Shown here: positions 1 through 64,000 of the stretch, in pieces
How the letters are laid out: every line of letters begins with the position of its first letter
Numbering within the stretch: the stretch's first letter is position 1
Assembly (NCBI GenBank): GCA_010015805.1
Contig: ML978128.1
Coordinates: forward strand, 744,001-808,000
DNA: 64,000 nt
Source: Rhizodiscina lignyota
Taxonomy: Eukaryota
Direction of reading: 5' to 3'
Position numbers and translations under genes: made by a program
The notes under the pieces: model-generated
Databases searched by the model: none
Told to the model about the DNA's origin: nothing
Seen by the model: only the letters and a program-made list of their open reading frames with translations

Positions 1-1871
1 CAAATCACGGCATTCCTACTGGCCCAAGGAGAGATCGCCAAATGCACCGAGGTGGCTTTAAGCCACGTGGTGCGAGTGACCGTGTGATTCTGAAAGCAAG
101 GCGGGAAACGACTCCAGAGCGCCTATCTGGCATGCAAGAAGGTCATACCAGCTTCAAAGCTCTACAAGATCTCTCCGATAGTGAAGCCGAAATGGAAATT
201 GCATCGGACGCAGGCTCTGGTATCGATGGTGTCGATGGTCAACCTACTGCAAAGAGGGCCCAAAAGGTGAAGCCTTTCACCGCCGATGAGCTGCCAAAGT
301 GGTCGAATCCGGACCCGTACACGGCGCTGCCACCACCCGATGAATCGCAGGGGAAGAAGAAGGATATAGTCAAACTTATCCAGAAGGCGAAGATAACCAT
401 TGAACAGGAGCAGCAAGCAGCGAGTCTCGCTGCTGATAACGCCGATTTCATTTCTTTTGGTCTCGATGAGGACGATGACTTGGTCACTTTTGGATCTATG
501 AACGAGTCTCTTGGCGGCTTCCCAGGTGCCGCAGCTCCGGATGTAACGCATGCCCAGAAGTTCAGCCATCTGGACAATTTGCACCCCAACAGATCTATGC
601 GTTCCGCAGCAACGACACTTGAATATGAAAATGACGACACTGAGATCCCTCCTCCGCCTCCTATGCCGCCGCAGCCACAGGTGCACATGGATAGGAACAA
701 AAACAAGCGCAAGCGCAAGCCAGAGGTTACAGGCCAGATTACAGAGGAGTGGATGGGACAATTGATTGAAAATAACACGCCATGGTGTCGCGCCGATTAC
801 TCCGAGAGTAAACAGATGACCGATTGGCTTCACCGCGAGATTGTGGACTTCTACGAGTATCTGAAGCCTCAATCTTTCGAGCGAGACAAGCGCGAAAACC
901 TGATCGATCGTATCTCCAACTCCTTGCAAAAGCGCTTTCCCGGCGGCACACTACACAGTTTCGGCTCTTTTGGTTCTGGGATTTACCTCCCGACCGCTGA
1001 CATGGATCTTGTGTTTTTGTCGCCAGTATTCTCAAGATACAATCAGCCGGCATACACACTAAAGAAAGGTTTCCTGTATCAAGTGAGGCACTGGCTTATA
1101 CAAGAGGGTATTGCGCTTAGTGATGCTGAGTGTATCTTGGGTGCGAAAGTGCCAATCGTCAAATTCACCGACAAGCTCTCCAATATTAAGGTCGACATAT
1201 CCATTGAGAACAACACTGGTCTGATCGCCAATAACACGTTCCGCGCCTGGAAAGAGCAGTTTCCCGCAATGCCCATCATTGCCACGCTCATCAAGCAATT
1301 TTTGCATATGCGCAACCTGAACGAGGTTTTTACAGGCGGCCTGGGTGGCTTTTCCATAACTTGTTTGGTCACTAGCCTATTGCAGCATCTGCCTGCGGCA
1401 CAAAGCGGAAGCATGCGCCCCGAAGAACACCTCGGCGAACTGCTCCTTGACTTCTTCGACTTCTATGGGAACAGGTTTGATCTGAACAAGGTGGTAATCT
1501 CGCTGAATCCTCCCCAATACTTTCCCAAGGTAAGGATCGTTTGTGCGATGTTGGAATTATTGATTGCTTTCAAGAGCTAACGTGTGTATGCGTTATAGTA
1601 CCCCGAGGACGCTCAGAAGAAGCCTGACAGGCTCTGTATTCTGGACCCCAACAGGCCTGCGAACGACATTTCTGGCGGCTCCAGTAAAGCCCAACTTGTT
1701 ATGAGCTTGTTCAGCGAGGCGTATGCCGCAATCTTGAAACGAATGACTTTCCTCGAAAGCAGAGGCATCGAAGGACGCAAGGGAGCCAGTATTCTCGGTT
1801 CAGTCTTTGCTGGTGATTACAGCTCTTTCGAGCACCAGCGTAATCTTCTCGCAAATCTGCCTGAGAGGTAG
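1..1871 (+). CDS. TRF4: Non-canonical poly(A) polymerase, Trf4/Trf5/Cid14 (PAPD5/7) family; probably 5'-truncated by the window edge
   Basis: Nucleotidyltransferase motif FGSFGSGIYLPTADMDLV, plus AKVPIVKF, VDISIEN and NEVFTGGLGGFS. Intron 1530-1598 (GTAAGG..CTAAC..TAG) joins exon 2 carrying the PAP-associated LCILDPNRPANDISGGS, which ends at TAG 1869-1871. The frame is open back to the window start. Confidence 0.92.
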
Positions 1872-1929
1872 GACTTGATTATTGGATGCGTTATGGCTTT
1901 GAGAATCAGTTACTCTGAAGTGATTTTAG

Positions 1930-2780
1930 AGACTACGTCGGAGCTACGGGCTGGCAGCGCCTCCATTACGGTTCATACCAGAACCATGCTGTCAATCAGT
2001 CTGAAGAAACTACAGTCAACCCTAGCGATGGAGCCAGCTATGCTCAAACCAGCGCAAACGAAGTTGATCCAGTGGAGCAGCATCAAGGGACTAGAGTCTT
2101 CTATTCTCACAATGGTGTCTGCTATCCCGAGCCTGCTACAAACCCAATTGCTTTTACGGAGCAGCCTCAAGAGACTGGAGTCTTTAATTCTCACAATGGC
2201 GTCGGTTATTCCCAGCTTACCCCGGTTCCTTCTTCCCCGGTTCCTTCTCTCCCGGTTTCTTCTCCCCCGGTTCCTTCTCCCCCGGTTCCTTCTGCGCTGG
2301 CCCCGGTTGCTCAAATGTTGCATCCTCCGTATATTTCAACTCTACCTCCACACGCTGCTGCCGGAATGCAAAACAAACGACCTCGCTCGCCTCCCTCTAT
2401 CGGTTTGCCTGCAGATTTGTCGTCGCCACCGACAAAGAAGGTGAGAACCGAGGCTACAACGCTTTCAACTACGGAGAGATCACAGGAGGATGCGGAACTG
2501 ATGGTGGACGTACCCGTCGATATCGAACCCTCCATCCAGACGCATGCCACTGGATCAAATTTCACGGCGATCAACCACGTAAAGAGAGAGTGTAAGGAGT
2601 ACATTCTCCCGTTTCAGATACTACTGATGTTACGAAACGCTAGCGCAATCGCCACCACCGGAAAGCCTGAATCTCATACCTGTCCACCGTCCCCTTTTCG
2701 ATCGACTGGATCTCCTCACTCTCCGTACTGGCGTATCAAACGAAGATGCCATTCCCCTTGATAGAACGACTTACGACTGA
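1930..2780 (+). CDS. Low-complexity Pro/Ser-rich coding segment; possible spliced C-terminal extension of the TRF4-like gene
   Basis: Frame open from 1931 through ORF 2072-2761. A putative intron 1868-1929 joins it in frame to TRF4, and a putative intron 2592-2643 leads to TGA 2778-2780. Contains codon-phased repeats and an NLS-like PPTKKVR. Confidence 0.5.
2074..2294 (+). repeat. Two diverged 84-bp units followed by a 15-bp tandem repeat (x5)
   Basis: ggagcagc.tcaag.gact.gagtctt..attctcacaatgg occurs at ~2074 and ~2158. (c/t)cccggtt(c/t)cttct(t/c) x5 at ~2220-2294 encodes PVPSS-type pentapeptides. Confidence 0.9.
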
Positions 2781-3399
2781 TTTGACGGCGATGGAGGAGG
2801 ATGTTGTCGATGGGAAAATACCGAACACGATATGATTAATGAGCGGATTGCTGGATTTGCCTTTTCATTCCCATGATACCCCTGTGCTAATATCTTTAAC
2901 CACTCACCAAGCGCGTGCTTTTCTCTCTTTGATCAGGCGATGCGACTACCGATGGCATATCGGTCGCCAGGCTCTGTCTACGCATTAAGCGTAATGGAGC
3001 AGTGTACTCTAGGCCCCCATACTCTTTTTCCGACTTTCCTTTCCATAGAATGAAAAAATTTCCTTTCTTCTCCTGCTCTTCCTGTAACTCACCAGCTCCT
3101 CCATAACCTGGAGTGCCTGGATGACCTCACGCGCTGAGGAGCAACTGATAAGTGGCTTAGTGTTTCGCGGCGTGGTAGCCGCAAGAGTTTCAGAGTCCTC
3201 AAGTCAATGGCCTTGGGCTATATTTGATGGATTGCTCACCCACCGTCTCTTCTGCTTCACGCAGGGGGCACCTTTCTCAGTCTCGTGCCGGCTTTATGCG
3301 GGCCTTGGACGAGGAAGGAGAGTGCGAAATGTCGAACATTTGCCGGCCGGGCGGCATACGCAAGAACATTCTTGCCAAACGTGGTCGGGATATATTGTT

Positions 3400-3702
3400 T
3401 TTGGCGGCCTTGAGGGAGACAGAATACTTGGCGGACAGGCAAGCTGTAACGCCCAAGAGAAGCGAGGTAATCTCTGAAAGCTTAGTTATGCGTTACTTGG
3501 AGTATATTAAACAACAGCAAGCTATTGAATGCTTGCCTGTTATTAAGGCTTAGAATAACAAAACATTTGGCCGTTCGGCAAGCTGGAATGCTTGAGAGAG
3601 ACCAGCTCTTACACCTCACGGTAAGTAAGTCTATCTCTGAAAGCTCAGCTACACGTTCTCTGGAGTGTACTAAATAATAGCATACTAATTAGAAGACTTG
3701 CA
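3400..3702. repeat. Diverged ~163-bp direct tandem duplication
   Basis: tctctgaaagct(t/c)ag(t/c)ta..cgtt...tggagt.ta.taaa.aa.agca at 3471 and 3634, with weaker similarity in the flanks. Confidence 0.7.
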
Positions 3703-4398
3703 TACTTTATCAATTACAGAAGCTATGCACTATTGCTGTTCAGCGTCTTGAAAGCTGCGGCCAACTCCTGTCATCACCTCCGAAGGCGGTTATGTAGCTA
3801 GAGAGAAGAGCACTTCATTGCGTCAAATCTTAAGCACCTCCAAATCGGCAAACCGGCATTGACAGTCATTCAGCAAGGTAGACTAGAGGGTAATAAATAG
3901 CTGATATCGATAGAGGTTACAAGAGTAGAGTATGGTCGACAATTGCTCTTTAGAATAAACGAAACCGTTATTGAAAGCTTAGTGTAATATGCTTCAGCCA
4001 ATGTTTATCGAGGGTGTACAGCTTCAGTGACTATGGTTTAGCATAATTGAAGATTCTGTGCGGCCGAGTTATTCGATACGTCGAAAGTATGAGGCTCCAA
4101 ATGTGTCACTGTACTCAGAGTGTTCTTCGAGCGTTCTTGAATGTAGCATTATGGTGTCAAGTAACGACACCTCTTCGACTGTGCAGCGGAATGTGGAAAA
4201 CTTTTATTGTACACGGCAGCCTGTGCCAAAAGCAAAAGATCATCTTGTCGCCCACCATTTTCGCCTATTTCCCCAGGCTATGCCCGTGCTACTGCTCCAA
4301 AACGCCAAAGCAAAAAGTTGAAGCAATCGTACCATGAAAAGCACATACCACGCAACAGCCAGCCCGAATCTCACCTGCAAGTTGCAACTCGTCATCCA

Positions 4399-5604
4399 TC
4401 AACGGCGACCGCCTCCTCGGTTGCGGCTGTAGCTCCTGCTACGTTCAGAGTAGCTGTCGTAGCTACTGTAACTTGGGCTCCTTCTCCTAGCTCCTCCACC
4501 AGCAGCAGCGCCTCCTCCACTAGCGCGTCCACCACCACCACCTCTTGTCGGGCTCTCCCGTCTTCCGCTTCCGAATCCTCCCCTCCTGCGAGGCGGCGTA
4601 CGGGAGCGCGAGGGCGACCTCGAAGAGAACGAGCGAGACCTGGTACGGTCACGACGCCTGCTCACGCTACGACTTCTCGAACGAGTGCGCCGTGGTGGCG
4701 ACCTTGACCTCGAGCGGGGAGAGTACGACCTGCGATTGTATCCACTACCACCATAGCCTCGCGGAGGCGGGGGCGGAGAGCGGCGTCTTGGAGGCGAACG
4801 GAATCGTCCTGGACGTCCGGGAGGTGGACCTCTGTCACGGTATGGCGGCGGTGCAGGCGGTCCGCGGGGATTGTAGTCTCGCTCCCTGTAATCTTCACGC
4901 ATCGGCGGTCCGCGATCGAAGCCCCGGTCCCTGTCACCTGCGAACGGTGGTGGTCTGGTGTCTCTGCGTGGTGGAGGAGAGCGACTGAAGCGCTTGCGAG
5001 GTAGGACGATAGAGACGTTAAGGACCGCGCCGTCGAGCTGGGCTTCGTGCATGTGCGCGATTGCGGCTTCTGCTGCAGTGGTAGTGTTGAAGAGGATGTA
5101 AGCTGTGCCACGGTTCGTGCCGAAAGCGTGGTTGAGAGGCATGTCGATGTTGGCGATGGTACCGTACTGGCCGAAGATCTCTTGCAGGTGGGCGGTTTGG
5201 ACGTTCTTCGTGAGCTTCTCCACGACAATCTGTGTGCCAATAAAATCATTACAGTTTGATTCTAGGGAGGACTTGGGTGAAGACGTTTGTGTCTCTGAGC
5301 TTGCCTTTGTGCTCCGTGGTGGTGCTGGGCTGCGACTCAAGCTACGGCTGTAGCTCCTCCTACCTCCACCTCCTCTTCTGTCGCGAGATCGCGATCTTGA
5401 CCGACTCTGCGAGGCACTGCGGTCGCCATTGCGACGAGTATAGCGTCCTCCACGGGAGGATGGGGTGCGACTGCGCGAGCGTGATGCTGAACGTGGAGAG
5501 ATCGAGCGCCGCGGGGAGCGAGCACGCGCCTCAGAGGCAGGTGTTCGCGACCTCGTTCGCGAGCGCCCACGCGAGGCACTGCGAGAGGGCGAACCAGAAG
5601 GCAT
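4399..5604 (-). CDS. RNPS1: RNPS1/SR45-like RRM protein with RS domains (EJC/ASAP component)
   Basis: RS-rich N- and C-termini flank the RRM IVVEKLTKNV..HLQEIFGQYG..NRGTAYI..AIAHMHEAQLDG. ATG at 5604; probable 75-nt GC-AG intron 5230-5304. Confidence 0.88.
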   Translation of the reverse strand: MPSGSPSRSASRGRSRTRSRTPASEARARSPRRSISPRSASRSRSRTPSSRGGRYTRRNGDRSASQSRSRSRSRDRRGGGGRRSYSRSLSRSPAPPRSTKASSETQTSSPKSSLESNCNDFIGTQIVVEKLTKNVQTAHLQEIFGQYGTIANIDMPLNHAFGTNRGTAYILFNTTTAAEAAIAHMHEAQLDGAVLNVSIVLPRKRFSRSPPPRRDTRPPPFAGDRDRGFDRGPPMREDYRERDYNPRGPPAPPPYRDRGPPPGRPGRFRSPPRRRSPPPPPRGYGGSGYNRRSYSPRSRSRSPPRRTRSRSRSVSRRRDRTRSRSFSSRSPSRSRTPPRRRGGFGSGRRESPTRGGGGGRASGGGAAAGGGARRRSPSYSSYDSYSERSRSYSRNRGGGRR

Positions 5605-8497
5605 TGCAGAGCAAGCCTTTTCGGTGAGCTCGTGTGAGTGAAGTTGAAGGTTTGCCAGAGGTGTTGCTCTGCGTTGCACGGGAATGAAGGTATTTCGAAA
5701 GAGAAACGCGACTTAAATGTTTTCGTTTATGGTTAGTTCGTCGGCAAAACTTCGGGCATTGATGTCGCTGTCAACATGTGCACGTGCTCCACTTCGCAAT
5801 GGAACCTCAGAACAATGTTGAGGACAGCCTTGCAGTCGTGTCTCGAACCTTTTCTTTCCGTTATTTATTATGCATATGAGACTCAAGTGAATGTTCGCTT
5901 CACAATGGACCCATTAGCTATTGTCGCCATTTCACGATCGCCCCTCAAGCTGTTAGACGGTGGCATCATGCCCCAGCCGAGCTCCTTGATCTCTGCCTGG
6001 AATTGTCTGAGCTCAAGTTATAGCTGAGAGAAGCACAAGCTCTACAAGACGGAGAATAACATGCGGATCAAATTTATCCACAGACTTCAGTGGATGCCTC
6101 GAATCTAATTCAAAGGGTTCAGGGGGAAACCAGCCGTACATGGAATCTCCAAAGTCAAACAGGGCCAGGATGCGTTGGATTCGCCAGAGAACTCGGCTGG
6201 ATTCATGGTGCGGACTATTCGATCTAACATCTAAATTGTCGAAGGCTCCATTGAGAGCTCCAAGATGACTTCTGCTCGCGAATCTCGGCGAGAAGGCCTC
6301 GTGGACAAACCAACGACCGTCCACAAGACAGTACCAACAGCAACGTCTCGGAAGAGGGCAATACAACTGGTAGAGATATGTCAAATACAACAAGCATGTC
6401 CTTATCCATACAGATTATCCAGGACTTGGCTACTCCCGGCGCGCTAGCCAACGTCGGGGCGTTAGATCGCAAACAATCGAGATGAATCCATCCGACGACG
6501 ATTCTCCCATACGCAGCTTCGAATAGAACAGCCTCAGAGGTGCAACTCAAACTGAAATCGAGCCACCTTGCCGGCTATTTTATGGGAAATGATTCGCACA
6601 TGACAGGCCGAGAGTAAGGGATATAGAACGTAGAAAGGCTTGAACGCACAACGCCAATCCCTTGCGGTTGACGCGTCATTCAATATCCTTATCATGATGG
6701 GTGCATAGGAATCCTTAAACAGTCTCCTCGAGAATTAAGACTATTCCACAGAGCGGGCCATTCCTTGACGAAGGCACTTTACAGCTCCTGGATGCCGGGA
6801 AGGCAGCTACCCTCAGCCTTCGCATTTCCAACAGCGCGACGTACGCGACCCGAAGTAGGATATCTACTATGACAGATTCATCAGAGGAACGGGGTCGCAA
6901 AGAGGTATATTGATGCATCAGACAGAAATTTCCCGTGAGCCGTGGCGTTTCCCGTGGACCGGTTCATCAGAGCAGTGATCGAGACAATATCAAAGAAACT
7001 GACGCATGCAGAAGATGACGTGTATTTGCGGCGCAGTATATTGCAACCTACAAATAAGATAACAAATAGAAATGAGACACTACTACTCTACCTTCGGAAT
7101 TTTAAGTACACCGACTACTGTATGTATGTCATCGACGTTAGCGGGTTATTAGCGGTTACCGTTGCGGCAGTGAGTGGAGCCACGGCTGCCTGCTCAACAT
7201 CAAATATTCCAAAGAGGCTGAGCCTCAGCTCCACTGCTGTCAACTCGTACGGTTTGTAACTTCCTTCAATGGGTCGGAGAATACGTCTTCAATTGCCGAG
7301 GAGGCTGGGCACTTTTCGTCGAAGTCGAATGTTGGCGCACCCATGCCCAACTGAAGGTAAAACACCTGTGCCTGATCCAGCCAACCTCGTTCGCGGGTCG
7401 GCCCAGCACGTGGGTCTTGTCAAACAGAGTTTCCCCTCGCAGGCGGGAAGAAGGAAAGGGAGCGGTTCCGAAGTGCTCAAGCTCGATTTTGCACCTCCGT
7501 CAGCTCACCAGCTCTTCGCCGGACTGTCTTGAGAAGTTGTGGAACCCCATCGGCGTACTGTACCTGCGTCGCCGGCCAGCGACTTCCAGCCTCCCGTCAA
7601 CCTCATCAAGACCATCAGGCCATCGCAGTCCTGCTCATCAAACAGAGTGCTCCAAGGCCAGTAGTAGTCGTCAATGGGTGATTTCCTGAATCATTTCTCT
7701 GCCCGGTTTTTCATATCCGTGGAAGGGTTCCGCAGATTGCGTAGATTGCGTTGTTAAGCAACTCCTCACCACCAAGAAAGACCCTTGGCTGCGCTACGCG
7801 CTGATTCGGCAGCAGGCCGCGCGGACGGCGTCGGTGCGCAGAGGGGATCCACCACACCTCAACTCGCCGTGATCTGGCAAACGCTTGCATCGAGCAATGC
7901 GAACCTGCAGGAACCTGCATATGGGCCTGGACTTTCACTCGTCGTTGTTGGCGCCGAGAAGCTACGTAGCTGTAACGCCGACGCACCCGTCCCGTTTCTC
8001 CCAACAGCCTTGTCGGCAACGCAGGGCATTTCTGAAACGAGAACAACTTTAGTAACCTTGTCCCGGCAGCGAGCGGAGCAAACGAATCAATTATCGTGAT
8101 GCTCATGGGACCTGCAGATGAATTCGCCCGTTGACTGGGACAAGGAAGTTTACTTGTTTTCCTTGGGGAGCCGTTGTACTTCGTGGCACGCATTGCTTTT
8201 AAAGGCCGGCGTTGCTCTTGCTCTGTTGTTTCGAAACTCACCAACTATTATTGCATCTCTGCTGTCAGCCCAAGAGGCATCACAATTCCTTTCTCACCAA
8301 CTCCATTCATTTTCTCTGGCAGAAGCAAAGCCTCCGAGAGCGCTCCTTGAAACCTCGCGCGTTGACTCGCTCCCTGATTCGCTGAAATACAACAACTCGA
8401 CTACCGAAATCGTACTCGTGCGTTCACTGCCTTCCAATATATACTCGGCGCATTTACTTACCTCTCCACCAGAAACCACCGATCACAAACAACCAAC

Positions 8498-8731
8498 ATG
8501 CAAATTCTCTCAATGCTCAGTGCCGCCATGGCAATGTTCGCTCTTACCGAGGCGGTACCCTCGACAAAGCTGCCAAAGCACTGCACGACTGGCAAATATC
8601 ATTGTGGTGCTGTTGGCAAGCACGAAGCTGTCTACCAATGCGTCGGCTTTGGCACTGTACCATGGATCCCAATCAATACTTGCCCTGGCAAGTGCCATTG
8701 CCATGACTCTGACTTGTGTGAGTGCGAATAG
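8498..8731 (+). CDS. Small secreted cysteine-rich protein (77 aa, 8 Cys), effector candidate
   Basis: Hydrophobic signal peptide MQILSMLSAAMAMFALTEA, CAACATG start context, TATA-like element upstream, 8 Cys in the mature part. Confidence 0.8.
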   Translation: MQILSMLSAAMAMFALTEAVPSTKLPKHCTTGKYHCGAVGKHEAVYQCVGFGTVPWIPINTCPGKCHCHDSDLCECE

Positions 8732-9833
8732 GCCAGATGAGATGGACCGATGTATATACGGATGCATGATATTGGAGGAATGGGACAGGGCATGACATTA
8801 TTGATTTATGTATATACCATATACCTTAACTGTATGAAATATTGGAGCCGGCCAAAGCCGCTGAGATCTATTTGCTTGACGTTGATGCTTTGTGATCCTT
8901 CCGAACCTAAAAATGCTCCTAGCGTCCGATATCGTACAGTTGGACGCAGAAGCAAAGTCGTGGCTTCTCACTAGACTCCTTTGGAAGAATTCGAGAAGTC
9001 CAACGAAAATTTAAACGAAGAAGCACTTCGTCATGTTCCTCGTCGCCGGCGCTCGAGTAATGGTGGCGTTCGTTAAGCCACAAACGCCATCCCAGCCTCG
9101 TTGGTGAACCTCCTGCTAACCACCAAAAATCCACCGCGACCACAGCAAACAGTAAAGTCGGCGAGTTCTATGAGCGCTTCGAACGACGAGGGAGACCAAT
9201 CAGTGCCTCGATCCGGCATGAACGATGTTACAAGTTTTCCAGTTTCTCCTTACTGGTGAAGACTTCAATGACGCGGCGTCTTTCTTCAAGACCTCGGGGC
9301 GTTTCGCACCATTCACCCCGCCCGCCTTCTCGCTCTTTTCTTTTCTTCGACGAAAAGCTCCACCGCGGATAGCTGCGGAGGCGGGCACGTGTGGAACAGT
9401 AGTTCTCCGCTCATGCATGGATCGTCCGTTCGGCGATGTTGGCTGCGTTGCGTGTGCAAGGTGGTTGGCGAATCTGTCCGTGCGAGTTTGAATTCGGGTT
9501 CTTTGCAGCGACCTCACCACCTGCCTTCCAATTCTCCCGCTGGCGGATAAAATAAATAGTGGTTTGATCTCCATGGCATCCTTTTTCTTTAGCTTCAAGA
9601 CTTCCCCTCTTCTTAGAAATCAAGGAATTAAAAACTTGGTAAGCTGTTCCGCGTTGCTGTCCAAGCCTCTGTCTGACGTACTCCTTCAGCATCTCCGCAC
9701 ATACTCTCGTACGAACCAAAGTCCAAGCGCAAGCATATAACATCCACGTACTTCCGTAGGCCTAGGATACTTCCCCCCAGACAATTCTAATCACTTACTC
9801 TTTGCCAGAACCATCATACATCAACAAGTCAAA

Positions 9834-10070
9834 ATGCAATTCTTCAACATCGTCCTCTCCAGCGCTCTCGCCATTCTCGCTCTCACTCCACTGGTCGCTT
9901 CTGTGCCAGTCGCTTCCGACCCCAACGCGTATTTGAACGCGTGCACCGGGCACGTGTTATATCGTTGCCATAAGGGGGGTAACCAGGTCTTCGCCCAGCA
10001 GTGTAGCAGCCATCAGTGGGTGAACCTTGTTCAGTGTCCCGCTGGCTGTAGCAAGGGCCACTGTGTGTAA
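9834..10070 (+). CDS. Small secreted cysteine-rich protein (78 aa, 6 Cys), effector candidate; paralogue of 8498-8731
   Basis: Signal peptide MQFFNIVLSSALAILALTPLVAS, CAAAATG context, and the C-x4/5-Y-x-C...Q-C...W-x5-CP-x2-C pattern shared with its neighbour. Confidence 0.82.
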   Translation: MQFFNIVLSSALAILALTPLVASVPVASDPNAYLNACTGHVLYRCHKGGNQVFAQQCSSHQWVNLVQCPAGCSKGHCV

Positions 10071-10382
10071 CTTGATCGACATTATCTCGGACCCCAGGTG
10101 TTGAGTCGATGAATTACGGCGAACGGTTCGTCCTTTGATGGGATGAAGAGGCTGGACCTCGAGATGCAATGCGGAACGGAGGCAAACTAGAAATGCAATT
10201 ACGAAGCGAATGAATGACGGTACGAAGAGTTATTATGGGCGTTATGGTTCTACTTCCTTGGGTATGGGAAGATGAAAGATATCAATGGTATTCTCGCAGC
10301 CGGAAGGGTTAATTAATTCAGCATGTTTAAAACGCCTCTTCTATCCTTCAGTCGGTGCGCATCGTTTTGATCATGTGAACTC

Positions 10383-10982
10383 TCAACTCGTCTGAGCAGG
10401 CGGCAGTCCATTGCCAAAGATAGCTTGGCTGAAGTTGATTTGGTTCTATCACGGAATGTCAGTTTGAAAAACATATTTTCGTTTCAAGTCTCAGGCTTAC
10501 GCCATCCAAGTCTATGAGGAGTCAGAACCCCCTATTATTTGATCATGCCAGGCTCGAAACTTACCGGTGATTGTGAAATCCTTCAATCCCCATGGCTTGG
10601 TTGTGATCTCATTTCGAATCGTCGCGCCTTTGCTTCGTACGCTCTCCAGCAACGATTCAAGCTCACCCTCGCCCTCTCCTAGTCGAACATAGATCTTACC
10701 AAAGTGGGCATCATCTTGTAGGTCAGGAAATCCTCTACCTGTTCGAGTTTCAGCAAACGGTAGCCATTTATGCTCGTTCAGTCACAGCTTACGCCTCAGA
10801 TAGACATTTACAGCGACATCGTACTTGTTTTCGCTCTCTTCTGAGGCAAGCTGAAGCCAAGTGTGGTCATCTCTGTCTCGACCTGCTACTCGAAAGCCGA
10901 GGACATTGGTGTAGAAGTTAATCGCCTCCGGCACTGACGAGACAGGCAGCGAGGGAATGATCTTGGTGTACTTTGGGGCCAT
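10383..10982 (-). CDS. Glyoxalase/bleomycin-resistance (VOC) family protein, 4 exons
   Basis: IPSLPVSSVPEAINFYTNVLGF ... KPWGLKDFTITDLDGNQINF reconstructed across three GT-AG introns, including an 11-nt micro-exon at 10501-10511. Confidence 0.85.
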
Positions 10983-11557
10983 TGGAGATATACCTCGGCG
11001 GTGAGAAGGCCTGCGATGAAACTCGAAGGTGCTCCTTTCAGCGGTTTCAATGATACTGTAGCACAGCACAGTGACTTCGGATATCCATTGAGGGATGTTC
11101 TCAAGGATTGCAACCCTTGTCCTCGTGTTGGTCCTCAGTGAGCACAAGAGCGTTTCAATGGCGTCACCGGTGAAGCGTTCATGCGCATAAAGCACGCACA
11201 ATCTGGCCGCCTTGCTGCAAGACCTGAGATCTTCAAACAACTCCGGAGCCTCTCACACGACCGAAACACCTTTGTTTTGCGCACATCGTGCAAGGGACGA
11301 CGATAGTTTAAGCTTAACAGTGTGTTGCCGCTGCCCCGCCAAACGCCTTCACCCCCACCTTGTTTTGACATCAACCTTTTTCACCAGAGCCTGACAAAGC
11401 TGTTGACCTACCTAAACAAGATTTATTACCCTTATCACACCCGACTCGTATAATCCTCCGACAGCCCTCAGACTCTTACCCCTTCTCCATACAGCCTACA
11501 AAAGCAAAGAGGGATCCCGTCGCTCCTTAAAAGGCTCGCACAGCTCAGCGCGCAACG

Positions 11558-12245
11558 ATGTCTTGGGACGGTGAGTCTTCCAATGTCCATACCACCCGCT
11601 GCCTGATATAGCTTCCAAATCTTGCGTTACAACGTGACTGACGATGGCGCACAGCATATGTCAATACTAGGTACTTCCTCTTCGTCCTCCTTACGCGCTC
11701 CCCTCTTTGATCCCTTCAAAAATCGAGTGCGCTGCTGCCGGGATCAGCTCGCTAACTCGAAACAACAGCCTCGTCGGCACCGGTAACTTCGACAAAGCCG
11801 CAATCTTCAGCGCCGATGGAACAAGCGTATGGGCAGCGACTCCAGGCTGGAATGTACGTGATCCATACAATACTCCCATCATCCTCAAAGCCACCTCCGC
11901 AAGCCCATCCTCTCCGCGGCCTCGTCTCTCGCCACATGCACGACCACTGACTCATGCCTAATGTAGATCTCTGTGGATGAGATGAAGAAGGTGGTCGGCT
12001 GCCTAGCAAAAGAAACAGACCGGAACGACGCATACGGCAGCGGGCTGCACCTTGCGGGCGAGCGCTTCGTGCTCACGGGCGCGGACGAGAAGGAGCTGAA
12101 GCTGAAACATGGCAAGGAGGGCGCGTTCATCGTCAAGTCCACACAGGCCATTCTCATCGGCCATTACCCCGAGACGGTGCAGCCGGGCAGCGCGAACACG
12201 GTCATCGGACAGTTGGGAGACTACCTTGTCAGCGTGGGATACTAG
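11558..12245 (+). CDS. PFY1: Profilin
   Basis: Exons 11558-11570, 11655-11670, 11769-11853 and 11967-12245 give MSWDAYVNTSLVGTGNFDKAAIFSADGTSVWA...GERFV...KSTQAILIGHY...QLGDYLVSVGY. Confidence 0.95.
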
Positions 12246-12803
12246 AGCTCGAGGAAAGGCGGTGGCCAGGTGGTGCATATGCGGAGCGATCCTGCAAGAG
12301 GTGGAGGAGAAGAGAAGTGCATATAGCGGCGGACGGCTTTCAAATTGTGTAGATGTGCGGGGCGGTCTATTCGATGCGTCCCTCCGGCGGAAAAAGTTTA
12401 CTTCAGCTGGGAGGTAGACGCGGTAGAGTAGGGTATTCATGGATTTGGTCACGAAATGCATTGCGGGAGAAATACGTGCTTACAACAACAGGCAGCAGTC
12501 CTCACGGTCTATTCTTTTACCCTCTGAATATTCAACTGTCTGTTTCTTCCGTGAATTGCGAGCGTGTGCCGTGTGAACGCCAATACGAAGCCCCGGAATC
12601 GCCACCGTAAACATGATTGGACTGTCAATCTTCCGACGACTTGATTCGATCCGGGAGCACTTTCATGCGAATGAGCTGTTGCGCAAATAAAGTCCAAATT
12701 CAAATTGGGACCTGTTCAAACCAATTCGGATAATCGGTTTCTCTAATTTTATGATAATGCTATCCTCCAAAGGACATGCCTATCATCTAGACGATACCTA
12801 TGT

Positions 12804-14201
12804 CTATCCCATTCGCAACTGGAAGCCTGCGCCGCCCTCTTCCCTCTCCGCGCCGAAGAGACCGCTGAGATCAACAGCACCAAACTCAACCTTTCCACCT
12901 TCGCCTCTCTTTGGCGCGCTGGGCGTGTCTCGCCGCCTCTGCTTCTCTTGACCAGCCTTGCTGGGAAACGTAGGGAACATCTCCTTCGCTTTGGGTTTCG
13001 GGTCTTCCTTAAAGTAAGGATGGTCCAGAACTTCTGCTGCCGAAGGTCGCCCATCAGGATTTAAAGAAAGGAGGGACAATAAGAGGTCGACACCGGCGTT
13101 GGTAAGGAGCGCAAATGTACGCCTTATGTTTGGCTTCGTGGCGTGTGGTGGAGGGTTCGGAGGGAGACGTAGTGATCGGGCATTGGGAAGTCGTCGGAAG
13201 CCTGGCCATGTCGTGTCCGTGGGTATTCCCATAAGCGTGAGTATCTTGGATATTTGATCCACCTCATTCTTACCCTGAAGTATCGGCTCCTTCTGTAGTA
13301 GCTCTCCAAAGATGCACCCCACGCTCCAAAGATCGATCTCAAAGCCGTACGTCTTCGCACCTAGTAATAGCTCCGGCGCGCGATACCAGAGCGTAACCAC
13401 AAGCTGTGTGAGATTCGGCGGAGGTGGATCACCGGTGTATCTCGCCATGCCAAAGTCGGCCAGCTTGATCTCGCCCTGATTATTCATGAGAATGTTGCTT
13501 GTCTTAAGATCCCGATGCAGAATCCAATGGCTGTGAAGAAACGCGACAGCAGATGTGAGTTGAGCCATGAGCGTCTTGGTTTCGGACGGCAAGAAGGGTT
13601 CTGACATCGAGTCCTGAAGCGTCTTAAGATCGTGTTCCACAAACTCCATAACAATGAAGACGTCGTCTAATGTATCGCCAACCACCACCTCTCTCAGATC
13701 AACAATATGTGTGTGACTGCTCTCCTTAAGCGTCTGAATCTCCCTCAGCGCAGTGACAGGAAACCCATCATTGAGGTTATCCATCTTCAATTTCTTCAGC
13801 GCGACAACCTCCGCTGTCGCAGTCTCTCTCGCCCTTGACACCCAGCCATATGACCCTTCCTCAATGTGATTCAGCCGCTCAAAGTTATCGACGTGTCGAC
13901 AAGGTCCCCACGCCGGCGCCGCAAAGCGTAGCAGTTTCCTCGGCTGCTCTGCCTTCTCTTTCGTTCTGCTGTCCTCGCCATCGTGAGATAATCTACGTCG
14001 TTTGGTAGGCCGGTCTGAATCTTCGCGGTTTTGTTCGTCCTTTCGAGCCGCAGCCTCTTCCTCTGCCTTCTTGCGCCGTACCTCTTCCTCTTCTGCTTGG
14101 CGCTGCTTCTCGAGTTTTGCACGTTTCTTTTCCTCCTTTTCGCGCTTCCGCTGCACTTCTTCTTCTGCGTTGTCGGCCCAGCGCGACTTTGCGCTCGACA
14201 T
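12804..14201 (-). CDS. CDK11: CDK11/PITSLRE-like cyclin-dependent kinase (CMGC), intronless
   Basis: IEEGSYGWV, GFPVTALRE, HRDLKTSNIL, ADFGMAR, VVTLWYRAPE and the C-terminal MFPTFPSKAGQE, with a charged N-terminus. Confidence 0.92.
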   Translation of the reverse strand: MSSAKSRWADNAEEEVQRKREKEEKKRAKLEKQRQAEEEEVRRKKAEEEAAARKDEQNREDSDRPTKRRRLSHDGEDSRTKEKAEQPRKLLRFAAPAWGPCRHVDNFERLNHIEEGSYGWVSRARETATAEVVALKKLKMDNLNDGFPVTALREIQTLKESSHTHIVDLREVVVGDTLDDVFIVMEFVEHDLKTLQDSMSEPFLPSETKTLMAQLTSAVAFLHSHWILHRDLKTSNILMNNQGEIKLADFGMARYTGDPPPPNLTQLVVTLWYRAPELLLGAKTYGFEIDLWSVGCIFGELLQKEPILQGKNEVDQISKILTLMGIPTDTTWPGFRRLPNARSLRLPPNPPPHATKPNIRRTFALLTNAGVDLLLSLLSLNPDGRPSAAEVLDHPYFKEDPKPKAKEMFPTFPSKAGQEKQRRRDTPSAPKRGEGGKVEFGAVDLSGLFGAEREEGGAGFQLRMG

Positions 14202-14363
14202 GGTGGTGTTGCGCAATCAAGGTTGGAGAGTGAGGTTAGAGGGGGTGGTGAGCTCGGGGGAGAGGAAAAAGCTCCGCAACGGAAGATGTCATCGAACGAT
14301 TGATGGCTCGAGCTTCAACTTCAACAAGCTTGTGATAATGCGCTTTTACTTCGAAACTGTATT

Positions 14364-16073
14364 ATGATGCTTGCTCTTTCTCGGGCTTGTCTAAGAAGCT
14401 CGAGATGTTATGTGCGCACCACACAATGTCTTCGACTTAGTGGCAGGCTTGCTCTTGAACAGCCAAGAGTACGATGTCAATCCACGATCAGCAAAAGGCA
14501 ATGGTCCACACCATTAGCCGAAGAGATATCTAAAGCTATAGCTGTAGGGCATCAATCATTCTCACTTTGGCTTCTCGCTAACCAACTGAATAGGTTACCG
14601 GCCCAATATCCGTTGCTGCATACATGCGACAATGCCTCACCTCCATGACCGGTGGCTACTATACATCTCTACAAACCGACGGCCGAGATCAATTCGGACA
14701 GAAGGGCGACTTCGTAACCTCGCCAGAGATATCTCAGGTATTTGGGGAGCTTATAGGAATATGGATTGTTGCAGAATGGATGGCACAGGGAAAGAAGAAG
14801 AACGGAGTATACTTGATGGAACTCGGTCCTGGGAGAGGAACACTGATGGATGATATGCTGAGGGTAAGGGATAGACCCTTTTCAGTATAACATCGAGGCG
14901 TAGGGGCTGATATACTTACTCACACAGACGATCCAGAACTTCAAGCCTATGGCATCGAGTATCGATGCTGTATACATGGTCGAAGCAAGCCCGCAGCTAA
15001 GGGCGAAGCAGCATGCTCTACTCTGCAATAATGCACCATTAGAGCAGACGGATATTGGATTCAAGAGCACATGTAAATATTTGCCAAATGTTCCAATCAT
15101 TTGGGTAGAGGATTTAAAGCTCTTACCACCCGGTAAACTCGACACGGCTATTTCTCAGAAACGATTATACTGACTTCTATCAGATGCAACCAAGGAGCGC
15201 TCCCCATTCGTAATCGCTCACGAATTCTTCGACGCTCTTCCAATTCACGTCTTCCAGCCCGTTCAAGTCTCACCGTCCGAAGAGCCAAGGATTAAGAAGA
15301 CTTCGAGCGATCCCGCTCCATCTTCGCAGACCCAAAGCCCAAACCACGAATGGCGCGAACTCGTCATAAGTCCCACTTCGCCTCCATCATCCACCACACC
15401 AGTGTCGTCCTCATCTCCCTACCCAGACTTCGAGCTCTCCCTGTCCAAAACCCGCACGCCGCACAGCATCATGCTACCCCAGCTCTCCGCGCGCTACCAA
15501 GCTCTCGCATCCACCCAGCACGCAGTCATCGAAATATCTCCCGAGTCTCACAGCATAATCCACGACATCGCAGCCCGAATCGGCGGCGCCTCAACTCTGC
15601 CTTCATCAGCACCTGCTCCTCGACCAACTACTCCGTCTGGAGCGGCCCTAATCCTCGACTACGGGCCCTCCTCCACCATCCCAACAAACTCCCTCCGTGG
15701 AATCCAACGCCATAAGCGCGTCTCACCTTTCATTTCGCCTGGTCAAGTTGACCTCTCCGCCGACGTGGATTTCCGGGGTCTGGCCGAGGCAGCCATCAAC
15801 GCGAGTCCCGGAGTGGAAGTCCATGGACCGGTGGAGCAGGGGCTGTGGCTGAAAGCCATGGGAATTGAAGCACGCGCGGAGATGCTTACCCGTAATGCGA
15901 AGGATGAAGAGGAGAAGAAGAAGATTGAGGGAGCCTGGAGGAGATTGGTGGACCGTGGACCGCAAGGGATGGGGAGGCTGTATAAGATTATGGCGATTTT
16001 GCCGCATTTAGGGGAGGTGGAGAACGGGAAGATTAGGAGGCCGGTTGGATTTGGTGGCGATGTTCAGATATAG
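14364..16073 (+). CDS. NDUFAF7: Mitochondrial protein arginine methyltransferase NDUFAF7/MidA
   Basis: Arg-rich presequence; [57 protein letters not shown] and [12 protein letters not shown] across 3 introns. Confidence 0.93.
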
Positions 16074-16569
16074 ATGTCAGTCTTATGTATGAGTACGCTT
16101 GTGGGCGACATAATAGTTAGCCGCCGGGCAAGTTGCAACGCGTAAGAGCGAGCAGGTGTTGCGCTTCGAGGTAAGTGAGACCATCTCTGAAAGTCTGGTT
16201 CTGCGTTCTTCGGAGTGCTTATAATAACATACCGTTGAAGAGCTTCTACCTTTGTTGATCGTGGAAGCTAGATACATCATAACTGTTCAGTTCTGCGGGA
16301 AACCTTTTTTGTCACCCCCGAGATGGAGGGACGGGGAGAATTGACTCGAGGTGGATCCCTTTCCATTCCATTTATTATCTAAAAGACATCAAGGAGAAGC
16401 CAACGCACCGCTCCGACCCGCTTGTAGACAATTTCCATGCAAGAAACGGCCCTAGATGGAAGCGCATATACACATTCGAAGTTTGAAGGGGGAGAAAAAG
16501 AGGAAATAGAGTACGAGTACAACCGACCACAGGTATCCGCTTCTTTTTGATGACCAAGTCCTAAGCGTC

Positions 16570-17828
16570 TTACACACGCATCAACTTCGCCGCATATCCT
16601 GTAATCGTATCCACCTGTGGGAAGCTCATCTCCTCCAGTTTCTGGGCATAGGGGGTGGGCACCTCCGCACCAGTGACCCTGATTGGGGGCGCCTCAAGAT
16701 AGTCAAAGGCATATTCGCATGTCAAAGCCAGAAGTTCTGCACCAACACCGAAGGCCGGGAAGCCGCTCTCAACAGCCATCATGTGACCGGTCTTCTTGAC
16801 GGACTTGACGATCGCCTCAACGTCAAGGGGCTTGATCGAACGCAGGTTGATGACTTCGGCCTCAATGCCATACTGCTTCTTCAGCTGTTCAGCTGCGGAG
16901 AGGGACAGGCCGACGCAGCGAGAAATGGTGACGATGGTGAGGTCCTTGCCGGGGCGCTCGATCTTGGCTTTGCCGAACTGGCTTCAATTAGCATCGGCCC
17001 AGTTACTCCAAAGCAGTGAAAGAAGTAGACTCACAGGAATGACAAAGTCATCCTTCTGCGCCTCCTCGCTCATTGGGAAGCTCTGTCCGTACAACAGCTC
17101 ATTCTCCAGCACAACAACCGGGTTGGGGTCCCTGATAGCCGCCTTCAGCAGACCCTTAGCATCCTCCGAGCTCCACGGGCTGACCACCTTTAAGCCCGGT
17201 ATGCTACCGTACCATGCGCTGTAGTCCTGCGAGTGCTGTGCCGCAACACCCGATGCAAAGCCGTTCGGTCCTCTGAAGGTGATGTTGCAGGGCTGGATGC
17301 CACCGGACATGTAGTGCGTCTTTGCGGCCGAGTTGACGATCTGATCGATAGCCTGCATGGCAAAGTTGAATGTCATAAACTCGCAGATGGGGTGGAGACC
17401 AGCGAGGGCAGCTCCGACTGTCAGTCCGGCGAAGCCAGATTCCGTGATGGGAGAGTCGATGACACGCTTTTCACCAAAGCGGTCGAGGAGGCCTTTCGTG
17501 ACTTTGTAGCTGTGAAGATTTGTGAGGAATCATCCTTTAATTAGATGCAAAATAATCATGGTACATACGCGCCGTTGTACTGTGCGACTTCTTCTCCGAG
17601 AACGAAGACTTTTGGGTTGAGTTCCATCTCCTCCGCCATCGCCTCGTTCAGGGCGTCACGGACCGTCAATTCTTTTGTATTCGACGGCGTGGCATAGTTT
17701 CTGCATGCTGTGAATGCGGGCTGGAATTGTCTCCTTGCGAATCGCAATTGCGGTGACTGCTGGTGGAAGGTAGCTGGACGGGATGCGGAGAGGCGGGAGG
17801 CCTGCCGGCCTAATCTGGCGGCAGCCAT
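16570..17828 (-). CDS. PDB1: Pyruvate dehydrogenase E1 beta subunit, mitochondrial
   Basis: [55 protein letters not shown] and AFDYLEAP; 2 introns. Confidence 0.97.
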
Positions 17829-18279
17829 TTTGAAACAATGCAATTGCGGTGGAGGAAGGATCGAGGAGATGAGATGAAGCTCGGAAGGAGAGAATAGAGT
17901 GTGAAAGGCGATGGGCGAGGACTTGATGCGTTGATGGAGTTTTTTGGGCGGAGTCCGGTAGCGTTGAGCTCCCCGTTGACAAGCTCCGATGGCCCGTGCG
18001 CTACAGCTCCCTAAAAATTAGCGTGCCCAAGAACCTATGTACATTCGAAGCAAATCCTTTGCACATAGTTTCCAGGAAACTGATTTGTATTGTATTCAAT
18101 AGTGCCTCAACTGAATTATGTTTAGGTATCAGAAGGACTATCGAACCGATACAATTGGCTACTCACTACGGAGTAATCCATAGCTTTCTTGTACTCAACT
18201 GTGGGTGCCTTGTGGATGCTTTGCCCCAATTCTAAACTAGTTCAAGGAGACCTCAGATGCCATAACATTTAGAGGATAG

Positions 18280-20205
18280 TTATAGAAGACTCAAGCGTCG
18301 TGATAGAATCGACCCTTGCGCAGAGTAACAAACGCCCTGGCCATCCATCAGCCCCTCGACATAACACTCTCCAACAAAGGTGTTGTCGAGCGAGGGATGC
18401 AAGCTTTCTGAATCGGAAAGTCTGCAGCGGACAATATACAGCATCTGGCCACCAAGAAATCCGAATACTTTGTCCCCTACTTGCATCGATGCCGGTCCAA
18501 TTCCCATGAAGCCAGTTTTAGTTCGGAAGAATCGACGATACACAATATTGCACGCCAGTGACACACGCATATGGTGAGCACTTTGAATTTCATCGGCCGT
18601 AAAGTTTTCCACAGAGTCTCTCTTCAATAGCTCATTCTGAAAGTACGCCCCGCGGACAAGACCGAAATTCGGAGTGCGCAGCACATCTCCAACAAGTGTG
18701 TGCAGGTATGCTTCGTGGTTTGTGCCCCCGGACCGGTATGGAGAATTAGGATCTTTAGGTTTCCACGCTTTCAGAGCTGCATCGACGTCGTTTTCGGATG
18801 GGCACAGACTTTCAATCTCGGAAACCGTGTCGACCTCAAAAGCGTCGACAGTCAAAGTGCTACCTTCGAGAGAGATATTGCTTGTGGAATCCAAACTTGC
18901 ACTGTACAGCCTGTCGTCGATCTTATATTCCTGTTTACTCTTCTTGAAAATGTCAAAATCCGAGAATCCATTCCAGTTTGGCACAAATGATGGCCAAGTC
19001 GCAACCGCCGTGGATTCGGAAGACCCCGATACGTAGGCGAGAAAGTTCAGTCGATGCAAAGGAGGGTACACGGCAATACAATATCGGACCACGTCCGTAT
19101 AGACCTGGCTGAGAGGGTTGCTGTAATCCGGCACAATAATGTCCTCGTTCTTATCAACCAGGCCAAGAATCGCATATACCTTGTCTCGAGGGTCGGTGCA
19201 AGAGAATGTTCGTAGAAATTGGAGTGCGTCTAGAAGCCGCAGCTCCCGGTGTGCGCGGAGATCAGCCATCATGAGCATGCAGTATGCTCGTCTCGTTTTA
19301 ACTGATTTGAAGAAATATGCAGGCATTTGAGATACTAGCCTGGCCAGCATCAAACTCCCAATGAGGTCCGGGAACGGAATCCAAGCTCTACCACACATGC
19401 AGTATGTAGGTGCTGGACCTGTTGCTTCTTGGACTACCCATGCTCTTTCCCACCAGAGACTCTGGCTCAACTTGTTGATCGCATTCCACTCACGGTCTGA
19501 AGAGATTATTGAGATTACTTTGGCCAACGCCTCCTGGTCTCCAGACACTTGATTCAGAATGAATCGGAAAGGTCCCCGCGAAGGCCTCTCAATGCCTCCA
19601 ACATAGCTTTTCCATGCACTTAGAATGTCAATTGCGATCGTGTGATCCTGGAAAGTGTTCCCAAGCCAAACGCAGACTGAAGCGGATTTCTCGTAGATAT
19701 AGCTCATATAACGGACCTGGCTGCTTCGCTCCGCCTGGTCCTGTTGATTGATACTTATTTGGTCCACCCATAGGTACTGGCTTGTCTCGACAACCTTTTC
19801 AATAACGTTATCAAGAGCATCCGCAAGGTTTCGCGAAATCCCGAGAGGATGGGAATCAATTTCTATTATGACATTATCGGTTCGGTCGCCCCAGGCGTAT
19901 GAAAGCGCCGTATAAACAGGAACGGATTCAGGTTCATCGAGACTCGCTTCTATAAGGTTGAATTTTCTACACGGTGATACATCACCTCTGGATTTGTCAT
20001 GCTGAGGGAGGAGGACATGGTACCTTGTTAATACTTTCGCGGTCTCGAAGGTAATTTCAACAAGACGAATGTTCTTTTGTCCTTGTAACGGGCAATACTT
20101 GAAGTTCTTCCGGATAACTCAGAATCTGATTTAGCTCAGGTCGATCTAGAGAAAGTTAATGGTCTACTTGGACTTACCTTCACCGCAACTATCTGTGCCC
20201 GACAT
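18280..20205 (-). CDS. Heterokaryon incompatibility (HET domain, HET-6-like) protein; 5' exon junction uncertain
   Basis: Frame open from ~20118: IRLVEI..YTALSYAWG..LWVDQISINQQDQAERSSQV..M..IY, WWERAWVVQE, CTDPRDKVYAILGL, PSFVPNW, RRFFRTKTGFMGIGP and FVGECYVEGLMDG. Confidence 0.88.
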
Positions 20206-21231
20206 CTTCTCGGTTCCCTCTGAGCTAGCCACAAATGTCGTGGAAGATTGAAGGATATGGAATTCGTCCTCGTGAAAAGGCTCGGAGCTCCGCAAGCTTA
20301 CGATATATGCGTATAATACGGCTCCAGGTAGATAGCCTAGTTGAAGTTAGCGTGCGTGGTGTGCGGGGCTCGAGGCCTTTCTTTTGGCCCTTACGATAGA
20401 TACATTTAGACCAATCGGTACTTATTGCTTTCTACAAGTTTTGTATAGCAAATTTAAGCAACAACATGCAGTGCGAAGTCCCCTCCGTCCTTGGCGTCGT
20501 AAAGTCTGGTTCTATTTGAAATGCTGAAGCAGAGCCGTTCGCGGATTAGGGCATCCATAGGGATACGTCCGTAGGAATGTAGAGATCAAAAAAGGCATCT
20601 CCATCACAAAAGGCATCGATAATATCGTACCCGGAAATGCTGCTCATGTCATATTCCTTGGGGCGCTTTTTATTACTGATCTAGTTAGGATGTGGAATAC
20701 AAATTAGGATTAGCGCGTTTACTATCCATATCCTTCTTGGAACATCGGTGCAATGTATAAGAAGCTCGAATACAACAGCTAATTTCCGGGCTCACAGCCC
20801 CTTCCAAGCTTCACACGGGTTAGAAAGGCGCGAAAGCCTTCCCTTAGTGCTCACTACTCTACTGTATTTCGAGTCATTGCTGGTGGTTGGTTCGACCTGA
20901 AGAAGCTTTAGTCAAGGATTCAAGCTCTTCAATTCTACGCAAAATCGACCTCATTCCTAATGCCCTGCCACTTTTACGAAGGTCTATCTTTAGAACGTTG
21001 TGTGGAAGGATGGAGTACGATGTTGTTTTCTCTAGACAATAAGGGAAACAGTTACGCTTTGGTTTCTTTTTCCTCTTTCTGAATCTACATAAAGTCTACT
21101 AAGCGGCCATTTCTTGCAATGCAATGGCCATACCCTTCCTCTCCTGACAGAAAGCCATATCTGACTATTTCGTTTTGAAGTTTACTTTTCTATTCACCCC
21201 ACCATCGGATTACTATTCCATCGCCATCGCT

Positions 21232-22011
21232 ATGAAGCCAGGCGTATCGTTATTCCTGCTTTTCATCCAAATATGTCGTCTCTGCCTGGCACAAAACATT
21301 GCCCAGATGAACTTTTACAACGACAACGATTGTGGTAACTTCATATCCAGCAGGCAGGTTCAAGACTTTGAACTCGGGCAATGCGTCACACTCGATACGG
21401 TTAATCAGGGGAACTCTGCCTTGCTGGCTAACTGCAACGTTCTCGTGGACGGCGTGTCAAACTGCGGGTGCACCTTCTATGCCAACTCGGATTGCTCCGG
21501 CGATGACTCCGACAGCTTCCAAGGAAATAGTGTCCCTCAGCCGGTCCGCTGCGCCGCTCCCGGGTCGGTTGTAGTCAAGTGGAAATCGTTCGAGTGTCAG
21601 ACTTGGGATCATTGCACGGGGCGAAGGGATCCTTTCGATAATGAATTCCAGGTCACCAGCCCTCAGATTCAAAACGACTTTTCGCGGTTCCCGATCCGCT
21701 CAGACGAGGTAGCCGATTGGATGGGCCCGGTTGAAGATGCGTGGAATTCGATCAACACAGGTCAATCAACATCCTTTACTCCCGAAAATGCGAGAACAGG
21801 GAGAGACTTGGGGCTTGCGACACTCTCCATCATCGCTCCCGGTACCAACCTGTCGCCGACTGATGCTATTGTGGAAAATCTTATACTGGCATGCTTGGGC
21901 GAGGCGGTTGCTTCGGGACAGGGTCATACTGTTGGCACTATCCCGATAGAAAACTGTTGTGGGCAGGTTGTGGCTACTTTCACCTTTAGTAGCAGCGATG
22001 ACGATGACTAG
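21232..22011 (+). CDS. Secreted cysteine-rich two-domain protein of unknown function
   Basis: Signal peptide MKPGVSLFLLFIQICRLCLA; Cys-rich N-terminal half with a twice-repeated FY-x4-C motif; internal RR; acidic C-terminal half; intronless. Confidence 0.78.
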   Translation: MKPGVSLFLLFIQICRLCLAQNIAQMNFYNDNDCGNFISSRQVQDFELGQCVTLDTVNQGNSALLANCNVLVDGVSNCGCTFYANSDCSGDDSDSFQGNSVPQPVRCAAPGSVVVKWKSFECQTWDHCTGRRDPFDNEFQVTSPQIQNDFSRFPIRSDEVADWMGPVEDAWNSINTGQSTSFTPENARTGRDLGLATLSIIAPGTNLSPTDAIVENLILACLGEAVASGQGHTVGTIPIENCCGQVVATFTFSSSDDDD

Positions 22012-22502
22012 TTAATAGTTGAGGACGATTTTCATTGATGCACGCGAAACGAGTCTGATAAAACTGCGGAGAATCCAAGATCATTTGGGAGTGCTTTAGA
22101 CTTGTAGAACTGAAACTCGAAGAAAATCTATGAGAAAATGTTTCAATCTTATAAGTTGTCGTGAGAATATGCTCTTCTGCTTGAATCAGCTCCAAGGTAG
22201 GACTGTGGGGCATTGTGGAGTTAGAGGATGCGCTCTCGTTCAATAATACAGCTTCTCTTAGCGGTGATTCTAAGCCCTTGCTAGAGTACGCATAAGAGTG
22301 CAGTTTCAGGGTGCAAGCATAATGCTTGAAGCTAATAAACTGACCTCGCACCGTTTTCCGCAGTCGTTGGCATACGAAATTGAACCGCTTTTTCTAATAT
22401 ACTCCCCTCGAAAGTTTCAATCATGTCTTTGATCATTGCTACGCGCAGATACTAAACGTCTCGGAAAGTCAAAGACAACGCAATAAACAGGTGAAAACTA
22501 AT

Positions 22503-23963
22503 TTACAGCACCAAAAATACTCCGACGAATAACAGGATCCCAAAGAGACCTATATCAACTCCGTGTCGCCACCCTTTGGATTCCCCGACGATATCTATCG
22601 CGAGCGGCAAAGTAGAAACATCTATAGTCTGGATCTGTTTCGAATCATAGTCTGCAACCAGAACAGTCTTGCCGTCAGGGCTGACAGCAAATTCGCGAGG
22701 AAACAGACCAGTAGCAAGCTGACCCAGATTAGCCTTATCACCCTTCCCGGCGAGCGCCTTCTTAACATCAACAACAGATATTCCGGTTGTTGCATCCGTG
22801 TTATTGAAGCGGTTCGAATTGGCAGTAAGGATCAGGTTCTCGTTGCGGGCAAAGGTCAGGCCGACTGGAGCAGTACCTACTGTCACTTTGGCAAGCAACG
22901 ATTCGCTGGGATTCGATATCAATTTCTCCGTGTCGTATGCGAGGAGCAGGTCGCTTTCGCGTGCCGTAACCCACAGCGTCTTTCCGTCAGACGAGACAAT
23001 AGCCCTTACGGGGCCACAGGCAGCGGCGACCGAGGACTTGAGGGCATCCTTCGTATTGTTGGCCTTGAGTGCTGCAACGTCCAGAGCACTAATAAAGCCC
23101 GGCAAGTTACTCGTAAGGACCTGGCTCTCGCTGGTCGCGTATATGGTGTTGCCGTCCGGCGACAGCACGCTTCCGACAACTGCATCACCCAATTGCAAGA
23201 AGCCAACATGCGTGCTTTTCACAGGCTCGTCCGCTGTCCCTTTGTCAATCTTGAAGACATCCAAAGCTCCGAGGAGGCCGGTTAAGGTGCTGCCATACTC
23301 CTGGCTAACAAAGGCGTACTCATCGTCCGACGTCAGAGTTACCTGCGTCCCACTGAGCCCGGCGCCTGAATGTATGCTCGCGGCCACCTCAACGGAATCC
23401 GCCTCATCGCCAGTGCTGTTGCTATAACTTGTACCGTTTAGGCCGCCAATGGCAGCATCTGAGCTGCCAGCAATCGCCTTGGCGATGTCGAAAATTGCCG
23501 CACCTGGACCAGCAGCCACAAAGACGTAACGACCGTCGTGGCTCAAAGCAACGTCCAGACCTCCTTCATCGATCGCGTATCCATTGGGCAACGGAATTTG
23601 GTGAATAAGCTTTGGAGTAAAATCACTAGTGTCGAGGACACCCAGAGCACTATTGGCACCGTCCGGTAGGGCGACGAACGCATGGTCGTTGTCGGCATAG
23701 ACCAGCCCGAATGGGGTACTTGGAACGCCGAATTTTGTCGTCCGGACGTGGTTGAGAGCCTTCTGCTTCGGTGCGACAGGAGCGGCGTCATTGGCACAAG
23801 AAGTAGGCAAGGAGGAAATCTGAGTGGCTGGAATGATCGGTAAAGTGACTGTAGCACCGCTCTCAGTGACTGTGGTTACTGTAACGGCATTGACGAAGCC
23901 GAGTGATGCAACGGCGACAAGGAGCCATGCTTCAAGTGAGAGTAGGCCTGTTCTGGACCTCAT
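22503..23963 (-). CDS. Secreted/surface beta-propeller protein (YVTN/YncE/lactonase-like) with hydrophobic C-terminal tail
   Basis: Signal peptide from ATG 23963; repeats VALSHDGRYVFV, VLSPDGNTIYA, VSSDGKTLWV, VGTAPVGLTF and TGLFPREFAVSPDGKTVLVAD; C-terminal LFGILLFVGVFLVL (TM or GPI signal). Confidence 0.82.
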   Translation of the reverse strand: MRSRTGLLSLEAWLLVAVASLGFVNAVTVTTVTESGATVTLPIIPATQISSLPTSCANDAAPVAPKQKALNHVRTTKFGVPSTPFGLVYADNDHAFVALPDGANSALGVLDTSDFTPKLIHQIPLPNGYAIDEGGLDVALSHDGRYVFVAAGPGAAIFDIAKAIAGSSDAAIGGLNGTSYSNSTGDEADSVEVAASIHSGAGLSGTQVTLTSDDEYAFVSQEYGSTLTGLLGALDVFKIDKGTADEPVKSTHVGFLQLGDAVVGSVLSPDGNTIYATSESQVLTSNLPGFISALDVAALKANNTKDALKSSVAAACGPVRAIVSSDGKTLWVTARESDLLLAYDTEKLISNPSESLLAKVTVGTAPVGLTFARNENLILTANSNRFNNTDATTGISVVDVKKALAGKGDKANLGQLATGLFPREFAVSPDGKTVLVADYDSKQIQTIDVSTLPLAIDIVGESKGWRHGVDIGLFGILLFVGVFLVL

Positions 23964-25076
23964 GTCGAATAGGAAGAGGATTGTCCGCAATGTTAAGGAG
24001 TGGAATGTGCGAATATTGATTGGCTTCGCCACAATCACTGTAGAGGGGATGGTTTTAAAGTCGAAACCAGTATACAAAAGACAAAGCAGTGGATATAAGG
24101 GTCAAAACGAAAGAGAAGAGTGGAGGAGAAGGACGGCGTTTTAAAGAAAAATGATTTAACGCACGAGTACACACTTTAAATTAGAGCGACGAGTAAATAT
24201 AGACGTCACTCGCAAGAGACACGAGTTTGGTGTGATCTACAGTGATACTAGCGCGGAGTTTTGATGATTTCTAACTGACCTGAGTTTGCGGGTTCGCGAT
24301 GCTAAAGGCGCTACAGCTGCACAATGCCTAGTGAAGGCCTGATACTGCGGCTACAAGCATCAGGGCGATCGTTAAATGAAGTGAATGGGCAGGAAAGACC
24401 TCGAGGTGGTCGACTCTCCGAGGAATTCAGCCTTATCTGTCGTCCTCGCCCTGAACGGAGGCGCAGTAATGGGCATTTCGGGGATGGCTACGGAGTACAT
24501 ATCTATGTGTAGACAATATTCTGAGCGAATGAGCCACACATGTTCAGGAGACGAAGGACGAACTGGGCCAACTTGCGTGTGGCTTCGCAATGTGCCCAAA
24601 TGCGGACGTTGAATGAAATTAAAGGCGAAAATCCCCAAGCTCTGTGACAGGCTTGGCACCGCCACAGCTTAGGGTATGACGGGGCTACGGAGTAGCTTCC
24701 GGGAGCGACAGCGGCACCCGGAAATTGGCCAATTCTAGGTGGGCACCCCACCAAAATTTAGGTACTACTCCCACCCAAACGTATCGCTCCCGGGATGCCA
24801 GTTCCTTCGTAAGTTAGGTAGGTCAGAGGTCCGGCACTTCGTATGATGAGCGAAGTCGGCATGCTTAAGGCGTCCCCGATAAGCTCTCCACCTTCAATTG
24901 TACGCGCTACAACTTCTTTGCTCAGAAACCCTTCATTGATTGTACATGTTGTCTTTGTTAAAGAGACTTGCCAGTTTTAATTCACTAGAGTAACCCTCTG
25001 CGAGACTGATCAATCCGAGCCGAACGCAGAGAGACGGGAGCTCTAACCTACAAGCCTGACTTGTTGCGTGCTGATA

Positions 25077-26432
25077 ATGACCAGAATGCGCCAGCCAAGT
25101 AAGCTAAAATACTTTAAGTTAGGGCTCCCGAGTCTCTAAAACTCACAGCCTTTTGCAGGTGCCGAATTCTTGGGTGACATTATACGGAGATATCGTCCAG
25201 CACTCACTCGTTATGAGGAAATCTACAGGAAGATCCATCAGAATCCCGAACTCTCATTGGAGGAACATGAGACAGCTTCTCTTGTGGAACGGCATTTGAA
25301 AGAGCTGTCCTTTACAGACGTAAAATCGAGAATCGGTGGCACCGGTGTCGTTGGGATCCTTGAAAATGGTCGTGGTCCTGTGGTTCTCCTCCGCGCTGAT
25401 ATGGACGCGCTGCCGATGGAGGAACGCACTGGACTGCCCTATTCAAGCCACAAAACAGCGAAAGGTGAAGATGGAAAAGTTTCTCCAGTCTTTCACGGCT
25501 GTGGGCATGACATGCATACCAGCTGTCTCTTGGCCTGCGCTGACTTGTTATCTGCCGCGAAAAGTACGTGGCACGGTACTGTTGTCTGCTTGTTCCAACC
25601 TGCCGAAGAGAATTTCAGAGGAGCACGAGCCATGGTAGAGGATGGGTTATTCCAGAAGATTCCAAAGCCTTCAGTCCTTCTTGGTCAACATGTTGTCAAG
25701 CGGAAAACGGGTACAATAGCGGTGAAATCTGGCAACATACTCACAGCATGCGACAGGTTCCAAGTCAGGATTCATGGACGTGGTGGACACGGGTCCAATC
25801 CGGCAAATTGCAAAGATCCAATCGTCGCCGGCGCTCACATAATTGGACAATTGCAAACCGTCGTGAGCAGAGAAGTGAATCCGGCAGATTTCGCCGTCCT
25901 CACGTGTGCGAGTTTCACTGCAGGATCACCAGGCGTGTCAGTGATTCCGGATTACGCGGATCTCACAGTCGATATGAGGTCTTACACGCCTGACGTTCGC
26001 GAACGAATCACCACCGCCGCAAAGCGCATTGTGGAGGTCGGATGCGAGGCATTTGGGATGCCAAAGAAACCGGAGTATCTTGATGACCGATCCACTCCTT
26101 CAACAGTAAACGACGTTGCGACTGTTCAGGCTGTCCAAGGCACTTTCAGTTCCTATTTCAGTGGAATGCTCTCCGACACAGACCCGGGCACAGCGAGTGA
26201 GGATTTCGCTGTCCTTGCTGAGCCGTTCAGCACGCCTTACGCGTTTTGGAATTTTGGAGGCATTGGTAAAGAGCGTTGGGAGGAAGCCGAAAGGAAGGGG
26301 AAACTTGACGAAATCCCAGCCAACCATTCTTCGGGGTTTTACCCGGACATCGAGCCTACATTGCAAACTGGCACGGATGCAATGGCGCTCGCTGCACTCA
26401 CCTTTTTGAAGGTCAAGGATTCAAATCTCTAA
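25077..26432 (+). CDS. M20D family amidohydrolase (hippurate hydrolase-like)
   Basis: HQNPELSLEE, VLLRADMDALP, HGCGHDMH, FQPAEE, GRGGHGS, ASEDF and NHS; short first exon and intron 25099-25158. Confidence 0.92.
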
Positions 26433-26949
26433 CAATGTCATGATTGTTGACTTTTATTCAAATGGCATATATCAAGCCCATCCATGATATTTTGCTATTT
26501 GCACCATAGACAATGGTTCAGTGAGATGGAGTTTCGTTTTTACTCACGACAAAATGGATCAGGCGACATCCATATTCTTCTTGAGTTAGCAATAAGGCGA
26601 ACGACTGCCAAACGGCAAGGACGGGAACGTCGGTTCTTCGTCTGCGTTCTGGAAGCCAGAGGCGAAGGCTGATATCTGTACTTACAATTGTCTCGGTATA
26701 CAATGTGAGAACCATGAATCTTGGACTGGATATTTCGAGTCTAGGCTCGGCTTAGTCGAGATACAATTTTGCTCGGTCGAGCTACGTCGCCAGGGGCGGC
26801 TTGGCTGTAGTGGCACTATAATCCATGATACACCATTGTCGCTCAGTCAGTTGGCGTGATATCGTCTATCTATTGTACATAGCTACCAATCCATTGTATA
26901 GTACTTCTCTGTCGATGAATTCTGAAATAGAGCATTGGACTTGAACGCT

Positions 26950-29185
26950 CTAAGCTGGGTATCTTCCATCGCGAGGTGGCGCAAATGGCTGCGCCGGTAA
27001 ATGAGACTGCGGTAAAGGATACGTCTGCGAAGGCCCGGATGCGGTTGTCTGTGAGGGTATTGTCGACTGAGAAGGCTGGCTAGTAAATGGTGGGTACCCA
27101 TGCGGCAGCGATGGATCCAGCAAAACAGGTATGTCTCTAGACCCATCATCATTCCGGGAGGCTTCTGACATCGGATACTCTTCTCCCAAACCGTCATCTA
27201 CCCCTGAGCTTTCCTCTTTTCCTCTCTCATCTCTTTTCTTGTACTCTAGCGCCCGGAGGGTCTTAATCAGCCTTCCAACATCTGGGCCGATGCAGACAAA
27301 GCCGTGGTCCTTCTCCCTCACGTACCAGATCAGCTTGAATATTAGCCACAGCGGCAGTAGAATGATCGGAGCTGCGTATGCGACAGCAATCTTTGTGAAC
27401 GAGGGTTGCGTATCCCACCATGTAGCGCTCGCGAAGGCCAATACAAGGACGCATCCAATGAGACCAGCATAAGCAAGAAAGGGCTGGGCGAAGCCCAGAA
27501 ACGTGTAGGCCTTGTGCGTTGGCCCTAACCGTTTGTATGCAGGATAGTTATTAGCGATATCTGCATCACAAAGATGGAGCCTGCGGAAAGGAACTTGATC
27601 AGCGATGCGTTAAGTGGCTCGCTTGAGTTAACATACCATCTGCAGTAGCGGATGAATGCAATGCAGAGCACAATCCACACGATAAAGCAACTGATGCTCG
27701 CAGAAGTCGAAAGGATTTCTTGTAAATCCTGGACAGCAAACCCTCCCTTCAACTGAAGGAAAGGCAGCCAGATGAAAAAGAGCGCAGAGACCAGTACGGA
27801 ACATGCAGGAACGCCGTTCTTGAAGGGTACAATCTTAAGCCATTGCAGGTGCTTGCCGATAAAGTTCGTCTCGGGTATTTGTGTGGCAAGACCGTACAGC
27901 GTACGTGAGGCGACATATAATGACGTGTTCGAGGATGAGAGAACGCTAAAGATGAGACAGCCGTTGAGAAAGCTGGCAAGAGATCTGTGGCCCGCTTGCC
28001 AAGTTGCAAAGACCACCATGCTACGAGTCGGTGGTGGAAGTGTGATATTGTTATAAACGGTGCCGTTGATACCACCATAGATTTGTGGAAGATGCGGATC
28101 TGTCCATCTGACGTTCAACGCCTCGCCGACGGCCAAGAGAACATAGAGAGTGAGGATAAAGTATGGCATAACTTGAGATGGTCGGCGAAGGTCCTTGGAG
28201 TATTTAGCTTCGTAGGCGGTAACGACGAATATCTCCTGTCCGAGGTAGCTGAAGGCTACAAGGGGAATGGCGTAACTATGTACAATATCGTCAGCAGACT
28301 GTTTCGACAGAGGAGTCAAGAATCGACGCACCAGACGGCTGTGGGGTGATTGTTGGCGAAGACATTATTATTCTGGAAGCCATCGTCAACAGCTGAGAGA
28401 CATTAGCAAAGCTCAAACGAAATCGTCCAAGATACGTACGGCCGTTATTTCCAATGTGCGCCAATCCCGCAATGACGTAGAGCAAGACAGCAGTGCCAAA
28501 TGCGAGGAACACCTTCAAAATGCCACTGATAGACTCAATCCAACCAAATATAGAGACAGGGCTCAAGTTTATGCCCGTAACACCAATGGGTATAAGAACG
28601 TAAAAACCGAGGGTTTGCCATAACTGTGACATACCCCAATATTTCGAAAGATTCGCAGCAGCAAGGTTTTGAACGGCGAAGACTGATGAGAAAGTATACC
28701 TGGAAGTGTCAGTGTTCAGGACCTTGACTAACATTAAAGGGTCACTGACCAGTACGCGATTCCAACGATCCAGCTCAAGTCACGGTCCACAAACGCCTTG
28801 GTGTACTCGGGGAGCGCATTGCGGGCCGGGAAGAGCTGTACAAACTCGCTGATACCGTCAAGTACAGCGATCGAGATGAGACCCATAAGGATGACTGAAG
28901 TGAGGAAGCCCGCCGGACCAGCAATCTCAAGTGCTTCACCATTGCCTGAGAAAGCTCCTCCTCCAATAACGGCGGTTAGAACGATAGCCTGGAGAGAGTC
29001 AGCGCGGAAGCGTCAATCCCAGTCTCACTGCTCACAAAGATTTGCCAGCTTCGTAGTTCCTGCCTAGAAATGTTGTCAGGAATAATTCAAAGCGACGCCT
29101 CGAATGAACGTTTGTGGCGCCGTCAGTGTCGCAACACGTACCTCAGCCCTGTCCCATCACCAGAAATATTTCGACGAGAAGTCAT
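26950..29185 (-). CDS. APC-superfamily (YAT-type) amino-acid permease, sequence-divergent, multi-exon
   Basis: Spliced ELRSWQIFAIVLTAVIGGGAFSGNGEALEIAGPAG, FGWIESISGILK, FSYLGQEI, SVLSSSNTSLYVASRTLYGLA and NGVP; many hydrophobic segments; Pro/Ser/Gln-rich C-tail. The start codon is inferred. Confidence 0.82.
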
Positions 29186-29582
29186 TGCTGCGGTGGGACT
29201 TTGGCAAGGAAAAAAACTTGTAGTGCGTTTCACTTCTGCGCATGATCAGCCTCGTAGCATAGCTGAACAGATATATCATGAGCATGCTCTCGCATTTGCT
29301 CGCAAGAGCCTCATGTTCAAAGCCACAATTCTGTTTCCTGCAGATTCGCAGCCTCCACAATGTTGGGGATGGCGCGCAGACTCGGCCCAATCGATAAAAG
29401 CTGCAAGCGACTTGGCTGCAGCTTTTACGAGAGCTGGCCTTCTGCCTTCTTTTGCCTGACATAGGCAGAGATGGTCTAGGCAAAGCCAGCTGAGAGGCCC
29501 TCGAGGCCTTAAAAATCGTATCTTAACATATGATGGAGGTGCGCAAACTTTGGACATTCTTCTACCCAGGGTCCTTCTCATC

Positions 29583-30026
29583 ATGGTACCTCAGATGATC
29601 CAAAACTGCATTCCGCCCAAGTACGAGAGATATACTGTGAGGAAAGAGACCCTCGAAGCCGCTTTGAAAGAGAAATACAAAAATGAAGGAGGCGATGACT
29701 TAGACTTCAAAGTGGAGGTATGAATTCACAGGTTCAATAACTGAATTGCAACTCATCCCCGAAAGCACGTCAGTGACAGATGGTCATTCCACGCGCCGGA
29801 GGAGCTATCCAAGGTATGTGGTACTCGTTCCCATTGCCCTGAGGCTGAGACTAAGCGTAAGATACAGAAACAGATGAAGTGAGTATCACAGAACCCCGCT
29901 CGACGACTTAGCGAGCTGAGAATGTGCCGCGCAAAAAGGCGTCTGGTCGAGCAAATCAAGGAGGCCGAGCCCGAAGCTGCGGCCACGGTGGCGGAAAATC
30001 AGGCAACGGGCGAAGCGCTGGAGTGA
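29583..30026 (+). CDS. Small (93 aa) four-exon protein of unknown function, absent from the ORF track
   Basis: Exons 29583-29717, 29766-29813, 29868-29878 and 29939-30026 with GTATGA, GTATGT and GTGAGT donors and 48-60 nt introns splice in frame to MVPQMIQNCIPPKYERYTVRKETLEAALKEKYKNEGGDDLDFKVEHVSDRWSFHAPEELSKKQMKRLVEQIKEAEPEAAATVAENQATGEALE. Confidence 0.68.
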
Positions 30027-30535
30027 GCAGGCTGGCATCGATTGAGATGAGGAGAGTTTGCGATTGGCAATAGAATTTGAGTGCACAGGAAGGAGGGAGG
30101 GCGAGTAGTGGTGATTGGGAACAGGGGGTTGTTGCCCGGTTCCGTTTCAGGTTAGCGCTATATCGCACTTCTATCAAGCCAAGGGGATGCACGACGCAAT
30201 TGATTTCTTGAACGTCCACACCCGACTGCGCCTCCCGATTTCAAGTTGCATGACCATGCATGCGGACTCGCTACAGACTCGGTCTGTGATGCCCAGACGA
30301 TATGTCTTTGTGACTTGGGGCGGTCTCGTCATACAGTAGAGCAGGTTTGCAGGTAAGTCGCTGAGCCACCACCCCTCGATGGCTGGGTCGTGGATGATGG
30401 ATGGCATTGCCTCATTCGAAAAGTAATATCTCTAGAGATGACAACAGTAAAACGCGTTGGGTAAGACATTGGTTCAATTTCCAACAACGTTCCAGCTCGG
30501 ACTGCCTACTAGCATTCAATCCGTTCTTCCTGATT

Positions 30536-32306
30536 ATGACCGAAAATGTATCGATAGCGAAAGCGCAGACATTGGCTGCGCTGGAGAGACTTGCGGGCAA
30601 AGGGCCTGAGTCCCGAGGGCGTCCCGCCTTGGAGATCTTGACAGATGAAGACGACGACATCAACATCAGTATCATAGACATAGAAAATGGTAAGTTTCGC
30701 AGGATAGCTTATCGAAATTGTCACTAACGGACATAGGTGCGGTCAATGTGAAATCATACCGCGATGCCAGTGCACTCGAGAAGGCGATCCAGGAAGAAAA
30801 GTGCTTCAGGATCATGTACGTCAATCCCTATTTTGTTACTGATATGACTGACAAGAAATGATGCAGTTCGATCTATTCAGAGTCCACAATTGATCCATTA
30901 GAAGTGTCTCCACATGTATTAGAGAAGATATTATCCAGATATGAGGTCCACTCTGACTTCATGCATGTCGTGGCTTCTTTCGGAGATGAACCCCATCTGG
31001 CAGAAAGCAGCTGCAGCAACATGGCCATGAAGTCAACGGATACGGGTGACATTGGTAGGTAATAATATCCAATATTAGGCACCGAAACTTATCATGAAGC
31101 AGAAATATCATACCAAATACGCTATGTGGAGGAAAATTTCCGAAAGGGGATGAGCAATCCTTGGTCATTTCGACATACAGGAGTTTACCACAAGCACAGT
31201 ACATCATCAGATTTATTCATACTCCTACAGCCACAGCAGAATGCTACAGGAGAACGAAAACTATTGGGTCTCGGTAAGAACGGTTCACTTAAGCTTCAAC
31301 AGTGTCCGTTCATGCTCCATGAACTGCTCTTCTCCGCCTACTTTGAAAACTGGAGATGGTACCATCGCTACTTAGCCGACCGCTTCTCCAGTGTGGTAAG
31401 TAGGAGATACTTTTATCTACCCTCAGATAACCATAACTAACCGAAATCAGAACGACTTGGCAATGGTCGTCAGACCTGCAAATGCCGAAGCCGCATCGAG
31501 CTTTGAGCGAGTACAAAGTCTTCGAAATGTCAATGACTTTATTCTCTTCTCAAGTGGCTGTTGCCGCGGCGACCTTGAGGTTTTGGAAGGTTTCGCAAGT
31601 CTGCGAAATCACGAGTCGTATATGGATCCAGACAATCTCAAATCCGAGATTACCAGAATGCGGGGGTATATCGAAAGTGCAGATGCGCTGCAGGAAAGAA
31701 TTCGTAATGCTATTGACCTCGTAAGCAAACTTCAAGGATATCATGCTGTCCATCATGCGCTTACGATGACCAGGTGGGCTATACATTGATGCTTCATAAC
31801 CAGATGGAGACCGCCAAAGTCGATAAAGAGCTCCGTGATATGACCGGAGAATTAAAACAGCTGACCGAACAGACCGTCGGCCTAAATACGGAGATGAAGA
31901 AGATGACCCAAGACACAATAGACGACAGCGTAACGGTGAAGATTATCACCTTCGTATCGGCGTTCTATATTCCAGGAAGTTTCGCAGGGGTGAGTACAGA
32001 GTGCGAACAATGCATGAAAATTCGTCTTGAGTGTTAATGATACCGCAGACGCTTTTTGGGATGAACTTTTTCGGGTTTGACGCTATCCACAGGCGGATCG
32101 TAATTGCCAACGACTTCTGGATCTTCATCGCCACCTGGATTCCGCTGACGCTCATCACTATCGGTCTGTATTTGTTTGTAGTTTGGATGAATCCTCGCAC
32201 CAAGGGTAAAAGAGGGGCTCACTGGCTCTGGCAAAGACCTTCCAGATCGCAGCTCCCGCTATCGGAGGAAAAAGGTCTTAATGACTCGACGCTCAGCGTT
32301 CCATAG
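30536..32306 (+). CDS. Fungal CorA-like membrane protein (coiled-coil stalk plus two C-terminal TM helices with GMN motif), multi-exon
   Basis: Spliced EISYQIRYVEEN..PWSFRHTGVYH..FILLQP, a helical stalk, then DSVTVKIITFVSAFYIPGSFAG|TLFGMNFF..FWIFIATWIPLTLITIGLY; six GT-AG introns. Confidence 0.85.
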
Positions 32307-32359
32307 CGTGCGAGAAGATGCGGCTTTATGCATGAAATGATTTCCTTTAGTCATAGCCT

Positions 32360-35300
32360 TCAGGAAGGGCCGAATTCCACCATCTCAATTTCCCCTTTGT
32401 CAGTGCAGGTGACTAGGCTGATAATATCATTGACCTCTGTGACCGTCATGGCTACCGGCGAGTTCTGCTTCGGCCTAGTTTTCAAGCTGTGAAGTACTTC
32501 AGCAGACATTGCTGTCTTGCCTATGCCATGACTAGTTCCGTATGTGATGTTGTATTCTTTTAGTTTTGGATGACGTCCAACGCTGTCCAGCTCTAATGTA
32601 ATGAGTGAGTGATCGTTGAACATGCAGGCAGTGAGGACCCGCGTTATCGTCTTGGAAGCAGCTTGTCTCTCCTCCTTCAAGCGAAGCCTCGAAGGGAAGA
32701 AACGATCGGAAGGCGCTTCAATGATAGCGCCAAGCTGAGTGTTGTATGGGAAAATGCGGGCTCCTGGATCACCTCCGATCTTCTAAGAGAACAGTTAGAG
32801 AGGTAATTCATCGTTGTACTTGAGTAACGCTTTACCGCATAACTCTGCTTCATAACTGGATTTTGCGATAAAGTAGTGCCACTTTCGATACGCCACACCA
32901 GTAGTTCATCATTTCCTTGGCCGAAACTCCACGCATATAGTAGGTCTCCCGCGTCATTGAATGCGGCCGACGCAAACGATCGGTTCGGTCTGAGAGAAAG
33001 GCGTTCCTGGTAACCCTCGGAAAACCGTCTGTTTAATTAGCTATTGCTTGTATTTCAGGCCAATGATCTTACTCAACGTGCGTGAAGAGGATAACGTCGT
33101 CGCAGACAAATGCAACAGCGCCTTGCGGTGACAACCCAAAATGTTGAAGAGATGCTATCTGCTCGTGTTCAGGGCCGGAAAATGAGTGTCCTAGATCGAC
33201 ACGGCAAAACATGATCTGGGGGATGATCAGTCTCGATAATTGATGCGTAATCGATCTGCGCAGTTGCGGTTACTGTACCTGCTTCTTCCCTTTGAGTCTA
33301 CCTCTAATGACCAAAAAGGGGCCAGCCATGGCGATATGCTCCCATTTACAGTCTTTTCGCAGTTCTATCGGCGGTCGGAGCTCGCTGGCTCGTTTTCCGA
33401 CTCGATCGAGTGAGAAACGGTATACAACATTATTCACCAAGCACGCTATCCACGACTCGCTCATAAAGATGTCAGTTGCAGTTCCGACTTTCGAAAGCTC
33501 GATAAGCTGTCCCCTTCTCTCAACCTCCAGAGAGAAGGTGCACGAACCGCGGTTGGGGAACGGCTTGCCTCCAATAGGTTGAATTCCATGTGCCGACGGC
33601 GGCATGTTGAGAGTCGAAAGCGACAGTCGCGAAGGCTGAGGTGAACTAGTCAGTGATGTGACAGCGGCATTAATGGATGTTGTCCCCGAAGTGGGCGAAG
33701 CTGACGGTGATTTTTGCCGTGAAATAGGGATCTGTAAAGGGGTTGGCCCTTGGAAGATCGTTTCCTCACTCAAAGTATCTATCCGCTTTATTGTAGGTGC
33801 GCTAGGTGCGCTATTATAGGTCCGACAATCGGAGTTAATTGACGGCACCTGCGTTTCCGAGGTCGAACGTGAGGGAGGACTACCTCCCGCTAAATGGGGA
33901 GCACGTCCAGGATGAAGACCACCTTCGGTGAACGACCTGCAAACACAGCCAGTCACAGAATGGTGCCCAAGAAAATGCTGGCGGATATGGAATGTCATCT
34001 CCATCGCCTGTTTCCCCGTTGGTCGAGTTGCAGTGTCTGGGTCTAGCATTCTCAAGATTCCATCAACACCGGAGGTCATCCAGGAACTATCATGTGAGTA
34101 TCGAACAGGTATTCCAGCCAGCCATGTTATTATCCAAGGCCGAATCTCGTACTCGGACCTTGCGTCCGGAGCAGCCAGATTGCGAGATACCTTTCGGCGA
34201 TAAAAGGAGTCAGTGCCAATATGGCCCTTTCGAACATTTCGAAATTCATTGACAAGGGTATGTCTGCCGAGGGCAAACAGCAGCACTTCGCTGAAGAGAC
34301 ATCCAAATGACCACACATCGCTCCGGCGCCCAACAGTTTTCTGGTTATCGCATACTTCTGGTGCTGTATACGATCCTTCCACACGCTTCGGTCGAGTCTT
34401 GAGTGTCAGTTGGTTGAAGTAGTCCAGTGGCGAGACGAATTTGGTATCTTGCTGCTTCGATTGCTCCCGAAAAACAGAAATCCCGAAGTCCGATAGCTTC
34501 CAGTGACCGACTGGCGTTTGAGAGTCTGTGGGGCCTTCAATGAGCACATTTGCTGGCTTGAGGTCCATGTGAGCGCAATACAGTGGCTCAGGGCTAGTAG
34601 AAACCGTGATGGTTTCATGGAGCCATCGTAAAGCGTCAGCAAGTGACCAACATTGTCTGAGAAGATGGTCGGTGACGCGAACGGAGTTGCTCTTGCACGA
34701 ATCAGTGAGTTCTGGGAACTTGTCAGGGAACATATAGACCCTTTTGTTTTCGTCGCTGATGCCACAACGCAAGAAAATCCCCAGATCCAGGTGCTCGGCG
34801 AACGGTAAAAGGATGTAGTGGACTTGGTTATGGGTAATTGTGGCGAAATGGAGCATGATGTGATCATGCCTTGTGAGACTCTCCTTTAGCATCTCAACAT
34901 TTTGGACTTCTTTGTCGAATTCGTCCTTGATCTTGATCCGCTTGCACGCTACGAGATTAGGCTGTGGGCAATTAGTAGGTCTCGACGACGAGAACGAGTT
35001 TACTCACACCCTCGCTAAACCCGATTCTCTTACTTTTGAGGTATCCTCGGGGGATCCTTACTTCATCCACTTTGCCATAGCCGCCCACTCCAATGTTCTT
35101 CTTTATACTCTCGAAGGGGAGCCTTCTGCGCGAGTCCACCTTATGTGTTTCCGGCGTTGCATACTCTTCAATAACGTAGGGTATGAACATATATTGCTGC
35201 TCGATGAACTGGTCTCTTTTTTGTGGGGTCAGAAAGTCTAGTCGATCGTGTTCTTCGATTGGCAAGTCGGCGTCCGTCAGCACAGGGCCCGAGCTGTTCG

Positions 35301-35697
35301 AAGGGTACATATTCCTGTGGAAGTCTCGTAGGCAGTCTCTTGCATCGACGACAACCAGAATGGAAAGTATCTTTTTCATGAAACTCCGTATGACATCCAC
35401 TTCCTGGTCGGCCCAGCCAGAGCCGATCACGCGAGCCACATTGCGTGGGTCTCCCCAAATTCTGTTCAGATCGTCTTGAACGATGAATGGCTTGCAATAC
35501 TTGTTGTTCGGGTCTTTCTTTGCGTCAAGCAGCTGTTTGTAGATAAGTTCAATGCCATCGCCCCGTTGCTGATTGCTCTGGGAATATGGAGGCGTTGGCG
35601 AGTCGTGGGTAGTTACGCGTGGAGTGTTTCCAAAGCTCCCATAGAACCCAGAAACAGCTCCCGGCCAATTCATTATCGAATCGTTTGGTCCAGCCAT
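32360..35697 (-). CDS. Atypical fungal Ser/Thr protein kinase with N-terminal helical domain, Pro/Ser linker and beta-rich C-terminal domain
   Basis: IGVGGYGKV, ACKRI, HMDLKPANVLI, WKLSDFGIS, YTAPE and SDVWSFGCLFSE. ORFs 34972-35697, 33270-34892 and 32360-32680 are joined by four GT-AG introns; the C-terminal exons contain propeller-like FGLSPQGAVAF and AAFNDAGDLLYAW. Confidence 0.87.
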
Positions 35698-36622
35698 AGC
35701 TTGCTATGAACGTTCCAAAAGGGACAATGGCTATTTATAATTCGAGATATTGCTAGTGTAAGAAGGAATTCGAAGAGGACAGAAGGGAATGCCATGGAGC
35801 CCTCAGAGGATCTGTTCCAAGCGCTGAAGTCAGGCACGGCTAGCCTTGCAGAATGCGGCTGCTGAGGCCGCCGAATTGGTGAGGTTCTCTTTCGGAGGTA
35901 TCTCACGACAGAGCGGACAGGTTCTTTCTCAGACAATAAGGGAGACTCAAAGACAATGGGAAAAGCGAAAGACACGAAGACCTGAGGCAAAGAATTGGAA
36001 TTGTAATCGCGACAGGGAACAGCCTGATGAGCTGGTTACGATGCAGACTCTGCCCCTCCACCACAAGGCTACCATCTCACAAAATGGGTGAGCTCGCTTG
36101 GCGTAGTTTCCGAGAGAGCGGCCGGTGGCGCATATCGAATGCGTGTTGCGGCATCGAGCTGGCCAAGCACACGCCGTGCCCACCCCTCATCTTGTTCTTC
36201 GACCGGTGGACCGGGACGAGCGACTGTATTGCCCCTTAGGAGTGCCGGTGAAGTTCGCAGAGGGGTGGGAGAGGTACGAAGTACACTTGGGCTGGACATG
36301 CCATATTCAATGTTGTCTGGTGCTAACACTGCTGACGTAAGTGACTTCTGCATGCACCCAGAAGCTCTAAATTGTCCTGGAAACTTCAGAATGCCTTTGC
36401 AGATCACGGTTTTGCAAAATGACTACTGGACGACATATAAATGGCAATAGGATATGATTATTAAAATTAGCCTAGCGGTCTCGCATCTATTGGAACTGCC
36501 ATAACATCCACACTTTTGGAAGCTGGATTCTGTCCCGCCAGCGGTCCGTCAAAGCGCCTTGCGAAGGAAAGAGACAAATATAATCGCTTGCTTCTCGAAA
36601 TGCTGCTAACCTATACCCACGA

Positions 36623-37879
36623 TTACGCCTTATGTTGAAGAGGCTTCCTCGCGACCATGAGGTACATGGGTGTGAACAGTTTCTTCTCACCACCAGCAAC
36701 TAGCGCATCCGCTGCGAGCGCCAGACTGTCGGCAGTCTTTTGCGTACCACCCGGAGCGATGCCGACCTTCTCCAGCAGGCCAACGAACGCATGCACCGTG
36801 CTCCTTCCCATCTTCGTCAATCTTACAATGGTGAAAAGATCGAAGATGCTCTGCATGTATTTGAAGTTCCCGGACAATGGCCAGTACCACGGCATTGAGT
36901 CGTCCCTATCGGCCAGATCTTCCTTGAACTCCAGCTCGAAGCCAGCAGCCTCGACAGCCTTGAGCGCGACTTCAATCTTCTCCATGTTCGAGATGCCGTT
37001 GCCCTGCTCGATACCAAGTCGAATCTCGCGGTGCTGCGGGTTGGTGTTGTCATACGCGTCGGTCATGAGCCACTCGTAGACGCCAAAGACACCACCAGGT
37101 TTCAGGACGCGGAAGATTTCAGAGTAGATGCCCTCCAGGGATGGAGCGTGCACGGTCGCCTCAATCGCATAGACCATGTCAAAGGAGTTGTCGGGGAAGG
37201 ACATTTGCATGAAGTCGCTCTTCACGAACTTCAGCTTGTCTGACAGGCCTTCCTTCGCCGTGTACCTCGTCGCGCGCTCAATTTGATAGTCGTTGTTGTT
37301 CAGACCAATGACATTGGCGCCAGTGAACTTGACGATCTCACGCGCTGGTCCACCGACACCGCAGCCAACATCCAAGACTCTCATATCTTCCTTCATGCCC
37401 ATGCAGTGTGCAAGGTAGTGTTCGTGACGGGCGATCGCTTGTCTGAAGGGTTCGCCGTATGCGAAGCGGCAGAAGTGGAAGGAGGAGCCCCAGCCGTACT
37501 CGTAGAGGTCGGTGGCGAGGTTGTAGTAGCTGTAAAGAGCTTGTTAGAAGTTGCCATGTAACAACTGGATCATAGTTATACATACTGTCGAGTCAATGTC
37601 GCGTACTCTGCTCTCCTGGACTACAATTCACAAACGTTAGGTGGCTTCTCCCTAAACTCAAATATTGAAACGCACGGCTCGATCAGCGTCAGTTTCGTCT
37701 GCAGCACGCTTCTCGTCCCAATGCTTGAAGTAGCTCTCAACTGCTGCAGCATGGGCCTCTTTGTCCTTTGAGAACATGGCACCGAAGCCTCCCTGCGCGT
37801 TGGCAGACTTGCCATGCAGCGCCTTGTTGAACGCCGCGTCGCGGGCGTGGTCTTCTTGTTCCAAAGCAATTGGCGACAT
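36623..37879 (-). CDS. ERG6: Sterol 24-C-methyltransferase
   Basis: YYNLATDLYEYGWGSSFHFCRF, VLDVGCGVGGPAREI, YAIEATVHAP, LKPGGVFGVYEW and LFTPMYLMVARKP; 2 introns. Confidence 0.97.
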
Positions 37880-38163
37880 TTTGATGGAATCCAACTGTTG
37901 GATTGGCTTGAATGGGGTGAAGAGGAGCTTATAAGGCCAGAGGAGGTGATGGGCTACGTGTAGGTATCAAAGGAGCATGGGACGACTTCGTGTGGCGGTG
38001 TAAATTTCCAGGGAGCCTTTGCGAATGCGATTCTTCGGAATGCGCCGAGTGCGAATCAAGCCCTACAGCACGCATGCGCTGGTAGTCCTGCTGGGATCTC
38101 TGGTGGACCGTGGTGGCAATAAGGTGGATTGCGAGTCGTTAGGGGCGATGTGCACGGACCCTG

Positions 38164-38172
38164 ATCACGTGA
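38164..38172. promoter_or_regulatory. Candidate SREBP/bHLH E-box upstream of ERG6
   Basis: ATCACGTGA lies ~285 bp upstream of the ERG6 ATG. The motif is short and could occur by chance. Confidence 0.3.
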
Positions 38173-38254
38173 AGGGCTATCCACGCATGCGCTCCCGCAG
38201 GAACACACGAGACGGACGCTGCAATCCTGGCAAAAGCGTGCAGCCGTAAGCACC

Positions 38255-39126
38255 TTAGAAACTTAAATCGCAACCATCAAAATTCTGTGGGGCATGGGGT
38301 ACGTACGGCTGCGAATAACTCTCCGTGCTTTTTCCTATTGCAGGGATGGACTTCTGTCTCAGGCAACACAATTGCTGTCCCCAACGAAGGTTGAATGGCA
38401 AGCGGCAATGCCAAATTTTGCTCTTCGACATAGGCGGGAGCATATTTTTGACTGTCGTTTGGACGCGTTCTACGTCCAATACTATGCCAAATGCCTGTGC
38501 TCCTGCAGAGAGGTGAGTGTCCAGATATTTGAGCACTCGGTCAGCGACTTGGTTCAGCGTTGGTATAGACGTGATGATGTCGAAGCAATCGCCGATCTCC
38601 ATTGATGCGGAACTCAAATGGATCCGCAGACCAAGAAGCCACCCCCACCATAGGGATGGTTTATTACGGATCCCGGAACAAAGAAGGTGAGGTCTTCAAG
38701 ATCCTCATGTCGGAGTTGGACGACGCGGTCAGGTAGTGGCCCCGACGCGACAAATAGCCCATATGGCAAATATATGTGAGTATATGTTTTCACATCGCGT
38801 GTCGTCAGTAACACGAACTGATCTATAAGCCTGTGGCTTATGGGGGTCAGACAAAAGTCCGAAGAATGGACTCTGGTAGAGTAGCCGCCAACTATGACGG
38901 TCTTAGTACTGTCGATCGTCGGTCCGATCATCAATTGGCACGCGAGCCTCAGGAGTGCAGTAGGATTGCGGGCAGACGCCCGCTGCTCGAGTTGTACTTG
39001 AGCGAAGATGCCACCGTCGATGATACCGCCATTTCGTGCTAACGATCTGACTCTACGACCAATGAGATAATTCCAGTTATCTCTGAATGGTCTCTCTTTC
39101 AGCTCGACGGATGAGAGAGTTGCCAT
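38255..39126 (-). CDS. Hypothetical protein in two overlapping frames (possible frameshifted pseudogene)
   Basis: ATG-initiated 170-aa ORF 38614-39126 abuts a 120-aa ORF 38255-38617 in another frame. No family motif recognised. Confidence 0.3.
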
Positions 39127-39839
39127 GGAATCGTCTGCTCAACAGCAAGACGAGCTTTGCACACAATTAAAACATGGAGCGTGGTAATCACACTACTAAT
39201 ATTAAAAATATATCCGAGTTAACTAAGATAAGTCATAATCAAACTTACACGTTTGCAGTCCCGTGAACATGGTTCTCCTTCAGAACCGGCGTAAATGGTG
39301 GCACTCTCGTCGGTGGTCGGATTGGTGGAGATATACTAGTTAAATTTGTTTAGATCGAGCTTTTAACGACGCGACAGCGCTTCTACGCGAATTAGTAGAC
39401 TATTACTAATAAGGTCTAGTCTTACATTACCATTGAACGCCCATTTGACAGCATCATCGGGGTTATCTCGTACAGTCTCGGGACAAAGACGTGAATTTGC
39501 CTATTGCAGAAACGCACTTCTGCTCCACTCGCGGAAGACCTCGATGAAGGTTGAAAGGCAACGACATGATCGATTTTTGCTCTTCAACATGGGCGATAGC
39601 ATCCCTGGAAGTTCAACTCAACACAGTTCGAAGAGTATTAGTATGGATGTACCACTTTATTCAACATAGGTTTTTCTTAATTAAAAAGACTATGCGTCTC
39701 AGCACTTCGAAACTATAACTCGTCAAGTCTCGTTCTATTAAGATCCATCCAAGTAAAATGGTCTATGGGTATCATTGCATTCACATAATTGTACACTCCA
39801 ATTTCCTCACATAGTTCCACGCGCCCGACGCAGACTGTT

Positions 39840-40949
39840 CTATTCGTCTCCCACAACCTTTGCATGCCGGAATGTCTTGATGCCCACCCAAGCGACAATC
39901 ACCCATACCCAAGACATTACCGCCGTCAAAATTATCAATGCGGGATAGTATCCAACAATTGGAAGAGTTGGATCATCCTCAAGGTCCGGAGGTGCACGCG
40001 GGGTCTCTCCTACATCCCAAGCCCAGCTCCAGACACCCAAGCAACTGCCCATCCCGACGACGAAGACTATCCATGTGACCGCAAGGACAACCCAGCCCCA
40101 ACGTTCTGTTTCAGTGTAGTCCCACTCTGATGGTTGTAGTGGTTCAGGACTGGCACGAGTGAGTGGAGACGGTTTGACCGTGCTGCGACGGCGAAGGAGA
40201 GACGAGGTATTCGCAGCCGGACTCTGGAAGAACGATTGCGAGGGAGGTGGATGCAGGTTGGTGCTTGTAGGGCGTGAAAAGGTAAGGCCCTCATCATCAT
40301 CGGTTGTAGATGCATATGGCCCGCTCGTTGGACTTATAATAGGTGATGGTTCTGTATTCTGAGGCTCATTCTGCTTAGATACTGCCGAGTCGGTATCGAG
40401 AGCTAGCTTCTGTGCCTTCTGTGCTTCTAAGAGACTCCAGCCCTGTCCGAACTGCTCCTTCGTCGGCGTCGGATCATTATCAACTTCATGATGTTCAGCT
40501 TCTTGATGCTGGGCAGCTGAATGATTCGCAGGATTCTGTGTGAAATATCCAGTGGGTTGTGTCGGCACAAACGTTGCTTGTTCGAGTACTGAGCTTCTCT
40601 TCTCTCGCGTCCCCATTATCGCCGTCTTCCTCAGCGAGCCCCTCCTCTTTCTCGTCTTCTGCTGCCGTACCATTGCTGCCATTGCACCGCGCATCCTTGG
40701 TGCAGCATCTTGAGAGACATCTTTAGTTTCTTCTGGCTCCTCCTTCTCTTCAACTTTCGGCGATAGCATTGGAAGAGGCAATGCTTCAAAGGACGGTCGA
40801 AGAAAAGGCAGCCGACCGAGGATGCTGCCGGATAAGCTGCGCTTATGTCCCCCATGACTGCTAGCTACCATTTTCGGTCGCGCCGGCGCCGTTGCGTCAT
40901 TGAGGGTGCTTCCCGCTCCATTCTGCGCGATTCTTGCTTCATGCTGCAT
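39840..40949 (-). CDS. Membrane protein with disordered N-terminus and C-terminal PIG-Y-like domain
   Basis: C-terminal WGWVVLAVTWIVFVVGMG...LPIVGYYPALIILTAVMSWVWVIVAWVGIKTFRHA resembles the PIG-Y two-TM module. The start codon is uncertain (ORF open to 41063). Confidence 0.72.
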   Translation of the reverse strand: MQHEARIAQNGAGSTLNDATAPARPKMVASSHGGHKRSLSGSILGRLPFLRPSFEALPLPMLSPKVEEKEEPEETKDVSQDAAPRMRGAMAAMVRQQKTRKRRGSLRKTAIMGTREKRSSVLEQATFVPTQPTGYFTQNPANHSAAQHQEAEHHEVDNDPTPTKEQFGQGWSLLEAQKAQKLALDTDSAVSKQNEPQNTEPSPIISPTSGPYASTTDDDEGLTFSRPTSTNLHPPPSQSFFQSPAANTSSLLRRRSTVKPSPLTRASPEPLQPSEWDYTETERWGWVVLAVTWIVFVVGMGSCLGVWSWAWDVGETPRAPPDLEDDPTLPIVGYYPALIILTAVMSWVWVIVAWVGIKTFRHAKVVGDE

Positions 40950-41291
40950 GTCGTGGTGAGATGGAGCTAATTGGTGCGATATAGACACGGGTTGCTGTGG
41001 TAGGTGGGTCTGAAGGAGCTCCAAGCACACATCGAGGATCGAGATTGAATCATGACGCGCCACATTTACACGACAGGGGTCCTCCGCACGTGCCAGCGCG
41101 CCACTTCCGAAGATCTAGCGGCGCACCGCGCCTAGCGCGTCATTGGCTGACATCTTGAGGAATATCAGAGGAACTTGGAAGGAGGCTCACCTCAGAACAA
41201 CACTACATCCTCAATTATAACTCATAGAAACTGTCGCATGAGACAGTCTTGAAGTCATTCAGATGCGCGATAACCTTATACGATATCGAAT

Positions 41292-42872
41292 ATGGCGTCA
41301 GAGATGCCAATTCGCGTTGACCGCGGGACTCCCACCCCTCCCCCTGAAGATGAGAATCAGACCGTAAATTCGGCGACAGAGGGCACTGGAGTCCACATCT
41401 TCAACTCCGATACATTGTCACCACTCTCAGCAAATTTCCCAGGCAAAGTTCAATATGCCAGCTTTGGGTCGATGTCGCCGCCAAAGGCTTCACCCGCAAT
41501 GCCTTCCAGCGCCGCTAGCAGCCTCTCGCCGTACAGCCCAATGTTCAGCGAAAATGGCAGTGATACAGCGGCGAGTTCGGAGAACAAGAACCCATTCAAC
41601 TTCAAGCCGGTTCCGTACTCACCCGGGGGCCCGGTGCAGACGAAGGCTGTAAGACTACTAAGACTCGACGTCCGTCTCTCAGAGACCCGGGAATTGATAT
41701 CACTAATTTTATAATACTAGGATCTTGGACGACGCCGTGGGCACAAATACAAGCACAGCAGTGTCTCGCACCAAATATTCCTCGAACCCGAGCCGAAAAC
41801 TCCTCTGTCCCTCCCGACCTCCTTGCCAATACCCACATTCAAAGAGTTCAGGACAAGCATGTCAGGAGATCAAAAGCTCCGTATGCTCTGGTGCTTCTGC
41901 CATCTTCTGATATCCGGTTATGTGCAATGGAGCGGGCACGGCTCCCTTGCCATGACCGCGCTCTCACATCTTCTCTTCTTCGACGCAATCGGCGCATTTC
42001 TCTGCGTCGCAGTAGACATCGGAGGCAACTTTGAGGTATGGAAGCGCAGCAGCATCCGCTATCCATTTGGCCTCGAGCGGGCTGAAGTTCTCGCTGGACT
42101 CGCCATGTCAATTGGCGTTCTGTTCATGGGCCTGGACTTAATATCGCACAACCTCCAGCATTCGCTTGAGAATGTGGGCGGTCACGAACCACACCATCAC
42201 ACAGCGAATCCATATCACGAGCGCGTGCCGTCCGGATCTGTGGATTTTGCGGCACTTGCTGCAATTGGAGCGACATTGGTCTCCGCATCTGTACTGAAGA
42301 ACCATGAGCGGATGGGCCGGGCGCTGCGGTTCAACCTTCCGTTGCCCTCTCTTCTGTCTAATCCGACACATCTGCTCACCTTGTCCTGCTCCACTTTGAT
42401 GCTGCTTCTCCCTTTATTTAGCTTCAAGCTGTACAAATCCGTCGATGCTGGACTCTCTGTTTTGATCGCTGCTTTAATGTTTGCACTTGGCGCGCGACTG
42501 TGCTACGCGCTTGGAAGAATGCTGCTGATGAGTTACCCCGGCGCTCCCGGTGGAGCGGGCGACGTCGTTGCAAAAATTGAGGAAGATGGAGCAGTAAGCA
42601 GTGTCGACGAGGCGAGGTTCTGGCAAGTACATTATGGGCTTTGCATGGCGAATTTGAAGATCACGCTAAGAGACATGGGCGAGAGGAACGAGGACGAAAT
42701 CAACAAGTTAAGGGCCAAGATTGGTAATATGGTGAGGAACCGTCTGGGAGGAGGATATGGTGGAGGGAGGGGTGGTGTGAAGTGGGAAGTTAGCACGCAG
42801 ATTTCTTTTGATGGGGGAGGGCATGGGCATAGTCATGCGCGTACGCATGTGCATCCTCACACGCATGCGTGA
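41292..42872 (+). CDS. ZRG17: Cation diffusion facilitator zinc transporter, Zrg17-like
   Basis: GRRRGHKYKHSSVSHQIF, SSIRYPFGLERAEVLAG, His-rich loop and tail, and RFWQVHYG; intron 41649-41720. Confidence 0.85.
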
Positions 42873-43034
42873 ACGCGGTGCATTGGATCCGTTCATGAGA
42901 AATGTCTTTGATACCCGAGGGGCAGTGGATGCTCTGCTATGCAAGTAACAATATAGAATTCGGAAATTTCTAAGTATATTCTAAGAATTTCGTGAATCGC
43001 ACGCGCACAGACAGAGAACTCCAATGGGCAGCGG

Positions 43035-43420
43035 ATCCCCCTTCGAGCGTATTGCAATACTTCTCCATACTCTAAACCAAGCTAGAGAACCCTATGGCAT
43101 TGAACGCGCATAGAGGAAAGAGTTCGATCAGAAGTGGATTCTCCTTCAGGCACTTGACAGCATTGAAATACTTTGTCGTATTCCAAATCAAGCACAAGAC
43201 TTCTATAATCTTGAACAAGTGCTGAGAAATGGTTTCCGGGAGCAGTGGATGTCGTTCAAGTCTTTGACACTATTGGAATACTTCTTTGTATCCCAAGCCA
43301 AGTCATAGAATTCTATCGCATCAGACGTGTGTAAAACCATGAATTGAATTTATAACGGATGCTTAACCAGCACCTTCGACATTATGGAAATACTTCCTTG
43401 AATTTTAAGCTTAGGCATCT
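43035..43420. repeat. Four highly diverged tandem units of ~111 bp
   Basis: Core tt(c)ga....att(g)(g/c/a)aatactt......at....aa...aag recurs with AATAC at 43056, 43167, 43277 and 43389. Confidence 0.7.
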
Positions 43421-44335
43421 ACGTGACCCAGCATACAAGGTCAACAACACAGATGCTCATGGCTCTAAACAGTCTGCGGCCGGGAATGCATAGTGCTCGT
43501 AAGTATATCGCCGCCAAGTCATGCGGAAGTGGCCAAAGGGCACCATGCTTGGTGAACTTGCGACCGATATATGTTGGAGTTCCTTTCAGGCCTTCGAGAC
43601 TTAGGACTTATCACTGATATGTGATAGATCTAATGTATATTCTGGTGTATTTGCGATCTGGTGAGGAGTAGCGTAGTGCAGGGCTATCGTCCACGGGTAG
43701 ACGAGCTCGTTCCTCAAGGCTCCTTGGATTTGTATTTGGGTCGGTTTATGTATCTGATTTGAAGAAGTACTTACCATCCCAGGTCTGGCGCTGCGAGTCC
43801 ACTCAAGTCAGAAAGTTCCAGTCGGTGCCCAGTGCCGGTATTCGTTCGGCAAACTCCGCATATACTTTTCGCTAGGCTGTTTTGGGCTGTAGCGTGGCCG
43901 ACTTCACTGCAACATCAACTCTTCATTTTGGGTGTCCCTGAGGTCTCTACTGCAAGCAATTGGAACCTTATCTTATAGAATTACCAAGTCAGAGCTGTGT
44001 TTACTTTCGCTTGAACTGTTGCTTAACAACATGTGTAAACAAACAAGAGACCCCCTTGATGCCGCGGTTACACTTAGACGAGCTAGACTTTGATTGATAC
44101 TAGAGTTTATTAAACCTACATATAAGATGTATCTAGCATCAATATCACTCGTAGCAAAGTGTACCGGAGGTGAGTGTCCCTATCACAGCAAAGTTGTCAT
44201 TGAAAAGGGTAGGCACAGCGCGGTAAGCATTTCATTTCCTGTGGAAGAACCAACTACAATTACGGTGTCTTCCTTCCGTCAACAGCAAAACAGTGTGTAA
44301 TGACTATACGTTCAGTGCCTAGAATCCATTTTGCA

Positions 44336-45709
44336 CTACTTGGCTCGTCCGACAAAGGCCTCCTCCTCTGGCGTCCGCGTCTCATATGGAGACCGCGAGC
44401 TCCTCCTGTACTCCTCAATCGTCACCCTCCGGCTCTTCGGCCGGCTCCGACGCTCGCCTCCCAACTTCAAGATGCCTCTCGGCATGGGCGAGGCCCGGTC
44501 TCGTTCAACTGGGCGACGTAAGTAGTAACTTGTATGCAGCTTCGGCATGCAGGAGCTCGAGCGCTGAGAAGACATATACCTCATATCAGCCGCATTGGAG
44601 AACATCTGTGGCGGCACGCTGTTTGGGCGAGACATGCGCACGATCCTTGCTGGGAGGTCCGGCACGACTTCCCTCTCATACTCGCTCATGCTCATGCTCT
44701 TGAGGCTCTGCGACCTCGAGAAGCTGTCGCTCTTGACGGAAGCTGCGTCCTTGCTTCCTTCGGCCTTGGGAGATGACTGCAACGATGGTGGACGGTTGCT
44801 GGAGAAGTGGCCGCGCTCGAATGACTTCTTGTACGAGATCTTGCGCAGAGGGATATGTTCGCTTGACGCTCCATCAAGCGGAGGAGCCTCGCTTCCCTCA
44901 GTGTCCGACGCCTGTTGCTGTCTGTCCAGCGCATTCCAGAAGTCTGAGTCCATGCGCGGCAGCGAAAGCGGCGTCATGTGCTCATGAGACTTGCCGCTAA
45001 AAGACTCTGTAGTTGCCTCGACATTGCGATTGGGTGTTCCTGCTCGGTCGTACTGCGAGCCGTTCAAGAAGGGTCTAGGGCTAGCTGCACGCTTGCTCTC
45101 AACATGAGAAGGCACAGCGCCAAGGCCGCTGCGGGTTTCGGCTGGGGAGTGATGAGGACTGACACTGCGGTTGGTGCCGACGAAGGGGCCGTAGGGACTT
45201 GGTGGACGCGCAGGAGCCTCGACTTGAAGTTTCGATGGGCGACGACCGCGATCCTCGTAAACAGGTGGAGCGCTAGTCGAGATGCGCGTTGCACTGCTGT
45301 TTCTTGGGAAGTTCAGAGAACTGAGACTGAGAGTCCTTGTAGTATGCAGAGTAAGGTGCGGCAAGACTGGTGCGATAGTAGAGTTTCTTCTCTGCTGGCG
45401 TCTCTGTGCTTCGTAAACAGCTTCCAGGACTGCTAGCCTGAATCTACGCCTGGTGTAGAAGGTGATTGCGAAGGCACCGAAAAGGAAGAGTATGACGGCG
45501 GAGATGATGAGCCATACCAGCTCTCCATGATGCTTGCCTGGCTTGTTTGTTGACGCGTAGAGAGTTAGGGCGACTACCATGGAAATAAGAGCTGCTTCTG
45601 CAAGGAATAGACAGGCGAAGAATGACTTTGTGCCCCCTTTCGGTAGGTTGTTGTCATTCTGGCCTTCGACATCACGAGAGGCAGCCGCAGGAGCAACATT
45701 CGCGTCCAT
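44336..45709 (-). CDS. Hypothetical membrane protein (2 N-terminal TM helices, long Ser/Pro/Arg-rich tail)
   Basis: 457-aa ATG ORF with two clear hydrophobic helices followed by a low-complexity region. Confidence 0.75.
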   Translation of the reverse strand: MDANVAPAAASRDVEGQNDNNLPKGGTKSFFACLFLAEAALISMVVALTLYASTNKPGKHHGELVWLIISAVILFLFGAFAITFYTRRRFRLAVLEAVYEAQRRQQRRNSTIAPVLPHLTLHTTRTLSLSSLNFPRNSSATRISTSAPPVYEDRGRRPSKLQVEAPARPPSPYGPFVGTNRSVSPHHSPAETRSGLGAVPSHVESKRAASPRPFLNGSQYDRAGTPNRNVEATTESFSGKSHEHMTPLSLPRMDSDFWNALDRQQQASDTEGSEAPPLDGASSEHIPLRKISYKKSFERGHFSSNRPPSLQSSPKAEGSKDAASVKSDSFSRSQSLKSMSMSEYEREVVPDLPARIVRMSRPNSVPPQMFSNAADMRYMSSQRSSSCMPKLHTSYYLRRPVERDRASPMPRGILKLGGERRSRPKSRRVTIEEYRRSSRSPYETRTPEEEAFVGRAK

Positions 45710-46800
45710 GGCATTCGTGTTGCCTGCAAAGTCGCGATGCTGCGGAGCCTGGGTGTTGTTGCTGCCTAAATGCGCGGCGCGAGTTAGAAAAGCTTGATAC
45801 TGGTGGTTTTATTGCGGCATCACTTACTCGTAGGAGCGGGAGGGACTTGTTCGTAATTGTACGAGGCTCGCTGAATTGGTATGGGTCTCGGGGTGCGACT
45901 GTTGACTCGCTCGAGCTGCTGAAGTTCAGCCATGATGATGATCAGTCGATAATCATCAATAGAAGATCGGGAGTGTGGTTGTGCAGATGCAGCGAGTTGT
46001 CGCTCGGTCGCGTTATGAGAATGTAGAGGATTGAGTAACGGTTGGAGCTTAAAGAGGTGCAGAAGTAGCTTGACACGGTACAGAAGCAATTTGACAAGCT
46101 TTGGAAGCTTATCAAGCTAATCTCTGAACCTGTCAAGCAGGTTGTGCTCTGAAGTGAAGACGCAAGACTCGCGATTGTGCGTTGCAGTCGAGCTTGATCG
46201 GATGCAACGATGTCGTGAGGCGAGAATTGAAAGAGGGTGTTGTGGTGGCAAAAGATGCCTTGGCCTCCGTGCTTAATCAAAACAATAGTACGCGTAGATG
46301 GGAGGGCGACCATGTGTTTGGTGTTAGTGTGATGTTAGTTGCCAGAGCGTTGCTGGGAAGTGCTCTGCGGAGAGCAATGCACAGCAGCAATAAGGAATAT
46401 CCATCACCATCACCAGGCACTATAGATGATTTGGCACGACTTATGTTCGATTGGAAATGCTTCAATTTTACTTTACAAACTAATAAGAGGTAGAAGTTGG
46501 ATCTGCGCCACATCTCTAGCAACAGACGAGAGGGCGGCACACAAACGACCTTTCTAGCGCGCAATGTCTCCCAATCATTCAAAATCAACAAGGCCCAGGA
46601 ATGTCTTCCACTCCATGCACATGAGTTAACGACGAGCGGACATTTGAGAGCAACTAACAAGAAGCTGAGGAGGGGAATTAAACCATCCACGAAGCGCCAC
46701 GCTTGAAATCCAGAGGTATCGTAAAACATCAAAAGCAACGTATTTACCACCATTATTAGCAAGGCTGGCACCATAATCGATTGCGATACTCGTATTGCTT

Positions 46801-48519
46801 TCACAATCCCTGAAAAGAATGAACGAAGCCCTCTGCATCCCTTCGAGACGTAAACGATAAGCGAAATCTCCCTGCGAATTGCGGAGGGCTGTACGAATGG
46901 CAGAAGATAAATGGCCGCAAGGTCTCCAGCTCGATAACGGTTGGTGCAATCCTGCATAACCAGTGCCGAGCACCAATCCATTCGGTGATGAAAGCGGTCC
47001 AGATGGGAGTTCCAACCATTGGACCTCGTCGAGGAGATGTCTCCAACCTGACAGCTCCCGTATCTTCGTCGCGCCACATGCGGAGGAGGTGAAGGTAGTT
47101 GTCGTCTTCGATCTCACCACTGTACTCCAGGAACTCACCTGGAACAAAGTCATCTAGACGACGGGATGGACGGTATCCTCCATCTTGGCGCTTGAGTGCA
47201 ACAAAAGCAGAGTAGAAGAGAATGAGCTGTTCGTACGCTGGAAAGTAAAGGTTTGCCCAGGTCTGATAACCCCCTTCGCCAGGATCAAGTCGGTTGAGCT
47301 GAAGGCGAGAGCCAATTCTGACGAGTTTAAGCCCAGTCAGAGGCATGCAGCGGTGAAGCGTTCTGCCTTCCTCATCTCTCATGGAGAAGAGGATCCGCGC
47401 TCGATGATCTGTATCGCGCCAGAAGAAGCGGGCGTGAACTGAAGTGTCGCGAAAAGAATATCTGAGGACTTCGACAAAGCCATCGGCGCGAAGAGAATCT
47501 CGAGCACGTATATCAATTCGCCCGTAGCACCTGGTGCTGCACATTTTATGGTCAGCACGATGATATACGAATTATAGTATCCTTGACCTACGGCGCTCCT
47601 GGGTCGTTTAAAGGCGTTCTTGGGCATGAGACTGTGAATATTCGCGTCGCCCAATGCATCTGATAGCCATTGCCGTTGGGTGAGCCAGAAGACCAAGACG
47701 ACCATGTGTACTCCGATGTATCGGAGAATGTTGGAGAAGAAATTACCTCCGGCACTGGCGGAGGCACCGGTGCATCATATTGTGGCGGAAATGGCGCAGG
47801 TAGAGCGAACGCAGGGTAGGTTGAGGAATGATGCATTGGTGGCCGTATCCGACGTGGCACTGGATAATCCCAAGGGGCTATCACGTTAGTGTCGTTGGAC
47901 TGGGCAGACATCGAAGGTGTAGCTTACCGGACTCGATCATGTAAAAGTCACCACTTCTCATATCGATCGGATCCTGATGGTGCAACAGTTGAGTCAAACG
48001 ACGGCGCAAAGTTTCCATGAGATCAGGATCCGAACGGTGCCTGGCAGTCCCGTTAGCATACAGCCCTATCAACGTGGACAGGTTGGGATACCTTCTAACT
48101 CCATCGAGGATTGTTTTAAGGAAGGTATTATACATCTCCAATCTTGCGTACATACTACAACCCTCCCTTCTGAATTTGTTCTCCAGGTCCTCCCACAGCA
48201 GCCGATATGGAGGCCGCCCCGACCACGTGGTACGAAGAGTCTGTTGGAACAGCACTCGATCGAGACATTTGTGAGTTTGCGAGATGCTGTTGAGCACAAG
48301 ATTAACATCGACCCAGATTATTCTCGGTACTTCGTTTGAATGGGAAAACTCCTCAGAGAGACAGCGATCAACATCTCTGAGGGCGCCCGCGACCTCGATG
48401 AGCCATTGCATGTTAGATGCAATGTCGGCATGGCGCTGAGGAACCTCGTCTACGAACCTCTGCAGCGCAGACGCATCGTCTTCGGCGGCCTCGGCCTGGC
48501 GGCGGAGTGAAAGGGCCAT
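46801..48519 (-). CDS. Hypothetical protein with helical N-terminal domain and beta-rich C-terminal region, multi-exon
   Basis: Three co-oriented ORFs (47881-48555, 47588-47911, 46801-47544) are linkable by GT-AG introns and have globular composition (LYFPAYEQLILFYSAFVALKRQD, GEIEDDNYLHLLRMWRD, PIWTAFIT). Confidence 0.72.
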
Positions 48520-50207
48520 TGCGCAATGAGCTGCCGCCGTCTCATGATAAACCAACGAGTGTAGTGCTTGCTTCTCGGAACGCTGTCGGAATGGCGCTCA
48601 GTTGTAATTGAACGCGCAAAACGATAGTTCCCAAAGCGGAGGTATCTAAGTTTAATAAGCCCGTGCCCTTAGAGATTGCGGCTCTTAAAGTATGGGGCGC
48701 ATTGACGTGGCATAAGGAAAGCCAGGATATTGTAATCGGCTGCTCTCGTCACCGGTCAAGAGCTCATTGAAGCCGTGCATATGCATCAAGACCAAGATTG
48801 CCTTAGGGCGTATAGCTTGATCTGCAGTGCATCGTGCTTCATCGTGACAGCGCACCAGATAGAAAGAACACAGCCAGCAACAACGACACTATAAGAGACA
48901 GAAGAGATGATAAACTGATGAGACGACTGAATTAGACATTTTGTCAATGAAAGGAACCATCGGAACTATCGAGTTTAAGTGTCTTGAGGCATCAGCCCTA
49001 GCGTCTGGGTTGCATAACACTTGTTGCAGCACGGCAGACATTTTTCGTGCACTGCTGACCAACCATTGTGACAGGGGACTACAGATTATCACGATATATA
49101 GTCAGAAGTCTCGCCGCAGGTATTCTGAAGTGGATTTGGTTGATATCTGCCTCAGATGGTCTGTATTGTCGTCAGTGTCTGAGGCTACCAGGAACCAATG
49201 ACCTAACCTTATGACAGAACGAAATGAGACAAAATACGCATGACCCGGCTACATGGTCCTTGTCTCAAGGCAGCAGCAACGCAAGGAGGGTTTGCAATGA
49301 GAAACAAGTCCTGGGAGACTCGATGCTTATATACTGATGAAAAAGGGTGCCATGCGGTCGGCAGAGGAGGAAATCCTTGGGGCTGAACCGCTTGGCAAGC
49401 AGTAGAGCTTTTGCAGTGACACGCCCTTGCAAAAAGATTATCTTGACACACTCACTCACTTTCTAAAATATCCTTATTGATATGCAGTAGTCTTCTTTTT
49501 CCATGCTATTTGCAGCATTTCACTGTCGAGTAAATTCTTGTCAATCTGATGTTAGAATGGAATTGCTTTCCAGTCACTCCAGGACTGCTGCCTTCAAATA
49601 CGAGACCGAGTATATACGATTCTTTTTGACCTTTAATACAGCTCCGAATGTCCTCCTTGAGGTTCCTATTGGATACCAAAGCTGGAGCTTGTATTGATTT
49701 CTTATTTTTCTGTAATATTTCCCTCTCCCTGGAAATTGCCTCTCTTTCCAGATCTATTGGCTTCTCGCACAATACAGACTGTACAGTTGATTACTTACTT
49801 GATGCCATGCTTGAAGCCAATGCATTTGAAGTTACAACATCATTCACCGGTATATTTGGTACACCCTTGATGGATACCACCTCAGATCTCCGCAAGCCAA
49901 GCATTAGATTCAATCATAGACACCGTCGGATTTCAGGGGCTATGCAAGGTACCACCAAGTTACCCAAAAAGAAGACGAGAAGTTCGTCAACGTCAAAATA
50001 TACGAAACCGTACTCGAATTGCTCTGATTTGGAGATGGATGTGCTGAAGATATACGAACAAGCTTCTAGCTGGCAGGCTCAGGGCAAAGTCATCGCGGAA
50101 GTGAAGGATCTAGATATAAAGGCGGATTGGCTTCCCTCGGGCATCTCAGAGGGAGTTCTGGCATATCAGCGTAATAACATCATTAATCGAATACCGTAGT
50201 ATAATTA

Positions 50208-51020
50208 TCAGCCCTTCAACTTCTCATCCACGATCCTCTGAACCATCTTCTCTAGTATGGCAATGTCTCCACCACCAGCTTTCGCTTCAAAATACCCTGC
50301 AACGCTCTTCTCCACATACTTGCCAACCATATCAACCTCGACATTCACCTCTTCGCCGGCCTTCTTCGCCGCCGTCACCACCCTCTCTTGCGTATATGCA
50401 ATCAGCATAACCTCCCACCACCCTTCCGTATCGTCCACCGCTGTGACCGTCAAGCTCGCGCCATCCAGTGTGATGAATCCCTTCTCCACCACATATCGTA
50501 GCACCCCCTTATCCCGCGGCTGCAGCCTGAACGTCAGTGCATTGCCGTCCGGCGTCACAGAGAGGATGGTGGCAATTGAGTCGACATGGCCTTGCACAAA
50601 GTGGCCACCCATTCGCGTCGCGGCGGACACGGCACGCTCGATATTTACGCCCGAGTCCTGTTTGAGGGAGCCTAGGTTTGTACGGCGAAGAGTCTCGGGC
50701 GCGACGCCGACTTTGAAGGATGTTTTGTCGAATTCTGTTACCGTGAGGCAGGCGCCTAGGCACGATGTGAGCGTCTTATTGAAGCATTTGGACAGTTCAC
50801 AAACCATTGACAGATATACTGTCACCGAGATGACAGTCTCCCAGGATTTCCTCTACATTTGAGATTGTCAAAGAGGTCCCGCCTCCTCCGCTAGCTGTTG
50901 TGTCGAGCTCCTCTAACGCAGCGACGGCTGGCTGCAGGTTAGTTTAGCTGTGGGAATCCCATCTGGCATTGATTTTGGTTCACACTCACTTCCTACCACC
51001 TCGACAATGCCTGTAAACAT
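50208..51020 (-). CDS. RIB5: Riboflavin synthase
   Basis: Hallmark MFTGIVE N-terminus at 51020, plus GACLTVT, VNIERA, MGGHFVQGHVD, KGFITLDGASLTV and VNVEVD; 2 introns. Confidence 0.96.
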
Positions 51021-51232
51021 GATTTTAGATTCAGGTCAAGATGCGTCTGGTTCTATATAGAAAAGTAGGAGCTTCGGCGGCTTGTGCCTAGGCTTTCGGC
51101 CAGCCGCCATCGGCGGGGCGCCCGACGACGGATTTCCAGCATCCATTTAAAGAGCACTTCGTGCCTCGCGAGTGCCTTCCTCTGATCTTTTGAAAGTGAG
51201 GTAGGATGATTCTGAGGTGATTCCAAGTCCCA

Positions 51233-52757
51233 ATGGCTGCTCTCAGATCCTTCCGGCGCCTTTCCATAGCTTCTCGTACTCTTTCGTCTTTTCGTCAACC
51301 ATGGCGGGCAAGCTCGCGAGCGTTTGCTTCAGTGTCAGGGGCACCCGATCCTGCCAACCTGCCATTGGCAGGAATAAGGGTTCTTGATATGACCAGAGTA
51401 CTGGCAGGAGTAAGAGCTGTGCTGGTATTTATATTCAGTTTAGATTCTGACATCTTCTCTTAGCCATATTGCACACAAATATTGGGCGATCTTGGGTATG
51501 GCACGCGACTCTAGTATGGCGCCTCCGTCGAGGTTGTCCAATGTGTTCAAGAGCTAATGTGGGATTGAACGTAAAGAGCAGAGGTCATCAAAATCGAACA
51601 TCCCATCCGAGGGGACGACACTCGCGCCTGGGGACCTCCATATGCCACATACAGCAACTCTAGCCATAGCGGACCCGGAGAAGCGGCATATTTCCTGTCT
51701 GTGAACCGCAACAAGAAATCTGTCGGTCTCTCTTTCGCGCACCCAGCAGGTGTCGACATCCTGCATAAACTCGCTGCGGACTGCGATGTGCTGGTGGAGA
51801 ACTACCTGCCTGGCGGACTGAAGAAGTACGGAATGGACTACTCCACGCTAGCCAAAGTGAATCCGCGACTCATTTACGCATCAATCACTGGCTACGGACA
51901 AACTGGGCCATACAGCAACCGCGCTGGGTACGACGTGATGGTAGAGGCTGAATTCGGGCTAATGCACATCACCGGCGAGCGTGATGGGTCACCAGTGAAG
52001 GTGGGCGTTGCCGTCACAGATCTGACAACAGGCTTATACGCGAGCAATGGAATCATGGCGGCCTTGATTAATCGAGGAAAGACTGGACGAGGACAGCATA
52101 TCGATCTAGCGTTGAGTGACTGCCAAACTGCGACCCTGGTGAATATCGCATCGAGTGCGCTTATTAGCGGAAAGAAAGACTCTGGACGGTGGGGGACAGC
52201 GCATCCAAGCATCGTCCCGTATTGTGCTTTCAAGACCGCTGATGGCGATATTCTCGTCGGTGGGGGTAACGACCGACTGTATGGTATTTTGTGTGATAGG
52301 ATCAAGAAGCCAGAGTGGACCAAGGATGAGCGATTTACGACGAATGCTCTGAGAGTCAAGAATCGAGATGTCCTGGAGGCGATGATTGGGGATATTATAA
52401 AGACGAAGACCACTGCTGAGTGGTTGCAGATACTGGAGGGATCCGGCATGCCGTATGCGCCAATTAATGATATCCAGACTACTCTTAATCTTGAACACAG
52501 TATGTCTATACCAGCTCATGGAATGTTATAGCTAATGATTTGCAGCACAAGCACGAAATATGGTAGTCGAAGTCGAACATCCTGCTTGTGGGACTATGAA
52601 GCTCGTTAATACTCCCGTCAAATATTCAGAATCGAAACCGAGCATCCGCACACCTCCTCCAACATTAGGACAGCACACGGACGAAGTCCTGTCAGACCTG
52701 TTAGGTATGAGCACCTCAGACATAGATAAACTGCGGCAAGAAGGAGTCGTAGCGTGA
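51233..52757 (+). CDS. Family III CoA-transferase (CaiB/BaiF; SUGCT-like), mitochondrial
   Basis: [59 protein letters not shown] and PPPTLGQHT; 3 introns. Confidence 0.94.
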
Positions 52758-52876
52758 ATAGATTTCCTGTAACAACCAAGACATGTTTATTCTTCCCACT
52801 CCCCTTCAACGCTTTACTTCCCGACGAACTTTAACTATGACTGATAGTATTTGACGCGTCATGAGGCATACCGACT

Positions 52877-54634
52877 TCAGACAATCCGTCTTCCAAGCCG
52901 ACGATTCTCTCTCTGCCGCTTGACCTTCATCGCTTCCCGTCGTCTCTTTTTCCAAGCTCTGTTCGTCTCGCCTCGGTGCTCCCAGAACCACTTGGAAAAC
53001 TCGCTCTCTTCCTTCTCTCCTTCCCTTGCATTGCCCGCTCCTCCACCCTGCTCCATCTCCTCATCATCATCTGTGTCGTCATCGTCTGCATCGTCCTCTT
53101 CGACATCCGCCATCATCTTGTCTTCCTCTACATCTTGTGCTTCATCCTCCTCCTCGATCTCTTCCATCGCTCCCAACTCCATGCCGAATGTAAACTTCTT
53201 CTCCCCAACTGCCGTATCCGGCTCCGGAGCAGCGCTCCTCAGGCCGCGCCATTCCATATCACGCCTTGTGTGCGGCGTCACTGGTGGTTTGAGAGTGAGG
53301 CTCGTCTTTCCGGGTGTTTCAGCACCTGCTTCGGCATTCTCGCCTTCGGCACCATCATCGACGTCCTCAGCGAAGAAGCTGAACGCTGTGCGAGATGTGT
53401 CGATGGCGAGCGGTTTCGTTGGCGAGGACTTGGTAGAAGAAGGGTTGGGTCGTTTGAACAGAGCCTCCAGAGGATGAACTGCCTTGGGTTCGGTGGCGGA
53501 GAAAGGCCCAGCGGAGTCGATTTTCAGTCCGATTTTGCTATTCTCTTGGAGGGGCACCTCATTTGCTTGAGTAACCAGGGAATCTGCCCCCGCTATGGTC
53601 GGCGTCTCTATATGGTCTGGGGTAGGCTCGTCCGCTTCGCTCTGTTTATTCCCTTGATTTCGTTGATTTTCTGGCTCCTCCTCGGCGATGGCGTCCGTGA
53701 TAGGCTTGTCTTTTTGCTTGTCTTTTTCGCTTCGCTTCTTTTTCTTTTCTCTTCGACTCTTCGTTTCCTCTTCGACGATATTGTTGTCCCCGTCAATCCA
53801 TCCTTTTCCATCAATATATTCCGCTACTGGTTTGCTTTTTCCGGCAACTGAGTCTTCCTTTAAAAAGCTAGCTTGCTTCTTGGTATTCTGGAACTCGTGG
53901 ACTACAATATCGTTGCTTGGTTTCTTCTTCTTCTTTTCTTTCTTCTCTGTCTTGTCCTTCTTGGCCTTTTCGGTTGACTCTTCCATGGCCTTTGTAGCGG
54001 CTGCTGTTGGAGGCAAGGTTGTACGAAATAGCATCTCCGGCTCCTTAGTGTACTTTGACTTCTCTCGCTTCTCCTTCTTCTCCTTCTTGCTATTATCCTT
54101 GGAAGTCTTCTTAGATTTTCGATCCACTTCTGGCTCCGTCCAGCCACGCTTGACACTCCGCCCTTCCGGCAATTCAATCCCATCATGCACCTTCTCTGTG
54201 AATTTTCGTTTCTTCATCTTCTTTTTCTCGGCCTTCTCAACTTCCATTCCACCCTCCTCCTCTGCGGCCCCGTCCGCATCATCTCCCCGCCTCTTTCTCT
54301 TCTCCGGCCTTGCATCCTGAATCTTGACCTTTTCGCCCTTCAACATCGCACCATTGAGTCTCTTCTTCAGCTTCTCTGCTTGTGTCTTCGGCATCTCGAC
54401 GTATCCGAAGCCCTTTTCAGGAAATGTCTGCAGACTATGGTACGATATGTTGCTCACGTGCGGGTGCAAGCTCGGAGCGATGATCTTTGAGTAAAGTTCA
54501 GGTGTAAATGGGGTAATATGAATTCGTACTTGAACTTCCGAAGTCTGCTGCGAGTCGCCAGAGGTCAATTGGGAGGAGGTATTGCTGACGGGTGCGATGA
54601 AGGCAGGTTGTACGGAAGATGTAAGCGCTGGCAT
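52877..54634 (-). CDS. Nucleolar RRM protein, NOL8/Nop8-like
   Basis: N-terminal RRM (GFGYVEM..KLKKRLNGAMLKGEKVKIQDARP), Lys/Glu-rich middle and C-terminal FWEHRGETNRAWKKRRREAMK. The start codon is uncertain. Confidence 0.72.
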   Translation of the reverse strand: MPALTSSVQPAFIAPVSNTSSQLTSGDSQQTSEVQVRIHITPFTPELYSKIIAPSLHPHVSNISYHSLQTFPEKGFGYVEMPKTQAEKLKKRLNGAMLKGEKVKIQDARPEKRKRRGDDADGAAEEEGGMEVEKAEKKKMKKRKFTEKVHDGIELPEGRSVKRGWTEPEVDRKSKKTSKDNSKKEKKEKREKSKYTKEPEMLFRTTLPPTAAATKAMEESTEKAKKDKTEKKEKKKKKPSNDIVVHEFQNTKKQASFLKEDSVAGKSKPVAEYIDGKGWIDGDNNIVEEETKSRREKKKKRSEKDKQKDKPITDAIAEEEPENQRNQGNKQSEADEPTPDHIETPTIAGADSLVTQANEVPLQENSKIGLKIDSAGPFSATEPKAVHPLEALFKRPNPSSTKSSPTKPLAIDTSRTAFSFFAEDVDDGAEGENAEAGAETPGKTSLTLKPPVTPHTRRDMEWRGLRSAAPEPDTAVGEKKFTFGMELGAMEEIEEEDEAQDVEEDKMMADVEEDDADDDDTDDDEEMEQGGGAGNAREGEKEESEFSKWFWEHRGETNRAWKKRRREAMKVKRQRENRRLGRRIV

Positions 54635-54984
54635 CGGTCCCGATGGTTTCTCTAGACGCGGTGAGAGCGCAGCTAGATACGAGCTTTCATTATGTCGGCG
54701 CAATAAATCGCCGTCCTTTTGCGGGAGCCAGCAGAGGCAATTATATTATGATTTAAAAATTAAGAGGCTGGTGAAGCTTTTCCGCAAAATCTTCCGCACT
54801 GTTGAAGAAAAAGGACCCCAGCTGGCCCAAGCTTTTCTGGGCGCGGGAGATCGCCGCTGAGGCTGCGATTTAGCGGAGCATTCCCATCAGCACAAACGCG
54901 TTTCACCGACTTGATTACCGTCCTTCCTCTCCCTTCTCCTCAATCCTTCTCCTCTCCTTCTGTCTCGAGAACTTGGAAGAAACA

Positions 54985-55613
54985 ATGGCAGCCTCAAAGC
55001 GGCCGTCATTCCTCCTAATCTGCTTCATCTTCCTCAACCTCACTGCACTCTCTCTCGCAGCATGTATGTACTCGTCTTAATCTTAGAACTAGAACCCCAC
55101 AGCTGACACTTAGACCTTGGAGCGTCCTCCGCATTCTGCAAATGCACTTGCTTCGGCAATAGCACCATCATCGACCTGATCGGCGGCACGACGACCTCTC
55201 CGAGCTCCTCCGAGAAGAACAAGAAGTTTGACAAGACGTGCAACGATTGCACGAAGAAGCTGTGCCTCGATTACCACCTGCCCATATGCAAGGGTGCAGA
55301 GGATGAGGATGTATTCACACAATGTTTCTGTACGTGGGCAACCTCTAGAATGGCTAAGAGACTAGATCTATATGAAGATATATTGCTGACAAAGACCATC
55401 ACAGGGCGAGACTCCGCGAAAGACCAGGCGGTGGTTTTCATCTTCATCTTCGCTACAGTGGGACTACTCATATACGCTGGCATAAAGCCATGGATAGACA
55501 ACTGGATAGAGGTAGGCATTAGGCCTTACGCTTTCTCGCACATTTGTTGACCTACTCAGAAATATCGCGAGAGACGCCAATACATCCCTATCTCCGGTCA
55601 GGGCAATCAGTAG
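54985..55613 (+). CDS. Small type-I membrane protein with Cys-rich luminal domain, 4 exons
   Basis: Signal peptide MAASKRPSFLLICFIFLNLTALSLA; FCKCTCF..CNDCTKKLCLDYHLPICKG..CF; RDSAKDQAVVFIFIFATVGLL TM helix; three GT-AG introns. Confidence 0.8.
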
Positions 55614-55664
55614 CTTCATTGGCCAGCTCGGCCCATGTTGCAAATATATTGTTGGACAGATTGG

Positions 55665-56955
55665 CTACAGTTTCAGACTCCGGATATCCGCCGACGTTTC
55701 GGTGCCCTCGATGAGCTCACTCAGTGCCTTTCCAGTCCCGACAGAGAGTGCTATGCCCCAGGGCCCATGACCCGCAGCGAGGAAGACGCCTCCATTACCG
55801 TCTCCCTTGGTCTTCAGCCCGTCGCCAAGCTTCGAATCAGCTATACGAGATATGATCGGCGTGCCCATCCGCGTTACTGGACGGAAACACAGCCCCTCTC
55901 TCAGCACCTCGAGATCATCCTGTTCTCCCTCAGGCAGCCCGAGCATATTCCTCGCGACAACCTTCAGCCGCTGTATGGAGTCTGGATCGATCTTGGCGTC
56001 TGCACCTGTCTTTGGTAGCTGCAAATCTGCGTCGTTTAGGCCGGCGATGTATATCTCCCCGCCAATGCGGCTGAATATCTCAGGCGAGAAACCATCAGTC
56101 TCCGTGGAGAAGACAGCATGGCAGCCTTTGTCTTCATGCTCTTTGCTCCACCGCGGGCTTCTCAATACCAAACTATGACCAGCCAGGCTCGTCACCGGTA
56201 TCCGCGTATTGGACTTCGGGAAGAGTGTGCTGAAGACAGCGGGACTCCATGCGCCTGATGTGATAGCAAGTCGCGAGCAAGGGATGTCTGTCTCAGTGCC
56301 GTCCTTCTCCGACCGTATCTTCACGCTGGAGATATTCCCCTCTGCATCCTTCGCGATAGTGACCGCCCTCACAGGATGATGCAGCTTAACCCCTCTCTTC
56401 AAACTCTCTTCCAGCAAGAACTGAGACAGTTTCAATGGATCTACTTGGGCAACCGTGTCATCCTCGCTGATGACTTCCAGTCGATCGCCCTTTTTCTTCG
56501 TTAACCACGCTGCTCCTTCGCCCTCGCGAAACTCGTGAAAAGCAGCAGCCTCTGCGCGACTAGATCCAGTACGCAACCAGTCGTACCTGTTCCCACTGCC
56601 AGAGGTCCTACTCTGGCTGAGCGATGTGCCGGTGCTACGGCTATAGCCCCATTGCTCACGACCATTATGCTGTTCTGCAAGGGACTTGTGAAGACGAAAG
56701 GAGAGTGCGCCGAGCGCAGCAACAGGAGGCGCGAACCCTACGAATTTCAATGTCAGATAGCAATGGAATTGGATGGTCAATTGGCGTACAGTCTGCAGCC
56801 AGAAACCCGGCCGCAAGGCCAGAAGCGCACTTGAAGAGCTCTGGACTTGCTTCGACGAGATGAATGCTCTGCGGAGATGTCCGTTGCGATTCACTTAGAT
56901 AGTACGCCGTCGCGCATCCAATGATGCCCGCGCCGATAATAACAGTGTCTGGCAT
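55665..56955 (-). CDS. FAD-dependent oxidoreductase, DAO family (Tda3-like)
   Basis: IIGAGIIGCATAYYL, ASGLAAGFLA, AQVDP, LCFRPVT and AAGHGPWGIALSVGTG; one intron near 56738-56790. Confidence 0.92.
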
Positions 56956-57265
56956 GCCTGAGAGTCACCCAAGCCCTCTTCTGAAATGTGTTTGTAACGG
57001 CAGAGCACTTTTAAGGCAATTGTTCATCGTGAATGCGTTTAGAGCAGATGATAACCCAAGTTCCTGCAGGAGGACATCGCACCCGCGAGTGCCCCACTAC
57101 ACGAGGTGGGGCACGAATGCGGCCGCGTGAGGTAATTGGAATCTCTCGGCAGGAGATCGGTGCCATGCAAGCGATCTCGGGACTATCACCGCGAAAACTG
57201 TGGGATTTTGCAATCGCTGGAATTGGGATTTTCCTTGTGTTTCATACAGCTGTTCGGCGTTCATA

Positions 57266-58190
57266 ATGGCAGGAAAGGGTAAAGTCATCATATTGACCGG
57301 CGCTTCAAGAGGTTCAACTGCACTAAATTCCAATCACAAAGATATTGTCTAATAAACATGGCTAGGAATTGGGCTGGCTATCGCACAGTACCTTCTCAAA
57401 CAACAATGCAATCTCATCGTGACGGCCAGAACTCAGGGCGCGCTCGAGAAGCTGAGCGATGAGTACCCCGGCCAGGTCGAATGCCTGGTAGGCGACATGG
57501 CAGACATGTCCACGGGACCGAAAGCAGTCGAGCTCGCAAAGTCGAAGTTTAAGACGCTGGATGGGTTGGTAATCAATCACGGCGTTCTCGAGCCGATGGA
57601 GAGGATCGCGACGGGAGATGTTCAAGAGTGGAGGAAGGCGTTTGATATTAATTACTTCTCTGCTGTCTCTTTGGTAATCAAGTCCTTTTGTCGACCAGTT
57701 TTATAAGTGGGTACTGATCTATGGCAGGCCCAAGCCGCCCTGCCAGCATTGCGCGCCTCCAAAGGGCGAGTTATCTTTGTATCTTCCGGCGCAGCGACCG
57801 ACGCATACGCGACATGGGGCGCATACGGCAGCTCGAAGGCCGCGATGAACCATCTGAACATGACATTAGCGGTTGAAGAACCCGATGTTACCTTTGTGTC
57901 TATCCGTCCTGGAACCGTCGATACTGCCATGCAGGTGAAGCTTCGAGGCGACTACAACAGCAAGATGGACAAGAAAGATGCCGAGCACTTTGCTAATCTG
58001 CCGAACAACGGGAAGCTATTGCGAACGGACCAGCCAGGAAACGTCATCGCGAAGCTGGTAATAGATGCGCCGAAGGACCTCAGCGGGCAATTCCTCGCGT
58101 GAGTTATAGTTGAGATGCGCGGTGAATAAATTTTGCTGACAACATCACAGTTGGAATGATACTGAGGTCTTGGCGAAATATCAGGAGTGA
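57266..58190 (+). CDS. Short-chain dehydrogenase/reductase (IRC24/YIR035C, sepiapterin reductase-like)
   Basis: ILTGASRGIGLA, INHGVLEP, VSSGAA, WGAYGSSKAA (YxxxK) and IRPGTVDTAMQ; 3 introns. Confidence 0.93.
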
Positions 58191-59311
58191 TCGGCTGTCA
58201 ACTCTATTCGTATCTACGTCTTTGACTCTATGACTCTGCAGTTAGCAAATGCCTTCAAAACATTTGTTGGACGGATGTAACGCTGGTACATAGATTCAGC
58301 CGAAAGATGAAAAGACTGGAACATTTGTTCGGCATCGAGCGTGAACTCTAAGTCTTAGCATGGAATGTTTTGTGCTCATCATGAGAGTACTGCAGAAACT
58401 GGACATGTTACTTACTCGAAGTTACATCAAATAGCCTATTCCTTGCCCTGTGATCCCATTTCGTGTCAGAAATAGAACGTTTAGATTCTTCGAAATCTCG
58501 CATATGAAGCCACGATTGTTCAGGTAATCGAACCATAAGATTGCTCCTCATGAGTATGTCGGAATTTGATAGTACATAGTTTGCTCATCATGTAGATAAT
58601 GTAGGGTAAAAGATATTGGGATCAAGTCGTACCTAGAAATCTTCCATACGTAAGCTTATTGCATCAAAGGAAGTCATTCAACAGTGTGCGTAATAGACAA
58701 GATTCAGAAAGTACCGTTTGGCTTGGTAGGTCAATCACCACAGAAAAGTCTGATAGGGGCGACACGAAAGTTCATCATTGAAAAAACGAGAAAAGGAAGT
58801 GTAGCTTCGACGTACCTGCACGGGATCAAGAGATGGATCAGATGGAGCTCCTGCTTCCAATACGTGCTGCATTATACCCCAAGCGGTAGCCTCTATTAGT
58901 ATATTAACATGAAGGCCGTCGTTGGTCCATTTATCCAATGCGGCTGGGCGTTTAGGATACTCTGAATGTAAGAGTTTGTGTGGAGTTGGGGCATGAGCTG
59001 CGGTGAATCTTTTTGAGGATTTTTCGGAGTGGCCAAAGCTTCCGGGGCTAGCCGTATAAGGTAGGGCGTACTTTGTGTGGCTTGAGCTTCCCTTGATCGA
59101 TCTTGTCGCTACGAGTCGTGCATATTTAAGAGCTCCATCTTTCCCACCTTCGAGCCTGCCACGGAACTCGCAAAACCCAACTTTGCATTCAACATCTACA
59201 ACCCTCGCGAAACCAGCGATTCCATCTGATCTTGCACGCGAACAACGCGTTTAATTCTCAGAACCTCCTTAAAATTCACAATACTCTACCAACCCAGCCC
59301 CCACCAACATC

Positions 59312-59894
59312 ATGTCGGATCGCGAAGGCTATGGAGGTATGTCGAGTGATTCATAGCGCAATAATAATCTTCACCTCCAGATATCTTTATCCATTTTCTC
59401 GCAAAGACTGACACAGTCAGGTCCAGGCAACGACGACCTATCTCTACCCAAGGCAACTGTCCAGAAAATCATCACCGAAATTCTCTCTAATGATTCCGGA
59501 GTCGCATTTGCACGAGAAGCTCGCGACCTGCTGATCGACTGCTGCCTCGAATTTGTACAGATGGTATCTTCACAGGCGAACGAAATCGCAGAGAAGGAGG
59601 CCAAAAAGACCATTGCGTGCGAGCATGTCACCGGCGCATTGGATGAACTCGGCTTCTCTGACTACATACCGGAGCTGTTGAAGGTGGCGCAAGAGTACAA
59701 GGTGCAACAGGCGGTGAGTTTCAGCTTGGTGAAAGAACAGGTGTTGAACGGGATGCTAATGCTCGGCCTAGGGACGAGAACGGAAGCAGGACAAGATCGC
59801 GCAGAGTGGAATGACCGAAGAGGAGCTGATCCGCCAGCAAGAAGAGCTCTTCAGGTCTGCGACGGACAAATTCAACGCTGCTCCACAGACTTGA
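59312..59894 (+). CDS. NCB2: Negative cofactor 2 beta subunit (Dr1)
   Basis: Histone fold DDLSLPKATVQKIITEI..FAREARDLLIDCCLEF..SSQANEIAEKEAKKTIACEHV, with C-terminal SGMTEEELIRQQEELF; 2 introns. Confidence 0.95.
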
Positions 59895-60884
59895 AGAGTT
59901 TAAGCCTTGGCTGACTTTCAAGGCTTAGAGATGAAGCATACCGCAAGCTGTCGCCTGGAGAACAACTTGATAGAGCTGTTGACGAGCACCTGCTCCGCCG
60001 GCAACAAAGGCTCTTCCGGTATGACATAGACACAATCAATGCAGCTACACAGTTGAGGAAAGGCCCTAGCTGACCGTTGTAAAGCGAAGCAAGGGAGAAG
60101 TTTGACAGGGAGCAAGAGGCGATGGAGAGGGGTGATGCCGAGGATAGTTGCGCTACAAGATGCAGTGTGCCGAGAGAGGATGAGATTGAGGGCGAGAAAG
60201 AAGTTGCGCCACAGTTTTAGCTTGCCGGACTCCGGGCTGCACGTTCTCTTCTATCAAGATAACCCTTATTCATTAAACCTGTACTCCGTACAGCCTTAAG
60301 CAGAACTTGCTTAACAATATTAAACCCAACTTACATTAATGCTTGGGCTTTTGTGGGTGAGCAAACTTGTTACTGCTAAACCCTCTGGACTTTCATGAGG
60401 CCGACTCGTTCCATCTCTTCCATAGACATATATCAAGCCCATAGAAGCAGAGCAAGCTGGTTAAATTCCAGCCGGAGCATATTGTGTAGAGTTTTTAGGC
60501 TCTCGCTTGAATTGGAGAGCCGCACTCACTACTGCCTTGCCATTTCGACCCAGTCGGACAAACTCAGATACAGTTTTTCTTCATTAAGAACTCGTTAATT
60601 CTATTTCGTACGCTGGAGAACTTAACCTTCAATAATGCGCTAGCTCGTTATGGGCATTATTTTTCATTAGCGTCGTCAAGTGGTGTTCTCCAAGCATGAA
60701 TATTTCAATTTATGGCTTAGCTTGTGACCCCTCCACGCCATACGATACACCACTACCTCCCCACTTGTCAAATGCTAAGTCACCAACCGTCATCTACGTA
60801 CAACTAAGGAACCCCATACACTTCTTTCTACCTCCAACCCACCTTTAACACAGCCATAAGCCCTTAATCAAGCTCGTATACATC

Positions 60885-61599
60885 ATGTCTGGGCTTGAGA
60901 AGGCTCTCTTCAATCTAAAGGTTTGAAGTCTTCACCCACTGCAGCCTGAGCACCCCGCGCTTACAGATCCAGTTCACAGCGAAGCAGCTCAATCGCCAGG
61001 CGGCCAAGGCTGGGAAAGATGAGCAGACGGAGAAAGCGAAGCTGAAGAAGGTATGCAAATTCCAGTAGTTGCCGGACCGAAGCAGGCACCCGGAGATTAA
61101 CATACTACTACTCCAGGCAATCCAACAGAACCACTCCGACATCGCGAAAATCTACGCCCAGAACGCCATCCGCAAGCAAAACGAGAAGCTCAACCTCCTC
61201 CGCCTAGCATCGCGCATCGACGCCGTCTCCAGCCGCGTCCAGACGGCCGTCACGATGCGGCAGGTCTCACAGTCCATGGGCAACGTCGTGAAGGGCATGG
61301 ACAGTGCGATGAAGGCGATGGACCTGGAGAAAATATCCGCTATAATGGACAAGTTCGAGTCGCAGTTTGAGGATTTGGACGTCGCGACGGGGTATTACGA
61401 GAATGCCACGAGTAGCGCGACGGCGGTGGGCACGCCGCAGGAGGATGTAGATAGGTTGATGAACCAGGTCGCGGATGAGGCGGGCGTGGAGCTGCATCAA
61501 GATTTGGAGGCAGCGACGCCGGCGAAGGCAGTTAAGGTGGGGCCATCGGAGCAGGAGGAGGAGGGGCTGGGGGAGAGGTTGAGGGCTTTGAGGAGTTGA
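60885..61599 (+). CDS. DID2: ESCRT-III associated protein Did2/Vps46 (CHMP1)
   Basis: [62 protein letters not shown] and the MIM tail [10 protein letters not shown]; 2 introns. Confidence 0.96.
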
Positions 61600-61936
61600 G
61601 AGTGCATGAGCTACTGTAGGCATTTGCTTAGAACAAGCTGGGTGTAACAGAAGGCGTGGCGTTTACGGGCGTTTGGGTTGACGGGACTGGTACCAGGCTT
61701 TTTAGGAAGCAGCGTGACGATAGCGCTGCGGATGTCACATATATGCTCATAAGGACAGTCGAACGGTCAGGAGCCTTCATTATGCATTCTCGCTATCAGA
61801 TTTTGCCAGGCTTGAGCGCTGTTTCGCCTCAGCGCCGCATACTCCTACATCCCAAGGCGCTCCAATATACACATGCTTTATACAAGCCCCTAAATCGATG
61901 CCGAAGAAACTGTACGACGCTCGCTGCATTACTTCA

Positions 61937-64000
61937 TTACGACTTCGGTGCAGTTACTACCCCCTCGTACTCTCTCGACGAAATGTAGTCCAACGTTCTC
62001 TGGAAGTGCCGTTTAGGATTTTCCAATGCGGCCGTGTTCTCGTTTGTCTGTAGATTGGAGTGGATGAGCTCAATGAGGCCATTGAGATATTTCGTCGTGA
62101 CCTAAATAAGTATTGTTAGCCACAGTCATAACAGTCGAGACTTTAAGTCAACATACCGCTTCGTTCTCTTGGTCGAAGTAGTAGACATATCTGTTCAGTA
62201 TCTCCACAAAGAGCTCCACAGATACGGCGGTGTCCATGCACGCATCTGCTACGCGTAGCGCCCTCTGCAGACACTCAAGCACGCGCTTGCCGTCGCGGTA
62301 TAGCTCCTTCTTCTCTTCCGGCTTGCCATCTTCCTTTTGTTCGCCATTATCTGTAGCCCACCACAGATGGCTCGCCAGGTATACCGCGCGACACTGATCC
62401 GGCTTCTTGAGCAGCTTGCTTCCGTGCAGTGCAGCCTTGGTGATTAACGTATCAAAGTTTTCTCGTCCGAAGTTACGCGTCTGGTGCAAGGCGCCGGCAA
62501 TGACGCACACAGCTTGGAACTGTGCGCGGCTGTCGCTGATGCTCTCCTCGTAGACAGTGAATGCCTGAGCGAAGAATTCGTACGAGACTTCTTCATGTTG
62601 CGTTTGGTCTGCTATTTGTCCGGCAGATATGAACAATCGCAGCACAAGATCAGCCGTCGAAGGTGTGGAGATGCGGGTGTACAATGCAGAAAGAAGGGAG
62701 TGGACGAATTTGTAGTTGGCGGTGGACTGCGTTGACCAATTGTCGTCGAAATGTTCGCGCGTCTTGAAGCGTCGAGCGAGTTTGAGAGAAGAAGTGATGA
62801 GAGCTGGTGTGGTGTATTTGATTCGATCGTTGCCTTCGGCGAAGGATTGTCGGGCCTTTTGAAGAAGCTGGAGTTGGGTATCGTTTGAGGACGCTTGGAT
62901 CAAATGAACTATTCTCGCCAGCCAGCCCTGCTCCTCGACCGTCTCATCGGTTTCGACGCCTTTCCGTTGCAATGGGCCCCCGGGGTAGCCAGAGCTTTGC
63001 TGAGTCCCCTCTTTGATGAGAACTTTGAGGATCTCAAGGACGCCATCAAGTTGCTCAACGGTTTTTATCTTGATATCATTCTTGAGAAGACTCCTCGCTA
63101 CTTCTCCCGCTACGGCTCGTCGTGTCGGATACGGTTGGGCATGTAATAAAGGAATGAAGTTTGGAAGTGCCAAAGTTGTGAAAAGCGATAAGTAAGCCTT
63201 AACCGTAGCAAGCAGGAGAGCGTGGATATGTTGTTGCGAAACTTGAGAGTGAAGATCTGCGCTGTTGGCGTACTGCGCGACTTTCTCGTTCGCAAAAGCG
63301 AAGACTTGGTCAACGTAATCCAGGCGGTCGGGATAGACGTTTCTACAACTGGTCAGCAAATCTTACTTGATCATGGGATCGACTAGCTTACAGTGCAAGG
63401 TTCGTTAGAGAAACGAGAAGCGCCATGGTGTCCTGAATTGGTAATCTTTGGATCTTTACCAAGCTCGCTACTTGTTCATGGAAGATTTCGAAGAGCTTGA
63501 TGTGGTCCGGTATGCCGTGGGCCTTTGGCGAATCACCATTTGTAGCCTCCGGTTGTGCTGGCTCTGGCGCTGGTTCGGGCTCTACTGCCGTGCTCGCTTC
63601 TGATGGTGCTTCGCTTGGAGTTGGCTCACCAGCTTCTCCATTCTGTTGTGGAGGTTCCGGTTTCCTCTCCTTTGCTATCTTGAGCTGCTCCATCAGTTTT
63701 ACTGTGGCTTCTTCCTCTTGCTTCTCTCTTTCCTCTGGCGTCAGCGCCTCTGCCTCTCGGGCCGCATACGCAGACAAGCGATCCATCAAGCCGATCACTA
63801 TTGCCTTAACGTTGACGTGTGGGTTCAAGCGGGCAGTCGCAGAGAGAAATTGGTCGAGAGTGTGGAGGTGGAATTCGTCCGGAAAAACTTGGGTTATGAC
63901 TTCCAAAAGGTATTCCTGCGCCAGGACATCTCGGCATTGCACAACCTGCTCCAACAGCGGCTGAAGTATCTTCTTGTAGTTCTCCAAGTCCACGAGCTGG
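61937..64000 (-). CDS. VPS35: Retromer subunit Vps35 (5' part outside the window)
   Basis: LEQVVQCRDVLAQEYLLEVITQVFPDEFHL, SKLLKKPDQCRAVYLASHLWW and KRVLECLQRALRVADACMD; last exon VTTKYLNGLIELI ends at TAA 61937-61939. Confidence 0.97.

Follow-up and report, generated by a model that had tools for sequence, protein, structure and literature searches.

A conserved four-gene cluster of ascomycete fungi joining a CorA-like protein to a kinase, a permease and a micro-protein: a possible kinase-regulated transport unit

The four genes at positions 26950–35697 of the window (the whole 64-kb stretch of Rhizodiscina lignyota DNA analysed) make up a gene cluster that is conserved and co-inherited in ascomycete fungi, laid out as a divergent permease gene and micro-protein gene, then a CorA-like channel gene and then a convergent kinase gene. 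As expected of a conserved cluster, the same genes are found together at divergent loci whose flanks differ. Because many soil fungi that are only distantly related retain the four as neighbours in an unchanged order, the genes probably make up one working unit. We infer, with a probability of about one half, that the block encodes a unit for membrane transport of cations and amino compounds under the control of the kinase. The cluster offers a first functional handle on the large, uncharacterised fungal CorA-like family (PF26616), in the shape of its own dedicated kinase, permease and small partner, and replaces vague labels ('hypothetical', 'kinase-like') with the testable idea that fungi couple signalling by kinases to the transport of cations and amino compounds, or to ion-flux defence.

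All four genes are rich in introns, and all four spliced models were checked (Table 1). The models of the micro-gene, the CorA-like gene and the kinase are identical to database proteins P0007, P0001 and P0006, respectively, and the introns of the spliced permease model are all GT..AG and 47–78 nt long. The spacings reported in the first-pass annotation, including spacers of about 400 and 500 bp, were confirmed: the permease ATG (29185) lies 397 bp from the micro-gene ATG (29583), the micro-gene stop (30026) lies 509 bp from the CorA-like ATG (30536), and 53 bp separate the stops of the CorA-like gene (32306) and the kinase (32360). The 397 bp divergent region is presumed to be a bidirectional promoter. 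A 7-mer shared by all six divergent regions compared (0.0 expected) was rejected because the limits of these regions are loose and three of the six copies lie in a coding exon, the second of the permease; no conserved cis-element could be demonstrated in the six regions. Tight packing is nothing special in itself. The 64-kb window is gene-dense, with 28 of the 46 long open frames scanned matching a Pfam family at E ≤ 1e-4, mostly housekeeping; what goes beyond chance is that the four genes are found together again at other loci.

Table 1. Coordinates of the four-gene block, in positions of the window.
Feature	Position	Strand	Description
Permease gene	26950..29185	-	633 aa, 7 exons; predicted divergent yeast-type (APC/YAT-like) amino-acid permease
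Permease exons	29142-29185, 29036-29063, 28750-28988, 28440-28699, 28332-28392, 27637-28275, 26950-27580	-	
Divergent intergenic region, permease/micro-gene	29186..29582	.	397 bp
Micro-gene NA57DRAFT_77503	29583..30026	+	93 aa, 4 exons
Micro-gene exons	29583-29717, 29766-29813, 29868-29878, 29939-30026	+	third exon 11 nt
CorA-like gene NA57DRAFT_77504	30536..32306	+	485 aa, 7 exons
CorA-like exons	30536-30689, 30737-30815, 30867-31054, 31103-31395, 31451-31720, 31774-31989, 32049-32306	+	
Convergent stop-stop gap, CorA-like/kinase	32307..32359	.	53 bp
Kinase gene	32360..35697	-	1043 aa, 5 exons; Ser/Thr-type
Kinase exons	35008-35697, 33279-34961, 33073-33215, 32836-33028, 32360-32782	-	
Kinase exons 4-5	32360..33028	-	residues 840-1043, confidently modelled part of the predicted beta-propeller-like domain

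Scanning of metagenome contigs for relatives of the CorA-like gene gave 80 loci, which fell into 66 groups at 95% nucleotide identity or more. The loci were retrieved with the peptide patterns GMNFF and PGSF, and the sample is biased toward GMN-bearing genes. Strong CorA matches were present in 29 groups, 22 of them with at least 380 nt of downstream DNA. The same kinase was found in 21 of these 22 close-relative groups, convergent and directly downstream of the CorA-like gene in 20 and relocated beyond the permease in one; 17 of the kinase matches reach E ≤ 1e-10, and four are weak, partial matches at contig ends. The same permease, in the same position and divergent orientation, occurs in eight of the nine groups with at least 3 kb of upstream DNA. 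Matches to the micro-gene in the ten groups with at least 1.2 kb upstream were firm in six, weak in two and very weak in two. Distant CorA-like loci that match in the transmembrane (TM) region only served as controls, and neither the kinase (0/13) nor the permease (0/8) was present among them. The difference between close and control loci is significant for the kinase (Fisher p = 9.5e-9, or 7.4e-6 with strong matches only) and for the permease (p = 4.1e-4). A linked module that recurs in other ascomycete genomes, as proposed by the first-pass annotation, is thus borne out; the unlinked homologues that would have spoken against it were not the pattern seen in the metagenome-contig loci.

A tblastx comparison of the 18–45 kb region of the window with these loci shows that the conserved stretch is limited to positions 27000–35500. 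The sole outlier in that comparison was a single match of a single locus near 36000. Beyond the block, the flanks of the long loci have in common with each other only permease tails and one gene family at differing positions. Block order and orientation are kept in loci whose proteins are only 24–64% identical. Gene order decays quickly in fungi, and conserved clusters of non-metabolic genes are rare. An intact block at this level of identity, with differing flanks, argues that selection holds the four genes together. Taxonomic breadth is judged here from sequence divergence and the unshared flanks of the metagenome contigs only.

At loci L019–L021 the kinase lies on the other side of the permease, still within the cluster. 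Loci L029/L030 are an exception, with a CorA-like protein that is 51% identical, neither kinase nor permease, and an ADH-like gene downstream. Among more distant relatives that share the N-terminal domain, the kinase is absent in six of eight. Loci L047, L056 and L058 carry linked genes and fall outside the main clade of the CorA-like tree (a quick tree). Gene fusion, which the first-pass annotation had counted as a further sign of a joint system, was not seen: a Pfam scan found no kinase or permease domain in 55 CorA-like representatives of at least about 420 aa, among 150 listed. A 3655-aa match in that scan proved to be a low-complexity artefact.

These patterns bear on whether linkage reflects a joint mechanism at all. 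The block could instead be held together by shared regulatory DNA (the bidirectional promoter and the overlapping convergent 3′ ends), so that breaking it would damage expression while the proteins serve unrelated processes. With spacers as short as 397 bp (divergent) and 53 bp (convergent), rearrangement breakpoints would be costly, and the lack of fused forms in the scan agrees with this. Such spacers are common across the gene-dense window, yet conservation is confined to this block; the 509 bp spacer between the micro-gene and the CorA-like gene imposes no such constraint, yet this pair is the most constant. The kinase of L019–L021 moved across the permease but remained in the cluster, and linkage extends to several deep branches of the CorA-like tree, as in the three loci outside its main clade. 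We consider linkage by regulatory DNA alone to be unlikely.

The differing flanks also suit a mobile cassette, and the block might then serve transport and self-protection within a cluster that handles small molecules or xenobiotics, in which a metabolite is taken up or exported with a metal counter-ion under control of the kinase, and the enzymes are encoded elsewhere or vary among species. A permease is a frequent member of metabolic gene clusters in fungi, which tend to be conserved as units. Against this, no enzyme or transcription factor is common to the flanks, and the genes flanking the block in the window, an M20 peptidase and a sterol methyltransferase, are not conserved with it. This explanation appears very improbable.

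The CorA-like protein has an N-terminal alpha/beta domain, a long stalk helix and two C-terminal TM helices, at residues 381–407 and 423–447 of the model. The GMN motif (residues 404–406, encoded by exon 7) is located at the end of the first TM helix, in the context YxPxSF...FGMNFF. The AlphaFold2 model has a mean pLDDT of 87.6, and its top Foldseek matches in the PDB are all chains of T. maritima CorA (E 3e-11, probability 1.00), with about 400–430 aligned columns and a TM-score by target of about 0.53. The whole protein is therefore predicted to fold as a complete CorA. By sequence it scores below the family cut-offs (21.4 bits against 27 for PF01544, and 18.4 against 200.75 for NCBIfam corA), and a sequence search of the PDB gave no match. 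The label PF26616 is a precomputed annotation on P0001–P0005, and no match to the PF26616 model was obtained in a local Pfam scan. GMN is kept in all seven close relatives from an unbiased HMMER search. A GMN count across the retrieved loci was discarded, given the GMNFF retrieval pattern and some alignments that crossed an intron. The fungal CorA-like family is large, with 1385 representatives at E ≤ 1e-3, and just 28 of 56 members sampled from it keep GMN, so that many of them may not be Mg2+ channels.

The permease has a short N-terminus and a Pro/Gln/Ser-rich, non-conserved C-terminal tail. Two of its exon frames match Pfam AA_permease (PF00324) with 65.5 bits (E 4.9e-18) and 35.2 bits against a cut-off of 24.6, and its best NCBIfam match, TIGR00913, scores 85.4, 20.4 and 43.5 bits against a cut-off of 578.7, for exon pieces only. 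These matches point to a divergent yeast-type amino-acid permease.

The micro-protein matched no family in Pfam or NCBIfam, and a word-based search with exon 1 of its gene returned only itself. The motifs of exons 1 and 2 and the intron position are conserved at other loci, upstream of the CorA-like gene and on the same strand, while less confidence attaches to the 3′ exons. In the ESM Atlas, the closest cluster (about 101 aa, 71 members, Ascomycota, score 0.89) can be taken as a lead only. The micro-protein thus appears to be a conserved ascomycete orphan. An hhalign comparison with the N-terminal region of the kinase indicated that the two are unrelated (probability 0.1), and a complex prediction with the CorA-like protein, run without use of the supplied alignments, scored 0.12 against a mark of 0.34, a value that speaks neither for nor against binding.

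The kinase consists of a conserved N-terminal region (about residues 40–195), a kinase domain (about 198–555), a Ser/Pro-rich linker (about 556–790) and a beta-rich C-terminus. The kinase domain matches Pfam Pkinase (PF00069) with 62.8 bits against a cut-off of 31.7. The catalytic Lys and Glu, HxDLKPxN, DFG and PE are invariant across the ten sequences aligned, nine of them from locus relatives and the tenth being exon 2 of the window, and the Gly loop is visible in the alignments. The domain is non-RD: the window reads HMD where RD kinases have HRD, and the aligned relatives all read H(M/L)D. Profile comparison with the PDB gave only generic matches (4.6e-17 to FGFR3). The kinase is unusual only in the HMD motif and its long extensions. 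The first-pass annotation had called the kinase atypical, and its fold is not; judged by sequence, it is a divergent, catalytically complete non-RD kinase. The same source held every member of the block to be non-canonical in its family, which stands for the CorA-like protein, below its Pfam cut-off, and for the permease, far below the TIGR00913 cut-off in exon pieces only, but not for the kinase, which passes Pfam Pkinase.

The N-terminal region of the kinase is conserved in six loci; its profile had no PDB matches at E ≤ 1, and a search with the N-terminal exon among longer proteins returned only itself. The kinase was folded with an alignment of C-terminal fragments only, and the N-terminal and kinase parts of the model have pLDDT below 50. 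From about residue 850 the model is all beta, with pLDDT of 64–91. Residues 844–1043 gave VIA-align Z-scores of up to 12.1 (8hpo_K) and 11.7 (6jp6_A), with 150–187 residues aligned; most of the 50 structures listed are, going by their titles, presumably WD40-type or other propellers. WD40-like clusters were also the ESM Atlas lead. Pfam WD40 is absent from P0006 at E ≤ 1 and from the C-terminal piece of one relative at E ≤ 0.01. The C-terminus is thus predicted to be beta-propeller-like, with only about 200 residues confidently modelled.

In the kinase-regulated transport unit that we favour, the CorA-like protein would assemble a CorA-like pentameric channel with a GMN-type filter, and the yeast-type permease would carry or sense an amino compound. 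The kinase may dock on its partner via the C-terminal beta-propeller-like domain, perhaps also via the conserved N-terminal region, and would phosphorylate the channel, the permease or both, setting their activity or stability. The micro-protein may act as an accessory or regulatory subunit, tied most tightly to the CorA-like gene. Promoters held in common, together with overlap at the 3′ ends, would ensure joint expression of the components. In yeast, permeases and cation transport are under the control of kinases such as Npr1, Hal4/5 and Ptk2. Searches of the literature turned up no account of the cluster, and none of PF26616 by accession or of CorA-like proteins in Dothideomycetes. The words CorA, kinase, permease and magnesium are all absent from the available main text of the CLOCI cluster paper, and in PMC5307856 the string 'CorA' matches only 'corals'.

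The first-pass annotation favoured defence, allorecognition or stress signalling over nutrition. A module of defence, allorecognition or regulated cell death would have the kinase and its propeller sense a non-self or danger cue and open the CorA-like channel as a membrane-depolarising effector, with an inhibitory or antidote role for the micro-protein and co-sensing by the permease. A sensor-like kinase is indeed linked tightly to a membrane protein, with the linkage limited to the block, and the kinase is non-RD throughout the alignment, a feature associated with receptors of innate immunity. CorA-type effectors occur in bacterial type III CRISPR systems, and within the window, at a distance of about 7 kb but outside the conserved block, there is a gene with a HET domain. 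CorA-like proteins form a large, variable superfamily in fungi, half of the sampled members having lost GMN, and the available part of a lichen-fungus paper lists CorA-like proteins as an expanded family (PMC3897900).

The domains expected of such a module are missing, since NACHT, NB-ARC, HET, HeLo and gasdermin-type domains were found in none of the four proteins. In Pfam scans for NLR hallmarks, P0006 has the kinase domain only and P0001 only a weak CorA match. The cluster-linked clade retains the canonical GMN filter, and a nutrient-type permease is a constant member. Near-identical contig pairs differ by 30 synonymous and 7 non-synonymous changes in the CorA-like gene and by 14 and 7 in the kinase C-terminus, an excess that in this small sample points to purifying selection and gives no sign of hypervariability. 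The word CorA is absent from the available parts of two cell-death/NLR surveys, and literature searches on CorA with heterokaryon incompatibility or NLR returned nothing relevant. The preference for defence over nutrition therefore finds no support, with no NOD, HET or HeLo-type domain, no kinase fusion among the 55 representatives scanned, mostly synonymous changes and a nutrient-type permease always included, and we regard a defence module as doubtful.

A broader version would see an ancient, self-contained ascomycete signalling cassette, in which the non-RD propeller kinase gates the CorA-fold channel as an ion-flux effector. The output might be a stress alarm, defence against antagonists or regulated cell death, with the permease as a transceptor and the micro-protein as a brake. 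This is at best a tentative proposal; if true, the cassette would be a eukaryotic counterpart of the bacterial CorA-effector defence modules. Since linked pairs are found in several deep branches of the family, the fungal CorA-like expansion would then be largely effector diversification and not Mg2+ nutrition.

Comparison with known systems shows partial likeness to several. The CorA-like protein resembles the CorA/Alr1/Mnr2/Mrs2 proteins (MIT, PF01544) in the predicted whole-protein fold of T. maritima CorA, the two C-terminal TM helices and the GMN motif. It differs from them in a sequence that falls below the Pfam cut-off and has no PDB sequence match, in an N-terminal domain of the fungal PF26616 type (by precomputed label), and in the linkage of its gene to a kinase, a permease and a micro-gene. 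To our knowledge, no such linkage has been described for Alr1/Mrs2-type genes. The type III CRISPR CorA effectors are likewise CorA-fold membrane proteins genetically linked to a signalling enzyme, whereas the present block is eukaryotic, lacks CRISPR or nucleotide-signal genes and gives no indication of activation by a small-molecule second messenger. Fungal cell-death pairs (NLR-HeLo/HELL, gasdermin-protease) are similar in being small, tightly linked sensor and membrane-effector genes, but their defining domains are absent here, and hypervariable repeats or diversifying change were not seen.

Npr1, Hal4/Hal5 and Ptk2 share with the kinase described here the Ser/Thr type and the proposed control of amino-acid permeases and cation transport at the membrane. 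Their genes are not known to be linked to those of their targets, nor the proteins to carry a C-terminal beta-propeller, while the present kinase is non-RD (HMD) and has its own conserved N-terminal region. The SPS sensor of yeast consists of the permease-like sensor Ssy1, the adaptor Ptr3, the protease Ssy5 and casein kinase I, and resembles the block in that signalling relies on a yeast-type permease homologue, a kinase and an adaptor surface of beta-propeller-like form. Unlike SPS, the block has no protease, joins the kinase and the predicted propeller in one polypeptide, has a permease with a very short N-terminus, and includes a CorA-like channel.

Fungal nutrient-assimilation clusters, such as those for nitrate (crnA-niiA-niaD) and proline (prn), likewise persist as conserved blocks in distantly related fungi, and include a permease and a divergent promoter. 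Nitrate clusters of fungi are mentioned in the available part of PMC11381361. The cluster described here differs from them in carrying no catabolic enzyme and no pathway-specific transcription factor, its members being two membrane proteins, a kinase and a micro-protein.

The first-pass annotation had proposed four tightly packed genes, and spliced models built by hand and by script bear this out. The window is DNA of Rhizodiscina lignyota, the species to which the database assigns the proteins encoded on it. Translations of three models agree letter for letter with the database proteins (CorA-like protein P0001, 485 aa; kinase P0006, 1043 aa; micro-protein P0007, 93 aa), and the permease, modelled here, has 633 aa and 7 exons separated by six GT..AG introns of 47–78 nt. 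The spacings originally given also hold in the spliced-model coordinates: 397 bp between the divergent permease and micro-gene, 509 bp from there to the CorA-like gene, and 53 bp between the convergent stops of the CorA-like gene and the kinase. The 3′ UTRs of this last pair must therefore overlap, and antisense interplay of the two transcripts is possible. Close packing by itself means little because the whole window is gene-dense: 28 of the 46 long open frames scanned carry a Pfam family at E ≤ 1e-4, mostly housekeeping.

Coordinates of features in the window and in two metagenome loci
Feature	Position	Strand	Remarks
Four-gene block	26950–35697		Permease (-), micro-gene (+), CorA-like gene (+), kinase (-)
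Canonical protein kinase gene	12804–14216	-	Pkinase E 3.7e-60; second kinase gene, unrelated to the cluster kinase
HET (heterokaryon incompatibility) domain gene	18280–20118	-	Pfam E 2.4e-27; ~7 kb from block; not conserved with block in other loci (tblastx)
Micro-gene, annotated 11-nt exon	29868–29878	+	Followed by 29879–29938
Micro-gene, alternative acceptor	~29911	+	Would give a longer product, in frame
CorA-like and kinase stop codons	32307–32359		53 bp apart
Cation-efflux (CDF family) gene	41721–42872	+	~6 kb past kinase; third metal-transport-type gene nearby; not conserved with block in other loci (tblastx)
Metagenome locus L020, rearranged cluster	2349–11332		Kinase on far side of permease, convergent with permease, not with CorA-like gene; four cluster genes still adjacent
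Metagenome locus L029 (also L030)	1–7176		Close CorA-like relative (51% identical), without kinase or permease; weak micro-gene match upstream, preceded by additional small open frames on CorA strand; downstream gene with ADH_N domain

Co-localisation of the genes elsewhere was assessed in JGI metagenome contigs, scanned with seven aligned CorA-like proteins as the query. The 516 pattern matches included 83 encoding CorA-like relatives, and the 80 loci retained fall into 66 groups at ≥95% nucleotide identity, among which close kin may remain; the retrieval patterns needed GMNFF or PGSF motifs, so that sampling of CorA-like genes is biased. These loci were searched by tblastn with the window kinase, permease and micro-protein, and with profile HMMs built from the first matches. 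Strong CorA matches (summed bits ≥ 150) were found in 29 groups, seven of which have <240 nt downstream and are uninformative on the kinase. The repeated linkage predicted in the first-pass annotation was found: the same kinase is present in 21 of the 22 strong groups with at least 380 nt downstream, and a divergent permease in 8 of the 9 with at least 3 kb upstream. In control loci, i.e., distant CorA-like loci matching the TM region only, the corresponding counts are 0/13 (≥2 kb downstream) and 0/8 (≥3 kb upstream), giving Fisher p values of 9.5e-9 for the kinase (7.4e-6 with strong matches only) and 4.1e-4 for the permease. We show that selection maintains the linkage of these genes.

Kinase matches reach E ≤ 1e-10 in 17 groups, and are weak and partial in four (L027, L001, L024, L031), where the contig ends within the gene. 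The kinase is convergent and directly downstream of the CorA-like gene, as in the window, in 20 groups, and lies beyond the permease in L019–L021. In the single exception (L029/L030), the downstream gene is alcohol-dehydrogenase-like. Seven groups have the permease, the CorA-like gene and the kinase together on a single contig, six in the window order and one rearranged. Among more distant N-domain relatives with at least 900 nt downstream, the kinase was detected in two of eight (L056 firm, L060 weak) and not found in the other six.

Ten groups have ≥1.2 kb upstream; their micro-gene matches are firm in six, weak in two and very weak in two. Wherever matched, the gene is on the CorA strand, with the permease on one side and the CorA-like gene on the other, and weak matches persist in L029 and L033, both without a detected kinase; no two genes of the block are paired more constantly than the micro-gene and the CorA-like gene. 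Motifs from exons 1 and 2 of the micro-gene, together with the intron separating them, recur in other loci, and the gene is genuine and conserved. Its 3′ end is uncertain since conservation backs exons 1 and 2 only. The micro-protein has no family by Pfam and NCBIfam scans; an ESM Atlas neighbour, a ~101-aa cluster of 71 members from Ascomycota, is a lead only.

Conservation is confined to the block and does not extend to the surrounding region. When positions 18000–45000 were compared with all loci by tblastx, matches fell within 27000–35500, bar one at ~36000 in one locus, and the M20 peptidase and sterol methyltransferase genes next to the block had no counterpart near any relative. Apart from permease tails and a single gene family whose position differs, the flanks of eleven long loci have nothing in common. 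Taxonomic breadth was gauged from these unshared flanks and from sequence divergence, protein identities to the window being 24–64% (CorA-like), 26–39% (kinase) and 33–54% (permease). In a quick maximum-likelihood tree of the CorA-like family, P0001, 15 linked loci and L029 form one clade (SH-aLRT 100), and the linked loci L047, L056 and L058 are placed elsewhere; the linkage would therefore be old, or else have been copied as a block. That the linkage reflects shared regulatory DNA only is unlikely.

The CorA-like protein scores 21.4 bits against PF01544, under the 27-bit cut-off, and a PDB sequence search returned no relative. Its AlphaFold2 model (56-sequence alignment) has a mean pLDDT of 87.6, and the top Foldseek matches are full-length T. 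maritima CorA (E 3e-11, ~400–430 aligned columns). At E thresholds of ≤ 1e-3, ≤ 1e-10 and ≤ 1e-30, an exhaustive HMMER search yielded 1385, 341 and 51 representatives, respectively. The protein retains the GMN motif (residues 404–406), as do 28 of the 56 long members aligned and all seven of the closest. One match, P0077 (3655 aa), hit query residues 200–264 in 36 stretches and was rejected as a composition artefact, its only Pfam family being of poly-Q-type low complexity. The permease exceeds the AA_permease cut-off on two exon frames; scanned as exon pieces, its best NCBIfam match falls far below cut-off (TIGR00913, an amino acid permease subfamily, which we take to be the yeast-type permeases). 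A metabolite-handling cassette is improbable, more so than regulatory linkage.

The kinase is above the Pfam Pkinase threshold. Its catalytic Lys and Glu and its HxDLKPxN, DFG and PE motifs do not vary among nine relatives from other loci and window exon 2, and the catalytic loop reads H(M/L)D instead of HRD; the kinase thus has a complete catalytic set and is non-RD. The full-length alignments (A3–A6) stack short fragments from different regions, with placement checked against tblastn coordinates. Profile comparison with solved kinases gave generic matches only, the best being FGFR3 (4.6e-17). A conserved N-terminal region of ~190 aa has no relative in PDB or Pfam searches. The C-terminal 200 residues give an all-beta model (pLDDT 64–91) that aligns to solved structures with Z up to 12.1, and most of the 50 matches listed are, judging by title, presumably WD40-type or other beta-propellers; the remainder of the model is unreliable, being outside alignment coverage.

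A non-RD kinase beside an expanded, GMN-variable CorA-like family would suit a defence or cell-death module, a reading we consider doubtful, as the defining domains are absent from both proteins in Pfam scans and the permease is always present. Near-identical contig pairs gave no hint of hypervariability in a small sample; the same small sample (30 synonymous vs 7 non-synonymous changes in the CorA-like gene, 14 vs 7 in the kinase C-terminus) indicates purifying selection on both.

Two membrane-transport proteins are constant members of the block, and this favours a kinase-regulated transport unit, to which we assign a probability of about 0.5. The transport pair, one member of which has the full CorA fold and retains the GMN filter, would be partnered by a catalytically complete kinase whose propeller would serve for protein docking. 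The kinase may bind the channel, the permease or both and then phosphorylate its target, and the small protein could be an accessory subunit.

No description of the cluster was found in the open-access literature. A lichen-fungus genome report lists an expanded 'CorA transmembrane region' family and, going by nothing but the name, assigns it to Mg2+ transport (PMC3897900), and the main text of a general fungal cluster-detection study mentions neither CorA, kinase nor permease, although its supplements could hold such a family (PMC11381361). The block is best described as a conserved fungal functional gene cluster, for which a role in kinase-regulated transport has roughly an even chance of being correct. 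Such a role has precedents in yeast, where kinases control permeases and cation transport, and where the SPS sensor is itself permease-like.
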